A DNA stretch of 61,921 nt, counting the filler, from Sphacelaria rigidula (lineage: Eukaryota), in assembly GCA_964200075.2 (NCBI GenBank). It is 6 parts of 6 records of this genome, joined end to end, with 100 filler letters (N's around TTAATTAATTAA, not from the genome) between each part and the next. Parts side by side here need not be neighbours in the genome. Positions count along the whole stretch, not along the records: positions 10,339 to 20,576 come from CAXNAA020006876.1; 5 more parts are not named here. One strand, given 5' to 3'. Below the pieces are notes generated by a model that was not told the origin of the DNA, did no database searches, and saw only the letters and a list, made by a program, of their open reading frames with translations. Position 1 is the first letter of the stretch. Each line of letters opens with the position of its first letter. The position numbers and the translations under genes were made by a program. Shown here in pieces: positions 1 to 61,921 of this stretch.

Positions 1-1419
1 GACGTGAACATGGAAATTCAGGCAACAGTTGATCGAGTTTTGCGACGAAAAATTGTGGAGCCCATCCTTGGGTTATGCGGAGGCAGATAGTCCGCGAAAA
101 AACGGAAAAATATATCGTAGTGTCGTTTTTCTGGGGTCTCAGAATGGAGACTACTTCGAAAAACGACTTCGATCCCGTCGGATCCGCGAAAAACGGCAAA
201 AAAATCAAGAAGTACAAAAAACATCGTCCGTAAAAAGTTGCACAATGATACATAGCATATTTCATGCGAAGTTTCAGGATCTAACTCCTAATGACAGCGT
301 CAAAATTTGCGCGTTTGTGGAGGACGTGGGCTTGAAACGTGCAATCCCTAACTACTTGGTTTTAGTATGAAAAAGTATGTTGGGGTGAAATTGACGTCAA
401 GGCAAGAAAAACTGTATGAGGTTTTCGAGTTTTTCCACCAGGCGTTGTACATGTGTTCCTTGGACTCTCCCGGGACGCAGCATTTCATTATTTTTCTTCT
501 AGAGCATTCTGTACCGCCTTCCGGGGGTCTTCATGCTGGGATCCGCGGAAGCCGGTAGAAAACGGAGCAAACATGCTATATTGTCAAGAATACAATTTTT
601 CCATTTTGAGCATCAATACCTACGGAACTGCCGAGTTTGAGGGCGATCTGAGCTTTTCTACAACAGATGTAGGGGACACCGTCACGAGGCTCCCTGGGTC
701 TTCCGTGCGTATCATAAGAGGAAATTAGACGACGCCAACACCCGACACCACCGAAACATCACGGTTTCGGGTATAATTCGACTCCCGTAGTAAACGCTTA
801 AAATATATGATTTTCCCCTTATATTCCCGTGTCGATGGTGGTTACTACGATTTGAAGCATGTAGAGATTGGGTGAAAATTGGGCTTGGGATTCGTAATTT
901 ACATCTCGGAACAGTTTGAAGGGCGCTGATTGGCCTAGACACATTTTCNNNNNNNNNNTACGGCCTTAAACAAAAATCCGGCAATGTCACCCTCTTCGTC
1001 TCTTCATTGCGGTCAGTATTATACCATATATACGACAATTGGGTGCGTATTGCGGAAGGCATTTGCTGATGACAGAATTTGGGGTGATCACCGTGAACCA
1101 GCCTGTACCCTTTTTTGTGTATTGCCCAAAAATCAAGCCGCTTCGTTCTCGTAGAATTCTGAACGCAGATCCGAAACGTCCAGGAATTTCGGACATGTTG
1201 GAAATAACAAGGTCGACAGTAATAGAGAGTTTCGGAAAACATTTCTTCAAATCTTAGAGTCAGGGTGGAAGAGAAAATAGCCGGCAACGGTGCACTTTCC
1301 GCTATGAAGTTTTTCTGAGAGCGATTTTTCAGAATGAGAGTCCCGTTTGCACCTCTTCACTCTGAAAACCATCGTTCCTCCTCAGAGTTCATAGCGGAAT
1401 GAAAAAGAACCACAACCAC

Positions 1420-1760
1420 CTTCACCACCATGGTCACGTCCAGCCCAAAGCCAATACACCGTAACAAGTAAAGTGGGACATTCATCTTCCATCAAAACTG
1501 CCATACTCATCACAATCGGGCATTCACGAAGTAGAAGAGCTTGGTATCGCAATCAGAAGACCTGCCTGACGCCGCCATGGTATCAACGATCCACTTGGTT
1601 GAGTTGCGTCAAAATTCAAATGCTCCACAGGTACGCGTTGCGTTGAGTGCAGTTCCTCATTGTTGCCAGCTTCAGCTGGAAGAAGACGGTGGGAACGATT
1701 CGCAGTCTACAGCGCACCGGCAGTACTACACCTGGCTGTATTTCCATCCCGTGAGAGATC
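1420..1760 (-). pseudogene. Possible degenerate Ty1/Copia gag-protease relic
   Basis: Minus strand reads TKWIVDT (Copia protease WIxDSGA-like), followed by a frameshifted GSFDGR...CYGVL segment. No intact ORF. Confidence 0.3.
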
Positions 1761-2399
1761 ATACCGTCTTGCACCACCGTTTTGGGTGGTATGTGGAAAA
1801 ACCATCGCAATGCAGCCGAGGTCTGCTGTTTGAAAGTGCTGCGTACCGCACTGTCTGTACTACTACTGTTTATTCAACTGACTCTCTGTACCGTATCGCT
1901 GTACAGTATACTAGTTTACAGCATCGTAATGCACTGTTGTAGGGTTCTGCATTGCACTGTACTCCACACTACACAGAACTATAGCACAACAGCACTAAAG
2001 CACTACAATGTCCTATAGTGCGCCGTAGTGGATTGAAGTACTGCAGGTGCAGTGAAAAAGCGTAGTGTATGGTGCGTACGGTGCCGCAGTGTACGGTACA
2101 GTCAGTGTTATGCCGGCCTATGCACTTTCGAAGTGGACGCTGGTCGATCGTACGTTTGGCGGGGCAACCTGTGGCTAATCACAGCGACAAAAAAAATCAC
2201 GTCAAGCCCCGTCACATCAGCTTCCGATATGAACCTTTTAACGTTCACTATGAAGTTTCGAAGCTATCACTCTGCACTCTGGCTCTACGATAAAAAAAAA
2301 CATCTTCCGAAACTCTCTAATGATGAACGTGACTGTATACCACACCCTGGACAATAGACGGCATCTATTGTGTTAGCAATACAATTTGCTGCAGTAGAT

Positions 2400-2760
2400 G
2401 CCAATATTGGTGTCCGTAATAGCCATCGATCGGCAAGTTTCTCTATCTATTTTCGTCGGCAATGTCTATTGATAGACCAGACTGCCATACTCTTGTCTGG
2501 CCAGCAGTCTGCTGTGGCCCTACACCGAAATCTATTGCGGCCGACCAAATGCATCGATCGATAGCTTTACAAATCTATTGATGACGGCAATGGCTATTGA
2601 TAGACCGCGAGCCAAATCTATTGATTACGACGATGGCTATTGACATATTGTATAGCATACCTATTGATGGCGGCAGTGAATATCGATAGATACATTCTAG
2701 AATCTACTGCGGTATACAATGCCTACCGATAGATATTCTATGTCGTCTATTGGCACACCT
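2400..2760. repeat. Degenerate minisatellite-like array (CTATTGATGACGGCAATGGCTATCGATAGA-type unit, ~40-45 nt)
   Basis: Recurrent ctattgat/gacggcaatg/gctatcgatag motifs. A second array of the same unit lies at ~3430-3930. Confidence 0.65.
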
Positions 2761-3429
2761 ACATCGCAACATACTACGTATAGAGGATATTATACTCCAT
2801 CAAGGTACGGTAGAGAAGCCGCAGGTGGACATGCAGTGGGTATATAATGATATTACTTGTGAATATATGACATCACGTTTCTACAATTTTGGAACGCTCA
2901 TATTTTGTAGGAATCCGCAATATGTGTGGAAAAGAGTTTACAACTTCTGTTGTTGGTGTGGTGTTGGTACTTATGGTTGTCCCTCTGATGGACATCAGCG
3001 CTTCCGGTACTTCTGTGTGTGGGTGAGATTTGCTTATACCCTGGACAACAGACTATGTAATAAAACATTGCCGCTGTAATAGCCTCGAAAATTTGACTGT
3101 CAGGGATATCAAGGGCCTCAGTGGCAAGCTACTATGGAAAGCATATTGGGCCTCGGGGAGGGGCATTTCGGAACTGAAACGATTAATTCACGAATTGACC
3201 GTGTTTCACTCTCAATCGTATCCTCTACTCTCAGTATCACAAAAACACTGTTTATTATCTATTGCTGACCACAAAAATAGCTGAACGGCATCGATTACTA
3301 GCGCTGTGTATGCACATTTTTCGATGTTTGTTTCCACCTTTTTCCACAGAAGCTATGACCAGCTATCGCCTCAGGTCGTTGCGTGTTCATGTGTAAGGGG
3401 TATTACCGTTGAAGTCATAAGACCATTGC

Positions 3430-3930
3430 AGTGAGCGATCTATTTTTCAAAGCCTATCGTTGGCGTCACTGGCTATCGATAGGTGCTCCCGAGAACAATC
3501 GATTGCTGACGGCAATGCCCATATTGATAGATACAAAAAAATGCACTGTTGGTGGCACAGGCTACCGATAAACGGCTAATCAATCTATTGATAACGGTAA
3601 TAGGTATGGATAGATGGCTCACCTTATCTACTGATGACGGCAATGACTATCGATGGATGGCTCGCCAAACCCATTGATAACAGCAATGACTATCGATGGA
3701 TGGCTCACCAAACCTATACGGCGATGCATGGCTATCGATCTATACATTCCAAAATTTATTGCGGTACACGATGTCCATCGATGGCGAGTCATCTTCATCT
3801 ATTGTAATTGCCATAGGCTATCGATCGACTATTAGTATTGCAATATCTATCATCCCTTGCAATGCATATCGATAGATGTGTTTCACCCTCTATCGTCTTC
3901 GATGATATATACGAAGTATCGATAGATTTT
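3430..3930. repeat. Second array of the ATCGAT-rich minisatellite-like unit
   Basis: Repeated gacggcaatgactatcgatggatggctc motifs, same family as 2400-2760. Confidence 0.65.
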
Positions 3931-4107
3931 CGCCTATGTCTGTTGCTGAGGCAATGGACTATTATTGCGTCCATTGTCCGGAGTGTGCTGTATACGCACG
4001 GAGAACACTGAGGAGCGAGGGCGTCCGGCAAGCCACATCCAAGAAGCATTACCGACAACCTGGTACACCATTGTAATGAAGGGGGTGATCAACTCTCGAG
4101 CATCCAG

Positions 4108-5127
4108 TCAGCGCTCGTGTTTCGTCGCATACACATATCGCCTAGAGGGGCGCTTGTTCACCGAGTCTACAGTAGACACTACATTCGCTACATCTTGACT
4201 TGTTCTGCTGGTTGCGCTGTGAATCGAAATTGAAATTTCATAGTCTTCACTCACCACTGAATTTGACAAGTCAACCCCGACATCCGCCTTCAGTCCGCCG
4301 CTGCTGCCATTGCCCATTTCCCCCGCCGCCTTACCCGCCAGTTCCTGCTTCATCTTCTCAGCTAACGCCGCAAAATCAGGCAAAGCTGTCGGCACGGAGG
4401 TCATATCTCTTTTCACAACAGTCACATCAGAAGAAACACGATCACTCCATGATGAAGACTTGACGCGTATCCTGGACGCGTACCTCGAAAACCACTGGGC
4501 CAACGTGATACGCCCGGGTGGTATTTCCGGCGGGGGCTGCGCCTTGCGCCGCGGCGCCAACACAGGCCGCCAAGCGGGAAGCACTACTTCTTGCGAGGAT
4601 AAAATTGAAGAATCGACTGTTAAGGTGGAGCCTGTTATTGCTGAATCGTCGGCGTGCGCTTCCCGAAGTGCGACGGTGCCCAAAAGCGGAGAGGCGGTTG
4701 AGATTGCAGCAAGGACTGAGAGCGCCATGATAGATGTCAAAAGGGTGCGGAAGAATGCCTGGGCAGGCACGCCGGCGGTGCTGACCTTTGCACCCTTGAC
4801 TTCATTTCCAGCCGTTTCTGTCTCTGCATTGTCATTGCTGTCTCGTGAAGGTAGCATGTTAATGGTGGTGGTGACTGCCCCGCGTCCTTGTGCGCTCGGG
4901 TGCCGTTGCTGTTGTTGTCGTGTTTGCCCTTGCTGTTGGATTGCACTTGGACTTCTACGGCAAATGTTCTTGTAGCTGTGCGCATGATGCAGGTCGGTAC
5001 GTGCAGAACGATGCGACAATCTATCTAGAGAAGATCGGAAGGTGGATATGGCGAAAGCTTCCACGTCGGAAAATAGAAGGCCCCGAAGGGCCAGGCAACT
5101 TGTGCAAATAACGTGTAATTTTCGCAT
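4108..5127 (-). CDS. First (or only) exon of an uncharacterised plastid-targeted protein, possibly thylakoid lumen
   Basis: Long ORF from ATG 5127 (MRKLHVICTSCLALRGLLFSDVEA-FAIS): signal peptide ending in an A-F motif, an S/R/Q-rich transit peptide, then a second hydrophobic segment ending in AxA (LLTSIMALSVLAAISTASPLLGTVALREAHA-DD). The 3' splice or stop is unresolved. Confidence 0.65.
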   Translation of the reverse strand: MRKLHVICTSCLALRGLLFSDVEAFAISTFRSSLDRLSHRSARTDLHHAHSYKNICRRSPSAIQQQGQTRQQQQRHPSAQGRGAVTTTINMLPSRDSNDNAETETAGNEVKGAKVSTAGVPAQAFFRTLLTSIMALSVLAAISTASPLLGTVALREAHADDSAITGSTLTVDSSILSSQEVVLPAWRPVLAPRRKAQPPPEIPPGRITLAQWFSRYASRIRVKSSSWSDRVSSDVTVVKRDMTSVPTALPDFAALAEKMKQELAGKAAGEMGNGSSGGLKADVGVDLSNSVVSEDYEISISIHSATSRTSQDVANVVSTVDSVNKRPSRRYVYATKHER

Positions 5128-5470
5128 GCTGATTGATAGATCAACTGCCGAGATGGCAAGCTGAGAGAACGGCGAATGCGTAGAGGTGAAAATCATGACC
5201 ACGGGAAGTCGTACAACACAAAATAATAACACCGGCGCTTCTAGATAGATAACGAGTTCAACACAAACATGCGTCTAGTACTTGCTGAGTTCACGCCGAT
5301 GTAAAATCAATTGAGCGCTATTTACACTGATCCCATGTCCAATCCGTGTCCGAGCGGTGTGTGAAAGGAAAAAGTAGTTTGCGGTTTGACAGTTCACTTT
5401 CATCTTTGAGGTCACGGGTCTGAACACAATACAGGCAAATGTGTTTTTCAAAAACATCATCCTGGTTCCG
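5128..5470. promoter_or_regulatory. Putative bidirectional promoter/5'UTR region between divergent genes
   Basis: Only ~340-415 nt separate ATG 5127 (-) from ATG 5471/5543 (+). No specific elements were identified. Confidence 0.45.
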
Positions 5471-5542
5471 ATGGCTTCAACCCTCGCCGACGAACAACCA
5501 AAGCTCAACTGCCGCTCACTGCCGCTGGTGCCGTGCTCTACA

Positions 5543-8500
5543 ATGCGCTTTGGGTGCTCTCGATCCCGCCAAAAGGCAACCCTTGCCCTAATTATCGGAA
5601 GGCGATTTGCGAGCGCGTTCGTTGCCATTCCCAGTCGGGGTGGGCTCCAGACTAGCACGGTTCCGTCTGGGCCTACGAACTACGGGTTGTGCCCGGCGCC
5701 GACTGCTGCTGCCGCTTGGACGAGATCACGAGCATCGACATGGAGGTGTGCTCGTATGCTGTTGTTGCTTGTTGGAGGGTTTTTTACTGTATGGAGTGAT
5801 AGGTAATAGTGCTGGTGATCGACACGGTGTACACAGCAGACCGTCATACGTGTTTCATGTTTCTGCACCGACAGTCGTCATGTAGTGTAGTATTACATGA
5901 CAGTACATTCGGCTTAGCCGGTGGCCAGAGTCGACTGCCTCGCCGCCGAGAGGTACCAGTGGCCCTGCCGCGCGGCCGACGCCGGCGGCGCCCCCCCGTG
6001 TTGAACCATGAATGCCGACTTTTCACCAGTTCATGTTGATCCATGCCATTTTTTGCACCATATTTGTACACAGATTTGGACTCGTTGGGTTTAGATCCAG
6101 ACTAGGAGCACGAACCGTGTGTACTGTACTGTTGAACGCAAACGGAGAGCCAGCGCGGAATGATTCTGCCTTGAAGAAAAGGGACAGCGCCGTAAACAAA
6201 ACGGGGTTAATCGATCGACTTTAACCCAAAGGGGAGTACACCCAACGAAAGGGCTCAACATATGGACTCAAAAGACTGAACGCTGGGATTGTTCGTCTTG
6301 CGTGCTCGCTGAACCGTCTCTGGTTCATGTTCAACCGTTCTTGAATGAAAAACCCAGTATTATACAAAATGATAAATGATCATCCACGAAGTAGGCTTCC
6401 GCTTGAGGTGTTGTTGTACCTCCCGTTGGCGACATGTGGGGTACACCCATGTTTCCTCCTGTTCCTGAGGAAACGCCCCTTTTGCCTTATCTGCTACCCA
6501 CTCTTGTCCGTTGCCCTTTACATTTTATATCATTACCTGTTTCCGGACAACTCGGGCACGCATCCTGTTAATAGCGGTGACTATTTTGTATATTGTTTTC
6601 GTTGTGACACGCGAGTGACGACAGACCAACACGTGGCGAAGATGGCCCGCTTATGACAGTCGAGATCCAACTGGGAGACTTATCTGACTGAACTTTACTG
6701 CGTACTGCGGTGGTGATGCAGCGCACTTTGCTGCACTGTCTGTACGTGCAACACAGCAGCTGCCTTGCGGCAAATGTTCGTCTGCGCTGTACATACAAGC
6801 CCTCTTTCTGCGATGATCGGAGGAGGCAGATACGTGCTGTCCTTGATGTTTGCTGCCGCTCCTGGCCGTCGTAAGTGCGGATGCGAACAAGGGGAAAGAA
6901 AACTACCGTGATGGCAGAGTGAGATGCAAAGAGGTATGCCCTCATATATGACGGGTGGAGGCCGGTAACAACCATCTCAGTCTTTTCGATGCCAATATTT
7001 GTGTACCGCCTTTCGGCCATTTTGGGGGGGACAGGGTGGACTCGTTTTTGCGTAATATCCCACAAGAACTCATGCATATTCTTGTCTTTCGTGTGGCATT
7101 CCAAGTGAAAATGCCTGCTTCGAATCCATTTTATGCACATTTGAGCGGCAATTTTGACGCATAATTTCTCGCTACACGTGCCATGCAGTACGCCAACTCG
7201 ACCAATACGTTTCTGCGCGCAAGGCGAAGTGAACCCTCGGGAGTAGCTTTCTTAGCACCTGGGAAAAGCTTTTTGAGAATTTTCATTTTGCACTACTTTC
7301 CTTTTTTACACTTCTCTAGAAGAGTATCAACAGCGTTTTCGTGATATTGAGAGTAGAACGCTGATTGAGGGTGGCTTTGATAATTCGCTTTTACTCGCCC
7401 AATTTTTCATTCGCTGTGTGCTTTTCTTTGCCTCCATCGCTGGCGTGTGCTGACAGCTACACGTCGATATCCTACTAACGGATATCGAGGCCCTCATTGG
7501 CAAGCTACTACAGAAAGCATATTGGGCCTCGTCGAGTGGCATTTCGGAACTGAAATGATTCATTCACCAATTGACCGCTTTTCACTCTCAATCGCATCCT
7601 CTACGCTCAATCTCACGAAAACATTGTTTATCGTGTCCTCGATTCCAAACTGATCAACAGGAACAAAACCCAAGCTCCAGCGTTCACAACAGGCTTGAGT
7701 TAAGAACAAAGCACGAAGTAGTTCTTCAATACACGAAGTAGCCGCCGAGAAAACTGTGCATAAAAATAAGAGCTTCGTTCGACACACACGAAATGTAATG
7801 GGGTCCAGTGTTGATGTGCAGTTAATTGTTCTCAAAACAAATGGAGGAGAAAGACGGTCAGTTAGTGTTGTGAAAATGTTATCTTCTTCGTGCTTAGTGT
7901 TGCCGCTTGGTTTGCGCCACAAATAGAGAGCACGGCGCTTCTACAGTGAAGGTGAAACGACCAACCCAATGTCGCCCGTAAGCGTGGCTTCATGAGCGTG
8001 GTGCATGCCACGCCTGGACAGTTGGACAGATTTCGTGATTTTTTATTTTGGTGAGATCATTGGTGTGGCAAACGCAGTATTTCATCGGCGACAAGGCGGT
8101 GGCCCAAAAACGACGCAGTTGCATCTCACCATGTAGTCGAACACAAGCAGAAACTGCGGTTGAGAGAGGAGAGAGTTGGCACACACTTTTCCGATGAGCC
8201 GCACTGCCACACGGCAAGGAATATGTCTCTGTTCTGACGCCGTCACGACATGTGGGTGGTCGTCGGAACTTGAACGCTCAACTTTTCGTGTTTCATATAT
8301 TTGCAAGCACTCGCTCAAATCTCAGCTCCCATTCAAATGTATCGTTCGTTCTGGTGCTGCGCTTTACCGAAGCCTCGTCAACTTCACAAATCTCTGGCCT
8401 CAACACATCCCACTCTCTCGTCGTCCCGCATCAGCTCAGTGGACAGGCGATCGCTCCACGCCCTGCCGGCAGGACAAGCCCACTTTGCACAGGTGGTGGG

Positions 8501-9874
8501 GCCTTCCACGACGACAGGAAGAAGGCGGCGGGCTTCACGCGTCGGGCATCTGCCTGTCAGTTCCCTCATGATGTTCTCCGCGACGTCACCGATCGAGGGG
8601 GACAACATATGTCGAGCGGCTCATATATTATGCGCAGGTGAGTCAGTGCTATACTTTCCCGTACACATCATCCACAAGACTGGTTTCGCGGTGTATTCAT
8701 GAGTACCTGCTGCTCCCGAAGGGAACAGGTCAGTTCAATTTCGGCGGAATGTACCCCCCAAGAGACCTACCTCACGATGGTGAGGTTTTGGTGTATTCAT
8801 GTACGAGCTTGGCCGGCCTACAACCTGAAAAACCTCCCGCTGAACATACCTGAAAAACCACGGCGACATAACGCCGGGTAAACACATCCCTGTGATCGGG
8901 AGATTGCCATACGTGTGCTCCGACAGTTCTTGTTGTACTCAAGGGGGTTCATTCAAACGTTCATGCAAATATTTCGAAGAGAAAATACAATGCATCTGGC
9001 GGAAATCGAACCCACGTTCTGTCCACCTTAATTGTGACAATCTGACCGTTAGACCACCGGGGCGCGGCGGCTGGTTTGATCACGCGAAGATGATGATGCA
9101 CGCCGCATTTTTTCGAATTTGGGGGTAAACTTTTGACACCAGAGAAACGACACTTTGGCCTACTCATTCAGCGCGATCTTCCATTTTTTTTGTAGACGTC
9201 AAGAAAGCTGAAGACAGCGAAAAAATCGCATCGCCCGGAGTTGTGGTGAGATAAATAACAAAGGAAGATCACGGTGACAAAGTAGGTCTATAAGTTGTTC
9301 CGCTGGTGTCGAAATTTCACCCCGAAATCCGAAAAGTTGCACCGTGCATGGCCTGTAACCTGAGGCGAAGAAGCCTCGGCCGGCCCAGCTCGTAGCTCGG
9401 ATTTCTTTTCACCCACTGCCTCTTGTGTTTTTTCTGTGGGTATTTTGAAATGGTAATACAAAGCCTATCGTACTTCCCCTGTAGGAATTACGCCACCTAA
9501 TGCTTCTGATGACTCTATGCAAGCCTCGAGGTATTGGATAATATTTTGTTGAGTATCACGTTTTGCACAGGGACGCACATGGAGTTCATTTCGCCGCAAA
9601 ACACCGCAAGGCTCTCATCGTACGAAAAATTCACTGTCACCGACTAAATCGCCCGGTAGGCGAAGAAAACGCGGACGCAGCGCTGGCTCGTATAAAAGGC
9701 GGCGAGAACTTTGGAGACGTTGCGAGTGACATGAGTTCGTGTCCTTCTAAGGAGAAGGGTGGGGATCTTGGGTGGTTCAAGAAGGGCCAGATGGTTGCCG
9801 AGTTTGAAGCCGCATGCTTCGGGAACGAACCCGGCACTATCGTGAAAGTTCAGTCGCAATTTGGTTGGCACGTG
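5543..9874 (+). CDS. Plastid-targeted PpiC/parvulin-type peptidyl-prolyl cis-trans isomerase (3' end not found on this scaffold)
   Basis: Exons 5543 (or 5471)-5745, 8435-8637 and 9660-9874 join in phase (2, then 1) at GT/AG sites. N-terminus has ASAFVA. The spliced domain reads CRAAHILCAGEENADAALARIKGGENFGDVASDMSSCPSKEKGGDLGWFKKGQMVAEFEAACFGNEPGTIVKVQSQFGWHV, the classic parvulin signature. Confidence 0.9.
7328..7630. mobile_element. MITE-like interspersed repeat with terminal inverted repeats
   Basis: aacagcgttttcgtgatattgagagtaga at 7329 is inverted against ctctacgctcaatctcacgaaaacattgtt at ~7600-7629. Related copies at ~3105-3257 and ~41380-41605. Confidence 0.6.
8991..9066 (-). mobile_element. 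tRNA-derived SINE-like head
   Basis: Minus strand has an A-box-like TGGTCTAACGG and a B-box-like GGTTCGATTTCC. A homologous copy lies at ~10342-10412. No canonical anticodon arm. Confidence 0.55.
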
Positions 9875-10238
9875 GTGAGGCACCTTTTCTGCGTAGCTTT
9901 CGTACGAGGCGTACATCATGCTGCAGTTGGGTGGAGGGCGTTGGACAGCCGATGAGCTTAGCAGGCCACTTTCCGGAATGTGTAAATGAGCTACTGTAGG
10001 TTTCGAAGCAACAGAATGCTCGCCTCACCAAGTTGTGTACGGTTTCGATCTGTTGCGAGTGAGCACGCCTTTAAGCGTTGTCGTTGTGATCGTGGTTGGT
10101 CTTGTTGCGGTGACCGTCGTGTACTTTTCCTGACACAATGGCTTATCTACACTCCTTCCTATTCGCCATCCGAGTCATCCTACGATAGGGGGGGGGGTAT
10201 TTTGGGCCATTTGTTGCTCGAAATTTCGAGTTAGATCG

Positions 10239-10338
10239 NNNNNNNNNNNNNNNNNNNNNNNNNNNNNNNNNNNNNNNNNNNNTTAATTAATTAANNNNNN
10301 NNNNNNNNNNNNNNNNNNNNNNNNNNNNNNNNNNNNNN
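10239..10338. other. Artificial scaffold-joining spacer (N44-TTAATTAATTAA-N44)
   Basis: Identical 100-nt spacer with a six-frame-stop core also at 20577-20676, 30915-31014, 41251-41350 and 51587-51686. Piece lengths are 10238, 10238, 10238, 10236, 10236 and 10235 nt. Confidence 0.97.
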
Positions 10339-10648
10339 CAACGCATCGGGAATCGAACCCCGTTCTCTCCACCCTAATGGCGAAATTTGGACCATTACAC
10401 CACCGGGGCGCGGCGGCTCCCCTCTGGATGCCGAAAAGTTGACCGGAACAGTATTTTGGGGGTTAGCCGAATGGCCGCGTGTGTAGCCCTAACCCTAACC
10501 GTAGGGGTATTTGAATGGACTCCGATGCGGTCCAAAACACACGGCATCGAATCATTGAAGGCATGCTACGCCAAAATTTGGTAAAGTCTGTAATCTTTCT
10601 TCCCCCCTGCTGCTGTGCGTGTGTCGAACGCGAACCCATTTCTCCTAG

Positions 10649-13600
10649 GATGACTACCCAGGAGCCTCACAAAAAGTGTTCAAGCAGTACAGCGGCGCAC
10701 TGGAGGAAGCATCGAACCTCCTGTTCGAGGAAATCGAAGCAGGACACACGAAAAACGTCCGCAACTCGTTTAATATCGGCGGCGGGTTGAAGTTGGAGAA
10801 AATCATCCTCCAACAGAGCGCGCATGTGAAGCACCACTTCAGGACTCCTCTTATGGCCGCGGCTGCCACGGGAAAGTTCGCTTTGTTCAGGGCCACCCTG
10901 CACGCGATCGATCGGCTTTTCGAGAAAAATGATGAGGGGGTGAGTAGAGTACATGTTGCATTTTTCAATGACACAAAGCATAGAAACGTGCAGCGAAACC
11001 TCGGACAAGGTTCAAGTTACCGGCTATCTGCAGGCACCGTGTACTGCGAGAGCATTGTCTAGTTGATGTTTTTGTAATTCATCGCTCTGGCCAGCATTTC
11101 TTTTTTGGAGGAGACTACACCTGCGGGATGGCGTCACATTCTTTTTCTCGTCGGATTTTACCTGTATGGTGTCGCGGTTTCCTTCCTCGGACTCATGTTC
11201 TAAGTGGTCGTCCACATCGACCAATGATGTTGCGTGATTGTGGTCGTAACGGCTTTTGTGGTACGAATCAAACTTTGGTCACAAGGTTGATGTACCCGAG
11301 AGGAGTGAATCGAAGCGCTCGCTTGAGGAAAGTCGAGTGGAGAAAGGACAACAGGGCAGAGGAAAACGGTGTCCAGCAAGACGTTCATATGCATATTCGG
11401 CCGTAGCGAGCGACCCAACCAGCGTTGCGGGGCTACTTTGGCGATAGCTATCAGTGTGCTCTTTTACCGCGGCCGTACTCACTTCAATCCTTTCAGTCCT
11501 GTCCTTGTCAAAATATATTTTTGAGCTCGAAGGTGTGTAATGCTTGGGAGGTCCGCGAGCTGAGGGGACCGCATCGGAGTTTCAACATCCCTATGGTTAG
11601 GGTTAGGATTGGGGTTGGGATCAAAGGCGTGGTCCCTGCAGGGGCTGGCCCGAGTGGTTTTGAAAAACATCGACCCTGAGGTGTCTTGAACTACGATGCA
11701 GTCCCCTAAGCACGTGGTCCTTTCACACATTACAAGTGCATTTATGGTGTGCGTGCCGTTCAGACACTCGATTGTTATGGCAAAAGCTTCGGTGCTGAGC
11801 TGTCATTGCAAAGTGTGCTGCTTCAACGAGAACACCCGCGAAGAGCATCTCTCAGCAGTGTGTCGCTATATGGCTCACGGTGTGATATGCCTAGATTTGT
11901 ACGGGCCATCTCGATTTCATCTACTCCTCAAAACTATTTGGCAATTGTAGCGTTGACCCCCAGGACTATGGGGTGTAATGCGTGAGAGGACCGCGTGCTT
12001 AGAGGACCGCATCGTAGTCCAAAACACCTCAGGATCGACCCTTTTCAAAACCAATCGGGCCAGTCCCTGCAGGGACCACGCCCATGACCCCAACCCCAAC
12101 ACTAACCCTAATCCTAACCCAAGCCATAGGGGTGTTTAGATTTCGATGCGATCCTCTAAGCACGCTGTCCTCTCACGCATTACAGGGGTCCAAGCCAGCC
12201 AGCCATCCCGCCAAACGTGACACGATGTTACGTCGGGGTTTTTCCATATGTTGCGTGTGTGTGCCTCCAAGCAGGAAAACAGCCGGAAGACGGTGATGAT
12301 GAAACAACTAGAGTTGAAAGACGACTCTGGGATGACTCTGGCGATGATTGCCGCTAGCTCTGGAAACATCGCGACCGTCGGGGCCGTGCTCAGGGAAGCG
12401 CAACAGGCATGTGCACACGTGAACTAGGTTCTTGGATATCCTTCAAAGGAAGCGAAATGGTTGAAATGTTGCGGTGTTGTGGTACGATATCGACGAAGAG
12501 GTTTTTAGCCATCTGTGCGAAGCTTATCCTTGATTAACCCATATTGTTGATTTTCCCGTACGTGCTGTTGGGTTGGTGAAGGATCCCCAAACGCTGCTCG
12601 CGGTGGATTATGACCAGAAGACAGCACTTATTCACGCAGCTATGTCCGGGAGTTCAGCCGTGTTCAACGAAGTGTTGAAAGCGATTCACGAGCACTTCCA
12701 TGACGAAGGGGTGAGCTTATGCATCAGAGTGTTCCATTTGCTACGTCCCATGTATGCAAGATGTATATGTCGGTCGTCAGGCGTGTTCCTCCCGGCAACA
12801 AACGACCATTCAATATCGTTGACACGCTGTTTCTATCGTCCCTGTACAGTGCACCGACATGTTCACCGCAGCTCGGGGCGTAGGTTGTGCTGCGCAATTG
12901 CCCTGGTCAAATGAGAGGTGTCGGGGCACCGGGTGTTATCTTGTGAGCACACCTCCCCGTCATATTCGCTTGCCTCTGACTCTCTGCCATTCGCTTCATA
13001 AATTCAGGTGTACGGCCAACTGGTGACATCCTCGGCGGGACGGAAGACGATTCTCATGCACGCAGTGCGCGCCGGCAACCTCATGGGGCTCAACGCTGTA
13101 CTGACCGGTTGTGAGACTTATCTCCCGCCGAAGAAAGTGGGTATTCGTAGCGTTGTTGGACCAGATGCCGCGGTGCTGACAGATTTGAAAGGCGTAACAG
13201 TGCAAACTAGCAGGGGTGGGCGCGCGAGACCCTGTTTTGTGTCCATATGAGTACATTGAGGTGTTTATTCAAACGGACCCTATTTTGTCTCGTGGCTGTG
13301 TGCCTATTTTGTCTCGTGGCTGTGTGCCTATTTTGTCGCATGGCTAGTGCACACAAAGCGCAACAACGTCAATGAGCAACCTTCACCTACGCGTTTCAAG
13401 TGATACTCTGGTGCTGCATATATACGCGATGGTAGTACGATCATGCATGCGCGTTTCGAGCCATTCCGGACTGCGTTCAAACGTTACATCGGCTGGATGA
13501 TTGCTCTGTAATACTGCATGTGGAATTGTCATGACCATGCATGCGCGTTTCAAACCGCGAGTCGAACTCATCTGAACAAGTCCACGGACAAAATCACTCT

Positions 13601-16600
13601 CTGCTTCAAGTAGGTTCGGCACTTGCTCAAGGTTGAAGACTGCGACGGGGTGACGTTGCTCATGCACTCTATCATCGCTGCCAGAGACAGCACCTACATT
13701 CCAGATGACGTCCGAGTGACTCAGCAGACGCAGATACATCAGACATCTGGGCCAACAGACGGCGCCAACATTGCTCCAGCGCCAAGCGCGTCGGGTCTTG
13801 TGGCGGAAGAACAATCGGTTTCCAGCATGAGCCGTGCTGGCGTATTTGCGCAAGACGTGGAGGCTGCAGTGGGTGCATCCCCCACTGACGCCGCTGTTGA
13901 AACTGCGGCACAATCCACAGGCAACGACTCATCCGCGCCGGCAGGTCATGTTATACATTAGTTTAGTAAATCACTTACTATGCTCGTCGAAGTCGTACGA
14001 CGGCACTCTTCAAAAGTTAAACATTGATTCAAGTTCCGAACAGGCCGCCTTCCACAGCAGGTGATTGGTTCAATTGATTTGGGTCTAATCCTGCTTGTCG
14101 AAGTCAGACACTCTTATGCGCTTTCAAGGTCGGTAACGTACCGCGCTTCTCGTACTTACCGTGGGCAAGGTTTCCCTCGATAAGTGGTTGTGCAAGAGAT
14201 GGGTCGACGAGTAGCGCACAGCTAGTTCAGTTAACCGTACCTTGTCTCCCTTGGCATAAACGCAGTCGCTGGTAGCCCGGGCACCGAACAAACCGAAAAG
14301 AGCGGTGGGGGACGCACACCTACAGCAGCAGACGGAGTGGCAGAGACGCGGACACGCAACGACACCGTTGAGCAACACAAAGATGAGAATTATATGGGAA
14401 GGTCCTCCGTCGTCATGTTCAAGTCTACTTTCAACTTCATCCGCAAGTTTCTGTGGAAGGAGCAGGTGCGACATCCGAAGCAGCACGCACAACCCGACGT
14501 CGTAAACATGTACTTGTTTTGTCCTGTAAGTTAGGGTAGTCGATTTTGTACGGACCCTTAACTGTGTCCAACTCTTTGTTTGTGTTTTTAAATGCATTCT
14601 TTGACGGGTTTTTTTCTTCAACGGGTGTCGCATACCCCACGCGATCGAAAGGTCGAAACGAAATCAGTGAAGCCGAAAAATGGCTGTATCTCGCCCCTCT
14701 TTCCCCGGGCAAAAGCACGTCGAAAACAAAACGTGTTGTCTTCGTCGCCACCACTGTAACTTGGAACTAGAACGTCCCAAGCCTTTTGAACGGCCTCGTC
14801 ATCGTATTTTACCACCCTTTCGCACGTCCCCGCCCTCCGCTGCACCCGCACCACGGTAGGATCCACACTACAGTCGTTCTCGCCTAACTTTCGGAGTGTT
14901 TGGATGTCAAGCTTGAAGATGCGTTGCCGTACATTTTCCAACGTGTCACCGTCGTACTCTTGGTGCTGCTGAAAGATAGTCCTCACTTACGTATCTACCG
15001 TACTCGCGTTCATCCCCCATCCTCGTGGCTTGAAAGATCCAAAGAGGCCCAAGTTATTTTTGTTCACGTTAGGCGACTGAGAAGGCTGAGAGATAATCTC
15101 CATCAACCACCCCCGCCTCCTCCGAACTAAACATCTCCGGACTCGTTCCCTGTGTGAGGCCTGCTGAACAACTACGCGCTTTGAAAGTTGCTACAGTATC
15201 TTGAGCTTGATCGTAGGTTGTAGTTCGTCGAAGGTACCGCATGTGGACGTTCATTTATACATTTCATTGGAAATTCTCGAAGATAACATCAACATATTGC
15301 CAACATTCGGTGTATTTGGACTCATCCTACGTTTTTTTCCTTTTACTAACAGAGCCTGCGCTTCGTCTTTCCAACGAACCCAACTATAACAGCGTCACTT
15401 GAACCGTTATCCCAAACGGCCTAATTCTCGTAACGACCCAACGTACGGAACAGAGGAAGCATACACAAGGACCGTGGCTACACATCTCCGTTGTATGTAC
15501 ACGTTGTGAACGTGAGCGCGATGCCGCTGCGCGAACAGCATGCGACCGATCATCCAGTGTACTGTATGCCGTCACTTTCGGTGGAATGCGTAAGCGGTGT
15601 CACAAAGCTGCAGCCAGACTGAGGAGCTCCTTGGCTGAAACCTGGACACTTCGTCGGAAGCTCGACTATTTCATTGTAAATCCACTCTTGTATCACAACC
15701 GCGACACGATCTACAACACCGGCCTGTAGGAGGATTCATCATCCCTCGCAAGGGCACAGTTCCGTTTGTCTTTCGTGTGCTGCAACAGACAGGGCACACT
15801 GACCTTATTGCGTATCTCTATGGGAAATATTCCCCCCTCGACCCTTCCCACCACCTTTGTCAGATACGCGAGCAAGTGCTGGCAACGGACTCGTGGGGGC
15901 GATCGATCCTCACTCTTGCCGTCAGATCTGGTCACACCAGAGTCTTCGACGCCGTGTTTTATGCCGCGCGGGAGAACGTTCTCGACTACGAGGTTTGTGT
16001 GTTGATCCGCTGCTCACCTCGTAGACGGGATTGCGAAGGCTTGAGAAAAACGTTTCTGCAACGACCTCATACGTGAGAATGCCGTCGATAGGGTGAGCCG
16101 GGTCGATTGTATGCAGTGGATGCTATCGAACTCTTGGGAAACGGACAGATGTTGTACTGCCGCACTCGACTGGCGAGCCGCCACTTGTGTGTACATTCGA
16201 AGCTACGAGCTTGGTAGCGAAATATCGAAGTCGGCGGCTCTCTTGTGTGCTCTACACGCACGGCTTGGAGTCAGAGGCTGGAGCATAGAGATTGCACACC
16301 CTGGATAATAGACAACATCGGCAGGAAGTTTACTGCGTACAGTACAGAAGGTTTCGTCTATTGTAGCAGTCGATACTGTACGCGGTATATGTTTGCCAAT
16401 GTAATATGTTGTCTAGGGTATGAGACTGGCGTGTTTCGGATAAACTGAATAAGAAGTAGTTTCTCTGAAAGCTGAAGTTAATGCAGCGTGGATGAGACCA
16501 ACGTGTGATGTTGACACTGGCGTAAATTGGCATCGATGATTCATCTGAGACTATGATTAGCCCGTATGGCGTTGCCCTGCACCGGTCTTTCTACTCACGA

Positions 16601-18750
16601 TGCCGTGGTGACATGTGCCTGGGCTGACAGGTGGATAAGATGCTAGGTATTGACAAGGACGACGACTCGGAGACTGCAATGGAAGCGGCGCTAACTACCG
16701 CGACATCGGAAATGAAAGATTTGGTGACAAAACGATCGCAGCAACTCAAGGTACAAAAAAGAGACCGGTGTCTACAGTACAACAGCTTGCTACTTATGAT
16801 TTGATGTTTGGTTCGGCGCTATCATGTTGGCTCAGGTGCTCTTTCTCACCTTGACATGGTAGACGGAAGAGATGCATCCATGTTCACTTAGATGCTCCCG
16901 TAATACATGCAGTAGAAATCTCTCAGTCGTAGCTGACCACCCAAGACTGGGCTAGATAAGCGTTTTATAGAACTCGACATCGTGGAACTTGAAAGTTGTT
17001 GAGCCGAGCGGCTGACATATTGTCGGAACAGAAAAACTTCTGCTTCTTCAGAGCTGTCTTCTCACGTTGAGAGCCTGGTGTGGTCTCATCCTGTTGACTA
17101 ATCTAAGCCACCTTCGTGGTTCTCCTTCCCAGAAATCGGTGGCACTCCGGGAGAAGGCGTCGACAATTGAAGCCAAGATCCAGTCCTTCATTCCGGGGAA
17201 GATGATAGTTGTGAGTGATACATGCTACGCAATGCCGCGACGCACTACGGTGAAATGGAAGTAATTATTCATACAAAACTGCAATGTTGGAGTTTCTTGG
17301 GCTCGGTCGTAGGGGAAAGTACACTCACGATCTAGCGAGGCGACAGCGTTCCGTTTCCAGGACACTGTTACTTCAACTCCAGGCTCTTCTCCATGGCACA
17401 TGGCGAAGGCAAGGGCTGCTTATGTAGATGGCTCCACTCAAGGTTGGCTGCAAGGAACATCATGCCTTCCCGGACTCCTCGCCGCGATTATCTCTGTATG
17501 ATCCCGACAAGAGTCCACGGCATTCTTGGACATAGTGCACAGCCGGTTAAGATGAAATATGACGAAAAGTGTTGTCCTCAAAACGATTGGGTTCCAACGT
17601 GACACGTACATTGTTGCCTTCGTTCGCATGACCGTGCTGTCTTTTCAGATATACCAACTGCTCCTACCGGAGGTTACTGATGAAGAGCAAATGTTTTACA
17701 TGCTGCTGATCCTCTGCATCATTGCTCCTGTTCTAGCCTGGGGGAGCAATCTCATCTCGAAAGATTCGTCTTCTGGGCAAGACGGAGCAAGGTGAAGCAA
17801 CTGCATCTTCTCGTCTCGGTATTGAAGCATGGCACTTTTGTGCAACGATTATATGTTGGCGTTGTTCGCGTTATTAGGTATGTTCATTTTCAAGCTGATG
17901 GAATCGGCACCGATAGCGTGGCATCCACAGCACGGGGCTTCATCCATCGTTGAGCTATCCTCCGATAGAGCGGGAGCGTATTAGAGCGACTTCTTGCACG
18001 ATAGAGCTGCTTTGAGCGTCGGTGCGGGCTGCAAATTACTTTTGAATGTGTAGCATCCCACGCATACTTACACCGCTCGGTAACGTTTTGACGCGAAATA
18101 CATGCTCATAACGAGTGGCTGAGCTTGGGTACCACACGTACGAAGTTCTTTGTTGATGACCGATCACATACCCCGCCTCCATCCTACGGAAGGTCCGTGT
18201 TTGTCATGTAAACGCTTCAACACAAAGATACCACCCACCGTACTGTTCTACCCTTTCCACGCGAGCGGATTGAATATCGTCGATGAAATGGACCGCGTTT
18301 AGGTACTTTGTATTTGTGTGTCATCATTCTAAGCGCACCAGAACGTTTTGGTCGAAGTATCCAACTTCCCTGGATCTGATGTGAACGTACGCAAGTATGC
18401 ACACGCTCGGGAACATGCATGTAGATGCTTGTAGAGATATCAAGCAATTGTCCAAACATTTCACACACTCGGCAGCACTACAAGTTCGGGTGGTTTTTAT
18501 TTCGCCTTACCCCCCAATTTCCCTGTTCAACAAACGATTTTCGCGCGAATCCATCAGCAAGACCACGATGGCTATTCTACTTTCTGCACCCGCATTGTTC
18601 TTCTGGGGGATCGGTACGAGCGACGCCGGGAAGATCACTTTGGGTTGGGATCAGTCCCTAAGTGCCGCTGCGTTAGCCGTGGCGACGATAGTCATCCCTG
18701 GTGTGGATGCATTTTTCGCAAGCCAAACAGCGATCCAGTATCTCGACCAG
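10649..18750 (+). CDS. Ankyrin-repeat protein with C-terminal multi-pass (about 4 TM) membrane domain, 5'-truncated
   Basis: In-phase exons 10649-10939, 12275-12406, 12582-12710, 13008-13136, 13614-13944, 14326/29/32-14465, 15864-15992, 16631-16750, 17133-17210, 17649-17791 and 18558-18750, with a possible last exon at 18917-19189. Ankyrin-like motifs: TPLMAAAATG, SGMTLAMIAASSG, KTALIHAAMSG, KTILMHAVRAG, DGVTLLMHS, WGRSILTLAVRSG. Hydrophobic helices occur in the last three exons. Confidence 0.85.
11536..11734. mobile_element. TGT...ACA MITE with internal TTAGGG-like tract (Ginger-like termini)
   Basis: ~40-nt TIRs of the TGTAATGCGTGAGAGGACCGCG type. Flanks ggtg/agtg form a degenerate 4-bp TSD. 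Confidence 0.75.
11974..12184. mobile_element. TGT...ACA MITE, same family, opposite orientation
   Basis: TIRs TGTAATGCGTGAGAGGAC / GTCCTCTCACGCATTACA, perfect 4-bp TSD GGGG, internal CCCTAA-like tract. Confidence 0.85.
14513..15459 (-). mobile_element. Non-autonomous Tc1/mariner (plant-MLE/DD39D-like) deletion derivative in an intron
   Basis: Degenerate CTTCCTCTGT-type TIRs, TA on the left. Minus strand retains YDGDTLENVRQRIFKLDIQTLRKLGENDCSVDPTVVRVQRRAGTCERVVKYD, resembling an MLE transposase C-terminus (TL..V....L...GGN.Y..PH). Confidence 0.7.
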
Positions 18751-20314
18751 GTCAGTGGAAAGGGTATGTGTTTCTTGTTGGCAACAGAGCGATGGCCACA
18801 GTTTGCTATTCAAAAAGCGGAGAAGTAGTGACAGCTATACGTACCCTTCGCAAGGCGCCCATGGGATGTTCACTAGCGAGTTGCAGCACTGCGTTTCCAT
18901 CCATTTGACCACACAGTTGCAGCAGCTGATCAGGTGCTACGGTTTCGATGTTGGCTTCATTAGTGCGATGAAAACCTTCATGCTCACGAACCGCGCGTCA
19001 CCTATTTCCTCTCCCTTAACCGGACCCGAGAATGGGCCGGGGTCCTCCAAGTGTGATCTCATGGCTAAATCAACAATCCCCACGCTTTCCGTTTTGTTTT
19101 CCGCCACCGGGCGCCTGTCCGTTCTTCTGAAATGGTATGGTGGAGCAGTGGTCTTGCGCGAAATGGCGCTTCACCCGAAAGGTGTGTGAAATGGCTGCAG
19201 GACACGCTCATAGGCCCACGCAGTCAAGTTTGTGAATCGATAATGAAAGTCAGACAAGACTCGTGCTGGTGACAATGCCGTGTGCTTCGTGTCCAAGTGA
19301 TCACATAGAGAAAACACGACAGCGCAGCGGGCGATAATGCTCTCTGGCTAGATGTGGAGAATTCGGTGGTGATCCGTGCTCTTCGCGGCGCCGACAGTCA
19401 AATATTCCCTGTGACACGGCGTCTATCGCTTCTTCGACCGTTTTCACCCAGGCGCACGAGAGGTGGGGGCGGGCAAAAAAATCTGACGTGGGAACTCCGA
19501 ACTTCCTTCAGAGAGTCGTGCCACACTTCCAGGTGATGTGCTGAGCTCTTGGGCGCTCATAGCTATCGAAAGGGATCACGGTTGTAGGCAAGTTAGTCGG
19601 CGAACGCATTAGTGTGTGCCGTGGTTGTATCTACGAGCACATGTGGGACTTTTTCGCTGCTCAGCCGGTATGCTGGAGTCGACGGATAACATTCGGAATA
19701 TCCGTACCCACCCACACTTTGAGTAACAGCTCGTGGCATACCACCCCGCCTACACTGTCCCACTTCCTCTGTACTTGTATCATTCCCTTCACCACCCTGC
19801 TATCACCACTCTGCATGCGATACCCCCAGTGCTGCCTACGTTTTCCCTACTTGATTGCTTGTCGTGTACCATCGTCTGCTTCACCTAGAGTGCGAATGAA
19901 GGCCTTGCGAGATCGTGGGACAAATCTGAGGTAACGGCGGCTGCCAAGAGTCGGAGCATTGACAACGAACCTCAACAACAACGGCAACGTGCACCTACAT
20001 CGGCTTCTTCGTGGACAATAGCTGAGGAGAAGCATTGAGTCCGATAACGATTTCTACAGTTGTGATGTTACCAACAATACCTTTTGAGATGGATAACGCT
20101 CAGGGTTGTTATGTAGGCTTTACGCTCCGCGGGGGGGCGGGGTTATTCGGCCACACATTCGTATGTGAAACGTGGTATCGCTTGTGGGCTCGGTTTCTCT
20201 AAGTTGCCACTTAGTACGCCCGAACCACCGTCAGAGTGAGGGTCCACGTCGGGGGACCGTTCTCGAAAGAAAGCCCATAGGACGTGTAACGACAGCCAAC
20301 AAGAGGCGACGTTT

Positions 20315-20458
20315 TCATTTCGTAAGGCGTACCGAGCTATCCGGGTTCCAGGGTTTCAAGGCAAGACAGACGTGTAACGTGAGGTACAAGGCTATCGCGA
20401 ATTCCATTTCAAACTGTTTGAGTAGCTCGGTAGATGAGAGCCCTTCTTCGAGCTCATC
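20315..20458 (-). CDS. Possible isolated exon of an unknown gene
   Basis: ttatag acceptor followed by DELEEGLSSTELLKQFEMEFAIALYLTLHVCLALKPWNPDSSVRLTK*. No recognisable family. Upstream sequence is lost at the scaffold end. Confidence 0.3.
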   Translation of the reverse strand, partial: DELEEGLSSTELLKQFEMEFAIALYLTLHVCLALKPWNPDSSVRLTK

Positions 20459-20863
20459 CTATAACCAGCGCCTTGTCGTGATTCAGTCTGGACAACATGC
20501 AAAGACACATTGGAGTCATCCTACGATAGGGGGGGGGGGGGTATTTTTGGCCATTTGTTGCTCGAAATTTCGAGTCNNNNNNNNNNNNNNNNNNNNNNNN
20601 NNNNNNNNNNNNNNNNNNNNTTAATTAATTAANNNNNNNNNNNNNNNNNNNNNNNNNNNNNNNNNNNNNNNNNNNNTCTCGAAAGGCATGTGTGGTCAAT
20701 GGTCAAACGACTAAGGCAAGCAACAATTGAGTACCCCCACCCCACCCACCCCCCTCCCCGCTCCTCCCCTCATTCGCTTTCTCTTGGCGCGCACCTTTAC
20801 ACCTGCTTCCCCCCCCCCCGCGAATCTCGAATACCCTCATACAAGCGGGAGGGAATCCCGCAG

Positions 20864-21225
20864 CCACACCTCCCGCACCGCATGAATCCAAACTGCGCCT
20901 TCTGTCGGTGGCCGGATGCCGGGGAATCACCGACGCGGGCGTCATCCGTATCGGTGAGTCTTTGTCCGCATCGCTGCGGGAATTCGACATCTCGGGCACG
21001 TCCGCAACAGAGGAAGGACTTGTGCGGATATGCGGGAAGGGGGTTGACGGCCAGCGGCTAGGCAGGAAGATTCGCCTGCAGAAGATCTCGTTGCCCATGT
21101 ACGGCCGTGGTATATCGGCCGCGGGTCTGAGCGCCATCACGGGGTCGATGGTGGAGTTGACCTCCCTGGACCTTGAGGGGTGTAACGGCCCGGACGTAAA
21201 TTCCCGAGCGCTTGCGGGTGAGTTG

Positions 21226-21260
<35 letters not shown>

Positions 21261-24200
21261 GTTTTTTTTTTTCCTTGAAATGTTTTGTTGCGCACATAAA
21301 TTGCACCTGTACTTGACGCATGCGCGATGGATTAGATTCGACGTTTATTTTTTAATTACAAGGGAGGGCGTGTAGGCTATCAACAAGGCTTCAGTTTTAC
21401 CCGGCACGTGGTGGTGAAAATATGTCGGAAGATGTTTCAATCTATTGAGGGCTTTGATTTTCGTCTGTGTATCTCCGCTACTGCTTGCTTCATGAAAAAC
21501 GACAATATTGTTTCACGCATAAACTCACCCCACGAAAAAAAAAAAAGCCACCTCCGTCCGGAAGCTGTTTTGCCCTTAGGTCCAAGCTGTGACACTTTAA
21601 ACGACTGCCCCCGCCGAAAAAGTGCCTGGTTTGGGGAGGAAAAATGTTCACGTGAATCGAAATGGGAAAGACCGAGCACAACGAGCAGCTTGGAATCCCC
21701 CCGCTTGGGTTCGTTCTCGCCAATGTCGCCCATATGAGGCGCTTCATGCAGCCTGAACCCAAATATCAGGCGCTGTATTACCATTCTTTTCGTGACACTA
21801 CTGGGCTGGTTTGGGGGGGCAGGGGCTATCGTAGCAAGCGTTCTATCCGACTTAGATCCTACCGTCCGAAGAAAAGTAAGATATTCATGGTTACGCGAGA
21901 TTTTTTTTGTGCACTCATCTTTACTGCTTCCCTCTGAAAGTGATGATTAAACGTTCATTTTCTTCCATTGGATCTCCCCCCCCCCCAAAAAAAAAAAATC
22001 ACAGCCATCTCGCGACTGGAAGACTTGCGCTATCTTGGACTGGCCAACGTGCAAGCCTTTGACGATGAGGCCCTTTCAGCAGTGTGCTCCTCTTGCACCA
22101 AGCTTCAAACGCTCAACCTCAACGGTACGGGGGTGCAGCAAGTTGAAGGCCTCGCTTTGCTCGGTGTCATCTTAACGGACCTCAGCCTTGGCCACACCAA
22201 GTGAGTATTTACTTCTTTTTTTTTCTTTCTTCAGCTTCGGTGGCTAGGAGGATCGTAAAAGCACGCTTTTAGGGCCTGATGTTAGGTTCGCTGAGATGAA
22301 GTAAGACACGTGTATCAACCGTTGGTTGCGTTTTTTTTCCACGCCGGCGAGTCCGCATCACGCACAGTCATAATCCACCCGTGAAAATGTTGTACACCCT
22401 GGACAATAGGTTGCACTGTCAAGAAGTGTACTGCGTGCAGTATCGACTATTGCATCTGTTGCAACAGGCTAAAGATTTCATAATGTACGTATTATAGTAC
22501 ACCTTTCGACACTTGTATCTGTTGTCCAGGGTGTGCAACATTGTGGATTATGACTGCGTCATGCGGACTCAATAGATTGCATTGTCGAGAATTGTACTGC
22601 GTACTGTATCGACTATTGCAAGGATCGGACGAAAGATTGGTTCGTCTGGAAATTACTTGATTATAGTGTAGTTGATTCGTACCCCACGAATCAATCCTCA
22701 AGCTTTGTTTTCAGTGTTGCAACCCAGGTACGCGCGGCCCAGGGATGTGGAATGGCGCATAAATTGCGTGGAGACCGTTTTGACCAGCGGCCATTTTTTT
22801 TCTCTCTTTCGAGCAATCACGCCTGAAAATTCGTAGATTTAGCTATTCGAACCGGCGATGATTCGTCCGAATCGAGGACTATTGCACATGTTGCAATAGG
22901 CTATAAATTTCGTAATGTACGTATTATAGTATTATAGTACACTTTTTGACGACGTAATTTATCGTCACTATCCGGGGTATGGATGGAAGCAGCAAAAACG
23001 ACAGTTCGTTTTTGTTTTTTTGTCGGCATTCTTTCAAACCCTCCCCTTCCTCCGGAGAGGTCCGGAGAGTCTCCCGGGATCAACCCGTCCATCTCTCCCT
23101 GGGTACTTATACGCCTCGCATGTTGGCATCGCCGATTGGATTGGATCATGACTATTCCCGCATCACCTCGACTCTCGTCAACTTACCTGTCTTTGCTACT
23201 CAAAGCCTTCATGCTGTCAACGGCGGAAACGAGATACGATCAGCACATCTCAGGCAAAAAAAAAATGCAAGGGTGTGTGTAGGGTGGGGTAGGGTAATGC
23301 CCAGAGATTTCCTTTCCCGAATTTTTTAGTGCGATGGCCCAATCTCTAACCTCTACCCAAATATTGGGTAAAGTTGGGTACGATCGCACTACTCACCCCA
23401 ATATCTGGGTTTTGTTGAGTTGTTGTTGTTGTTGTCTTCACATTAAAAAACCGTTCCGATATCTGCGCGGTACATTCGTACCGGGCATCTGATGCGGACG
23501 CCTTCCGTGGTCACAGGCTAGCAAATGAGTACGAGTTGTGAAGATACATACCGATATCGCAGTTTTTTCCCCAGCCGTATTTGTTTGTCCAGGGGCATTT
23601 TTCGAAACCTCGGAGCCGAGCGAATCTAAAAATTATCTGGACTCATTTTGGTGGGGCGATGCAAAGTGTCCAAGACGTGTGATGGCGATATTCCCTGTTT
23701 TGGAGCCAAAAACCGCGTCAAAAGGTCCAAAAAGTGGAAAATACGACCCCATAAAACACGAGCCGTAAGAAACGGTCTCAGAATACGATTTTTCAAAATA
23801 CCCAAGTGTACGAAATACTCCACCTGACACACTCTTGGAGAACTGAATCCGAATCTGCCGGGATTCGAACCGAACCCGCGATCGTTCGCCCTCGCTGGGT
23901 TTCATGTGTGTACCGGTTGGGACATGCGCATGTACAATGTTCCGTTTCCCCCAGTTTATTTCAACTGTTCTTACAGGGCCTCCTTGCCGTAAGCCATGCG
24001 GCAGAAAGGCCGGCCGTTCTAATTTGCTGTTTTGTTTTTGGCAGACCGGTACGAAGGTAGATGAATATTTACTTTCTCCATCACATAAGTTAGGACCGAA
24101 TTTCGGCGCTGATCGTATCTTTTCAACGGAGGCGCCTACGATGCTATAATTAGTTTCATCGAAAATATTTTTTTTACAGCTAACTGATGCAAATATATAT

Positions 24201-25721
24201 ATATATATGCAATTTTATTACATATCAAAATATGGGCCAAGAAGTCCCCAAAATTGGCCAATTTCGGCTACATTTCGAGAATGTTTTTGAGAACGTTGTT
24301 GAGACTTGAGTGTAGAGCACACCGGGGTATCCGCGCGGCAGAGGGCTGGAACGTTAGAAAGGACAGTCAAGTACGACAAGGAGGCCTTCACAAAGGCTTG
24401 GGACTATCTGGCATCAAGCACGAGTGATGGAGAGGATGATTCACGATTTATTTTAGTCCCATATTTTTTTCCTTTTTCGGCACTTTTTTGTTCGTGGAAA
24501 AGGGGTAAAAAAACGGCCTTTTTTGGGCCGGCTTCTTTTTTTCTGGCCGCTACTCCACCTGGAGTGATGCGAATTGAATAAAAACAGACATTGTATTTTA
24601 CTAAAAAAACGCCAAGGAATTCAATAAATTAAACGAAAGCAGCATCGGAGACCGTTAAGGACGTCTGTGAAAAATTCGGTCCTAACTTATGTGACAGAGG
24701 AAGTACGTATCTTGACTTTTTTTTTTTCTCTCCCTCTTCCTTTTCCGTTGTATCTCCTCTTCGTTTATTTCTGTCATATTGTCATTTTTTTTTCATCTTG
24801 TTCCTCGTTTTTGAGTTTAGATCTCCCCTCCCTGTCTTCGTTTTCCTCCCTTCCTCGAGCTTCCCTCAGCGAATGTTCCCGTTTTTGTATTTTTATCTTG
24901 GGTTCAGTATGTCTGCCTTGCGACCATGACTGATATCCTAGGAGTATACTCGTAATCTTGCACGCCTTAGTCATAAAGGCCATTGACCACGCATCCCTAC
25001 AAAGCCGGGACGGAGCACCCTGGGTTTTCGCCGGACCAGACTCGCAATGAATCACCAAGCGCGAAGCGCTGTGATGTGTTAGGCGAGTCGCATGAAGGGC
25101 CAGCTGCACCCCGCTATGATTGTCCGGCCCGAAGCCTACTGATTATCTTGCGTTTGGATGACAGCCTCCGATGAGTTGCAGCTTCTGGTGTCGTCATCTC
25201 CAGAGACGGTCACGGCTTACACACTACCTCATGGGTGTCTCATCAACATGACGTCCGAAGGGGGTCAGTTAGTATGCAACAATTAATCAATTAAATCAAT
25301 CGATGATCAGTATGCCTGCCCCATGGAAACTCGGCCCAAACAGCCCGCCTCATTTCACACGACCCAGGCTTTGGAAGGGCTGATCAGCCTCGAGATCCGT
25401 TTGCGTTTAACAAGTTCGGTTACAGGGTAATTATGGTCTCACGCACCCCGACCCCTTTTTCCCCGATGCTCCTGTCCCGTTTAATACAGCGTGGGTGATG
25501 ACAATATGGATGCCATTGCATCGCTGCGTGGCCTGACTACCCTAACGCTGCGAGGCACCCAGGTGACGGGGGTGGGAATAGCGAGACTTGCGTGCCTCAG
25601 CAACCTTCGATCGCTCAATCTGGCAAATACGCGTGCTTCTCGTGAGGGTGATGGGGGTCATCCGGCGTTGGCTGTGGATGCTCTCAGGGCGAACATTGCG
25701 GCGCTCAATATACGGCTGTGA
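20864..25721 (+). CDS. Leucine-rich repeat protein (RNI/AMN1/F-box-LRR-like), last three exons
   Basis: Exons 20864-21217, 22005-22200 and 25490-25721 (TGA) join in phase (1, then 2). LxxLxLxG repeats: LRLLSVAGCRGITDAG, LREFDISGT, LTSLDLEGC, LRYLGLANV, LQTLNLNGT, LTTLTLRGTQVT, LRSLNLANT. Confidence 0.88.
21600..21833 (-). mobile_element. Partial copy of the CTACGATAGCCC MITE family
   Basis: Reverse-complement match to 29254-29504 (gccaatgtcgcccatatgaggcgcttcatgcagcctgaa...gggctatcgtag). Confidence 0.65.
22395..22533. mobile_element. Short CACCCTGG...CCAGGGTG MITE
   Basis: Terminal inverted CACCCTGGACAA / TTGTCCAGGGTG. The same terminus recurs near 2343, 16298, 34030, 34748 and 52864-53003. 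Confidence 0.55.
23420..23900 (-). mobile_element. Probable SINE/retroposon with tRNA-like head and (CAA)n tail
   Basis: Minus strand has a B-box GGTTCGAATCCC at ~23860-23871 and ends ...aatgtgaagacaacaacaacaaca at ~23420-23445. Confidence 0.45.
24072..24703 (+). mobile_element. Mariner-derived non-autonomous element with Stowaway-like TIRs and transposase C-terminal remnant
   Basis: TA TSD on both sides. TIRs CTTTCTCCATCACATAAGTTAGGACCGAATT / AATTCGGTCCTAACTTATGTGACAGAGGAAG. Coding remnant SVEHTGVSARQRAGTLERTVKYDKEAFTKAWDYLASSTSDGEDD at 24309-24440. Confidence 0.85.
24950..25305 (+). repeat. Interspersed repeat, possibly a non-LTR retroelement 3' end with (AATC)n-like tail
   Basis: Inverted homologues at ~40890-41250 and ~42060-42270. 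Ends in caattaatcaattaaatcaatc. Confidence 0.5.
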
Positions 25722-26185
25722 TTTTGGTGGAACATGACCCTTCGTGTTGGACATTCGGAACGTGTTTGTTGTTGTGCTATGATAAAAGCAAAGCCTGCTG
25801 GTAACATCAGGCTGGGGGTTATGCGGGGTTCATGTTGTCCAATAGAAGGTGTGGATATATGTGTGTATAGCAAGATATCAACGATGACAGGCAGGTGTGA
25901 CCAGTGTTCTTTTTTCGTTTCATTTGTATTTGGTCGTATTCTGTATATCTCGAAATTGAATGGTCGGAGAGTGGTGAGTGAGAGTCGGCATCCAACGATG
26001 TCGAATGTCTGGTTGTTCGGTGTAATTATATCTCCGAAAGAGTGTTGTCGCAGCATCAAGCAGGGTGTGGCACAGCGTGTTTGTTTCAGTGTGTGGGCTT
26101 GAGATTAATATTTGGTGGGAGATTAAAATTAAGGTTGTGCTCTGTAGGGTGTACCTGCTGAAATTCGAGAATGTGCAGAAGTACA

Positions 26186-26617
26186 AGGCCGCTTCTTACA
26201 GACTGAAAAAAAAACTCTCTGAGAACTGCCCTTTTGAACCTTTCATCACGGATTATTGGCGGAATACGGGCCTTGGCGGATTTGGCCTCCTCGGAAAAAT
26301 TTGCTCTATTTTCCACGAGGATTCCAGGACGCTTGTCCGATATTTCGTACTCTCAGTTTTACTCTTGGCCGGATACCGTATTTTTCACGACAACTGGACC
26401 ATTTTCGCGGCGACTGAAAAAATCCAGAATCCGGCCAAGAGTAAAACTGGGAGTACGAAAGATCGGACAAGCGCGCTGGAATCCTGGTGAAGAATAGAGC
26501 AAATCATCCCTAGGGGGCCAAATCCGCCAAGGCCCGTATTCCACCAAAAATCCAAGGTGGAAGGTTCGAAAGGGCAGGTCTCAGACACTTTTTTTTCAGT
26601 CGTATAAGAAGCGGCCT
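26186..26617. mobile_element. Foldback element/MITE: long imperfect inverted repeat
   Basis: ~200-nt arms (aggccgcttctta...ttttactcttggccggat vs atccggccaagagtaaaa...taagaagcggcct) around a short spacer. Confidence 0.85.
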
Positions 26618-26722
26618 GAAGAAGGTATTTTATCGGCCCCACCCTTTCGGACCATACCTGAGTGTTCGGAACAGGGATTGATACCCTGCCGAAACCATAG
26701 CGAAATGTTTGGTATACATTTT

Positions 26723-26897
26723 GGTATGGTAAAGTGTGGCGAACTCACACCCCCTACTTCCAGGTATACCCCTGCAGAACACAACCTTGGAAGTGTTCCC
26801 TAATAGGCTGGTATGGTCAAGTGTGACGAACTCACACCCCCTACTTCCAGGTATACCCCTGCAGGACACAACCTTGGAAGTGTTCCCTAATAGGCTG
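26723..26897. repeat. Tandem duplication of an ~87-nt unit
   Basis: Two near-identical copies of ggtatggt..aagtgtg.cgaactcacaccccctacttccaggtatacccctgcag.acacaaccttggaagtgttccctaataggct. A related motif lies near 56850. Confidence 0.9.
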
Positions 26898-27564
26898 CGA
26901 TATGACTGTTCTCTTTCGTTTGATAAGCTGATGTGCTGAGGTGCAAACCACTGCCTCATTAAGTCATTAGATACAGAACTGTTTACTGGATCATGTGCTC
27001 CGTTCCGTACGTAGGACTTCCAATGAGCGGCGTAACTTAATCCCGTATGTCTCTCAAGGCACCCCAGTATTTGAGAATCTTGATTCCTTCCAGGAGTAAA
27101 AAAGTGTACTGTAGTCGTTGCTCCAGTCATAACTCGCCTTTCCAACCGTTCCATGATGTGGAGTAAGAGGAGAGGGCACGGTGAAACGTTCCGGGAGCAC
27201 TCTCTTGAACATGTCGTTTTGACGTCCCCCGTGTGACATAGTAGGTTACTACGTTTTCGCCAGATTGAGTAAGTAGCATTTGGTTGAGAGTACAAAACCC
27301 AAGTAAGTGAAAATCTTGATCCATTTGTTGACTGTTGTTTCTTGAAGCATGTATTCGTCCAGGCAATCGAGTAGTTTCGAACGGAAGCTGTTAGCAGTGG
27401 GATGAATCCAACGTATATTTTCATTGCATTGGCCCTGTCAACCAACAGAAATCTAGAACTCCACATTTTCCCCCAGAAATGATCGTTTAATACCTGAAGC
27501 AGTTTCTCTGCCGAAATGCCCCTCGAGGCCTTATACTAGGCCTTGCACGCTTCTTGTACTGTAG

Positions 27565-28126
27565 TACGAGCTAGGCCAGCTGACAGTGGTTTACGCATGT
27601 GTCCGGGCCGGGCGGTGGGTAATTCGAAGCGTTAGGCGCTGAATTTTTGCCACAACATTTTGATGATCATTACGGTACGCACAACCTTCCCGGGGATGCC
27701 AAGAAAAAACAAGGACACAGAAAGTTGGAGCGATTCGAAATTCCTCCAAAAACTGAAAAGTGCTATAACTCCATGAAAATGAAATTCGGGGGCACCCGTA
27801 GTATAGTTGTGCGTCCTCGTGTGGAGGAGATCCTGGTGCAATTTCCACCAAGATTTCCAGAAAATTGGCGCAGCATCCACCTTTAGTGTGGCACGGCTGC
27901 GCTCCTTTCATCCACGTGATGCAGTTGACTCCAGTTATGGAGGTCACGAGTTCGAATCCCGACGGAGTTCTTTTTTTTGTTCCGTCGGCCAGGTGTTACA
28001 TTATGCAGTGCATTTTTTTTTTAAACAGCGGCAGTCCCGTGCGTTACCACGTCGGTCTGATTTGATAAACTTGATAACTTGTGGTGTGATATACAAATGC
28101 GGGATTTACTGCTGGCCCAGCTCGTA
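27565..28126. mobile_element. Putative MITE with TACGAGCTGGGCC-type TIRs
   Basis: tacgagctaggccagc ... gctggcccagctcgta. The same terminus occurs at ~9381, ~30848 and ~41977. No clear TSD. Confidence 0.5.
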
Positions 28127-29049
28127 GCGGCAAGCTGTAGCCTCCGATATCCCCGAGTAAAATGTTGCCGTGTAGTTATAAGCGCATGTCGTTGTTTCAG
28201 GCAAGAATAGCACATGAGCAAAGTTGATGCAAAATGAAAATAATGGTCAAGATAGAGCGAATCATGAAACTCCTCTTCAATCAAATGCTCGACACTCAAT
28301 CTGGCGAAGCGGTTGTTGCGTGTGACCATTGGATCGACAAAAGATCACGCACGATGACAAAATGAAGGCATGGGATAGAGCAACGTGACCATGTGTGCCG
28401 GATGGCCATCTGGGCGGAAGGCGGATAATCTCAAATAGTAACGGTGGCGGAAAATAAGTTGTCAATCAAAGCTACCCGTGCACGTCTGATCATTTCAGCA
28501 GCCGAACTGACGGTCGCACACAGCAGTTGGACCCCGCACTGCTGTCTGTTACGCCAATGACGGCATGGTTATACATGGCCACGAGTCCAAGGAGCATAAG
28601 GCCCTCAAGTAATCAACGAGAACGACACTCTGCTTAGACGCGGCATGTAACCTCGAGGCGGTGCTTGCCCCGTTGCCCCTTCAGGTCAAATGAGTGGGTA
28701 CTGTACTGTTACACATACTCCCGCAGAGGTGTGACGAGCCAATAGGCGGCTGCAGCAGCCGGCCTTCTGCTATGGATATCCGTCCTGCGGCGTGGTTGTG
28801 GTAGCGCTGGACAGTTGCAAAACATATTCGACTGCCCATCTAAGCACGCCAACCAGGCTCCCGCCTTGGACAAGAATGGGGCAAGAATAGGCGACGATCG
28901 TCCTGACCCCGGCCCTCACTACCACCATAATTCTCAAGTTCCTCGTGTCACAAAAACAAAATCATCCGCAAGGTTACCCCCTCCTCAAACATAGCAAAAC
29001 GAAGGAACGCAAATCGGAGCCGACGAAGGATTCAACAGCGACGACTACA

Positions 29050-30200
29050 TCATGCTTCCATGTCGTTGATAGCAATAAGGTGTGCCTCGATAGCGTCTTC
29101 ATCCAGCGTGTGGAACCGACCCTTCCCGCCCTCGCCCGACACCACACCGACCTCCACCTGGAATTTTCGCCAGGTGAGAGTACACAAATATGCGAACGCA
29201 TGTAACGATGTGATGCATATGGGATGGTGCACAAGCGAAGAGGACAACCTGCTACACTTTCTACGATAGCCCCTCCCCCAAAACAGCCCAATAGTGCCAC
29301 GAAAACAATGGTCATACAGCGCCCGATGTTAGACTTCAGGCTGCATGAAGCGCCTCATATGGGCGACATTGGCGAGAACGAACCCAAGCGGCGTAGGAAT
29401 CCCCAGCTGCTCGTTGTGCTCGGCTATTTCCATTTTTAATTCCCGTGAAGATTTTGCCTCCTAAAATCAGCCATATATTAGATGGGGGCTATCGTAGAAA
29501 GTGTCCCGCACAAAACAGGACGGACAATATTACAAAGGTCTGATGAAGCTTCGCTGGTTCGACCACTCCATCTACGTTTCCTGATATCTGATAGCTCCAC
29601 AGTGGTGAAAAAAATTGACCGCGGATCGAATCAGCCCCCACGAGGACTTTGCCCTGTTCCACGAGCCTGGGGTGCACGTACCTGTATGTGTAACGCTGAA
29701 AACAGAGCCCAACGACAGATTTCTACGGCACGAATTAATTATGTTTGAAATCAAGTAATTCTCAAGACAATCCGTTAATCGACCGACCATTGCCATAGTT
29801 CATGCCCACTAATGATCCTGACGAGTCTAGTAAGCACATGTCGATCGAGGCCTGTTTCTTCATTCTTTTCCCACCCGTTCCTAAAATCAGCACGCCAAAT
29901 CTCTTGAAAACGGGAAAGCTTTGCGACAAACAATGGGGAAAATGAAACGCACATATCTACCCAACCAGGCGAGAAACGTAGACGGCACGCAACATGCAAT
30001 TGCTCCCCGTTGGCTGCTGCAAATCTCGACGAGCGAACAGAAAGCGGCAGTTGCGTTTCCCGGCCACCTCAACCAAGGTTCCATGCCAAAAACTATTCAC
30101 GAAGTCTCACCTCATTTCCCCTGAAGTCCGTGACGGCCTGTAGGCACTGAATAGCGCAGCGGATCGTCGCGTCCTCATCCATTCCTGGGAAGGCATCAAC
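29050..30200 (-). CDS. PSMA6: 20S proteasome subunit alpha type-6 (alpha1), last two exons
   Basis: Phase-0 exons 30200-30111 (VDAFPGMDEDATIRCAIQCLQAVTDFRGNE) and 29157-29050 (VEVGVVSGEGGKGRFHTLDEDAIEAHLIAINDMEA*). These match the alpha1 C-terminus ([24 protein letters not shown]...FRILTEAEIDAHLVAL). Confidence 0.85.
29254..29504 (+). mobile_element. MITE with ACACTTTCTACGATAGCCCC TIRs in the PSMA6 intron
   Basis: Perfect 20-nt inverted termini. Other copies at ~21600-21833 and ~61697-61830. Confidence 0.8.
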
Positions 30201-32419
30201 CTATTTCGTCCAAAACCCCGTCGCACAACAGAACAAGTCGATTTCAATCCACGCGCCGGTGAGATTCGTATACTATATGAAAAGGTGGTGGGGGGGGGGG
30301 GGGGGGGGATTCCATACCACCAGCGTATGTTACCACTTGGTAGGATAGAAATTTATCGGAAACTAATGATTTTGAGACAATGCTAACCCTCCAACCCGAA
30401 CCAAGCGATACCGAAAACCCTCAGGTAATGGGGGTGCAAAGTGTTCTGTAGTTAAGTTTGCGTCGGTGAACCTCAAGTCGTCGCCTGCGACGCCGATTTA
30501 AACAAAAAAAACGCATTTTGTGCATGCTAGGAGCACTTGGGGGTTCTCAGGCCGTGTCCTATCAAATTGTTCTCGTGTCGAAAATGTGCGGTCGAATCGA
30601 ATTCCCTCGTTCTTGATTCGCCCACACTCTTTATTTTCTCAGATGGTTGAGAACATGGATGCCGTGGACGTATCAGGTAAGAGCAAATTCGATTCCACCG
30701 TACGTTTTCGAATCGAAACCAACTTGATAAGACACGGCCTCAGCCCCACTTGAGATCTGAATCTCGATGTTATAAATTCAAATCAAGCGAAAATATTCCG
30801 AGAAACTTGTAGGAAATATCTACGGCATACCACCAACTCCGGAACGGTACGAGCTGGGCCGGCCAAGACGCCAAACGCTCGCCAATATGGCTGTGCCCCG
30901 CCCATTTTTTCGAGNNNNNNNNNNNNNNNNNNNNNNNNNNNNNNNNNNNNNNNNNNNNTTAATTAATTAANNNNNNNNNNNNNNNNNNNNNNNNNNNNNN
31001 NNNNNNNNNNNNNNCCTACACACGCCGAAAAGACCTTCCCCACGACGTATCGACAAGACCGGCCATGGCCTTCGTCGGAGGACGGGGAATGGAGGAGTAT
31101 GGTACTCGTTTTTTCATCGGGCTGACAGTCTCAATCCCTCGCCTAGCCTACTCCGCTCGCTCAGCGCGCCTTTCGATTCAAATCGACGCCAAGAGCGCCA
31201 ATTTGACCTCTGATAACGCACATTCTCCTCAGGACATTGTATGGATCTCCTTTGCCTGAGGGTTCACTGTATGCCTTGCGTTGGGGTCTAGGGTAGGGTC
31301 AGCCTTCGAGTTGAACGAAGCAAAGTATATTCAACCATGAAGTTCCCTCGCCGGATTCGCATACCCCCGCCTCGTAGTATATTTATTTTCGAATACTGCC
31401 GTCACGTTGGCTTAAAACGCATTTGGTTGTTTCACTCTGATGTATGTGTTTGAGATGTTATATCGTGGTGTGTATACAATACAGCTGGCAGTAAGGGTGA
31501 TCCTCTGTGAGCTCCAGCAATATGTATACAGCGCAGTACATGGCAGTGTAGTATCGAACTTCATGGTACCGTGAGGATGATACAGTAGAGCCACTCCGAC
31601 GGCATGGCAACAAAACGACAAACCAGTTACTGGAGAGGCTAAAGAGTGGTCCGGTACAGTTTTGGTTCGTAATTTTGACCATTTGTTGACGGTGCCGGAC
31701 CAATCGAGTCCGGTTTGAAATAATCCCCTTTCCAAGGGAAACAATCGGAACACACGTGTATGGGCCAAACAGTCTACAAGGCGGCTCGATAATAAAAAAA
31801 ATAATGATGTACATACGTGCAGATGGAAGATCAGGGCACAGAACGAGATATTAAAATACAAGACAACGAAAAACGATGAATGAACAATCATCAAACACAT
31901 GCCTCTCAACGAGAAAAAAACAAGAAACGAACGATGCACACCATGGAGCTGGAAAAAAGGAAACGTACATGGTTCACTTCAGACCTGCCTCAAACAATAT
32001 CGTATCCCATGCTCCCATGGTGCACGAGAATATTACGCCGGACAGATCACGATCTATCTGAAATTACGAACTAACCGAAGAAGAGTCACGACTCCGTGGG
32101 TCCAAAAACACAACATATGTGACCGCGGAGTGAGAAACGCCAAAGCGTCACCTTTGCGCTAATCGGCGTGCTTGGCGTCCGGCGCTGTAAAGAGAAAATA
32201 TGGGAACAGGTGCCGAAAGATCCGGATCACGATTCAAATCAGTACGCTGAGAGGAAGTAGTTTCCGGACGGATCATAATCTGTCCGACATGTGATTTTTT
32301 TCGGAATATAAACTTGTCTATATTCCACAGCCTGGACAATACAATACGTGATATGTATTGCCCGCTCGATATGCCGACACTGTTGGCAATTTATACAGTC
32401 CCGCCCGATATGCCGACAC

Positions 32420-33013
32420 TGTTGGCAATTTATACAGCCAGCAGTCTAGCTGTTTGTTTTATGTGTATGGGATTTTACTCTGTAGCAAAATAGCGGCACA
32501 ATATGTTCCAGTTCAAGTAGGAGCCCCCAATATTGACCAAGGGTGCAAGTACTGTTTCTATATGGATCTTTGAGTTTAATATCTTGGCAGACTTGCCACG
32601 TAAGCTCGTAGGATAAGAAAGTGTGCTGCCATTGTGAGTTTCGTAGGTTGAGTAAGAATCCAGTCTGTGAGCTGGCAAACCAACACGTCAGAGTCAAAGA
32701 CGCGTTTCAGTCTACGTACGAGTAGAGTTTTGTTTTTTGTTCCAGGATTGAGTGATTGTAATCGGTGGTCCTCACTGCCCCTTATAATCACTCTGCTCCA
32801 CTACCATCAGTTCTCTGCTTTGAGAGGAGACTGTGAGTAATGCTTTTCTTGGCCGAATAAAGAGCACAATCAACCGTATGTCTCGCCGATTTCATTCTGA
32901 TCTGCAGAAGTATCTGGTCTGACAACCAAGGTGCAACCTCTGCATACTACTGTTCGCTGAACGGTACTTAGCCTATCGCAAGGAAAGTGCTACGGACACG
33001 AGTTATTCCAACA
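32420..33013 (+). mobile_element. Solo LTR (probably Ty1/Copia)
   Basis: TGTTGG...CCAACA termini, 5-bp TSD gacac/gacgc, internal AATAAA. No internal coding domain. Confidence 0.75.
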
Positions 33014-33019
33014 GACGCA

Positions 33020-33720
33020 TCGGGTGGTCAATATATATATATTGGGCGAGCGATATGATGGCACAAGAGAGGGTCAATATATATATATATATATATTGTG
33101 CCATCAATATGTCAAGGCTCGCCAGATGCAATATATATCGGCCGAATAATATATCACGACACGAGCCACCTCAATATAAATTGGCCGAGTAACATGTTGG
33201 TGCGGTAAGGCATTAAATTTTTATTTGTTGAGTACTATATTGGTTACCACACGAGGTCAAAATATACTGGCCGAGTAACACGTTGGTGCGGTAAGGCATT
33301 AAAATTCGTTTGTCGAGTAATATGTTGGCTGCCACACGAGGTCAATATATACGGACGATTCGATATACTCAACACCCGAAGCGCCGATATATATTGCCAC
33401 CCCAATATGTCGTGCGTCAAGGCGTCCCATATATATTGGGCGGACAACACACGAGGAAAGGGACAATCACAGTACATATTGGTGTATCAATATATGTATA
33501 CTTCGAAGTATATATATGTATTGATATTCAACATGTTGATTGGGAAGTGTATTGGAATTAGTATACTGGGCAGTCTTATGTTCGCGGGCGCCGTTGGAAG
33601 AAGTACCACCACATGCCGAAAACGCCCAATATATTCCTCCGCGAGCGTGTTCAATATATATTAGCTGCACCATACGCGTAGCTATGTGATGAGCGTCCGC
33701 AATATAGACGGAAAAAACAA
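33020..33720. repeat. AT-rich degenerate repeat array (CAATATATATTGG-type), interior of a CACCCTGG-type element
   Basis: Recurrent caatatatat/atattggccga motifs. A similar block lies at ~34400-34757, ending CCAGGGTG. Confidence 0.55.
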
Positions 33721-35236
33721 TACGATTGCATGGTTTGCGTTCAATACATATTATGGTAACGATATGTTACACATCGCTTAGACTCGATACATGTTGACAC
33801 TTCAATACATCCACGGCCGGCATGCATAATCTTTATCGCATGTTTTGTTCCCGGAGCAAATGCATGTCCAATAGATATTGCCATTCATTACTTCACGATC
33901 ATGACACGAGAAATATATGTTGTTGCTTCGATGTCTCCGACGACATCTCAACACAATATACATTGAAAATACAATATTTGTGCTGTCTCCAATACAAAGT
34001 ATTGGTATCATGTTGGAACATGTTGTATTGTCCAGGGTATATAAGCAACACAGCACCGGTGACCACAGGGGTACAAGAAGGTGCATATCGACCCGCGTTT
34101 TCTGTCGTCGTGATGTTTACCGAAGATATATTACATGTTGTGAAGGGGATGGGCGGCCCCGTACCGGTGGCCAGGTATGTATCAGAAGGCATGTATACCG
34201 GGTCGCCCCTTCTGCCACCACATTTTCTGACAAGTATGTATATATATATATATGTATATACTGTATGTGTGTGTCAAGCGAATTCGACAACTCTTCGTAG
34301 CAATGAACGCGAACTTCTGCGGCTCCCTTCGAAGCTTTTCCCAATCTGCACGAGCTCCGACATCCATCGCGTCTGGATCTTTCTTCAAGCGTACACCATA
34401 CTTGAAATATCCGATATATAGTGACCGGCCACTACATTGGCACCCACGCAGACTTCATTCGTATTGACCGATTAATATGTTCTCACCAATGCGACCCTAC
34501 TATATATTGGTCGTGTGATATGTCGTCGCCCACACTGCCCCAATATATATTGATGAGACGAAATGTGTTCAAACCCACGGTACCAATTTATATCGGGCGG
34601 ACAATATGTATGCAGTCCCACGACATCAATATATATTGGGCACGCAATACGTGTGCAGTCCAAGGGTACCAACATATATTGCGCCGGCGATATATCGCAG
34701 AATTCCAACATGACCGACTAGTATATATTGAAAACATACTGTAATATCCAGGGTGTGCTAGATTCAGAACAAGGTCTCAGTTCTTGCTCCACGGGCTTTC
34801 TAACTAGCAGGGCTTTAGAACTCAAGACAGACCAGTTATACAAAACAGCTGTCTTCGTTAAACCGGAAGGTGATCCTTGCACTTCCCCGCACACAGCATA
34901 TGTAAGCAGTCATAGTCATACTCCAGAGAAAATCCCATGCCCTAGTCCGATGTAAATCTTATATCCATATCTCCTCCCCGCAGACAGCATATCATGCACC
35001 CTCAAAACTCCGTACTACTTGGAGCAGAAAGCGAGTTTGACAAACAGTAGACGCCGACAATCACGTTCATGCTCCCCTTGCTCATCAGCTAGTGACACAC
35101 GACCATGCAATGTCATTTTCCACAAGAGAAAATGATAATTAGTCTCAACGTACGCAGCTCTGATCGCGCCAATTGCGGCGCTTCTCTCAAAAGCGTCCAA
35201 CGCCTCCCACGAATGTTCGTCCTCGTCGAAACCTAC

Positions 35237-37105
35237 TCATTTCACACGTCCATCAAATCCATCTCCTTGAGCATCAGATACAACAATAATGGATTCCATC
35301 TCGAACCCCCCTTGTGCATACGCATACTGGAACACCTCCTTTGGATCCGTAGTGACCTCCAGTTCCTTGTCCGCATGGTGCTGAAGAGGTGTGACACATG
35401 CATCCTTCACCTCGCCATTCACAGTATTCTGAATCTCGTAGACATACATGCAATTTCTCCGTTGCCACGATCCTCCAGGGTCCTGTCCACGTACTTACGA
35501 GTTCCGGCGTTGTTCTTGAGCACCAAACCCTCGCCGCCAACACATAATCACGAACCATGAGATTTGGTCCTGTCCCTTACTGGCAGCACGTCGCTGCAGT
35601 ACACGGGTTTTCTCCGCGCGCTGCGCCACCCCCTTCTGCAGCTCTTGCTGCGCCTCAACGACTGACGCCACCTTCTGTCGCAGCATGTCTTCATCTAGCG
35701 CCTCAAGTCGTCATTCGCCGCCAGTTGACCAGGCTAGGGTTGAAAACCTTGAGCGCGGCGCACGTCCAGATATCACATGGTACGGCGTGCTCGCGTAGCG
35801 CTCACGGAAGGCGGTATCCAACGCCCCTTGCACGGCAGGTACCAAACCCACCATTTCACGAACTCAATGCCTCGTTTCCTCCAACATCTTTTTCAAAGTA
35901 CGGACAACCTTGCGCATCATTCGTTCACACGTACCACTAGACCACGGCAAGTTGGCGATCGTGAATCCCCGATCCAGTTTTAGTTCCTTCTCCAGCTCTC
36001 GAATACCATGGTTCTTAAACTACAACACCGTATCACTAACCCACACCTCCGGTGGACCCAAAGTTTTGCATCGCGTCAACAGATGCTGCACCGTCGAGGC
36101 AGCAGAGCAAGATTCCGTGGGTTCCAACCACACGAAATTCTCAAAATCTTCCATGATAACGAAGATGTACTTGTACCTGTCTCCTTCATCCAATCCGCTT
36201 TCGCCCAACGGATCACTCTCGCCAATGTACAAGCAATCAAAATGCATCACTTCGCCGGACCTTGTGCCATGTACGGTCTCCCCTAGCAGTAGCTGGACCG
36301 TTTTCTCAGCTTTCGAATCTATGCAATATAAGCATTTCCTCCCGAAATCTGTAACGCGAACTTTTATCTGGTACCAACAACAGTATTCCCGTACCCTCTG
36401 CATTGTCGCCACAACACCGCGGTGGCCTGCCCCTTTCATGTCGGCGCACCCCATCAGACATGTGTGCAACTCTTTCGTTTGCGGCGGGATCCACAACACA
36501 GGTTCATCTGCGATATGCACGCGAGACAAACCCTCACCGTCGTTCGAAACGAGCCCAAAAGTTGCAGTGAATGAAATAGCTCCAGCAACAATCGCTCCGG
36601 ACCCTGCGCCGGCCTGCTCTTGAGCTGCTTGAATATCATCCTTCGACGGTAGTGTTTCATCATGCTTACCGCTCGCGAACACGGCCACAGAACCGACAGA
36701 CATCACCGGAACATTAATCCACCTTGACAGCAAACGACCCCAGCAGTTGCGCTCCCCATACATGTGCCTGATAGAGGAGTCGTCCTGCCCGAGCACAGCC
36801 TTCCATTGCACGAGTCTCTGGGCCGCAGGCTTTGACAACGATGCCACGCAAGCCTCAGGATTGAAAATGTATGCTAGATAACGATGGTCAGGGAAAACAT
36901 GCACTCCACCCCACAATACTCTCTGCAACCTCCGGAATGTACTCAAAATGGCGTTGTTTTCCTTATCCACCGTAGCCCACCTACCCTGCGCCCCGCGAAA
37001 AACATCACTCAGAAACCCCATCGGCTCGTGGCTCATGTTCTCCACCGCCAGTGGACCATCCAGCCCAACGGCCGGCACCTGGGTCAGAAAACTGCCCCCG
37101 TGCAA
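35237..37105 (-). pseudogene. Gypsy RNase H plus integrase remnant
   Basis: RNase H: PMGFLS..F..AQ.RWATVDKE and DHRYL. Integrase: GHRG...CLYC zinc-binding region, HFDCLYIG and WVSD. The C-terminus has a WTGPWRI (GPY/F-like) motif. Confidence 0.9.
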
Positions 37106-37282
37106 ATGCTATGCATCCGGGAACATAAATGCTTCATACCCCTCCTTCGGATACGACAAAGCGACAGCACGCGCCACCAAATCTTGAGAAGTACGTCACG
37201 CCTGAGCACGCTGAAATGTCCACGGTGAATATTCGATTATTCAGTTTGACGCCACTCGCTTGGTGCGGCGTACGTTTCCCCG

Positions 37283-37716
37283 CATATAACAGTGGATTCT
37301 CGAAAATGGGGTTGAAAAAAAATGAGGTTCAACTCAAAAGCCGTGCTTTCCCTGACTCAAATTCATGACAAATGACTTTCATACTGACGACCTCATCCCT
37401 CCCGACCCCCCTATAACTACTTCAGGGGATTTCTGGCCTTCTGCTCCCCCAAATGGTATGAGCGAGAGCACACCTTCGCCTCAGTCTCGGGATAAAAGAA
37501 GGAAGTATGTTGGCCCCACATTCGTGCTTTCGCACATACCCTTTGGGAGAACGGAAGGCTAGCAGTCCACCGAAATAGTTTTGGGGAGGTTGGGAGGGAT
37601 TGGGTGGTAAATATGAAAGTCATCTGTCATGAATTCAGGCAAGGGAAAGCACGGCTTTTGAGTTAAACCTCATTTTTTTTCAATCCCATTTTTTGAAGAA
37701 CTCACAGTATTATATG
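37283..37716. mobile_element. MITE with ~100-nt TIRs inserted in the Gypsy pol region
   Basis: aaaatggggttgaaaaaaaatgaggttcaactcaaaagccgtgctttccct...atgactttcata is inverted at 37612-37693. Confidence 0.8.
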
Positions 37717-37719
37717 TTC

Positions 37720-38503
37720 CTTCAACAGCCTAGGCAGCGGCTCTACCGGTTCCGCGAAACGCGGTATGGATAGTTTTAGCCAACTTACCGCCTGAAAAAA
37801 CAGGATCAGCTCGCCCACCGTACGTGGGCGACGAGTGTGGGCTTAACCAGTCGGCAGATCTCGATCATGAGCAGCCTGACCACATGACAAACCTTCCTAC
37901 ACACGTCATCTGCGTATCATAAAACATGCTCTTGTGCGCGGCCACAAACAGACCAACGTCATCCAATCGACCCAAAGTCACATCGTGCGCAACAGATCAT
38001 CCTCATCTCTTCCCAACCACAAGATATCATCGACCCATACCTTGCAGTCGAGTCCAGCCAACAGTGCCATTATTGTCTGTGGTAAATACCCGGTAACGTT
38101 GAGCACGCCTTGGGGCACGCTCGTGGGCGTCGGGAGTCGCAAGAATGCAAATTTCCTGGGCTTTGACCGCCAGCGGCATCTGCCAGTATCCCTGTAGCAT
38201 GTCAAGCTTCGCAAAACACGAAAAACTCAACAAATTGGCCGCTTCCCTCTCATGATTTGGCATAAAACTGCGAACCTTCTCGATGTGCTTGTTGACTGCT
38301 CGGTAGTCACTCACCAATCGATATCCGCCCTTCTTCGGCACAGCCATACCCGCGCTTGCCCACACCGCCTGGATACTGCGAAAGACTAGCCCCAGCACCA
38401 CCAGCGTAGCCATACATCCTGCAAACGAACTCTTCCTCACCGGAGAATACACTCGCGGGCTCGCCTTGACTGCCGTAGCCCCCGGTTTAAAGCATACCTG
38501 CAA
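37720..38503 (-). pseudogene. Gypsy reverse transcriptase remnant
   Basis: GYRLVSDYRAVNK, FAKLDMLQGYWQMPL, PQGVLN and VWVDDIL, split across frames. Confidence 0.9.
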
Positions 38504-38624
38504 AGGCTACACACGAGCAGACAGGTCACCTCGCAGCGCGCGGCGAAAGGCGTTCGTTCGACGTCCGACAGCCTCGCGGAGCTTGTTCACCCCGTCCTCC
38601 CATATTCCACTGCTCGCGGCTGTT

Positions 38625-39263
38625 TTACCACTTCCTCCAGGGCTGTTTTACCGCTTCCTCCAGCGCCACGTTGTGCTCAACAAGCTCTTGTTCTGGTGGC
38701 ACAAACATATCCAGGCCCCGTGATCCCAGTCGCTCGAAATATGGATTAATCGGTGTGGTTTGACCGGTTTTATACTGTAGCTCCTCCTCCGCAATGCTCA
38801 CACGTCTGCAGTCGCGATACTTGGGCGTCTCGACGCCCCGCACAGAAGGGTATCCGGCTTTTGCGCATGCGCCTAGGTCATTGTAGATGTCGATTATTTT
38901 CTTAGCCGTAGTCTTACTCCCGATGATCACCACATCATCGGCGCCCGACATGATTGCATTCTGGCAGATCTCTGGCACCACCGGCCCCCAGATCATGTTT
39001 AGTGCTGTACGGGCCAGGCACGTTATAGATTGCATGGTTGTGACGTTCCCGTCTTCCAGCCGTACTGGGTGTGTAGGTGTCATTGGTGTGATAACTGACA
39101 CCGCAGGCGATGCATTTTGCAGCCGGGTTGCCACCCTTTCAGACATAATCGTGATGTCAGCCCCAGAGTCCGATACAGCCTTGACCGGACTTACCGTCTG
39201 TACTGCGGCGCCTGGGATAGACAGATCAGCCCGGCAGCACTGCTGCCTGTATTCTACGCGCAA
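38625..39263 (-). pseudogene. Gypsy aspartic protease remnant
   Basis: VKAVSDSGADITIMS active-site-like motif and downstream VIIG. Confidence 0.8.
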
Positions 39264-42200
39264 ACCCTCTGCCTCCAGCTCTGCTACCTCTGAAGAGGTG
39301 GGTCAGTACCCCAACGCCGGCACTGCCGCCAATGTCCACTGCTGTACTGTTTCTGTTGACGGTGGAGGCTGCACTGCGGGAGCAAGAGACAGCCTCCTGA
39401 TTACAGGAGCAGCAAGTCCGCCCATACACCAAGACAAGCTGCATCATCACAGTATGATGACCACAGTACCTCTTATTCGCGCAATTCTCACCACGTTTTG
39501 AAGTCCTCCGTGGACTCCTTACCTGATGCCATCTTCATGGCTTCATGCACCTCACCATCACGTATTTCCCCCTCCTCCCTGAGATTCAACAAGCGTCCTT
39601 GCTTTGTTTCAGGGTTCAACGACTCCGTTCAGAAACCACAAGTTTCCTGAATGAACGTTTATTATAGAGTTGTCTAGATTCAGAACAAGGTCTCAGTACT
39701 TACTCCAGAGGCTTCCTCCCCAGCAGGGCTTCAGAGACTTCAAGAGAGCAGCTATACAAAACAGTTGTTTTCGTTAAACCGGAAGGTGACCCTTTCACCT
39801 CCCCACACACACAATATATGTAAGCAGTCACAGTCATCCTCCAGAGAATATCCCATAACCTAGTCCAATCTGAATTTCATATCCATACCTCCTCCTCGCA
39901 GATAGCATATTATGCACCTGCACGTGTACTGGAGATGGACTACTCTACAGGAAGCATTATCCAAGTCCCAGTTACGCGAACCCAACATACCTGACAGTTC
40001 TGTACCAAACCTTGGTTCTGTTCATACGAAACTTGAAACTTCTAGCCACGAGGGAGCCCCAGATACTGAATCTGACGGCCCGGCATGACAGACCATGGCA
40101 GGGTGCTTATCTTGTCCGAACGCAACTGTCACCGATAACTTCCGAATTGGTAAGCCTGACAATCCGGCGGAAACCACTGTCCATTTTGATTCCTTGTCGG
40201 TGTTTATTTATCAATTTCTTCTGTTGAGGACGGCGGGTGGGTCGGGGGACTACTTCGAGGGGCCGACTCTAACACCCCAGTTCTCCTTGGCGACGTGTGT
40301 GACCGAGCCATCATTTTTGCGTTGTGTGCTTCGACCTGAGAATGCACCGGACCGCCATCTCCTTTTCAGGGCATGTCCTGCGCTCAGCAAAGAACTTTGG
40401 AAAGTCACTCATCTCTGGAGGTTTTCGAGGGTGAGCTTGAGACACTTGAAAAATGAGGTCTAACTCCGGGATGTGTCAGCGGTGTGGTTGAGTATGCGGC
40501 GTCTGAATGAGGAAGGCGTCGCCGTCACGCATGATCTCTCCATCTCGAGTACATATTATATCAAGTGTATAAAAGTAAACGAAGAAAGGGATCATTGTCG
40601 GTAAAATGCCATCGAACGGCCTGGACACGTTTCGGAGGCTTACCCTCCTCCCCCCCCCCCCCTCCCTCGCCCTCCCTCCCTCGCCCGGCGAGAACCCGGC
40701 GTGTCCCGCCCCGGCTTTGCAGGGGCGAATCCCAGATGGGGTTGGTGTCGGCTGACGATGACGCTTTAAACCACGGTTTTGTGCGCTTGAGGTTTTTTGC
40801 GGCAACCATAATGGTAGTCGAGCTGGATCATGCGGAGTGGGAGTTTCTCAACGCCACACAGTGAGGATGATCGTACTACGTCGTGTTTAAATGATGAGAC
40901 ACCCATGAGGCAATGTATAAGCCGTGGCTGTCACTGGAAGTGGTGATACCAGAAAAAAGGGACTAATTCTAGGCTATCATCCCAATGCAAAATATTCAGT
41001 AGGCTTCGGGCCGAACAATCTTGGCAGGATGCAGCTCACCCCTCATGCGACCCGCCGAACACACCACGGAGCTTCGCGCTTGGTGATTGAGTGCGAGCCT
41101 AATCCGGCAGAAACCTGGCGTGTTCCGTCCCCACTTTGTAGGGATGCGAGGTCAATGGTCTTATGAACATGGCATGCATGATCATGAGTACACCCCCCCC
41201 CCTCCCCCTCCCCATGGTGATGCACCCATGAGGCAGTGTATAAGACGTGGNNNNNNNNNNNNNNNNNNNNNNNNNNNNNNNNNNNNNNNNNNNNTTAATT
41301 AATTAANNNNNNNNNNNNNNNNNNNNNNNNNNNNNNNNNNNNNNNNNNNNGACTCACTTGAAGCGAATGATCAAAGCCATTCTCAATCGTATCATCTACT
41401 CTCAATCTCACGAAAACACTGTTTTACACAGCTTTACACGCTGATATCCTACTCAGGGGTATCGAGGGCCTCAGTGGCAAGCTACTACAGAATATTGAAT
41501 ATTGGGCCTTGTGGAGGTGCATGTCGAAACTGAAACAGCTCATTCACTATGTGACCGCTCTTCACCCTCAATCGTACCTTCACTCTCAAATTCACGAAAA
41601 CGCTGTAAAAATTGAGTTGAAACATTCCCGTTTTCCGGCGGCAGCAGTTTTCATTTCGGCCAAACAAGAGTTCTTGTCTAAGGACGGTGAAAAACAAAGT
41701 CCAGGGGAAAGTGCCCCGAATGCTCAAACCGAAATTCGTCGCCATCCGCTGAATGAATCGATCGGGGGTTCCATATAGATTTTAGTATGGACGCCATCTC
41801 CGTAAGGTATAGGAATTGCTAGACATGGGGTTCAATCAACGAGAAAATATGGGCCCTGACTTTTGAGCAGATGGGCACCTTCCCCTTGGCTAGACGATCA
41901 AAACGATGTGCGGGTTACGGCCTAACTCGTCTGTGTCGGTGAGATATTGCTTTTAGGGCTTAAATCCTTCTTCAGGCTGGCCCAGCTCGTAGCACGTGGC
42001 TGTCTACGTTGCGACAACCGAAAATAAAGCAACTTATTGGAGGCTGTCGTCAAAATGCAAGACTGCCAGTACGCTTCGGGCCGAACAGTCTGCACAGGAT
42101 GCAGCTCACTTTTCATGCGACTCGCCGGACACATCACGCCGCTTTGCGCTTGGTGAGAGACTGTGAGCCTGGTCCGGTGAAAACCCGGCATGCTCTGTCC

Positions 42201-42309
42201 CGGCTTTGAAGGAATGCAGCGTCAATGTTAATATGACTTCGGCATGCAAGATCATGAGTACAGCCCTTCTCGTCCCTCTCAACATAACACGAAGTAGAAT
42301 CGTGAACTC

Positions 42310-42443
42310 GCCAACGAAACTAACTAGAAACGTGTACTTTGCCAACGAAACTAAATAGTAACGTGTACTTGCCAACGAAGCTAAACCATCTAGAAATGTG
42401 TACTTGCCAACGGAAACTAACTAGAAACGTATATTTGCCAACC
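42310..42443. repeat. Minisatellite, ~30-nt unit x4-5
   Basis: Head-to-tail GCCAACGAAACTAACTAGAAACGTGTACTT with no spacers. Confidence 0.85.
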
Positions 42444-42967
42444 GACGTAACCAAATCAACGCCAGTTCAGCCCCAAAACGAATCACCTAGCACCCGTTTC
42501 CACGGGACCATATCCTGCACAATATATAGACCGAAATATGCTGACAGTAAATGTCAACACTGAAGCGAAATGTCAGCGCACCAGAAACGGCCGTCGCCTC
42601 GCACGGCCATGCCCCCCTCCCATCATGCTCTACACAGATAACCCTACACCCGACAGAACGGTCAGTAAATTTCACCAAATTTAGATATGTACCAGAGGAA
42701 CGGAACGTCAAAGTCTTGTCTATCGCGTGCTCTAGCACATCTACACCCCATTCAGGGCGTTCGCTCTCATTTTTTGCAGACCTCGGGCTCTACTTCACGA
42801 CTATCGCATCATGGTACAAACTAATGTCCGTACATGCCCAGACGAACGGCCGTGAGACAGGAGGGGGTTGAGCAGATGTCGAACCGGTCCTCTTGCCTTC
42901 GCTGAATCGTGCGCAGTTGAGTGCTGATAATCGCGGATTGCCCTTTGTGGCACGAGGACAGGCGACG

Positions 42968-45900
42968 TTACTCCTCCACCTCCGGCACCACGAACTCCAC
43001 CTGGAAATACCACATGTAGCATTGACGGGGAAAACATCGCGGGGTAGGCAACGCGTACTCATTTGTTGCTGGCCTTTATGGTTCGACCATTGACCACGCA
43101 TCCCTTTCGAGATGGAGCATCGTTCCTACTCCCATTAATATTAGAAAAGCCTCAAACATCCGAGCGCTGATTACGTTGCCTCCATACATTACCAACAACA
43201 TTTTATTTATCTTACTCGTACCCCTTCCTTGTTTCGGCGTTTGTGCCTCCCCCATCCATCTCCTGTTGTAGCGATCGTTTTCTTGCTACTGATGTACGAA
43301 GTGATCTTCATTTTGGGTTCGTTAAGCTCTCACATACCCTCTCACGCCTCCAGGTCCTCCTCACATAGTTCACATTCCGCCACCTTTATGAGTTCTACCA
43401 CTTTTCCACAGGGGTAGTTTGGGGCATCTATTCCCTCCCCCACCTGTCTATTTATAGCTCTTTCTCATTTCTGGCTAGTCCAGATCCCCCCACACGAAAT
43501 CGCAGTCCCATATTTTTTGCACAAAGTCTATTGGGCCGTGCAAATACGTTCTCAACCTTGTCTCTCCTCTTTTTCCCCCGTATATTTTCTGGTGTTCTGC
43601 CTCGTTCACGTGCCGTCTTGGCCGCCCGTTATTTCCCCTTTTCTACCACGTCTCCTATCCATGCCTTGTATCTCCCCACCTTCACCCGTGGACATCACAC
43701 TCGTCTTGGTTTCCTCATCTTTTCTCTACTGCGCTATCCCGCCTTGTTCCATACAGCCCTTTCGGTATTTTATTCCATACAGCGCCGTGACCCATTGCTT
43801 GCAATCTCGGTTGTGGCATTTTCCTCATGTTATTTTTGTCATTTCCATCTTCGCAAAACTCTACTAATTTCTCAAGTAGATATATTCCCAATCCTGCTGT
43901 CAATGCTGCATACCTTTAGCGACTTGCAAAGAAGGAATTTCAAAACACCCAACGGATCCCTCAGTAGCCGCACCTCGAGAAGGCTGAACCACTCGTCCTC
44001 TTCCAGGCCTGTTGACCTGATGCACAGCTCGTCGGTTCCGGTGGTTTGAATCGTGTAGAACCCCAAGGTGTTCGTTCCTCCGCTGGAAGTGTGCGTGGTT
44101 TCCTGATCAACCGTGCCGGTGACCGTGACGGCGAAGCTTCTCTGCCGCTCTCTGCCCTTGTAGAAGGCGATCCTCACCCACTCAATATCCTGGCGTTTAA
44201 TGTTACAGAGCGGACAATAATGAGATTCGAGATATTCATAATACGCTATTTGGCAGTGAAGATCAAACGTAGTATATTTGCAGGGGATTTCGCCATGTTG
44301 CGAGTTAGGTGGCACGCGCTTGTGCTCGAGGAAATGTGCCGTGGTGACTTCGTGGTTTGTCCCCAGTGGCAGCTCACTGTTCGCCAAGAATGGACGTTTA
44401 GCTGTGTACTGCTCGTAGCCAGGTATTTCAATAGCCGATCGTTCATCAAGCATCAGTTATGGAGTGCAACGTTCGGCAATTGAACGCATGATGTTTTCAA
44501 GCACACGCTGAGCGGACGATGGACGATGCACACCCTCTCGCACCCAGCAGCGCGCGGCAGCAATAATGGAAACCAGTTATCAGAGTATCCCATCGATGAT
44601 GGGAAGTGTCTTTACAGTAGCATCAATGCTCCACCACACGACGAGCATACGTCGCTGTGATACTACGGGAGTGCAGTCAAGAGGTACTGCTCTCAAGAGT
44701 TCGAGCAAGAGAGACTAGCACGACGTGAAAGAGAAGCGACCCCAAAACAGTGAGTAGCATGAAGACTACAACCAACACCGCATTACTGAACTCGTCATCT
44801 TGAAACCAATATGAACTCCGACTGCAAACTGAAATCACCACCAGTCAGCCATGATACCAAAACCATCGCTACAACTAGGACGGGATGTCGCAGATAACCA
44901 CAACATATCCTTCTCGCGAATCAGGGCAAAAAACACGGGATTTTACACATTCAAAATTGAATTTTTTGCATCATGAGTCTAGGGAACCTTCATAAGCATC
45001 GATTTTTTTTTAACTCTATGCAAATGTACTCTTCGGGCATATTATGTGCCCTCGCTGATCCTGAACAACAAATCCACCGGCAATTTGTAAAATGCCCCGT
45101 CAACAGAGGATTCTGACGAACATATTTTTTGCACGGAAATGAACGGAGGGCGATTGTTGGGTGCAAACACGGGATTTTACAATGTGCAGATGGATTGAGG
45201 ATTAGCGAGGCCAAGCAACATGGCCGGAGAGTGTATTTGCCTTCAGATTTTAAATAATTGAGAACTCGACGCACCAAATACAAGAGCCGCCATGAGATAT
45301 CTGGATAGACACTAATTTCATGGAGGCCCAACCAACACTACTTGTGCGCAAGCTTTGGCATCACACATCTCGCGTGTGTCATCGGTGGAGCAAAGGCCAC
45401 GCCGATCCTGCTGCGTTGAATCATTTTACCTATTAATACTTGACGTTGATATTTTACTCACCTGCCCTCACCTACCTACGATTGATTTCATGCCGGATCA
45501 TAGATGCAGCATGCGGGGATAATATGCTCATGATATGTATGTATATGATACAGGACCGACCCGTGCAAGTATCAGCTCGGCTGCTACTACCGCATGCAGC
45601 TACCACCGTCTGCCAACAACCAAGAAGCCTCTTCGAGGGTTGTCGTTAGATGCTACGTTCTTGGCCTGAGGCTCACATTAGGTTCCGTCTTAAACCTCGA
45701 GTAACAGGATCACCACGAACCCGGGGTAAGGACCTGGTCTGCACGCAGGATCCATGTTGGCGAATTGGCGTCCTTTCCAGTCGGTTTCAAGTGAAATGAT
45801 GCCGATTCACAATGGCCCCTCCCCCCCCCCCCCCCCGGTTATCCCATTCCAGTCTCAGGTCGTGTCTCAGAGTGTTTCTTGCGGCAAACGACAAAAAAAA

Positions 45901-48900
45901 CAAAATGCTCTCTTGGAGCTTTTGCGTCGTTTTACGCCCTTAAACAGAGCTAGGCGGATTTTGACACGTGGAAGTGCCTTGCTGTTCTCTTTGAGGTGGT
46001 TCCGGCACACCTGTGCGTTTTCCCGGTGGCCGCAATTTTTCTCTAGCCCAAAATTCCGTATTCCTCGGAGAACACTCATTTTTATCAGAGGCCGGTCATA
46101 TCCACATCATCAATAATACGTTCATTACAATCACTCACACTATTATATTATTATTATTACCAATGATGCCGTAATCATCATCACCATCATGATGACGGCG
46201 CAAAATGCGCCTGAATACTACGTCATAATACCGCAGGAAACCTGTACGTGCTGGGAAGCCGGTCGTCCCGGTGGCTCAGTTGGTAACCTCAAAAGCTCCT
46301 GACAGGTGGGTCGTGTATTCGAATCTCGGAGCGATCTGAGATTCTTCTCACATAATACCCAGCTGTGAAGACCGGTCGCCCCGGTGGCTCAGTTGGTGAC
46401 CTCGAAACCTTCTGGCGGTTGGGTCGTGGGTTCGAATCTCGGAGCGATCTGAATTTTTTTCTCCCACAGTGCTCAACAGTGGAGAGCGACTATGTCGTTG
46501 GTACACAAAAATCGACTTCACGGTCGACGAGGGAAGGGGACCGCTAACCCCCTCTCGCGATAAAAAATATACGCAAGCACGGCAGAAGGAAGGTGGAGTA
46601 CCAAAATAAATGATCAAGAGAAAGACTCCTGTGTGACCCCGGCTGGTGCGCCCACATATACCGAGAGGTGTAGACCGTCATCCAGAATAGATGGTACAAC
46701 ACAGCACACACAGTGTGGAGAGCGACTATGTTGTGGGTAGACGACATTCGACATAACGGGCGACGAGAGAAAGGGGCAGCTGAACCCCTCTGGCAACAAA
46801 AAAAAAAACTAGTAAACGTAAGCAGGGAGGGGGAGAACTTAACCAAGTTAAAAAACAAGGAAAAAAAAAAAACTCCTGACATGGCCTTCCTCCTGTGTGA
46901 CCCCGGCTGATGCGCCCACATGTACCGACAGGTGTAGACTGACGTCCAGAATAAATGGGACGATAACACACACACCGAGGAGCTGAGAAGTCCCAATGTG
47001 CAACGTTCATGACTATCTTGGCTCATATGTACTACACACGACTTTGGCCCTGCTCAACGCTGCAAGACAGTCTTGCGCAGCAAAGTTCACCACAAGGTTG
47101 CCATGTTTCGGAACATTGCTTCTGCTTACCTGCGGTTCACCGAACGTGTAGCAAATTTCGCACGGCGAGTCATCGTCACTGAGTTCTTGTGTACAGGACC
47201 AGCGATATGCGGGTAAACGGCTCTCGTCGCGAGTTTTGTCGCAACTGCATCCGCCCTCACCGCACTCGTCTTCTCTCTCATCGTAGGCGGTGCAAGATGA
47301 GATGGTAACGTCAGTCACCTCATCAGCATCCATCCACTGGGGTCCTGAAGATATGGGGAGGTACGGATTGCAGATACGGCCGTCGTTCAGTTAGGGAAGG
47401 TATAGACAGTACTGCGGGGTCCCACCACAGTGCGGGGTCCGTTCACAGCGCGGTCATACGAGGTTCGCAACGTATGATGATGGGATGATGGGACTTCCAC
47501 TACGTATATACTGACTGTACAGTGCAGACAGTGAAGGTAAGTGTAGTACATTGATCGTACGATCAAGTTGAATGGTACATGCCGTACCCGCGGGTAATCC
47601 AGGGATGTGTCCGGAGGACAACCTCCGCGGTGCGGACCATCATTATTGAAAACCTCACCGGGCGGAGAGGGTATCTGAATATCCGAAAAATACGGATTAT
47701 GACGGAGCGGATACCCGCGATGGAAAATGTCACGGATTATAGCGGAGAGAATATCCGGCCTTAATTATGTCACGGGGCGGAGCGGATTTTCCGAATGTGG
47801 TACAGAGCGGAGCGGAGTGGATATCCGCTTGTGAGAAAAGTCACGGATTGTCACGTAGCGGATATCCGCCCCCTACAAATGCCACGTAGCTTTGCGGCTT
47901 GTCAAACTGCACCGTAATAATCCGCTCCGCGGATTTGTTCTCAATCCGTACACATCCCTGTTACAGATCTATAATTCCTGGCGGCGTGTATGGGGATTGT
48001 TGTTTTTGTTGTTGCCATCACATTAAAGATCGTGCTGTACGGGGATGTGTTGATGAATCAACTGTTCTAATAAAAGTTGCAGGAGCCATATATCTAGTCC
48101 GTGGGCACCTGGCACATATGAGCTGGAACGGGTGCATGAGTTTTTTTCATCAATACTGTCTATCGTCAGGTCTTCGAGCGTCATGAGAAGTCATTACACG
48201 CCCGATTTAGGGCTTCGTTGTGAGCCGAGATCTCGGGGGCGTTACAATGACGTGCGGAACCAGTTCTACATAAAAAGTAGGAACAGTGGTATGTTCTGGG
48301 ACCCAAGGTGAAGAAAAGATAAGTAGTGTAGCCACTGTCAGATGTGCAAGGATCCTATCACCCCAATTTATGGTCGCACGAGGTCTAGTTGTGCCTTCTG
48401 GTTGCAAGTGGGCTGGTGTGTTCGAGGTTGAAACAAGAAGAGTAAACAAAACTTGTATGCAGGATCGGAAGGTCTGAGATTACGGCGTACGTTCGAAGGG
48501 TAATACAACAAAAATGTAATACCGACTCGCACCGGCAGACAGTCTCGCGGTAATCACAAGTCAGTCCCCGACGCCATCTGCCGGAGCCGCTTTTTGTAGC
48601 ACAGTTAGCGCGAACGTGGATTGACAGGCAGACGGGGTTTGCCAATAGCACGAGACGTGTTGACACCGTACCCTGCGCCGGAAGTAAAATATCCTAGCGT
48701 ACGAAACTGTTCACGGGTCATTCACTTTCTCCCTGTTCTTCCGCTTCCTCACAGGCATGCGATGCCACCCCCTGCAGAAATTCATCCCCCCCAGTGTACA
48801 GAATTGTTTCAACAAATCTATCGACTAATTGCATCGGAGTACAGGGGCCCTTGTAAATATTTACTGAATATGACTTTTGCAATTTCGAGTCACCCTCATT

Positions 48901-49655
48901 TGGCACGGAGTTCGACACTCATCATGCTGTACTGCTGTTGTCTGTACTCATGTCTGCTGTATTGTGTTACAGTAGTTTTGAACCGACTCTATTCCGAGTC
49001 TTTTGTACTGACCGCAACATGCCATCCCCAGAGGAAGCAGCAACGTAGGGAAGGGTCGGAACGCTGCGTTACATCTACCGCGAGTCACTGAACAAGCGCT
49101 CGATAGCTGAGCGGAAACGACTCTCGTGAGACACCCGAAGCAGGGATCGATTTGGAGATAACTTGATGTATTTCCGGAAATATCCTTAAACATGTTGGGA
49201 GACAACAGCTCAACACCATACAGCAGTACTAGGAAACCGAGACCCCGACTGTGAGATACTTCTCTACAAGGTTGAACCTTTGACGAGTGCAGATGCTATA
49301 TTCAAAATCATACACTTTTTCCACTTCAGTACGTTCCCGGTTGAACCTTTGGCGAGTACTACACTCAAAATCAAACACAACTTTCCATCTCTCGTTCTCG
49401 TTGAGAAATCTCAACACCATTTCCCAGGAATGCCTGTCACTTACTGATACTCCCAACACTTGTCCCGTCGCTTTGAGTTCCGCATGTGCTCTGCGAAAAA
49501 AGAGGAGCGTTCCAAAATCTCTCACCTTCATCAGTGCCCGAATCATCAAACGTGCGGAAGTATGATGGGTAGTCAGCGTAAGGGTCGGAGGAGGTTGTTG
49601 CTAGCACGGTGGTGGCGGTGACCGACGCGAGGAAAATGATGATGAAGCAGCGCAT
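42968..49655 (-). CDS. Secreted acidic Cys-rich protein with an F5/8-type-C/CBM32-like domain resembling a brown-algal/phaeovirus (EsV-1) family; complete, 197 aa
   Basis: Exons 49655-49526, 47344-47130, 44189-43974 and 43000-42968 (TAA), all GT-AG and in phase, 594 nt in total. Signal peptide MRCFIIIFLASVTATTVLA. Motifs: GCSCDKTRD...RWSC...PCEICYTFGEPQDIEWVRIAFYKGRERQRSF...EWFSLLEVEF. Confidence 0.85.
46261..46460 (+). mobile_element. Two tandem tRNA-like Pol III units (SINE heads or tRNA pseudogenes)
   Basis: Units at ~46261-46336 and ~46374-46449, each with A-box TGGCTCAGTTGG and B-box G(G/A)TTCGAATC. The second is followed by T8. No standard anticodon arm. Confidence 0.6.
46480..46975. 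repeat. Two tandem ~240-nt copies of an interspersed repeat
   Basis: Shared gtggagagcgactatg and ctcctgtgtgaccccggctg.tgcgcccacat.taccga.aggtgtagac cores. The core also occurs at ~52780-52850 and inverted at ~61615-61685. Confidence 0.75.
47600..47960. mobile_element. hAT-like MITE (CAGGGATGTG...CACATCCCTG)
   Basis: 16-nt imperfect TIRs and internal GCGGA/TCCGC sub-terminal repeats. No 8-bp TSD is visible. Confidence 0.6.
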
Positions 49656-51970
49656 GGTGTCCCGAGCTTTCTAGACGCGCAGTGAGTTCGAAGAAACGTA
49701 ACTTAGTTAGGGGTAGCTCGGGTAATGTTGAAGCTGTGCAGTACCAAGTGAGAGTGATCTGAAAGGGAGGTTGGAGGGCGAGGATGTTCGCGGTTTGCAT
49801 ACGTAACATCTGTCTGTACCCAATAGCACCTGAGTAAAGGTATCGGGGCATTGTCAGAAAAAAGTCGGGCCACTGGTCGGATCTTTATAAATATGGAATT
49901 AATAATTCTGTCAAGCCCATAACCCTTCAGACCGTGAGGAGGGTAGTCCGTCTGGATCACGCATACTTTTTCGAGTGGAATTAATGCGAATTCAACAAGT
50001 GACCTACTGTAGTGATGGTGAAGCGACGGTTCACAACTTAATTATCACGAGAGGTCACGGCCGGTACAGGAGAGGGGTGATTACCAAGTGGGCGGGAACA
50101 ATGTTTGGCACCATAAATAAGGCGATGTCAACCCGATCGCCAATCCTGAACCTAGCTATTAATAGCCCCGGCCAAGGCACAAGAGAAACCTCGGATACAG
50201 GGGGTGTAGGGGCATTCGTAGGCAAAGTTTTGCGTCGGCAAATCTCAACCCTCGGACAGCGAGAGTAGGTGATTTGTTGAATCGGCGCTAGCCTCACTTG
50301 AAAAAATGATGCATACGATCCAGATGGACTACAGTAACCTCGCGATCTGAGGGCGAAATCGGCGCCTGCTGCTCCGACTTTTGACACGTAGACATTGTTG
50401 GCAACGAGGTAGGAGCAGGTGGGATTGTAGCTTGGCGAGGTGAAGATGCACTGGGACATACCTCACTTATTTTGACTAGCGGCCAAAGTCCGCAACACAA
50501 CACAAGCCAGACCTCCAACACACAGAAGCGCGACTATGGCCGAGCGTTCAAACTTGGCACCCGCCCAAAATTGAGAGCCTCAGGGAGCCCTCTTTCCTCT
50601 TTACGAAATGGTCGCGAAAACATGGTTGACACAAATAAAGAGGTACCGGCAGCAGAGAGACATCGACATAATTGTTGTCCAACCATACTTGTATGATTGA
50701 AAAACAAATGTTTGGCCGTATGTTCGGATCTTGTTTTCGACTGCTTTTGGCAAGAGGGCGATCACTGGGGTGTTCGGGCGGATGAAACTCGGGTCTAGTC
50801 CTGAAGTTCAGAGCAAAGATGGAACCGTCACCCGACTTCGGTTAAACAACTGGCTTTGGAAGACCCTACCAACTTGATTAACCCTTGGACAGCGAGAGTA
50901 GGTCATCTGTTGAATTGGCATCAATTTCACTCGAAAAAAATATGCATGACCCAGATAGACTACCCTCGCGGTCTGGGGGTTGAAACAACTGGCAGAATTG
51001 TACAGGTATGACCGTGCCACTATCAGGGTGTTTGCGCAGAACAAATTTGGCTCGGATCTTCGAGTCCAGAGCATGAGCGGACTGCAACCCGATTATGGTT
51101 CAACAACCAGCGGATTATCCTCTTTTTAATTATCCTTTTTTCACAGGGGATTAGCCCCATAACGACCCGTGCTGAGTCCTACAGATGGGGCCCCAGGTCT
51201 GCGCGCAGGTTCGCAGGTTCAGAAATGCGGCGGGTCTGGAAGTAATCGTTAGTCAAAGGTCTGTGTAATTCTGCTGACAACTGCAGACAAGGACCAACCA
51301 ACCAGCCACCACAACATATACACACTTACACACCCCGCCCTCAAGAAACACGCACAGACACCCACCACTCGCGCGCATTAGTTGCACTGCCAGCCCTTGC
51401 CAATCTACACACGGCAGTCTTTCTTTGACGGAAATCCGTTCTGTATTGTTAGACGAATGGCGGCCGCGTGCGTGTCAGAAACAACCGGAAACGTGTCGTT
51501 GCTGACCGTTTTGTAAGGGTGTGCTGTGCGCGCGTCTCACACAAATCATCATTTCTCAATGAATTCTGAACAGATTTGAGCAAGGTNNNNNNNNNNNNNN
51601 NNNNNNNNNNNNNNNNNNNNNNNNNNNNNNTTAATTAATTAANNNNNNNNNNNNNNNNNNNNNNNNNNNNNNNNNNNNNNNNNNNNAAAGATCACTTGTT
51701 GGAAGCTGAAATGTTATGACCAAGGAGGGGGCGAGGAATGGGAGGGGAGCATGGGGCTCAAGAGGACAAGAAAAGAAAAGTGTATGAACTCACTTTAGTG
51801 GTTATCGTTGACAATCATCATATTTCGACACGGGAGACAAGTCTTTTTTTTGTGCGATTTCCTTCGTCGTTCTTATTAGCATTTGAAATTATCACAGGAG
51901 ACAGCTTTACATCAGCTCGTTCGAATCAAGGGACGATCTACACATGCCTTGTTTCGTCGAACATGAGTAG

Positions 51971-52468
51971 TCTAAAATCAAGTGATGATGTGGTTCATCT
52001 ATACTCAGTTTAAGTAACTCGCCTCTCAGCTACTCTAAAATCAAGCGACGAGGTTCACGGGTACTCAGTTCAAGTAACTTGCCTCTTTATTCTAAGATCA
52101 AATAACTTGCCTCAGCTGGTCTAAAGTCAAGTGACGTGGTTCCCCTGTACTCAGTTAAACTAACTCGCCCCAGCTATTCCGACTTGTTTCGTCTGTATTC
52201 TGATCAAGTAACTTGCGTCGGCTATTCTAAACTCAAGTGACGTCGTTCACCTGTACTCGGTTCAAGGAACTTGCCTCAGCTATTCTAAAATCAAGTGATC
52301 CGGTTCACCTATACTCAAAGTAACTCGCATGTTAGTCTAAAATCAAGTGAGCTGTTTCACCAATATTCTGATCAAGTAACTTCCCTCAGCTTTTCGACAA
52401 TCAAGTGGCGTGGTTCACCTATACTCGGTTCAAGCAACTTGCCGCCCTACTCTAAGATCGAGTAATTC
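51971..52468. repeat. Satellite array, ~58-nt dimeric unit
   Basis: About 8 diverged copies of TCTAAAATCAAGTGACGTGGTTCACCTATAC + TCAGTTCAAGTAACTTGCCTCAGCTAT. Confidence 0.85.
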
Positions 52469-54238
52469 GTTTAGTATAGGAATTAGGGTGTAAGTATATC
52501 TATATAGGATTTGGTATACCCCCCGCCTCCTTGAGCCGTGAAAACGAAAAAAGTGAAGTATGGGTGCTGGAATTTTTTCTTACATACCCGTGGGTCCTCA
52601 GCATCTTTTTTCTGTCGAACAAAAAAGCGCGGCGGAATCGATTCGATTGAATTCGTTTGTTTTGTGCGATTTGGGTCGAAGCGGATTGGCCAGCTTTCGA
52701 TCGAAAAAAGACGGTGGAATTCGTAAAGCGACACTTGTCCACCTGTAATAATCAGCACAGACAAAACAAGCAATAAAAAACTCTTGTGTGACCCTGAATG
52801 ATGCTTCCATATATGCCGAAAGGTGTAGAATGGCGTCCACAAGTAGATGAGATGAAAACTGCGCACCCTGGATGATGTCAATACATTACATGGTCGGAAA
52901 GTGTGCCATACACAGAGTGGAATATATCGCCTACTGCAGTACACGCTATAGTCTATACTGTGCGCAGTACAATTTTTGGCAATGTAATCTTCGGCCCAGG
53001 GTGTGGAAAACTGTGATTATGGCCTGTAATGACCCGACCCGCTTACTGGTCGTAACCCCTGGCACGTCAACCCGGCCTGTCACCCTGGGCACGTCAACCC
53101 CTGGGCTGTCATCCTCCAACCCCTTGTCCGGGCTATACGGTAGTCATGCTCCTCACTCAGGGCGTCTGTCCCGACGCCCCGCCGTCTCAGTCCTATCCTT
53201 GTCCCAAGTCTTTCTCTGCAGAGATTGCAAAAACCAAGTCAACGTCACGTCCCTACACGCGTCGTACCCTTACACCACGTGACAAGCTACAACCTACACC
53301 CACCCACCGTCCCGGGTTAGATAAGCCACGCCTGCCGTGCACGGGCCTCTCCACACTGTATACATACAGTCTGTCTGCGTCTGTGCGCGTGTTTCGTGCA
53401 GTAGGATGTGAAAAAGAAGTGTGCAAGGTACAGTACAGGCAGCATACGACTGTTTATACTCTCTGCATAGCGTACAATATGACAAGGACTTGAAGATCGT
53501 GCAGTTTTGTACTGTCTGCACACTGCACGAATGAGCGTGTACGCAAGTCGGTCGCCCACACCACTATTCAATTCCGCCCCCGATCGCTGCGACAAGAGTT
53601 GCTGAGGTTTTCGGCAACAAAAAAGAAACACCTCATGCCACGAAGGTGATAGTGCCGGCTCCCGTTACTGCAATGCATCCCTTGCGCTCAACTCGTGCTG
53701 TATGCTGCACTATCGTGGCGGTGACTAAAAATCAATTTGGTGGGGTTTGCATGGTTCTGTGAACGGATGGTATCCGGTGTTGTGGGTCAAGATATGAGAG
53801 TCAAGTGCCCCTTGGTGTTTTTTCGCCCCATTTTTTCGATAAAAACAAGCTGAGGCCGTGTCTTACCGAAAACAAGAAAAAAGCGGGACGAAGAGCGACA
53901 AGCGTCCAAAAGCAGCATGTTGATTGATCGCCGGGCGGGTCTATTGTTGCGGCGACTGATCAACATGCTGCCTTTCGACGCTTGTCGCTCTTCCCACTCT
54001 TTGTTGTTTTGTCTCATCAAGACACGCCGTGAGTCTTGGGATATTTTGCCTTCCATCCGCGCGCGAATAATTCTCCATAACAGTTGAAGCCAGCTAGAAA
54101 CATATGTGACGTGGACCTATCAGTTTGAAAAATATGTTACCTTCCACCGCACTTGTTCGATCGAAAAAATTATGGTGAGGCACACCCTGCCGCAACAGGC
54201 AAGATAATGAAAAAATCAAAATGTAATGCATACTATAT

Positions 54239-54443
54239 TGTAATGCGTGAGAGGAGAGCGTGCTTAGAGGACCGCATAGGAATTTGAAGACCCCTGTGGT
54301 TAGGGTTAGGGTTAGTGTTGGGGTTAGGGTCAGGGGCGTGGTACCTGTAGGGACTGACCCGATTGGTTTTGACAAACGTCGATCCTGAGGTACTCTGAAC
54401 TACGGCGCGGTCCTCTAAGCACGCGGTCCTCTCACGCATTACA
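54239..54443. mobile_element. TGT...ACA MITE with (TTAGGG)n tract, third copy
   Basis: TIRs TGTAATGCGTGAGAGGA / TCCTCTCACGCATTACA, perfect 4-bp TSD ATAT, internal ggttagggttagggttagtgttggggttaggg. Confidence 0.88.
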
Positions 54444-55743
54444 ATATGACCTCAACGACGGAACCGGATCCTTCGAATAATAACTAGAGCCTATAACAAA
54501 GCTGCGCATAGCTGGTCAACCACCAATGGGAAGTCTTGGCTGGTCCAGCTTGTAGTGATGCGTGTCGTAAACCAAGTTGCTATACCAAGTTGCTATATAC
54601 AGCAAGCACTACAGTAGGCGCCTGAACCGTTCATTTTGTAATTTCTTCGTAATCGGCGAGTTTCTCAAGCTCTTTCGCTTGCCACCGCTCATGACATTGG
54701 GGATCTGAAAATACTTGTATCCGCTCCACATTCCAAGAAAAAAAACTCTGCACTCAATATTGAGTGACCAACGGAATGACTGGTCATCGGGGGTCCTGAC
54801 ACGTTTCTGCCCAGATTCTGACTCTTCGGTACGAGTATTGTCCGTCGATCGAGCTTGTCCCGATCATATCTGTGAAGAAACGTACAGATTTTTGTTCTTG
54901 AAATTTTACCTACTCATTGCACTAGAGCCGAAAAACGATGTTTTATGGTCGAAAACACCCTTCTGATAAACGGGGTATCTACTCGTATCGCCCCATAAAA
55001 CCAACACTACCTTGGGCACTGGGGGGGAATACGGTACGTTCATCCCACCAAAATCTATCGACACTAGCCCTTTCGAGTTCTATCGAAGAGTAGTCGCGAG
55101 AAAAAACATCTTGAATAAAAATAGTTGAGGCACACAGTACTAGATGTACCCCGACATGCCCGGGATACATGACATCGATATCGTCAAAAATTGCATGGCA
55201 TTTCGATACCATTCATGGTATCTCGTGTCCAGCGAAATATCGTACGATACGTGATATATCCCGCAGAATTTGTAGCTTCATGCGTAAAAACCAGCTTTAT
55301 TCTAAAAAAAATTGAGACGTTTTAGATAAGTCTGGAAGCGATTATCCCCACAACGTATCCAACATCGTGTGGTATCACTTGACATCACATATCGGACATG
55401 GTACAAGCGTTATTGCCAATTTTTAACAGCAGCTATTGAATATCGTGTCGCGTCGATTTCTTTCTCGGTATGCATCACCATCTTCGATCTCAACCTTTTG
55501 ACCGCGAGGGTAGGTCACCTGCTCATTCGGCATCAATATTCACATGGAAAAAGTATGCGTGATGTAGATGGACTGCCCGCACCACGGTCTAAGGGTTAAG
55601 ACGAGCTCGATTTTCCAGTCCATGAAATGACTATTCGAGTAACTTTCTCGGAAATATATGGTCCAGAAATTACGCTAACCCTAACCTCAACCCAAACCCA
55701 AGGCATACCGAGAATCCTCGGGAAAGGAGATTGTAGAAGGTCA

Positions 55744-56093
55744 CACGCGGCCATTTGGCTACCCCCCAAAATGCCTCCGGAGGAATGCGCGGGCGCTCCA
55801 GAGGCTAGACAAGCCTCCGGAGGCCTTCAATCTCTCTGGAGGAAACCGAACGCTACCGACCTGGGGGGTCGTGCACCCTTCCGGAGGAATTCCGGGGTAG
55901 AAAGATACCTTCGGAGAGATGCGCGGCCCTCCAGAGGCAAAAACAAGCCTCCGGAGGCCTTCAATCCCTCTGGAGGACACCAAAATATCTCTTCTGGACG
56001 GCCGCGCACCCCTCCGGAGGCATTCAAGTCCTCTGGAGGCTCGAAAAGTTGACCGCCATGGAAGAATTTTGGGGGTGGCCAAATGGCCGCGTG
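55744..56093. mobile_element. CAC...GTG MITE with 3-bp TSD (CACTA/Chapaev-like)
   Basis: TIR CACGCGGCCATTTGGCTACCCCC / GGGGGTGGCCAAATGGCCGCGTG, TSD TCA, interior full of CCTCCGGAGG/CTCTGGAGG motifs. Confidence 0.85.
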
Positions 56094-57089
56094 TCATGCT
56101 ACGGGCGAAGCGCGCGTTGGCAGACGTCAAACCGGTGCCTGCGGCGCCGAGTTTTGACAAAAGCGCGTGACGCGCACGCTACTCGTAGGAGTCATATGGC
56201 GCAGTGGAAAAACTTGTGGGTTTCGTTTTTGTAGAGTACGGATGTGTTCGGTAGGGTATGAAGTTTCTCACAGAGCTTACAGAATTTTGTAGAGGTCGGA
56301 AATGGTTTGTCTAACCATTAACCAGTTGAATGGTTGCGCGTAGCGCACTCATTAACCAGTTAAATGGTACACAATGGTTTGATCATCGAGCGGCGCAGCC
56401 GTTAGCCAAAAAAGCCCCCCCCGGCATGGGGAGTTCCGCCGGAGGCGCTCCCGGAGGGCCCCGGTGGAGGCGCCGTGCCGGAAGCACGTTTGTACGCGAT
56501 TTGGTTTCACGAGAACTACAAAAATACGTAAAAGTTGGGCCAATTTTCAAGGGCTGTATGTAGCATACGTAGCCGGTAACGGTAAACAATGGTTTGAAAC
56601 CATTATCCAAAAATTTCATATAACCATTAACATTATTACCATTATAATGATAATGGTCACTTATTACTGGTACCATTTCCGAGCTCTAGAATTGTGGGGT
56701 GCGGTATCGAGGTTGTACATGAACCCTCACCTGCAACCAGGTATTTCTACAAGGGTATATCCGTACCCCGGGTAACGGTAAACGTTTTATACACATCCTA
56801 CGATATGTTGGGTACGGGTAATAATGCCCGAGTATACAAAAATTAATTCCCTGCAGAACACAACGTGCAAAAACTCTACCGCTCCAGACACGGGGAACAG
56901 AGGTGAATTTAAAAAGTACAAATTAAATAACTGCAAGAAATAGTCGTTCGACCGCCACCCCCTCAGATCGCCTCAATGTGCCTAGGCCAAGCCTTGTGGG
57001 TCGGAGTCATTATTTTTTTCAACGAACGATACGCCTGTTTACAGACGGGTGAGATACGGGTTGGAAACAAATAAGTATTCTACACACTA

Positions 57090-57469
57090 CACGCGGCCAT
57101 TCGGCTACCCCCATGAAAAACCCTCTATCGAGATTTTCACTCCCTCTAGGGTAAAATACCCTCCAGAGGGTACTTCATGCCCAGGTGCGGTCATAAACGA
57201 ATCCTCCGGAGGGCACCTGATGCTCCAGTGACTTCTGAGATCTGAATCCCTCGAGAGTAACAAAAAGATGGTGCTCTGGAGGGCCGTGCATCCTCCAAAT
57301 TCCTCCGGAGGATGCGCGGCCCTCCAGAGGCAAAACAAGCAAGCCTGTGGAGGCGTTTGATCCCGCCCCTCTGGAGGGCCGCGCACCCTCTGGAGGCGTT
57401 TAATTCCTTTGGCGGCTCGAATAGTTGACCGGAACAGAGTGTTATTGGGGGTAGCCGAATGGGCGCTTG
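57090..57469. mobile_element. Second copy of the CACGCGGCC MITE family
   Basis: Same TIRs, more degenerate on the right, with the same internal motifs. A third right end lies at ~10420-10481. Confidence 0.75.
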
Positions 57470-57560
57470 TGTATTGATTGATTGATTGATTGATTATATC
57501 ACATTGGCTGATTGCAACAATCCAGCCCGTGGTCAGGAGCAGCAAAAAAAATAACAGATA

Positions 57561-58250
57561 CTTCCTCTGTGCCATAGGTAAAGTCCGTTATGATCACACG
57601 GATCCTTAACCCTTTGGGAACCCATTGACGATTTTTGTATTTGTGAATCGGCATCATTTGAAGTTGAAAGTGGCTAAAAATGATGCCGATCCACAAATAC
57701 GAAAATCGTCAATGGGTTACGAAAGGGTTAACCGTGTCCAATGCCGTGGGCGATATTTTTTTTATGAAATCCTCAGGGTTTTTTCAGTCAAATCGCATTT
57801 TTTCCCCCCTGTTTGAGCAGCAGTCAGTGTGCGCGAGTGGCCGGTACACAATCAGTCGGCCCCCAAATGGCCATATTTCGCCCCTTTCCATAACACAGAG
57901 AAGAAAAGAACGGCAAAAATCTTGGAAACAACTGTAACTGGCTCTTTTTCTCCGGTTCATCGCCGGGTTACGATAGCTGCGCCTAGTCAGAAACCACTCG
58001 TTTACATTTCAGCCTTCGATTACTTCAAAACAAGTCAAATTCGTCGAAATTCGGCCGACAATGTACAGACTGGCGAAATTTGGCCATGTTTGACTCACTA
58101 ATTCTCAGTAATTTCGGCTCAGTTTTTTTTTCAGCGAGCATCAGCACATCAGTACTTTTTAAAAAAACCTCACTATGGCATCGTGGGCAACTCCGTTGGC
58201 GATATACGATATGCCCCCCATAACGGACTTTACTTACGGCACAGAGGAAG
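57561..58250. mobile_element. Stowaway-like (mariner) MITE
   Basis: TA TSDs. TIRs CTTCCTCTGTGCCATAGGTAAAGTCCGTTATG / CATAACGGACTTTACTTACGGCACAGAGGAAG. Confidence 0.88.
57610..57727. mobile_element. 118-nt piggyBac-type MITE nested in the Stowaway-like MITE
   Basis: TTAA on both sides (57606-09 and 57728-31), CCCTTT...AAAGGG termini, ~50-nt inverted arms. Confidence 0.85.
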
Positions 58251-58452
58251 TACAACCTATGTACTGCAGTCACACAATTATGTGATGAATGCTGCACTAC
58301 AGTGCTGCTAGCTGTGCGGCACTCAGCGGAGAACTGGTGGTTTTATAACATGAGCGCCCATGGGAACAAGCGGCCAGCAAGTAGTATTTCAATGCCTTTT
58401 TTTTTTCCCTCGAAGGAAGGAGGAAACCTGACCCGACATTTATTTCTCGTAC

Positions 58453-59486
58453 CCCACAAGCGGGTTTGTGCGCCCATTGCTGGAGGCTCGGGTAGACCGC
58501 CTCGCGGCAGTCGTGTGCGGTAGGCGCCTCGAGAATTCGGGAGCTTGGCTCAAGAAAAGTGTGGGGGTCGAACCGACTCAAACCCTCCGTCAACTTGGCG
58601 CGGTGCACGCACCGCCCCACTCTCACGAGCTCCGGCCCTAGTCATGTTTACAATGAGCGGATACCTGCATGCACGGAAATCTAAGATCGTCATCCTGTCT
58701 TTCGACCACGGGCCTGAGTGCAGGGGCGGATGCGATGGTGAAAAAAACTGCCTGTGGTTGCTTGTTTGACACGTTTACTACTTACTCCCTATCGCCACAT
58801 ACGGAAACGGTGCAGTAGCACTCGAGCTAAGCCCCCCTCGTTTTGGTACTGTCACCTTGCCACACACATGACACATCTTCTACACCCAAATCGAGAAATC
58901 GTTACCATACTGTTTCATCGTCAACATGACAAAGTATCGCTTTCCTCTGTGGTGACCCAGCTGTGAAGACCACGATTGAAAGGGACAGCTGTACAGACAG
59001 ACTGCACAACAGCACAGTGATACTCTCCCGTACGAAGGTTAAACATCACGAATAATATTCTTGCTCCGCCATTGAAATTTCTTTCCGTGAAATTTGACGA
59101 CGAACCGGTGTACGAGTAAGCTCTTCCGCATATTTCCAGTTTCATAGTCAAAAGTGTAAAAGCTCGATGCGCCGCCACAGACAGACGGTACACGCAATAA
59201 GCCCTCCCAGTCACGTTCCCTCTCGGACAACAGACAACATGCGGTGCAAGAATTGGTTGATCTTGTGTGATAAGGGCGGGGAAAACTACGCTGTTGTGTA
59301 CTGGACTGGATCCGAACCTGTTGCTCCCACCAAGCTCCCACGGGTATATTCATATTTACGTACGCCGCACGTCTCTTTTCGTCCCCCGTAACACCCAATA
59401 TTGACAGACAGTATATAGCAGCACAGAGTAATTTGCGGGCTGAGCGTCCAACCGAAAGCCCGCGTCGCGACGCCTCAACAGACATG
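58453..59486 (-). CDS. Possible 5' exons of an unknown secreted or membrane protein
   Basis: ATG ~59486 reads MSVEASRRGLSVGRSARKLLCAAIYCLSILG (signal/anchor-like). A GC-rich exon-like block at ~58637-58453 reads PELVRVGRCVHRAKLTEGLSRFDPHTFLEPS...KPACG|gtacga. The splice model is not secure. Confidence 0.3.
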
Positions 59487-61344
59487 AACCCTTTCGTGTA
59501 CAAGTATGCTGCACATACGTACAAACTCACTCATGGTTGGTCATGTGTGTGACCGGATCGAGCGCCAACGTCCGGCCATCACCTCCCAATTGATCGGGGT
59601 TCCCTCATTCCTCACCAGGACGTCCCCAGCGGATTTTTTTGCTTACGCATTTTGTTCTACAGAGTATAGTCGCTCACCCGCCCATCAACCATACCACCAT
59701 ACGATGAGAGGACTTCACTACAAGCACCGACTGCCACAAGTGATATATATATATGGTGATATATGCTCACCTACGAGCCATCTCTTGCTAGCGAGCTCCA
59801 CCCCGCACTCACCTCCTAGGACCTGCTGCTTACTGCCGTGATCCCAACAAGTTGACACGTTGTGTTATGCTGTCCTGTTTCCCTGCTTCGACTGAACGTC
59901 TTTTTAACCTTATATCACGTACAAGTAGATCCCGTACGGCACGAACGCTGTCGTCGAAGAGTCAACTCTATAGTTGTCGCTGTTGCTGTTATGTCGTCGT
60001 CGTTGTTGAGGTTGATAACCCCCCGTCTTGCGATATGTCGTGCCTGCTGCTTGACGCCTAAGGGGCAGTCCACACTGTCTGATGTTGATCTACGCACGTC
60101 ACTCAGCTTACAATAACTGCACACGCGAATACAATATGTAGTGATATTCGGTAGTAGTGTTGTACTGCCACTGTTGTTTGCCCTCTTCTTGTCGATTTTT
60201 TTTGGTCTGCGACTAGTTTTGGAAAATAACCACCATTGGCGTATGGTTACTAAGTTCCTCCGCGCGAAGTACCACCTATACCAACAATGCCAAGGGTAGG
60301 CCCTGTCCTCTAAGGCATGCCTGACTTTTCCCCTTAGAGCTCATATTCAGAAAGGGGTTGCCTGAGAAGGGGTGTGGCGCCTGAGATGCCTTGTTTGGGC
60401 GAGGCAACGACATCCACTACAATAAAGAATGGAAGTCAGTCACACGAATGACGACGCCAACTCCAATTAGTCGGGATACCGGGGAGGTTGTCTGAAGCAA
60501 ATCTAAGGCAAGTCAAATGAAGAAACTAAGGCATCTCAGGCATGGATTTGACTCGTCAGGCATGGAATTGGGTGTCAGGCATGCCTTAGTTGTTGCCCGA
60601 CCCCCAATTTTTCGCCTGCGGCAGGCCCTCAGCCATTTGCCTTAGGCACACCTTCGGCGTGCCTTATTATTGGTTATAAGGCCTAATCAAGGGTATAGTG
60701 TCATGAAGAAAGAAATCTTCGGGTCCACGCATACAGTAGCTTTTTTTATTATACCCTATTGATTGTCCATACCAAAATTTAGGGTCCAACTCTGAGTAAT
60801 TCATTACGAATGGGTCCTTTACAAGGTCGGTAAAATTCGGAACAGCATTCCGCAGGCCACTTACCGGCCCGCGTTTGGTATTTTGTGTATTGAAATTTTG
60901 TGCGGGACCTCGCTAGGGCAAAATGGAGCAAGAAAAGGGGTCAGGTTGTCCTTTTTGTTTTTTTCACTGATTCAGGGCGTTTTAGTATGGTAAAGGCCAT
61001 TCTTTTACGAGAACGCCCAAACCTCTCCCCCCCCCCCCCAAATGAATTATCGTTGTCATATTTAGTATACCTTATCCCCGCGTGCTACCAGCCTTGGCTT
61101 ATTTGCATCCTCCTCTCCTCACGGAGAGTCTACTGCTGCTGCATATTGCAGATTATGAATAATTTTCGAATCGCTCACCGCTTTGAATGGGGTTCAAATA
61201 TCATCCAAGACTTTAAGCTCCTTAATGTGAGGGGTCACATTTTCCACAATTTTCGACAGTTTTGAAGGGGAAACAAGCCAAACAACGCACTTTTCTCGCC
61301 TCGCCCCTGATTTTTTGCGGTTATTCGTCTTCAAAACATCGATG

Positions 61345-61559
61345 TACTGGCCAGAGCAGCCAGTTCACAGCCCTAATCACTTTTGAGAAAGTTGAGGGCG
61401 AAATTTGGGGATTTTCGGGGGGGCAGTGTGGAGCGTACCGGGGTATCGGCGCGGCAGGGGGCTGGCACGTTGGAAAGGGTGGTGAAGTACGATCACGATG
61501 CCTTGACTGAGAGCTGGGACTATCTAGCATCGAGTTCCAGTGATGGCGAAGACGGTTAA
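61345..61559 (+). pseudogene. Mariner-like transposase remnant (internally deleted)
   Basis: QPVHSPN at 61357 (QPxxSPDLN-like), then a TLRKL-like segment, then SVERTGVSARQGAGTLERVVKYDHDALTESWDYLASSSSDGEDG* at 61425-61559. Confidence 0.7.
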
Positions 61560-61921
61560 CTATTCATTTTGGTACGTTTCCCCCACCCGGAATGTGTTGG
61601 TGATGCGTTGGCATCCCATCTCTTCTGGACGCCAGTCTACCTTTCGGCACATGTGAGCGCATCAGCCGGGATCACACAGGAGGAAACTCAGCACAGACAC
61701 TTTCTACGATAGCCCTCCCCCAGAACTAGCCCAAAACTGTCGCAAAGAAAGTGGTCGTACACTATCCGATGTTTGGTTTCAGGCTGCATGAAGCGCCTCA
61801 TATGGGCAACATTGACGAAAAAAAATTCAAGATGTGACGCTAGCAGGTTTGCTAGTACTGCAGCATCTAAATGCTGTTGAGGGACTCCCCACCTCTTCTG
61901 CCCTCAAGGTCTCAGTTGTCA

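Follow-up and report, generated by a model that had tools for sequence, protein, structure and literature searches.

We analysed a gene of Sphacelaria rigidula that encodes an ankyrin array followed by a membrane domain. The gene comprises at least 14 exons on the + strand, from 10682 to 20038 of the window (the whole stretch of DNA that was analysed, 61,921 nucleotides with filler included), and four of the exons lie within 16631-18750. The RNA-supported exons form a single open frame of 701 codons plus stop over 10682-20038, and the 13 introns are spliced. In the protein, six ankyrin-like units are connected by a helical linker to four hydrophobic helices, after which comes a basic tail. The peptides of the four exons are found letter for letter in the 606-aa protein P0001, deposited as "unnamed protein product, partial [Sphacelaria rigidula]". 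We searched the window for a second copy of the gene and found none.

Exon boundaries were determined using the mapping of P0001 and contigs from four sequencing runs (X1-X4). None of the runs is on record as RNA; we guessed that they are, and the spliced contigs argue for RNA. Eleven of the 12 listed splice joints were detected in contigs of all four runs, and the twelfth in three. When shifted inside the stated ambiguity, 11 joints were GT..AG and one was GC..AG.

By inspection, exons 1, 2, 3, 4, 5, and 7 each encode one ankyrin-like unit. Exon 1 (10682..10939) encodes unit 1 (RTPLMAAAATG...); P0001 maps from 10682, the 5' end is incomplete, and no start codon was found. Its donor, 10939|GTGAGT, was taken from the loose-end consensus at 12274 in all four runs, as compared with an exon end at 10948 in the deposited model. 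Exon 2 (12275..12406) encodes unit 2 and is followed by the GC..AG intron, with the joint 12404->12580 in all four runs. The sole AG acceptor inside the stated ambiguity pairs with the GC donor; the deposited model places this joint at 12418|12582. Units 3 and 4 are encoded by exon 3 (12582..12710) and exon 4 (13008..13136), both assigned by P0001 mapping and contig joints. Exon 5 (13614..13944) carries unit 5 and a low-complexity insert, and its joint to the next exon (13940->14262, GT..AG at +4) was present in all four runs. The end of exon 5 is 13944 in the RNA contigs and 13871 in the deposited model, which is shorter here. Exon 6 (14266..14465; mapping and contig joints), a helical segment ahead of the last ankyrin unit, starts at 14266 in the RNA contigs and later, at 14382, in the deposited model. 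Exon 7 (15864..15992) encodes unit 6 (GRSILTLAVRSGH...) and has a weak match to Ank_4.

The linker and the membrane domain are encoded by exons 8 to 11. Exon 8 (16631..16750) encodes an acidic, then basic helical linker, which corresponds to helix 2-31 of the AlphaFold2 model. The linker helix ends in exon 9 (17133..17210), which also carries the first half of helix 1 (STIEAKIQSFIPGKMIV), a motif with little or no variation among 15 algal domains. Exon 10 (17649..17791), which has the split codon AG|C, completes helix 1 (IYQLLLPE) and continues through the acidic loop 1 and TM2 into the first part of the basic loop 2. Exon 11 (18558..18750) covers TM3 (LLSAPALFFWGIGTS), a conserved outer loop (GW), and TM4 (SAAALAVATIVIPGVDAFF). 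The peptides quoted in the original prediction were located in these four exons (16631-16750, 17133-17210, 17649-17791, and 18558-18750), in frame and across canonical splice sites. A basic C-terminal helix begins in exon 12 (19149..19181), whose motif WSCAKWRFTRK is conserved in one subfamily, and the basic tail continues in exon 13 (19452..19532; mapping and contig joints). Exon 14 (19889..20038) extends to the first in-frame stop; its joint, 19530->19887, was detected in three of four runs, and the frame was checked. The deposited partial model ends at 19915, and the run data cover exon 14 up to 19950 only. An unspliced contig of lower depth covers 19503-19916, in the area of exons 13 and 14.

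Contigs in all four runs joined exons 6 and 7, including the last ankyrin unit, in frame to the membrane exons. Record 5 of run X2 (2151 nt) was collinear with the gene from 12274 to 18747, that is, from exon 2 to exon 11, and the 471 nt between its displayed pieces compare with 470 nt for exons 7-10; such assembled contigs cannot show full-length single molecules. The gene is real and expressed, with the runs guessed to be RNA. The ankyrin array and the membrane domain are thus carried by one transcript, as originally proposed, and the transmembrane exons were joined to the ankyrin exons in all four runs instead of appearing as a separate transcript.

Ankyrin repeats are general protein-binding modules built of tandem units of ~33 residues with a T-x-L-[MH]-x-A-A-x-x-G core. 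Six tandem units of this kind are present in the P0001 gene, in agreement with the number first read from the sequence. Ank_2 (PF12796) matched P0001 over three stretches with 48.9 bits (cut-off 27.3; E 1e-12), and Ank_3 and Ank_4 also exceeded their cut-offs. Among seven scanned proteins of the family, Ank_2 was above cut-off in four. Of the remaining three, two are C-terminal fragments and one, P0011 (591 aa), scored under the cut-off.

Hydropathy analysis of P0001 indicated three strong transmembrane segments (residues 461-483, 497-515, and 528-550) and one short hydrophobic helix, FIPGKMIVIYQLLLP, at 441-455. AlphaFold2 predicted all four hydrophobic segments of the algal domain to be helical, with helices at 34-46, 50-76, 89-106, 109-114, and 118-140 (pLDDT 78.6), in a model of only moderate confidence (pTM 0.54). 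The helical linker and the estimate of about four transmembrane helices in the original prediction both agree with these results. The five non-membrane segments of the algal proteins have net charges of +3.6/-1.5/+2.3/-1.3/+4.0, and the same signs were observed in 66 bacterial rows. This alternation suggests a four-pass module with both the N- and the C-terminus inside. With its length of about 13-15 residues, helix 1 may be re-entrant or interfacial instead of spanning the membrane; the module would then have three passes, with another topology.

No other part of the protein is as well conserved as the membrane domain. The mean pairwise identity of this domain was 56.8%, as compared with 35.4% for the N-terminal part, and it was more conserved than the ankyrin part in all 153 protein pairs. 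Invariant positions include Pro, Trp, Gly-Thr-Ser, and Ile-Pro-x-x-Asp. Another possible reason for the high conservation of the transmembrane helices is that they bind one conserved membrane partner, instead of the domain having an activity of its own.

Residues 425-575 of P0001 were matched by 22 proteins of named brown algae in one search, and the search with the algal profile gave 23 cluster representatives at E <= 1e-30. Precomputed Pfam assignments showed the ankyrin and membrane architecture in 16 of the 22 homologues. Judged from these comparisons, the ankyrin-membrane feature is far beyond chance. The count of paralogues that had been proposed as a check gave three to four in several brown-alga species. 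The proteins appear to form a multi-copy family, among eukaryotes so far seen only in brown algae with annotated proteins. One family member, P0008, is a gene model with a sulfotransferase domain, clearly merged or split, and the family gene models P0036 and P0038 share a contig.

The small bacterial four-helix relatives suggested at the outset do exist. A profile of 15 algal domains was searched against 1.84 billion protein representatives, and 139 matches were obtained at E <= 1e-3. The matches inspected were only brown-alga-type and small bacterial-type proteins, the latter of 134-167 aa, with no plant-type protein among them. Nine of the 139 were small proteins that span the whole domain, with motifs collinear with those of the algae: KY[VI]P[AG]EV corresponds to SFIPGKLIV, AFxAWAxGTS to FFWGIGTS, and LAVAVFLIPxxD to LAVATIVIPAxD, with G[WL]D between the last two. 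The alignment of the algal with the small proteins by hhalign had a probability of 99.0% (E 4.7e-18, 122 columns), a score that is not fully independent, as the bacterial relatives were chosen from algal-profile matches. The family shares [KS][YF][IV]P in helix 1 and A-[FM]-x-x-W at the end of TM3, to which group 1 adds G-T-S and I-P-x-x-D. The Pro and the Ala/Trp columns were invariant over 30 mixed algal and bacterial rows.

The bacterial members of the family as a whole are stand-alone membrane proteins of about 135-205 aa. The bacterial model (pLDDT 88.5, pTM 0.80) has helices at 34-47, 52-75, 85-102, 104-109, and 114-139, and thus the same predicted helix order and length as the algal model when compared by helix positions. 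For example, the 143-aa product of Catellatospora paridis (L086:5929-6357) has collinear motifs, helix order, and charge pattern in common with the algae. In contrast to the algal protein, bacterial members begin with a short basic segment (M-x-R-T-I-V...), possess neither ankyrin repeats nor the long basic tail, and carry Glu in helix 1 where algae have Lys or Asn. A relative is encoded in 154 of 360 candidate metagenome stretches and at 35 loci of named genomes (Catellatospora, Actinoplanes, Micromonospora, Mesorhizobium, Planctomycetota, and others). An earlier scan of genome contigs had given no relatives among 119 pattern matches; the 35 loci were obtained by a scan with a different alignment.

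The bacterial members form two groups. The algal HMM matched 34 of 88 bacterial members, all in one group, and the algal domain belongs with the group in which the named members come from Actinomycetota and, in one case, Chloroflexota. The tree separated the other bacterial group (50 rows) from this group plus the algae (56 rows) with an SH-aLRT of 100, and the algae formed one clade. The AU test did not reject a bacterial group forming a clade without the algae (p 0.643), and this unrooted tree with its long algal stem (3.21) establishes neither nesting of the algae nor a direction of transfer. We put the chance at about even that the module passed from bacteria into a brown-alga ancestor and was then fused to ankyrin repeats. 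A viral (phaeovirus) origin was also considered. No relative was found in viral contigs with the bacterial or the algal profile; in view of this result and of the 13 spliced introns of the gene, this origin was dropped.

We compared the membrane module with known families and folds. The bacterial relatives belong to no Pfam, NCBIfam, or PADLOC family (PADLOC matched none of 14 proteins). The profile search of PDB sequences gave a best E of 0.094, with Kv3.1 as the only channel (E 1.3 over 63 positions). Foldseek, one of the checks suggested originally, returned no match in the PDB at E <= 1e-3 for the algal or the bacterial model. A wide VIA-align search with the two models reached Z 7.6 and 7.5 at best, with none at 8 or above, and absence of a family from these lists is not evidence. 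The Protein Atlas gave no usable feature match for the algal domain, and all structure rows had TM < 0.52 and no family. CALHM chains, which have four helices followed by a C-terminal helix like the algal module, aligned with both models over 106-128 residues (Z 6.8-7.2, rmsd 4.2-5.6); however, such Z values are typical of unrelated helical bundles, identity was 6-8% with no sequence link, and the likeness is not evidence of kinship. Literature searches on the membrane module found nothing. The module appears to be an unnamed family that is neither DUF679, PGG, nor TRP, set apart from these by HMMs and motifs.

We consider that the protein is a cytosolic ankyrin platform on a conserved, functional, bacterial-type four-helix membrane module of an unnamed family (probability of about 75%). 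The ankyrin platform would stand in the cytosol, built onto a four-pass module with both ends cytosolic. The array would bind cytosolic partners, and the four-helix bundle may self-associate, form a small pore, or bind a membrane partner or lipid. Whether the array binds such partners while the bundle has a specific role beyond that of an anchor is close to an even bet, and it is improbable that the module is an actual channel.

The original prediction had assigned the C-terminal domain to the DUF679/DMP type, so that an ankyrin sensor would be coupled to a DMP-like effector that remodels membranes or facilitates fusion. Helix 1 of the algae (F-I-P-G-x-L-I-V-I-F-Q-L-L-L-P) by eye resembles what we take to be the DMP start (LLPTGT...FQ), which counts for this assignment, as does the existence of small bacterial relatives. 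According to PMC5383025, DMPs have four transmembrane domains with the N-terminus, the C-terminus, and loop 2 in the cytosol; the algal module, likewise a small four-helix unit with both ends cytosolic, shares this topology by prediction only, and the feature is generic. The same paper describes a highly conserved C-terminal GIGY motif in DMPs and, in DMP1, cysteines in loops 1 and 3 that presumably form a disulfide. In contrast, GIGY was absent from all 18 full-length family members, and no conserved cysteines were found in loops 1 and 3, the family cysteines being in TM2 or sporadic. DMPs are stated to occur in green plants alone (PMC5383025; PMC11477165). They are not known to carry ankyrin repeats. 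PF05078 (DUF679; cut-off 25 bits) matched none of 15 algal domains, seven family proteins, nine small bacterial relatives, or five bacterial genomes holding a relative at E <= 10, a limit at which HMMER filters still conceal most matches above about 0.1. None of the 33 matches of the follow-up mixed-profile search had any Pfam domain. Membership of the DMP family is refuted because the PF05078 tests are negative, and a DMP-type effector is very improbable. Even less credit is due to a diverged protein of the ACD6 (PGG) or TRP type, which the original prediction had also set aside. Membrane-bound ankyrin proteins of both types are known, and ACD6 is described as ion-channel-like. Like the algal protein, ACD6/ITN1-type proteins place a cytosolic ankyrin array ahead of a multi-pass membrane region, and "IPG" at the start of the algal membrane part would fit, so that a functional analogy is plausible; TRP channels also carry N-terminal ankyrin repeats on a membrane domain. 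However, PGG (PF13962), which the ACD6/ITN1 type carries, and Ion_trans (PF00520) matched none of the 15 algal domains or seven proteins at E <= 10. The algal module has other motifs and probably a bacterial-type ancestry, its closest relatives being small bacterial proteins free of ankyrin repeats, and it has four hydrophobic helices with no pore loop in place of the six helices and pore loop of TRP.

It may also be asked whether the fusion arose from two neighbouring genes merged by the annotator. Some family models are indeed merged or split (P0008; P0036 and P0038), and the deposited model departs from the RNA contigs at three places. Nevertheless, we regard such an artefact as hardly credible, in view of the in-frame joints in every run, the 701-codon frame, and the recurrence of the architecture among the homologues; the fusion is not a gene-model artefact because the 2151-nt contig spans 12274 to 18747. 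A more serious alternative is that the four helices are merely a membrane anchor and that all function resides in the ankyrin platform as a membrane-tethered scaffold. The general binding capacity of ankyrin repeats is consistent with this, as is the lack of a catalytic or pore signature, family match, or fold match in the membrane part. However, the anchor would then be the best conserved part of the protein in every pair compared, and its invariant Pro, Trp, GTS, and IPxxD are common to stand-alone bacterial proteins devoid of ankyrin repeats; motifs of this kind would hardly be retained from bacteria to algae if the helices served as an anchor alone. We therefore regard the anchor as possible, though distinctly less probable than a functional bacterial-type module bearing an ankyrin platform.

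A bolder version of the functional module is that a brown-alga ancestor captured a rare bacterial four-helix protein, welded it to ankyrin repeats, and expanded the paralogues, giving an ankyrin-controlled oligomeric pore or membrane sensor. This is speculative and we do not expect it to hold. If true, the ankyrin and channel-like design of plant ACD6 and animal TRP would have been invented independently once more, and the function of the bacterial family would become accessible for the first time. The membrane module, which has no match in Pfam, NCBIfam, PADLOC, PDB sequences, or PDB folds, connects a multi-copy brown-alga family, in which it is the most constrained part, with a rare family of bacterial proteins. 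It is a candidate for a new domain family entry and may be another instance of a bacterial gene captured by brown algae and then fused to other domains. No phenotype is explained by it so far, and it is a clean candidate for localisation and electrophysiology tests.

We also inspected the surroundings of the bacterial genes. One locus examined was densely surrounded by bacterial genes, among them radical SAM, BTAD, and peptidase M64 genes. Clustering of the neighbours at the bacterial loci gave no neighbour gene conserved across phyla, and gene context therefore gives no functional clue. In the Protein Atlas, the clusters nearest to the bacterial protein P0127 were "hypothetical protein" without Pfam, mostly from Actinomycetota, and serve as a lead only. 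A convergent CHAT-domain gene adjoins the relative in all three Micromonosporaceae loci tested, and the Mesorhizobium loci show local synteny; both were judged to be lineage-local.

We mapped the exons of the gene in this DNA of the brown alga Sphacelaria rigidula; it lies on the + strand at 10682-20038, has at least 14 exons and occurs once in the window. The interval of the original prediction, 16631-18750, opens exactly where exon 8 begins and closes where exon 11 ends. All peptides quoted in the original prediction were found, with in-frame joins over canonical splice sites; one codon is split between exons (17791|18558). The translation of 18559-18750 was 100% identical to P0001, the deposited 606-aa protein of this species ("unnamed protein product, partial"). 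Joined, the RNA-supported exons read as one uninterrupted frame, 701 codons long before the stop codon. The 5' end of the gene is missing, no start codon having been found, and the deposited model is likewise partial. The spliced contigs differed from that model in three respects: the exon 1 donor (10939 in the contigs, 10948 deposited), the GC..AG intron (12407-12581 in the contigs, 12419-12581 deposited), and the extents of exons 5 (13614-13944) and 6 (14266-14465), both longer in the RNA contigs.

Transcription of the fusion was analyzed using four public sequencing runs (X1-X4), whose kind was only guessed as RNA. The runs contained 21-26% of the sampled words from 12200-19950, which is approximately the exon fraction of this region, and their aligned contigs omitted all predicted introns. 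Eleven of the 12 splice joints listed were seen in all four runs and the last one in three; allowing for the stated positional ambiguity, eleven of them have GT..AG sites and one has GC..AG (12407..12581). A contig of 2151 nt from X2 follows the window collinearly between exon 2 (12274) and exon 11 (18747). All four runs yielded a contig linking exon 6 to the membrane exons, and exon 7, the last ankyrin unit, was also included wherever the pieces were displayed. Because these contigs join ankyrin exons to membrane exons in frame, the membrane exons are not on a separate transcript at the level of assembled contigs, and the proposed fusion is expressed as one spliced contig. Unspliced contigs of lower depth (4.6-18) crossed two introns (13964-14291 and 19503-19916), suggesting intron retention or pre-mRNA.

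As proposed, six ankyrin-like units are visible, each in its own exon. P0001 scored 48.9 bits against Pfam Ank_2 (cut-off 27.3), and the cut-off was exceeded in four of the seven family proteins scanned; the other three are two C-terminal fragments and P0011, which is sub-threshold. Precomputed annotation assigns ankyrin Pfam domains to 16 of the 22 homologues, the remainder being partial or sub-threshold.

The membrane part showed one short hydrophobic helix and three strong segments in hydropathy analysis. An AlphaFold2 model of P0001 residues 410-606 (26 family rows; mean pLDDT 78.6, pTM 0.54) predicted a long linker helix followed, in model numbering, by helix 1 (34-46), TM2 (50-76), TM3 (89-106), a short helix (109-114), TM4 (118-140) and a long basic helix (142-174). 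The five non-membrane segments alternate in net charge (+3.6, −1.5, +2.3, −1.3 and +4.0 over 15 domains). These predictions agree with the expected four or so transmembrane helices, and the charge pattern fits four passes with both termini in the cytosol, which would also place the ankyrin array there.

We then compared the domain with known families. It had been likened to DUF679 (PF05078), the plant DMP family, rather than to the PGG domain (PF13962) or TRP-type Ion_trans. None of the three matched any of the seven family proteins or 15 isolated domains in Pfam at E ≤ 10; the exclusion of PGG and TRP thus held, and the DUF679 likeness was not supported. According to PMC5383025, DMPs belong to green plants, have four TMDs with both ends in the cytosol, and carry a highly conserved GIGY motif at the C-terminus; for DMP1, cysteines are described in loops 1 and 3. 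In the algal family, GIGY is absent from all 18 members and no such loop cysteine is conserved. The DUF679 model also matched none of five bacterial genomes carrying a small relative. The only Pfam matches were four weak ones, each on one member (best DUF4267, E 0.0073). A PDB sequence profile search of the domain reached a best E of 0.094, Foldseek with the domain model gave no match at E ≤ 1e-3, VIA-align gave a top Z of 7.6, and the Protein Atlas search gave no usable match.

The suggestion of small bacterial four-helix relatives was borne out. A profile of 15 isolated algal domains, searched against 1.84 billion cluster representatives, gave 139 matches at E ≤ 1e-3, 23 of them at E ≤ 1e-30; the strong matches came from brown algae, as proteins or fragments. 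Among the weakest matches (E 2.7e-5 to 9e-4), nine proteins of 134-167 aa aligned over the entire domain and share its motifs and their order. Alignment of the two groups by hhalign gave a probability of 99.0% (E 4.7e-18, 122 columns), a comparison not fully independent as the nine were picked via the algal profile. The nine belong to no family in Pfam, NCBIfam or PADLOC, and none of the 33 matches of a further profile search carried any Pfam domain. Relatives were encoded in 154 of 360 candidate metagenome stretches and at 35 loci in named bacterial genomes, the latter from a later scan after one genome scan had been empty; none were found in the viral contigs searched. The 35 loci include six Catellatospora, Actinoplanes, Allorhizocola, Micromonospora, Thermoleophilia, Ardenticatenales, Planctomycetota, Opitutus, Chlorobiaceae and several Mesorhizobium. 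Among 301 sampled Actinomycetota genomes, three matched, including the centre genome itself; the family is therefore rare in this phylum. The model of the Catellatospora paridis member (143 aa; 68 rows, pLDDT 88.5, pTM 0.80) showed the helix succession of the algal domain and had no clear relative among solved structures.

No neighbour gene of the bacterial members is conserved across phyla. In the three Micromonosporaceae loci tested, a convergent CHAT (caspase-like) gene on the − strand follows the small membrane gene (L086:6340-7704, L091:6391-7644, L085:5451-6713); it was not seen in other phyla. In two Mesorhizobium genomes (L112:5121-5789 and the −1 neighbour in L113), the gene just upstream has no Pfam family and falls with the small membrane family in BLAST clustering, suggesting a tandem paralogue.

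Of 88 distinct bacterial members, the algal HMM matched 34, every one of them in a single sequence group that retains G-T-S and I-P-x-x-D and whose named rows are Actinomycetota and one Chloroflexota. In an unrooted tree built by a quick method (106 rows, 126 columns), a branch with SH-aLRT 100 set this near group and the algae together (56 rows) apart from the remaining bacterial group (50 rows, many phyla), and the 18 algal rows formed a single clade on a long stem (3.21). Constraining the 38 near-group bacterial rows to one clade was not rejected (p-AU 0.643), so the algae may be sister to the near group rather than nested within it. Since the bacterial members span many phyla and brown algae are the only named eukaryotes matched, we infer from this distribution a transfer of the module from bacteria to a brown-alga ancestor, consistent with published examples of brown algae acquiring bacterial genes (PMC11468063).

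Members occur in Sphacelaria, three Ectocarpus, Pylaiella, Scytosiphon, Laminaria, Undaria, Ascophyllum and Hapterophycus, with three or four paralogues in several species, sorted into subclades in the tree. Compared pairwise, the 18 full-length members average 56.8% identity over the membrane domain against 35.4% over the N-terminal part, and the membrane domain scores higher in all 153 pairs. The four-helix module is thus the most constrained part and its motifs persist from stand-alone bacterial proteins to algal fusions, which argues for a specific role in the membrane; it might self-associate, form a pore or bind a membrane partner, with the ankyrin array presumably facing the cytosol and binding partners there. 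The broader proposal survives, namely a combination of ankyrin repeats and a four-helix membrane part that had not been described and has small relatives in bacteria, and the membrane-bound ankyrin theme rests here on an unnamed domain family. Literature searches on brown-alga ankyrin genes and proteins listed no account of this family; PMC6958763 reports nine ankyrin-domain genes up-regulated in Fucus at low salinity, family not stated.

Two proteins of other brown algae, P0031 (1002 aa) and P0039 (834 aa), have a long C-terminal extension beyond the membrane domain with a common conserved block (…HCP…EF..PLLLDFLL…YLRAHI.HF…), which by eye we take to resemble a ZU5-like domain; Pfam gave nothing on the extension at E ≤ 1e-3. 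The annotation of another member, P0008 (1134 aa), places a sulfotransferase domain (Sulfotransfer_1, E 2.9e-10) at its C-terminus; this may reflect a merged gene model and not a true fusion.

Pairs of 44-N runs, 12 bases apart, lie at 10239-10338, 20577-20676, 30915-31014, 41251-41350 and 51587-51686. Because they recur at intervals of 10336-10338 bases, and the piece 10339-20576 has a length of 10238 bases, equal to that on record for the contig of P0001, the window looks like equal-sized pieces with spacers, a piece boundary interrupting the gene model. The sequences immediately preceding two of the blocks (10239 and 20577) have in common a stretch of about 60 nt with a poly-G run. In the piece before that of the gene, the open frame 9542-9952 (+) encodes a peptidyl-prolyl isomerase domain of the parvulin type (Rotamase_3, E 2.4e-19). 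Downstream, 20731-22201 (+) contains leucine-rich-repeat-like exons with sub-threshold LRR matches, and a (TA)n-type microsatellite lies near 21200.
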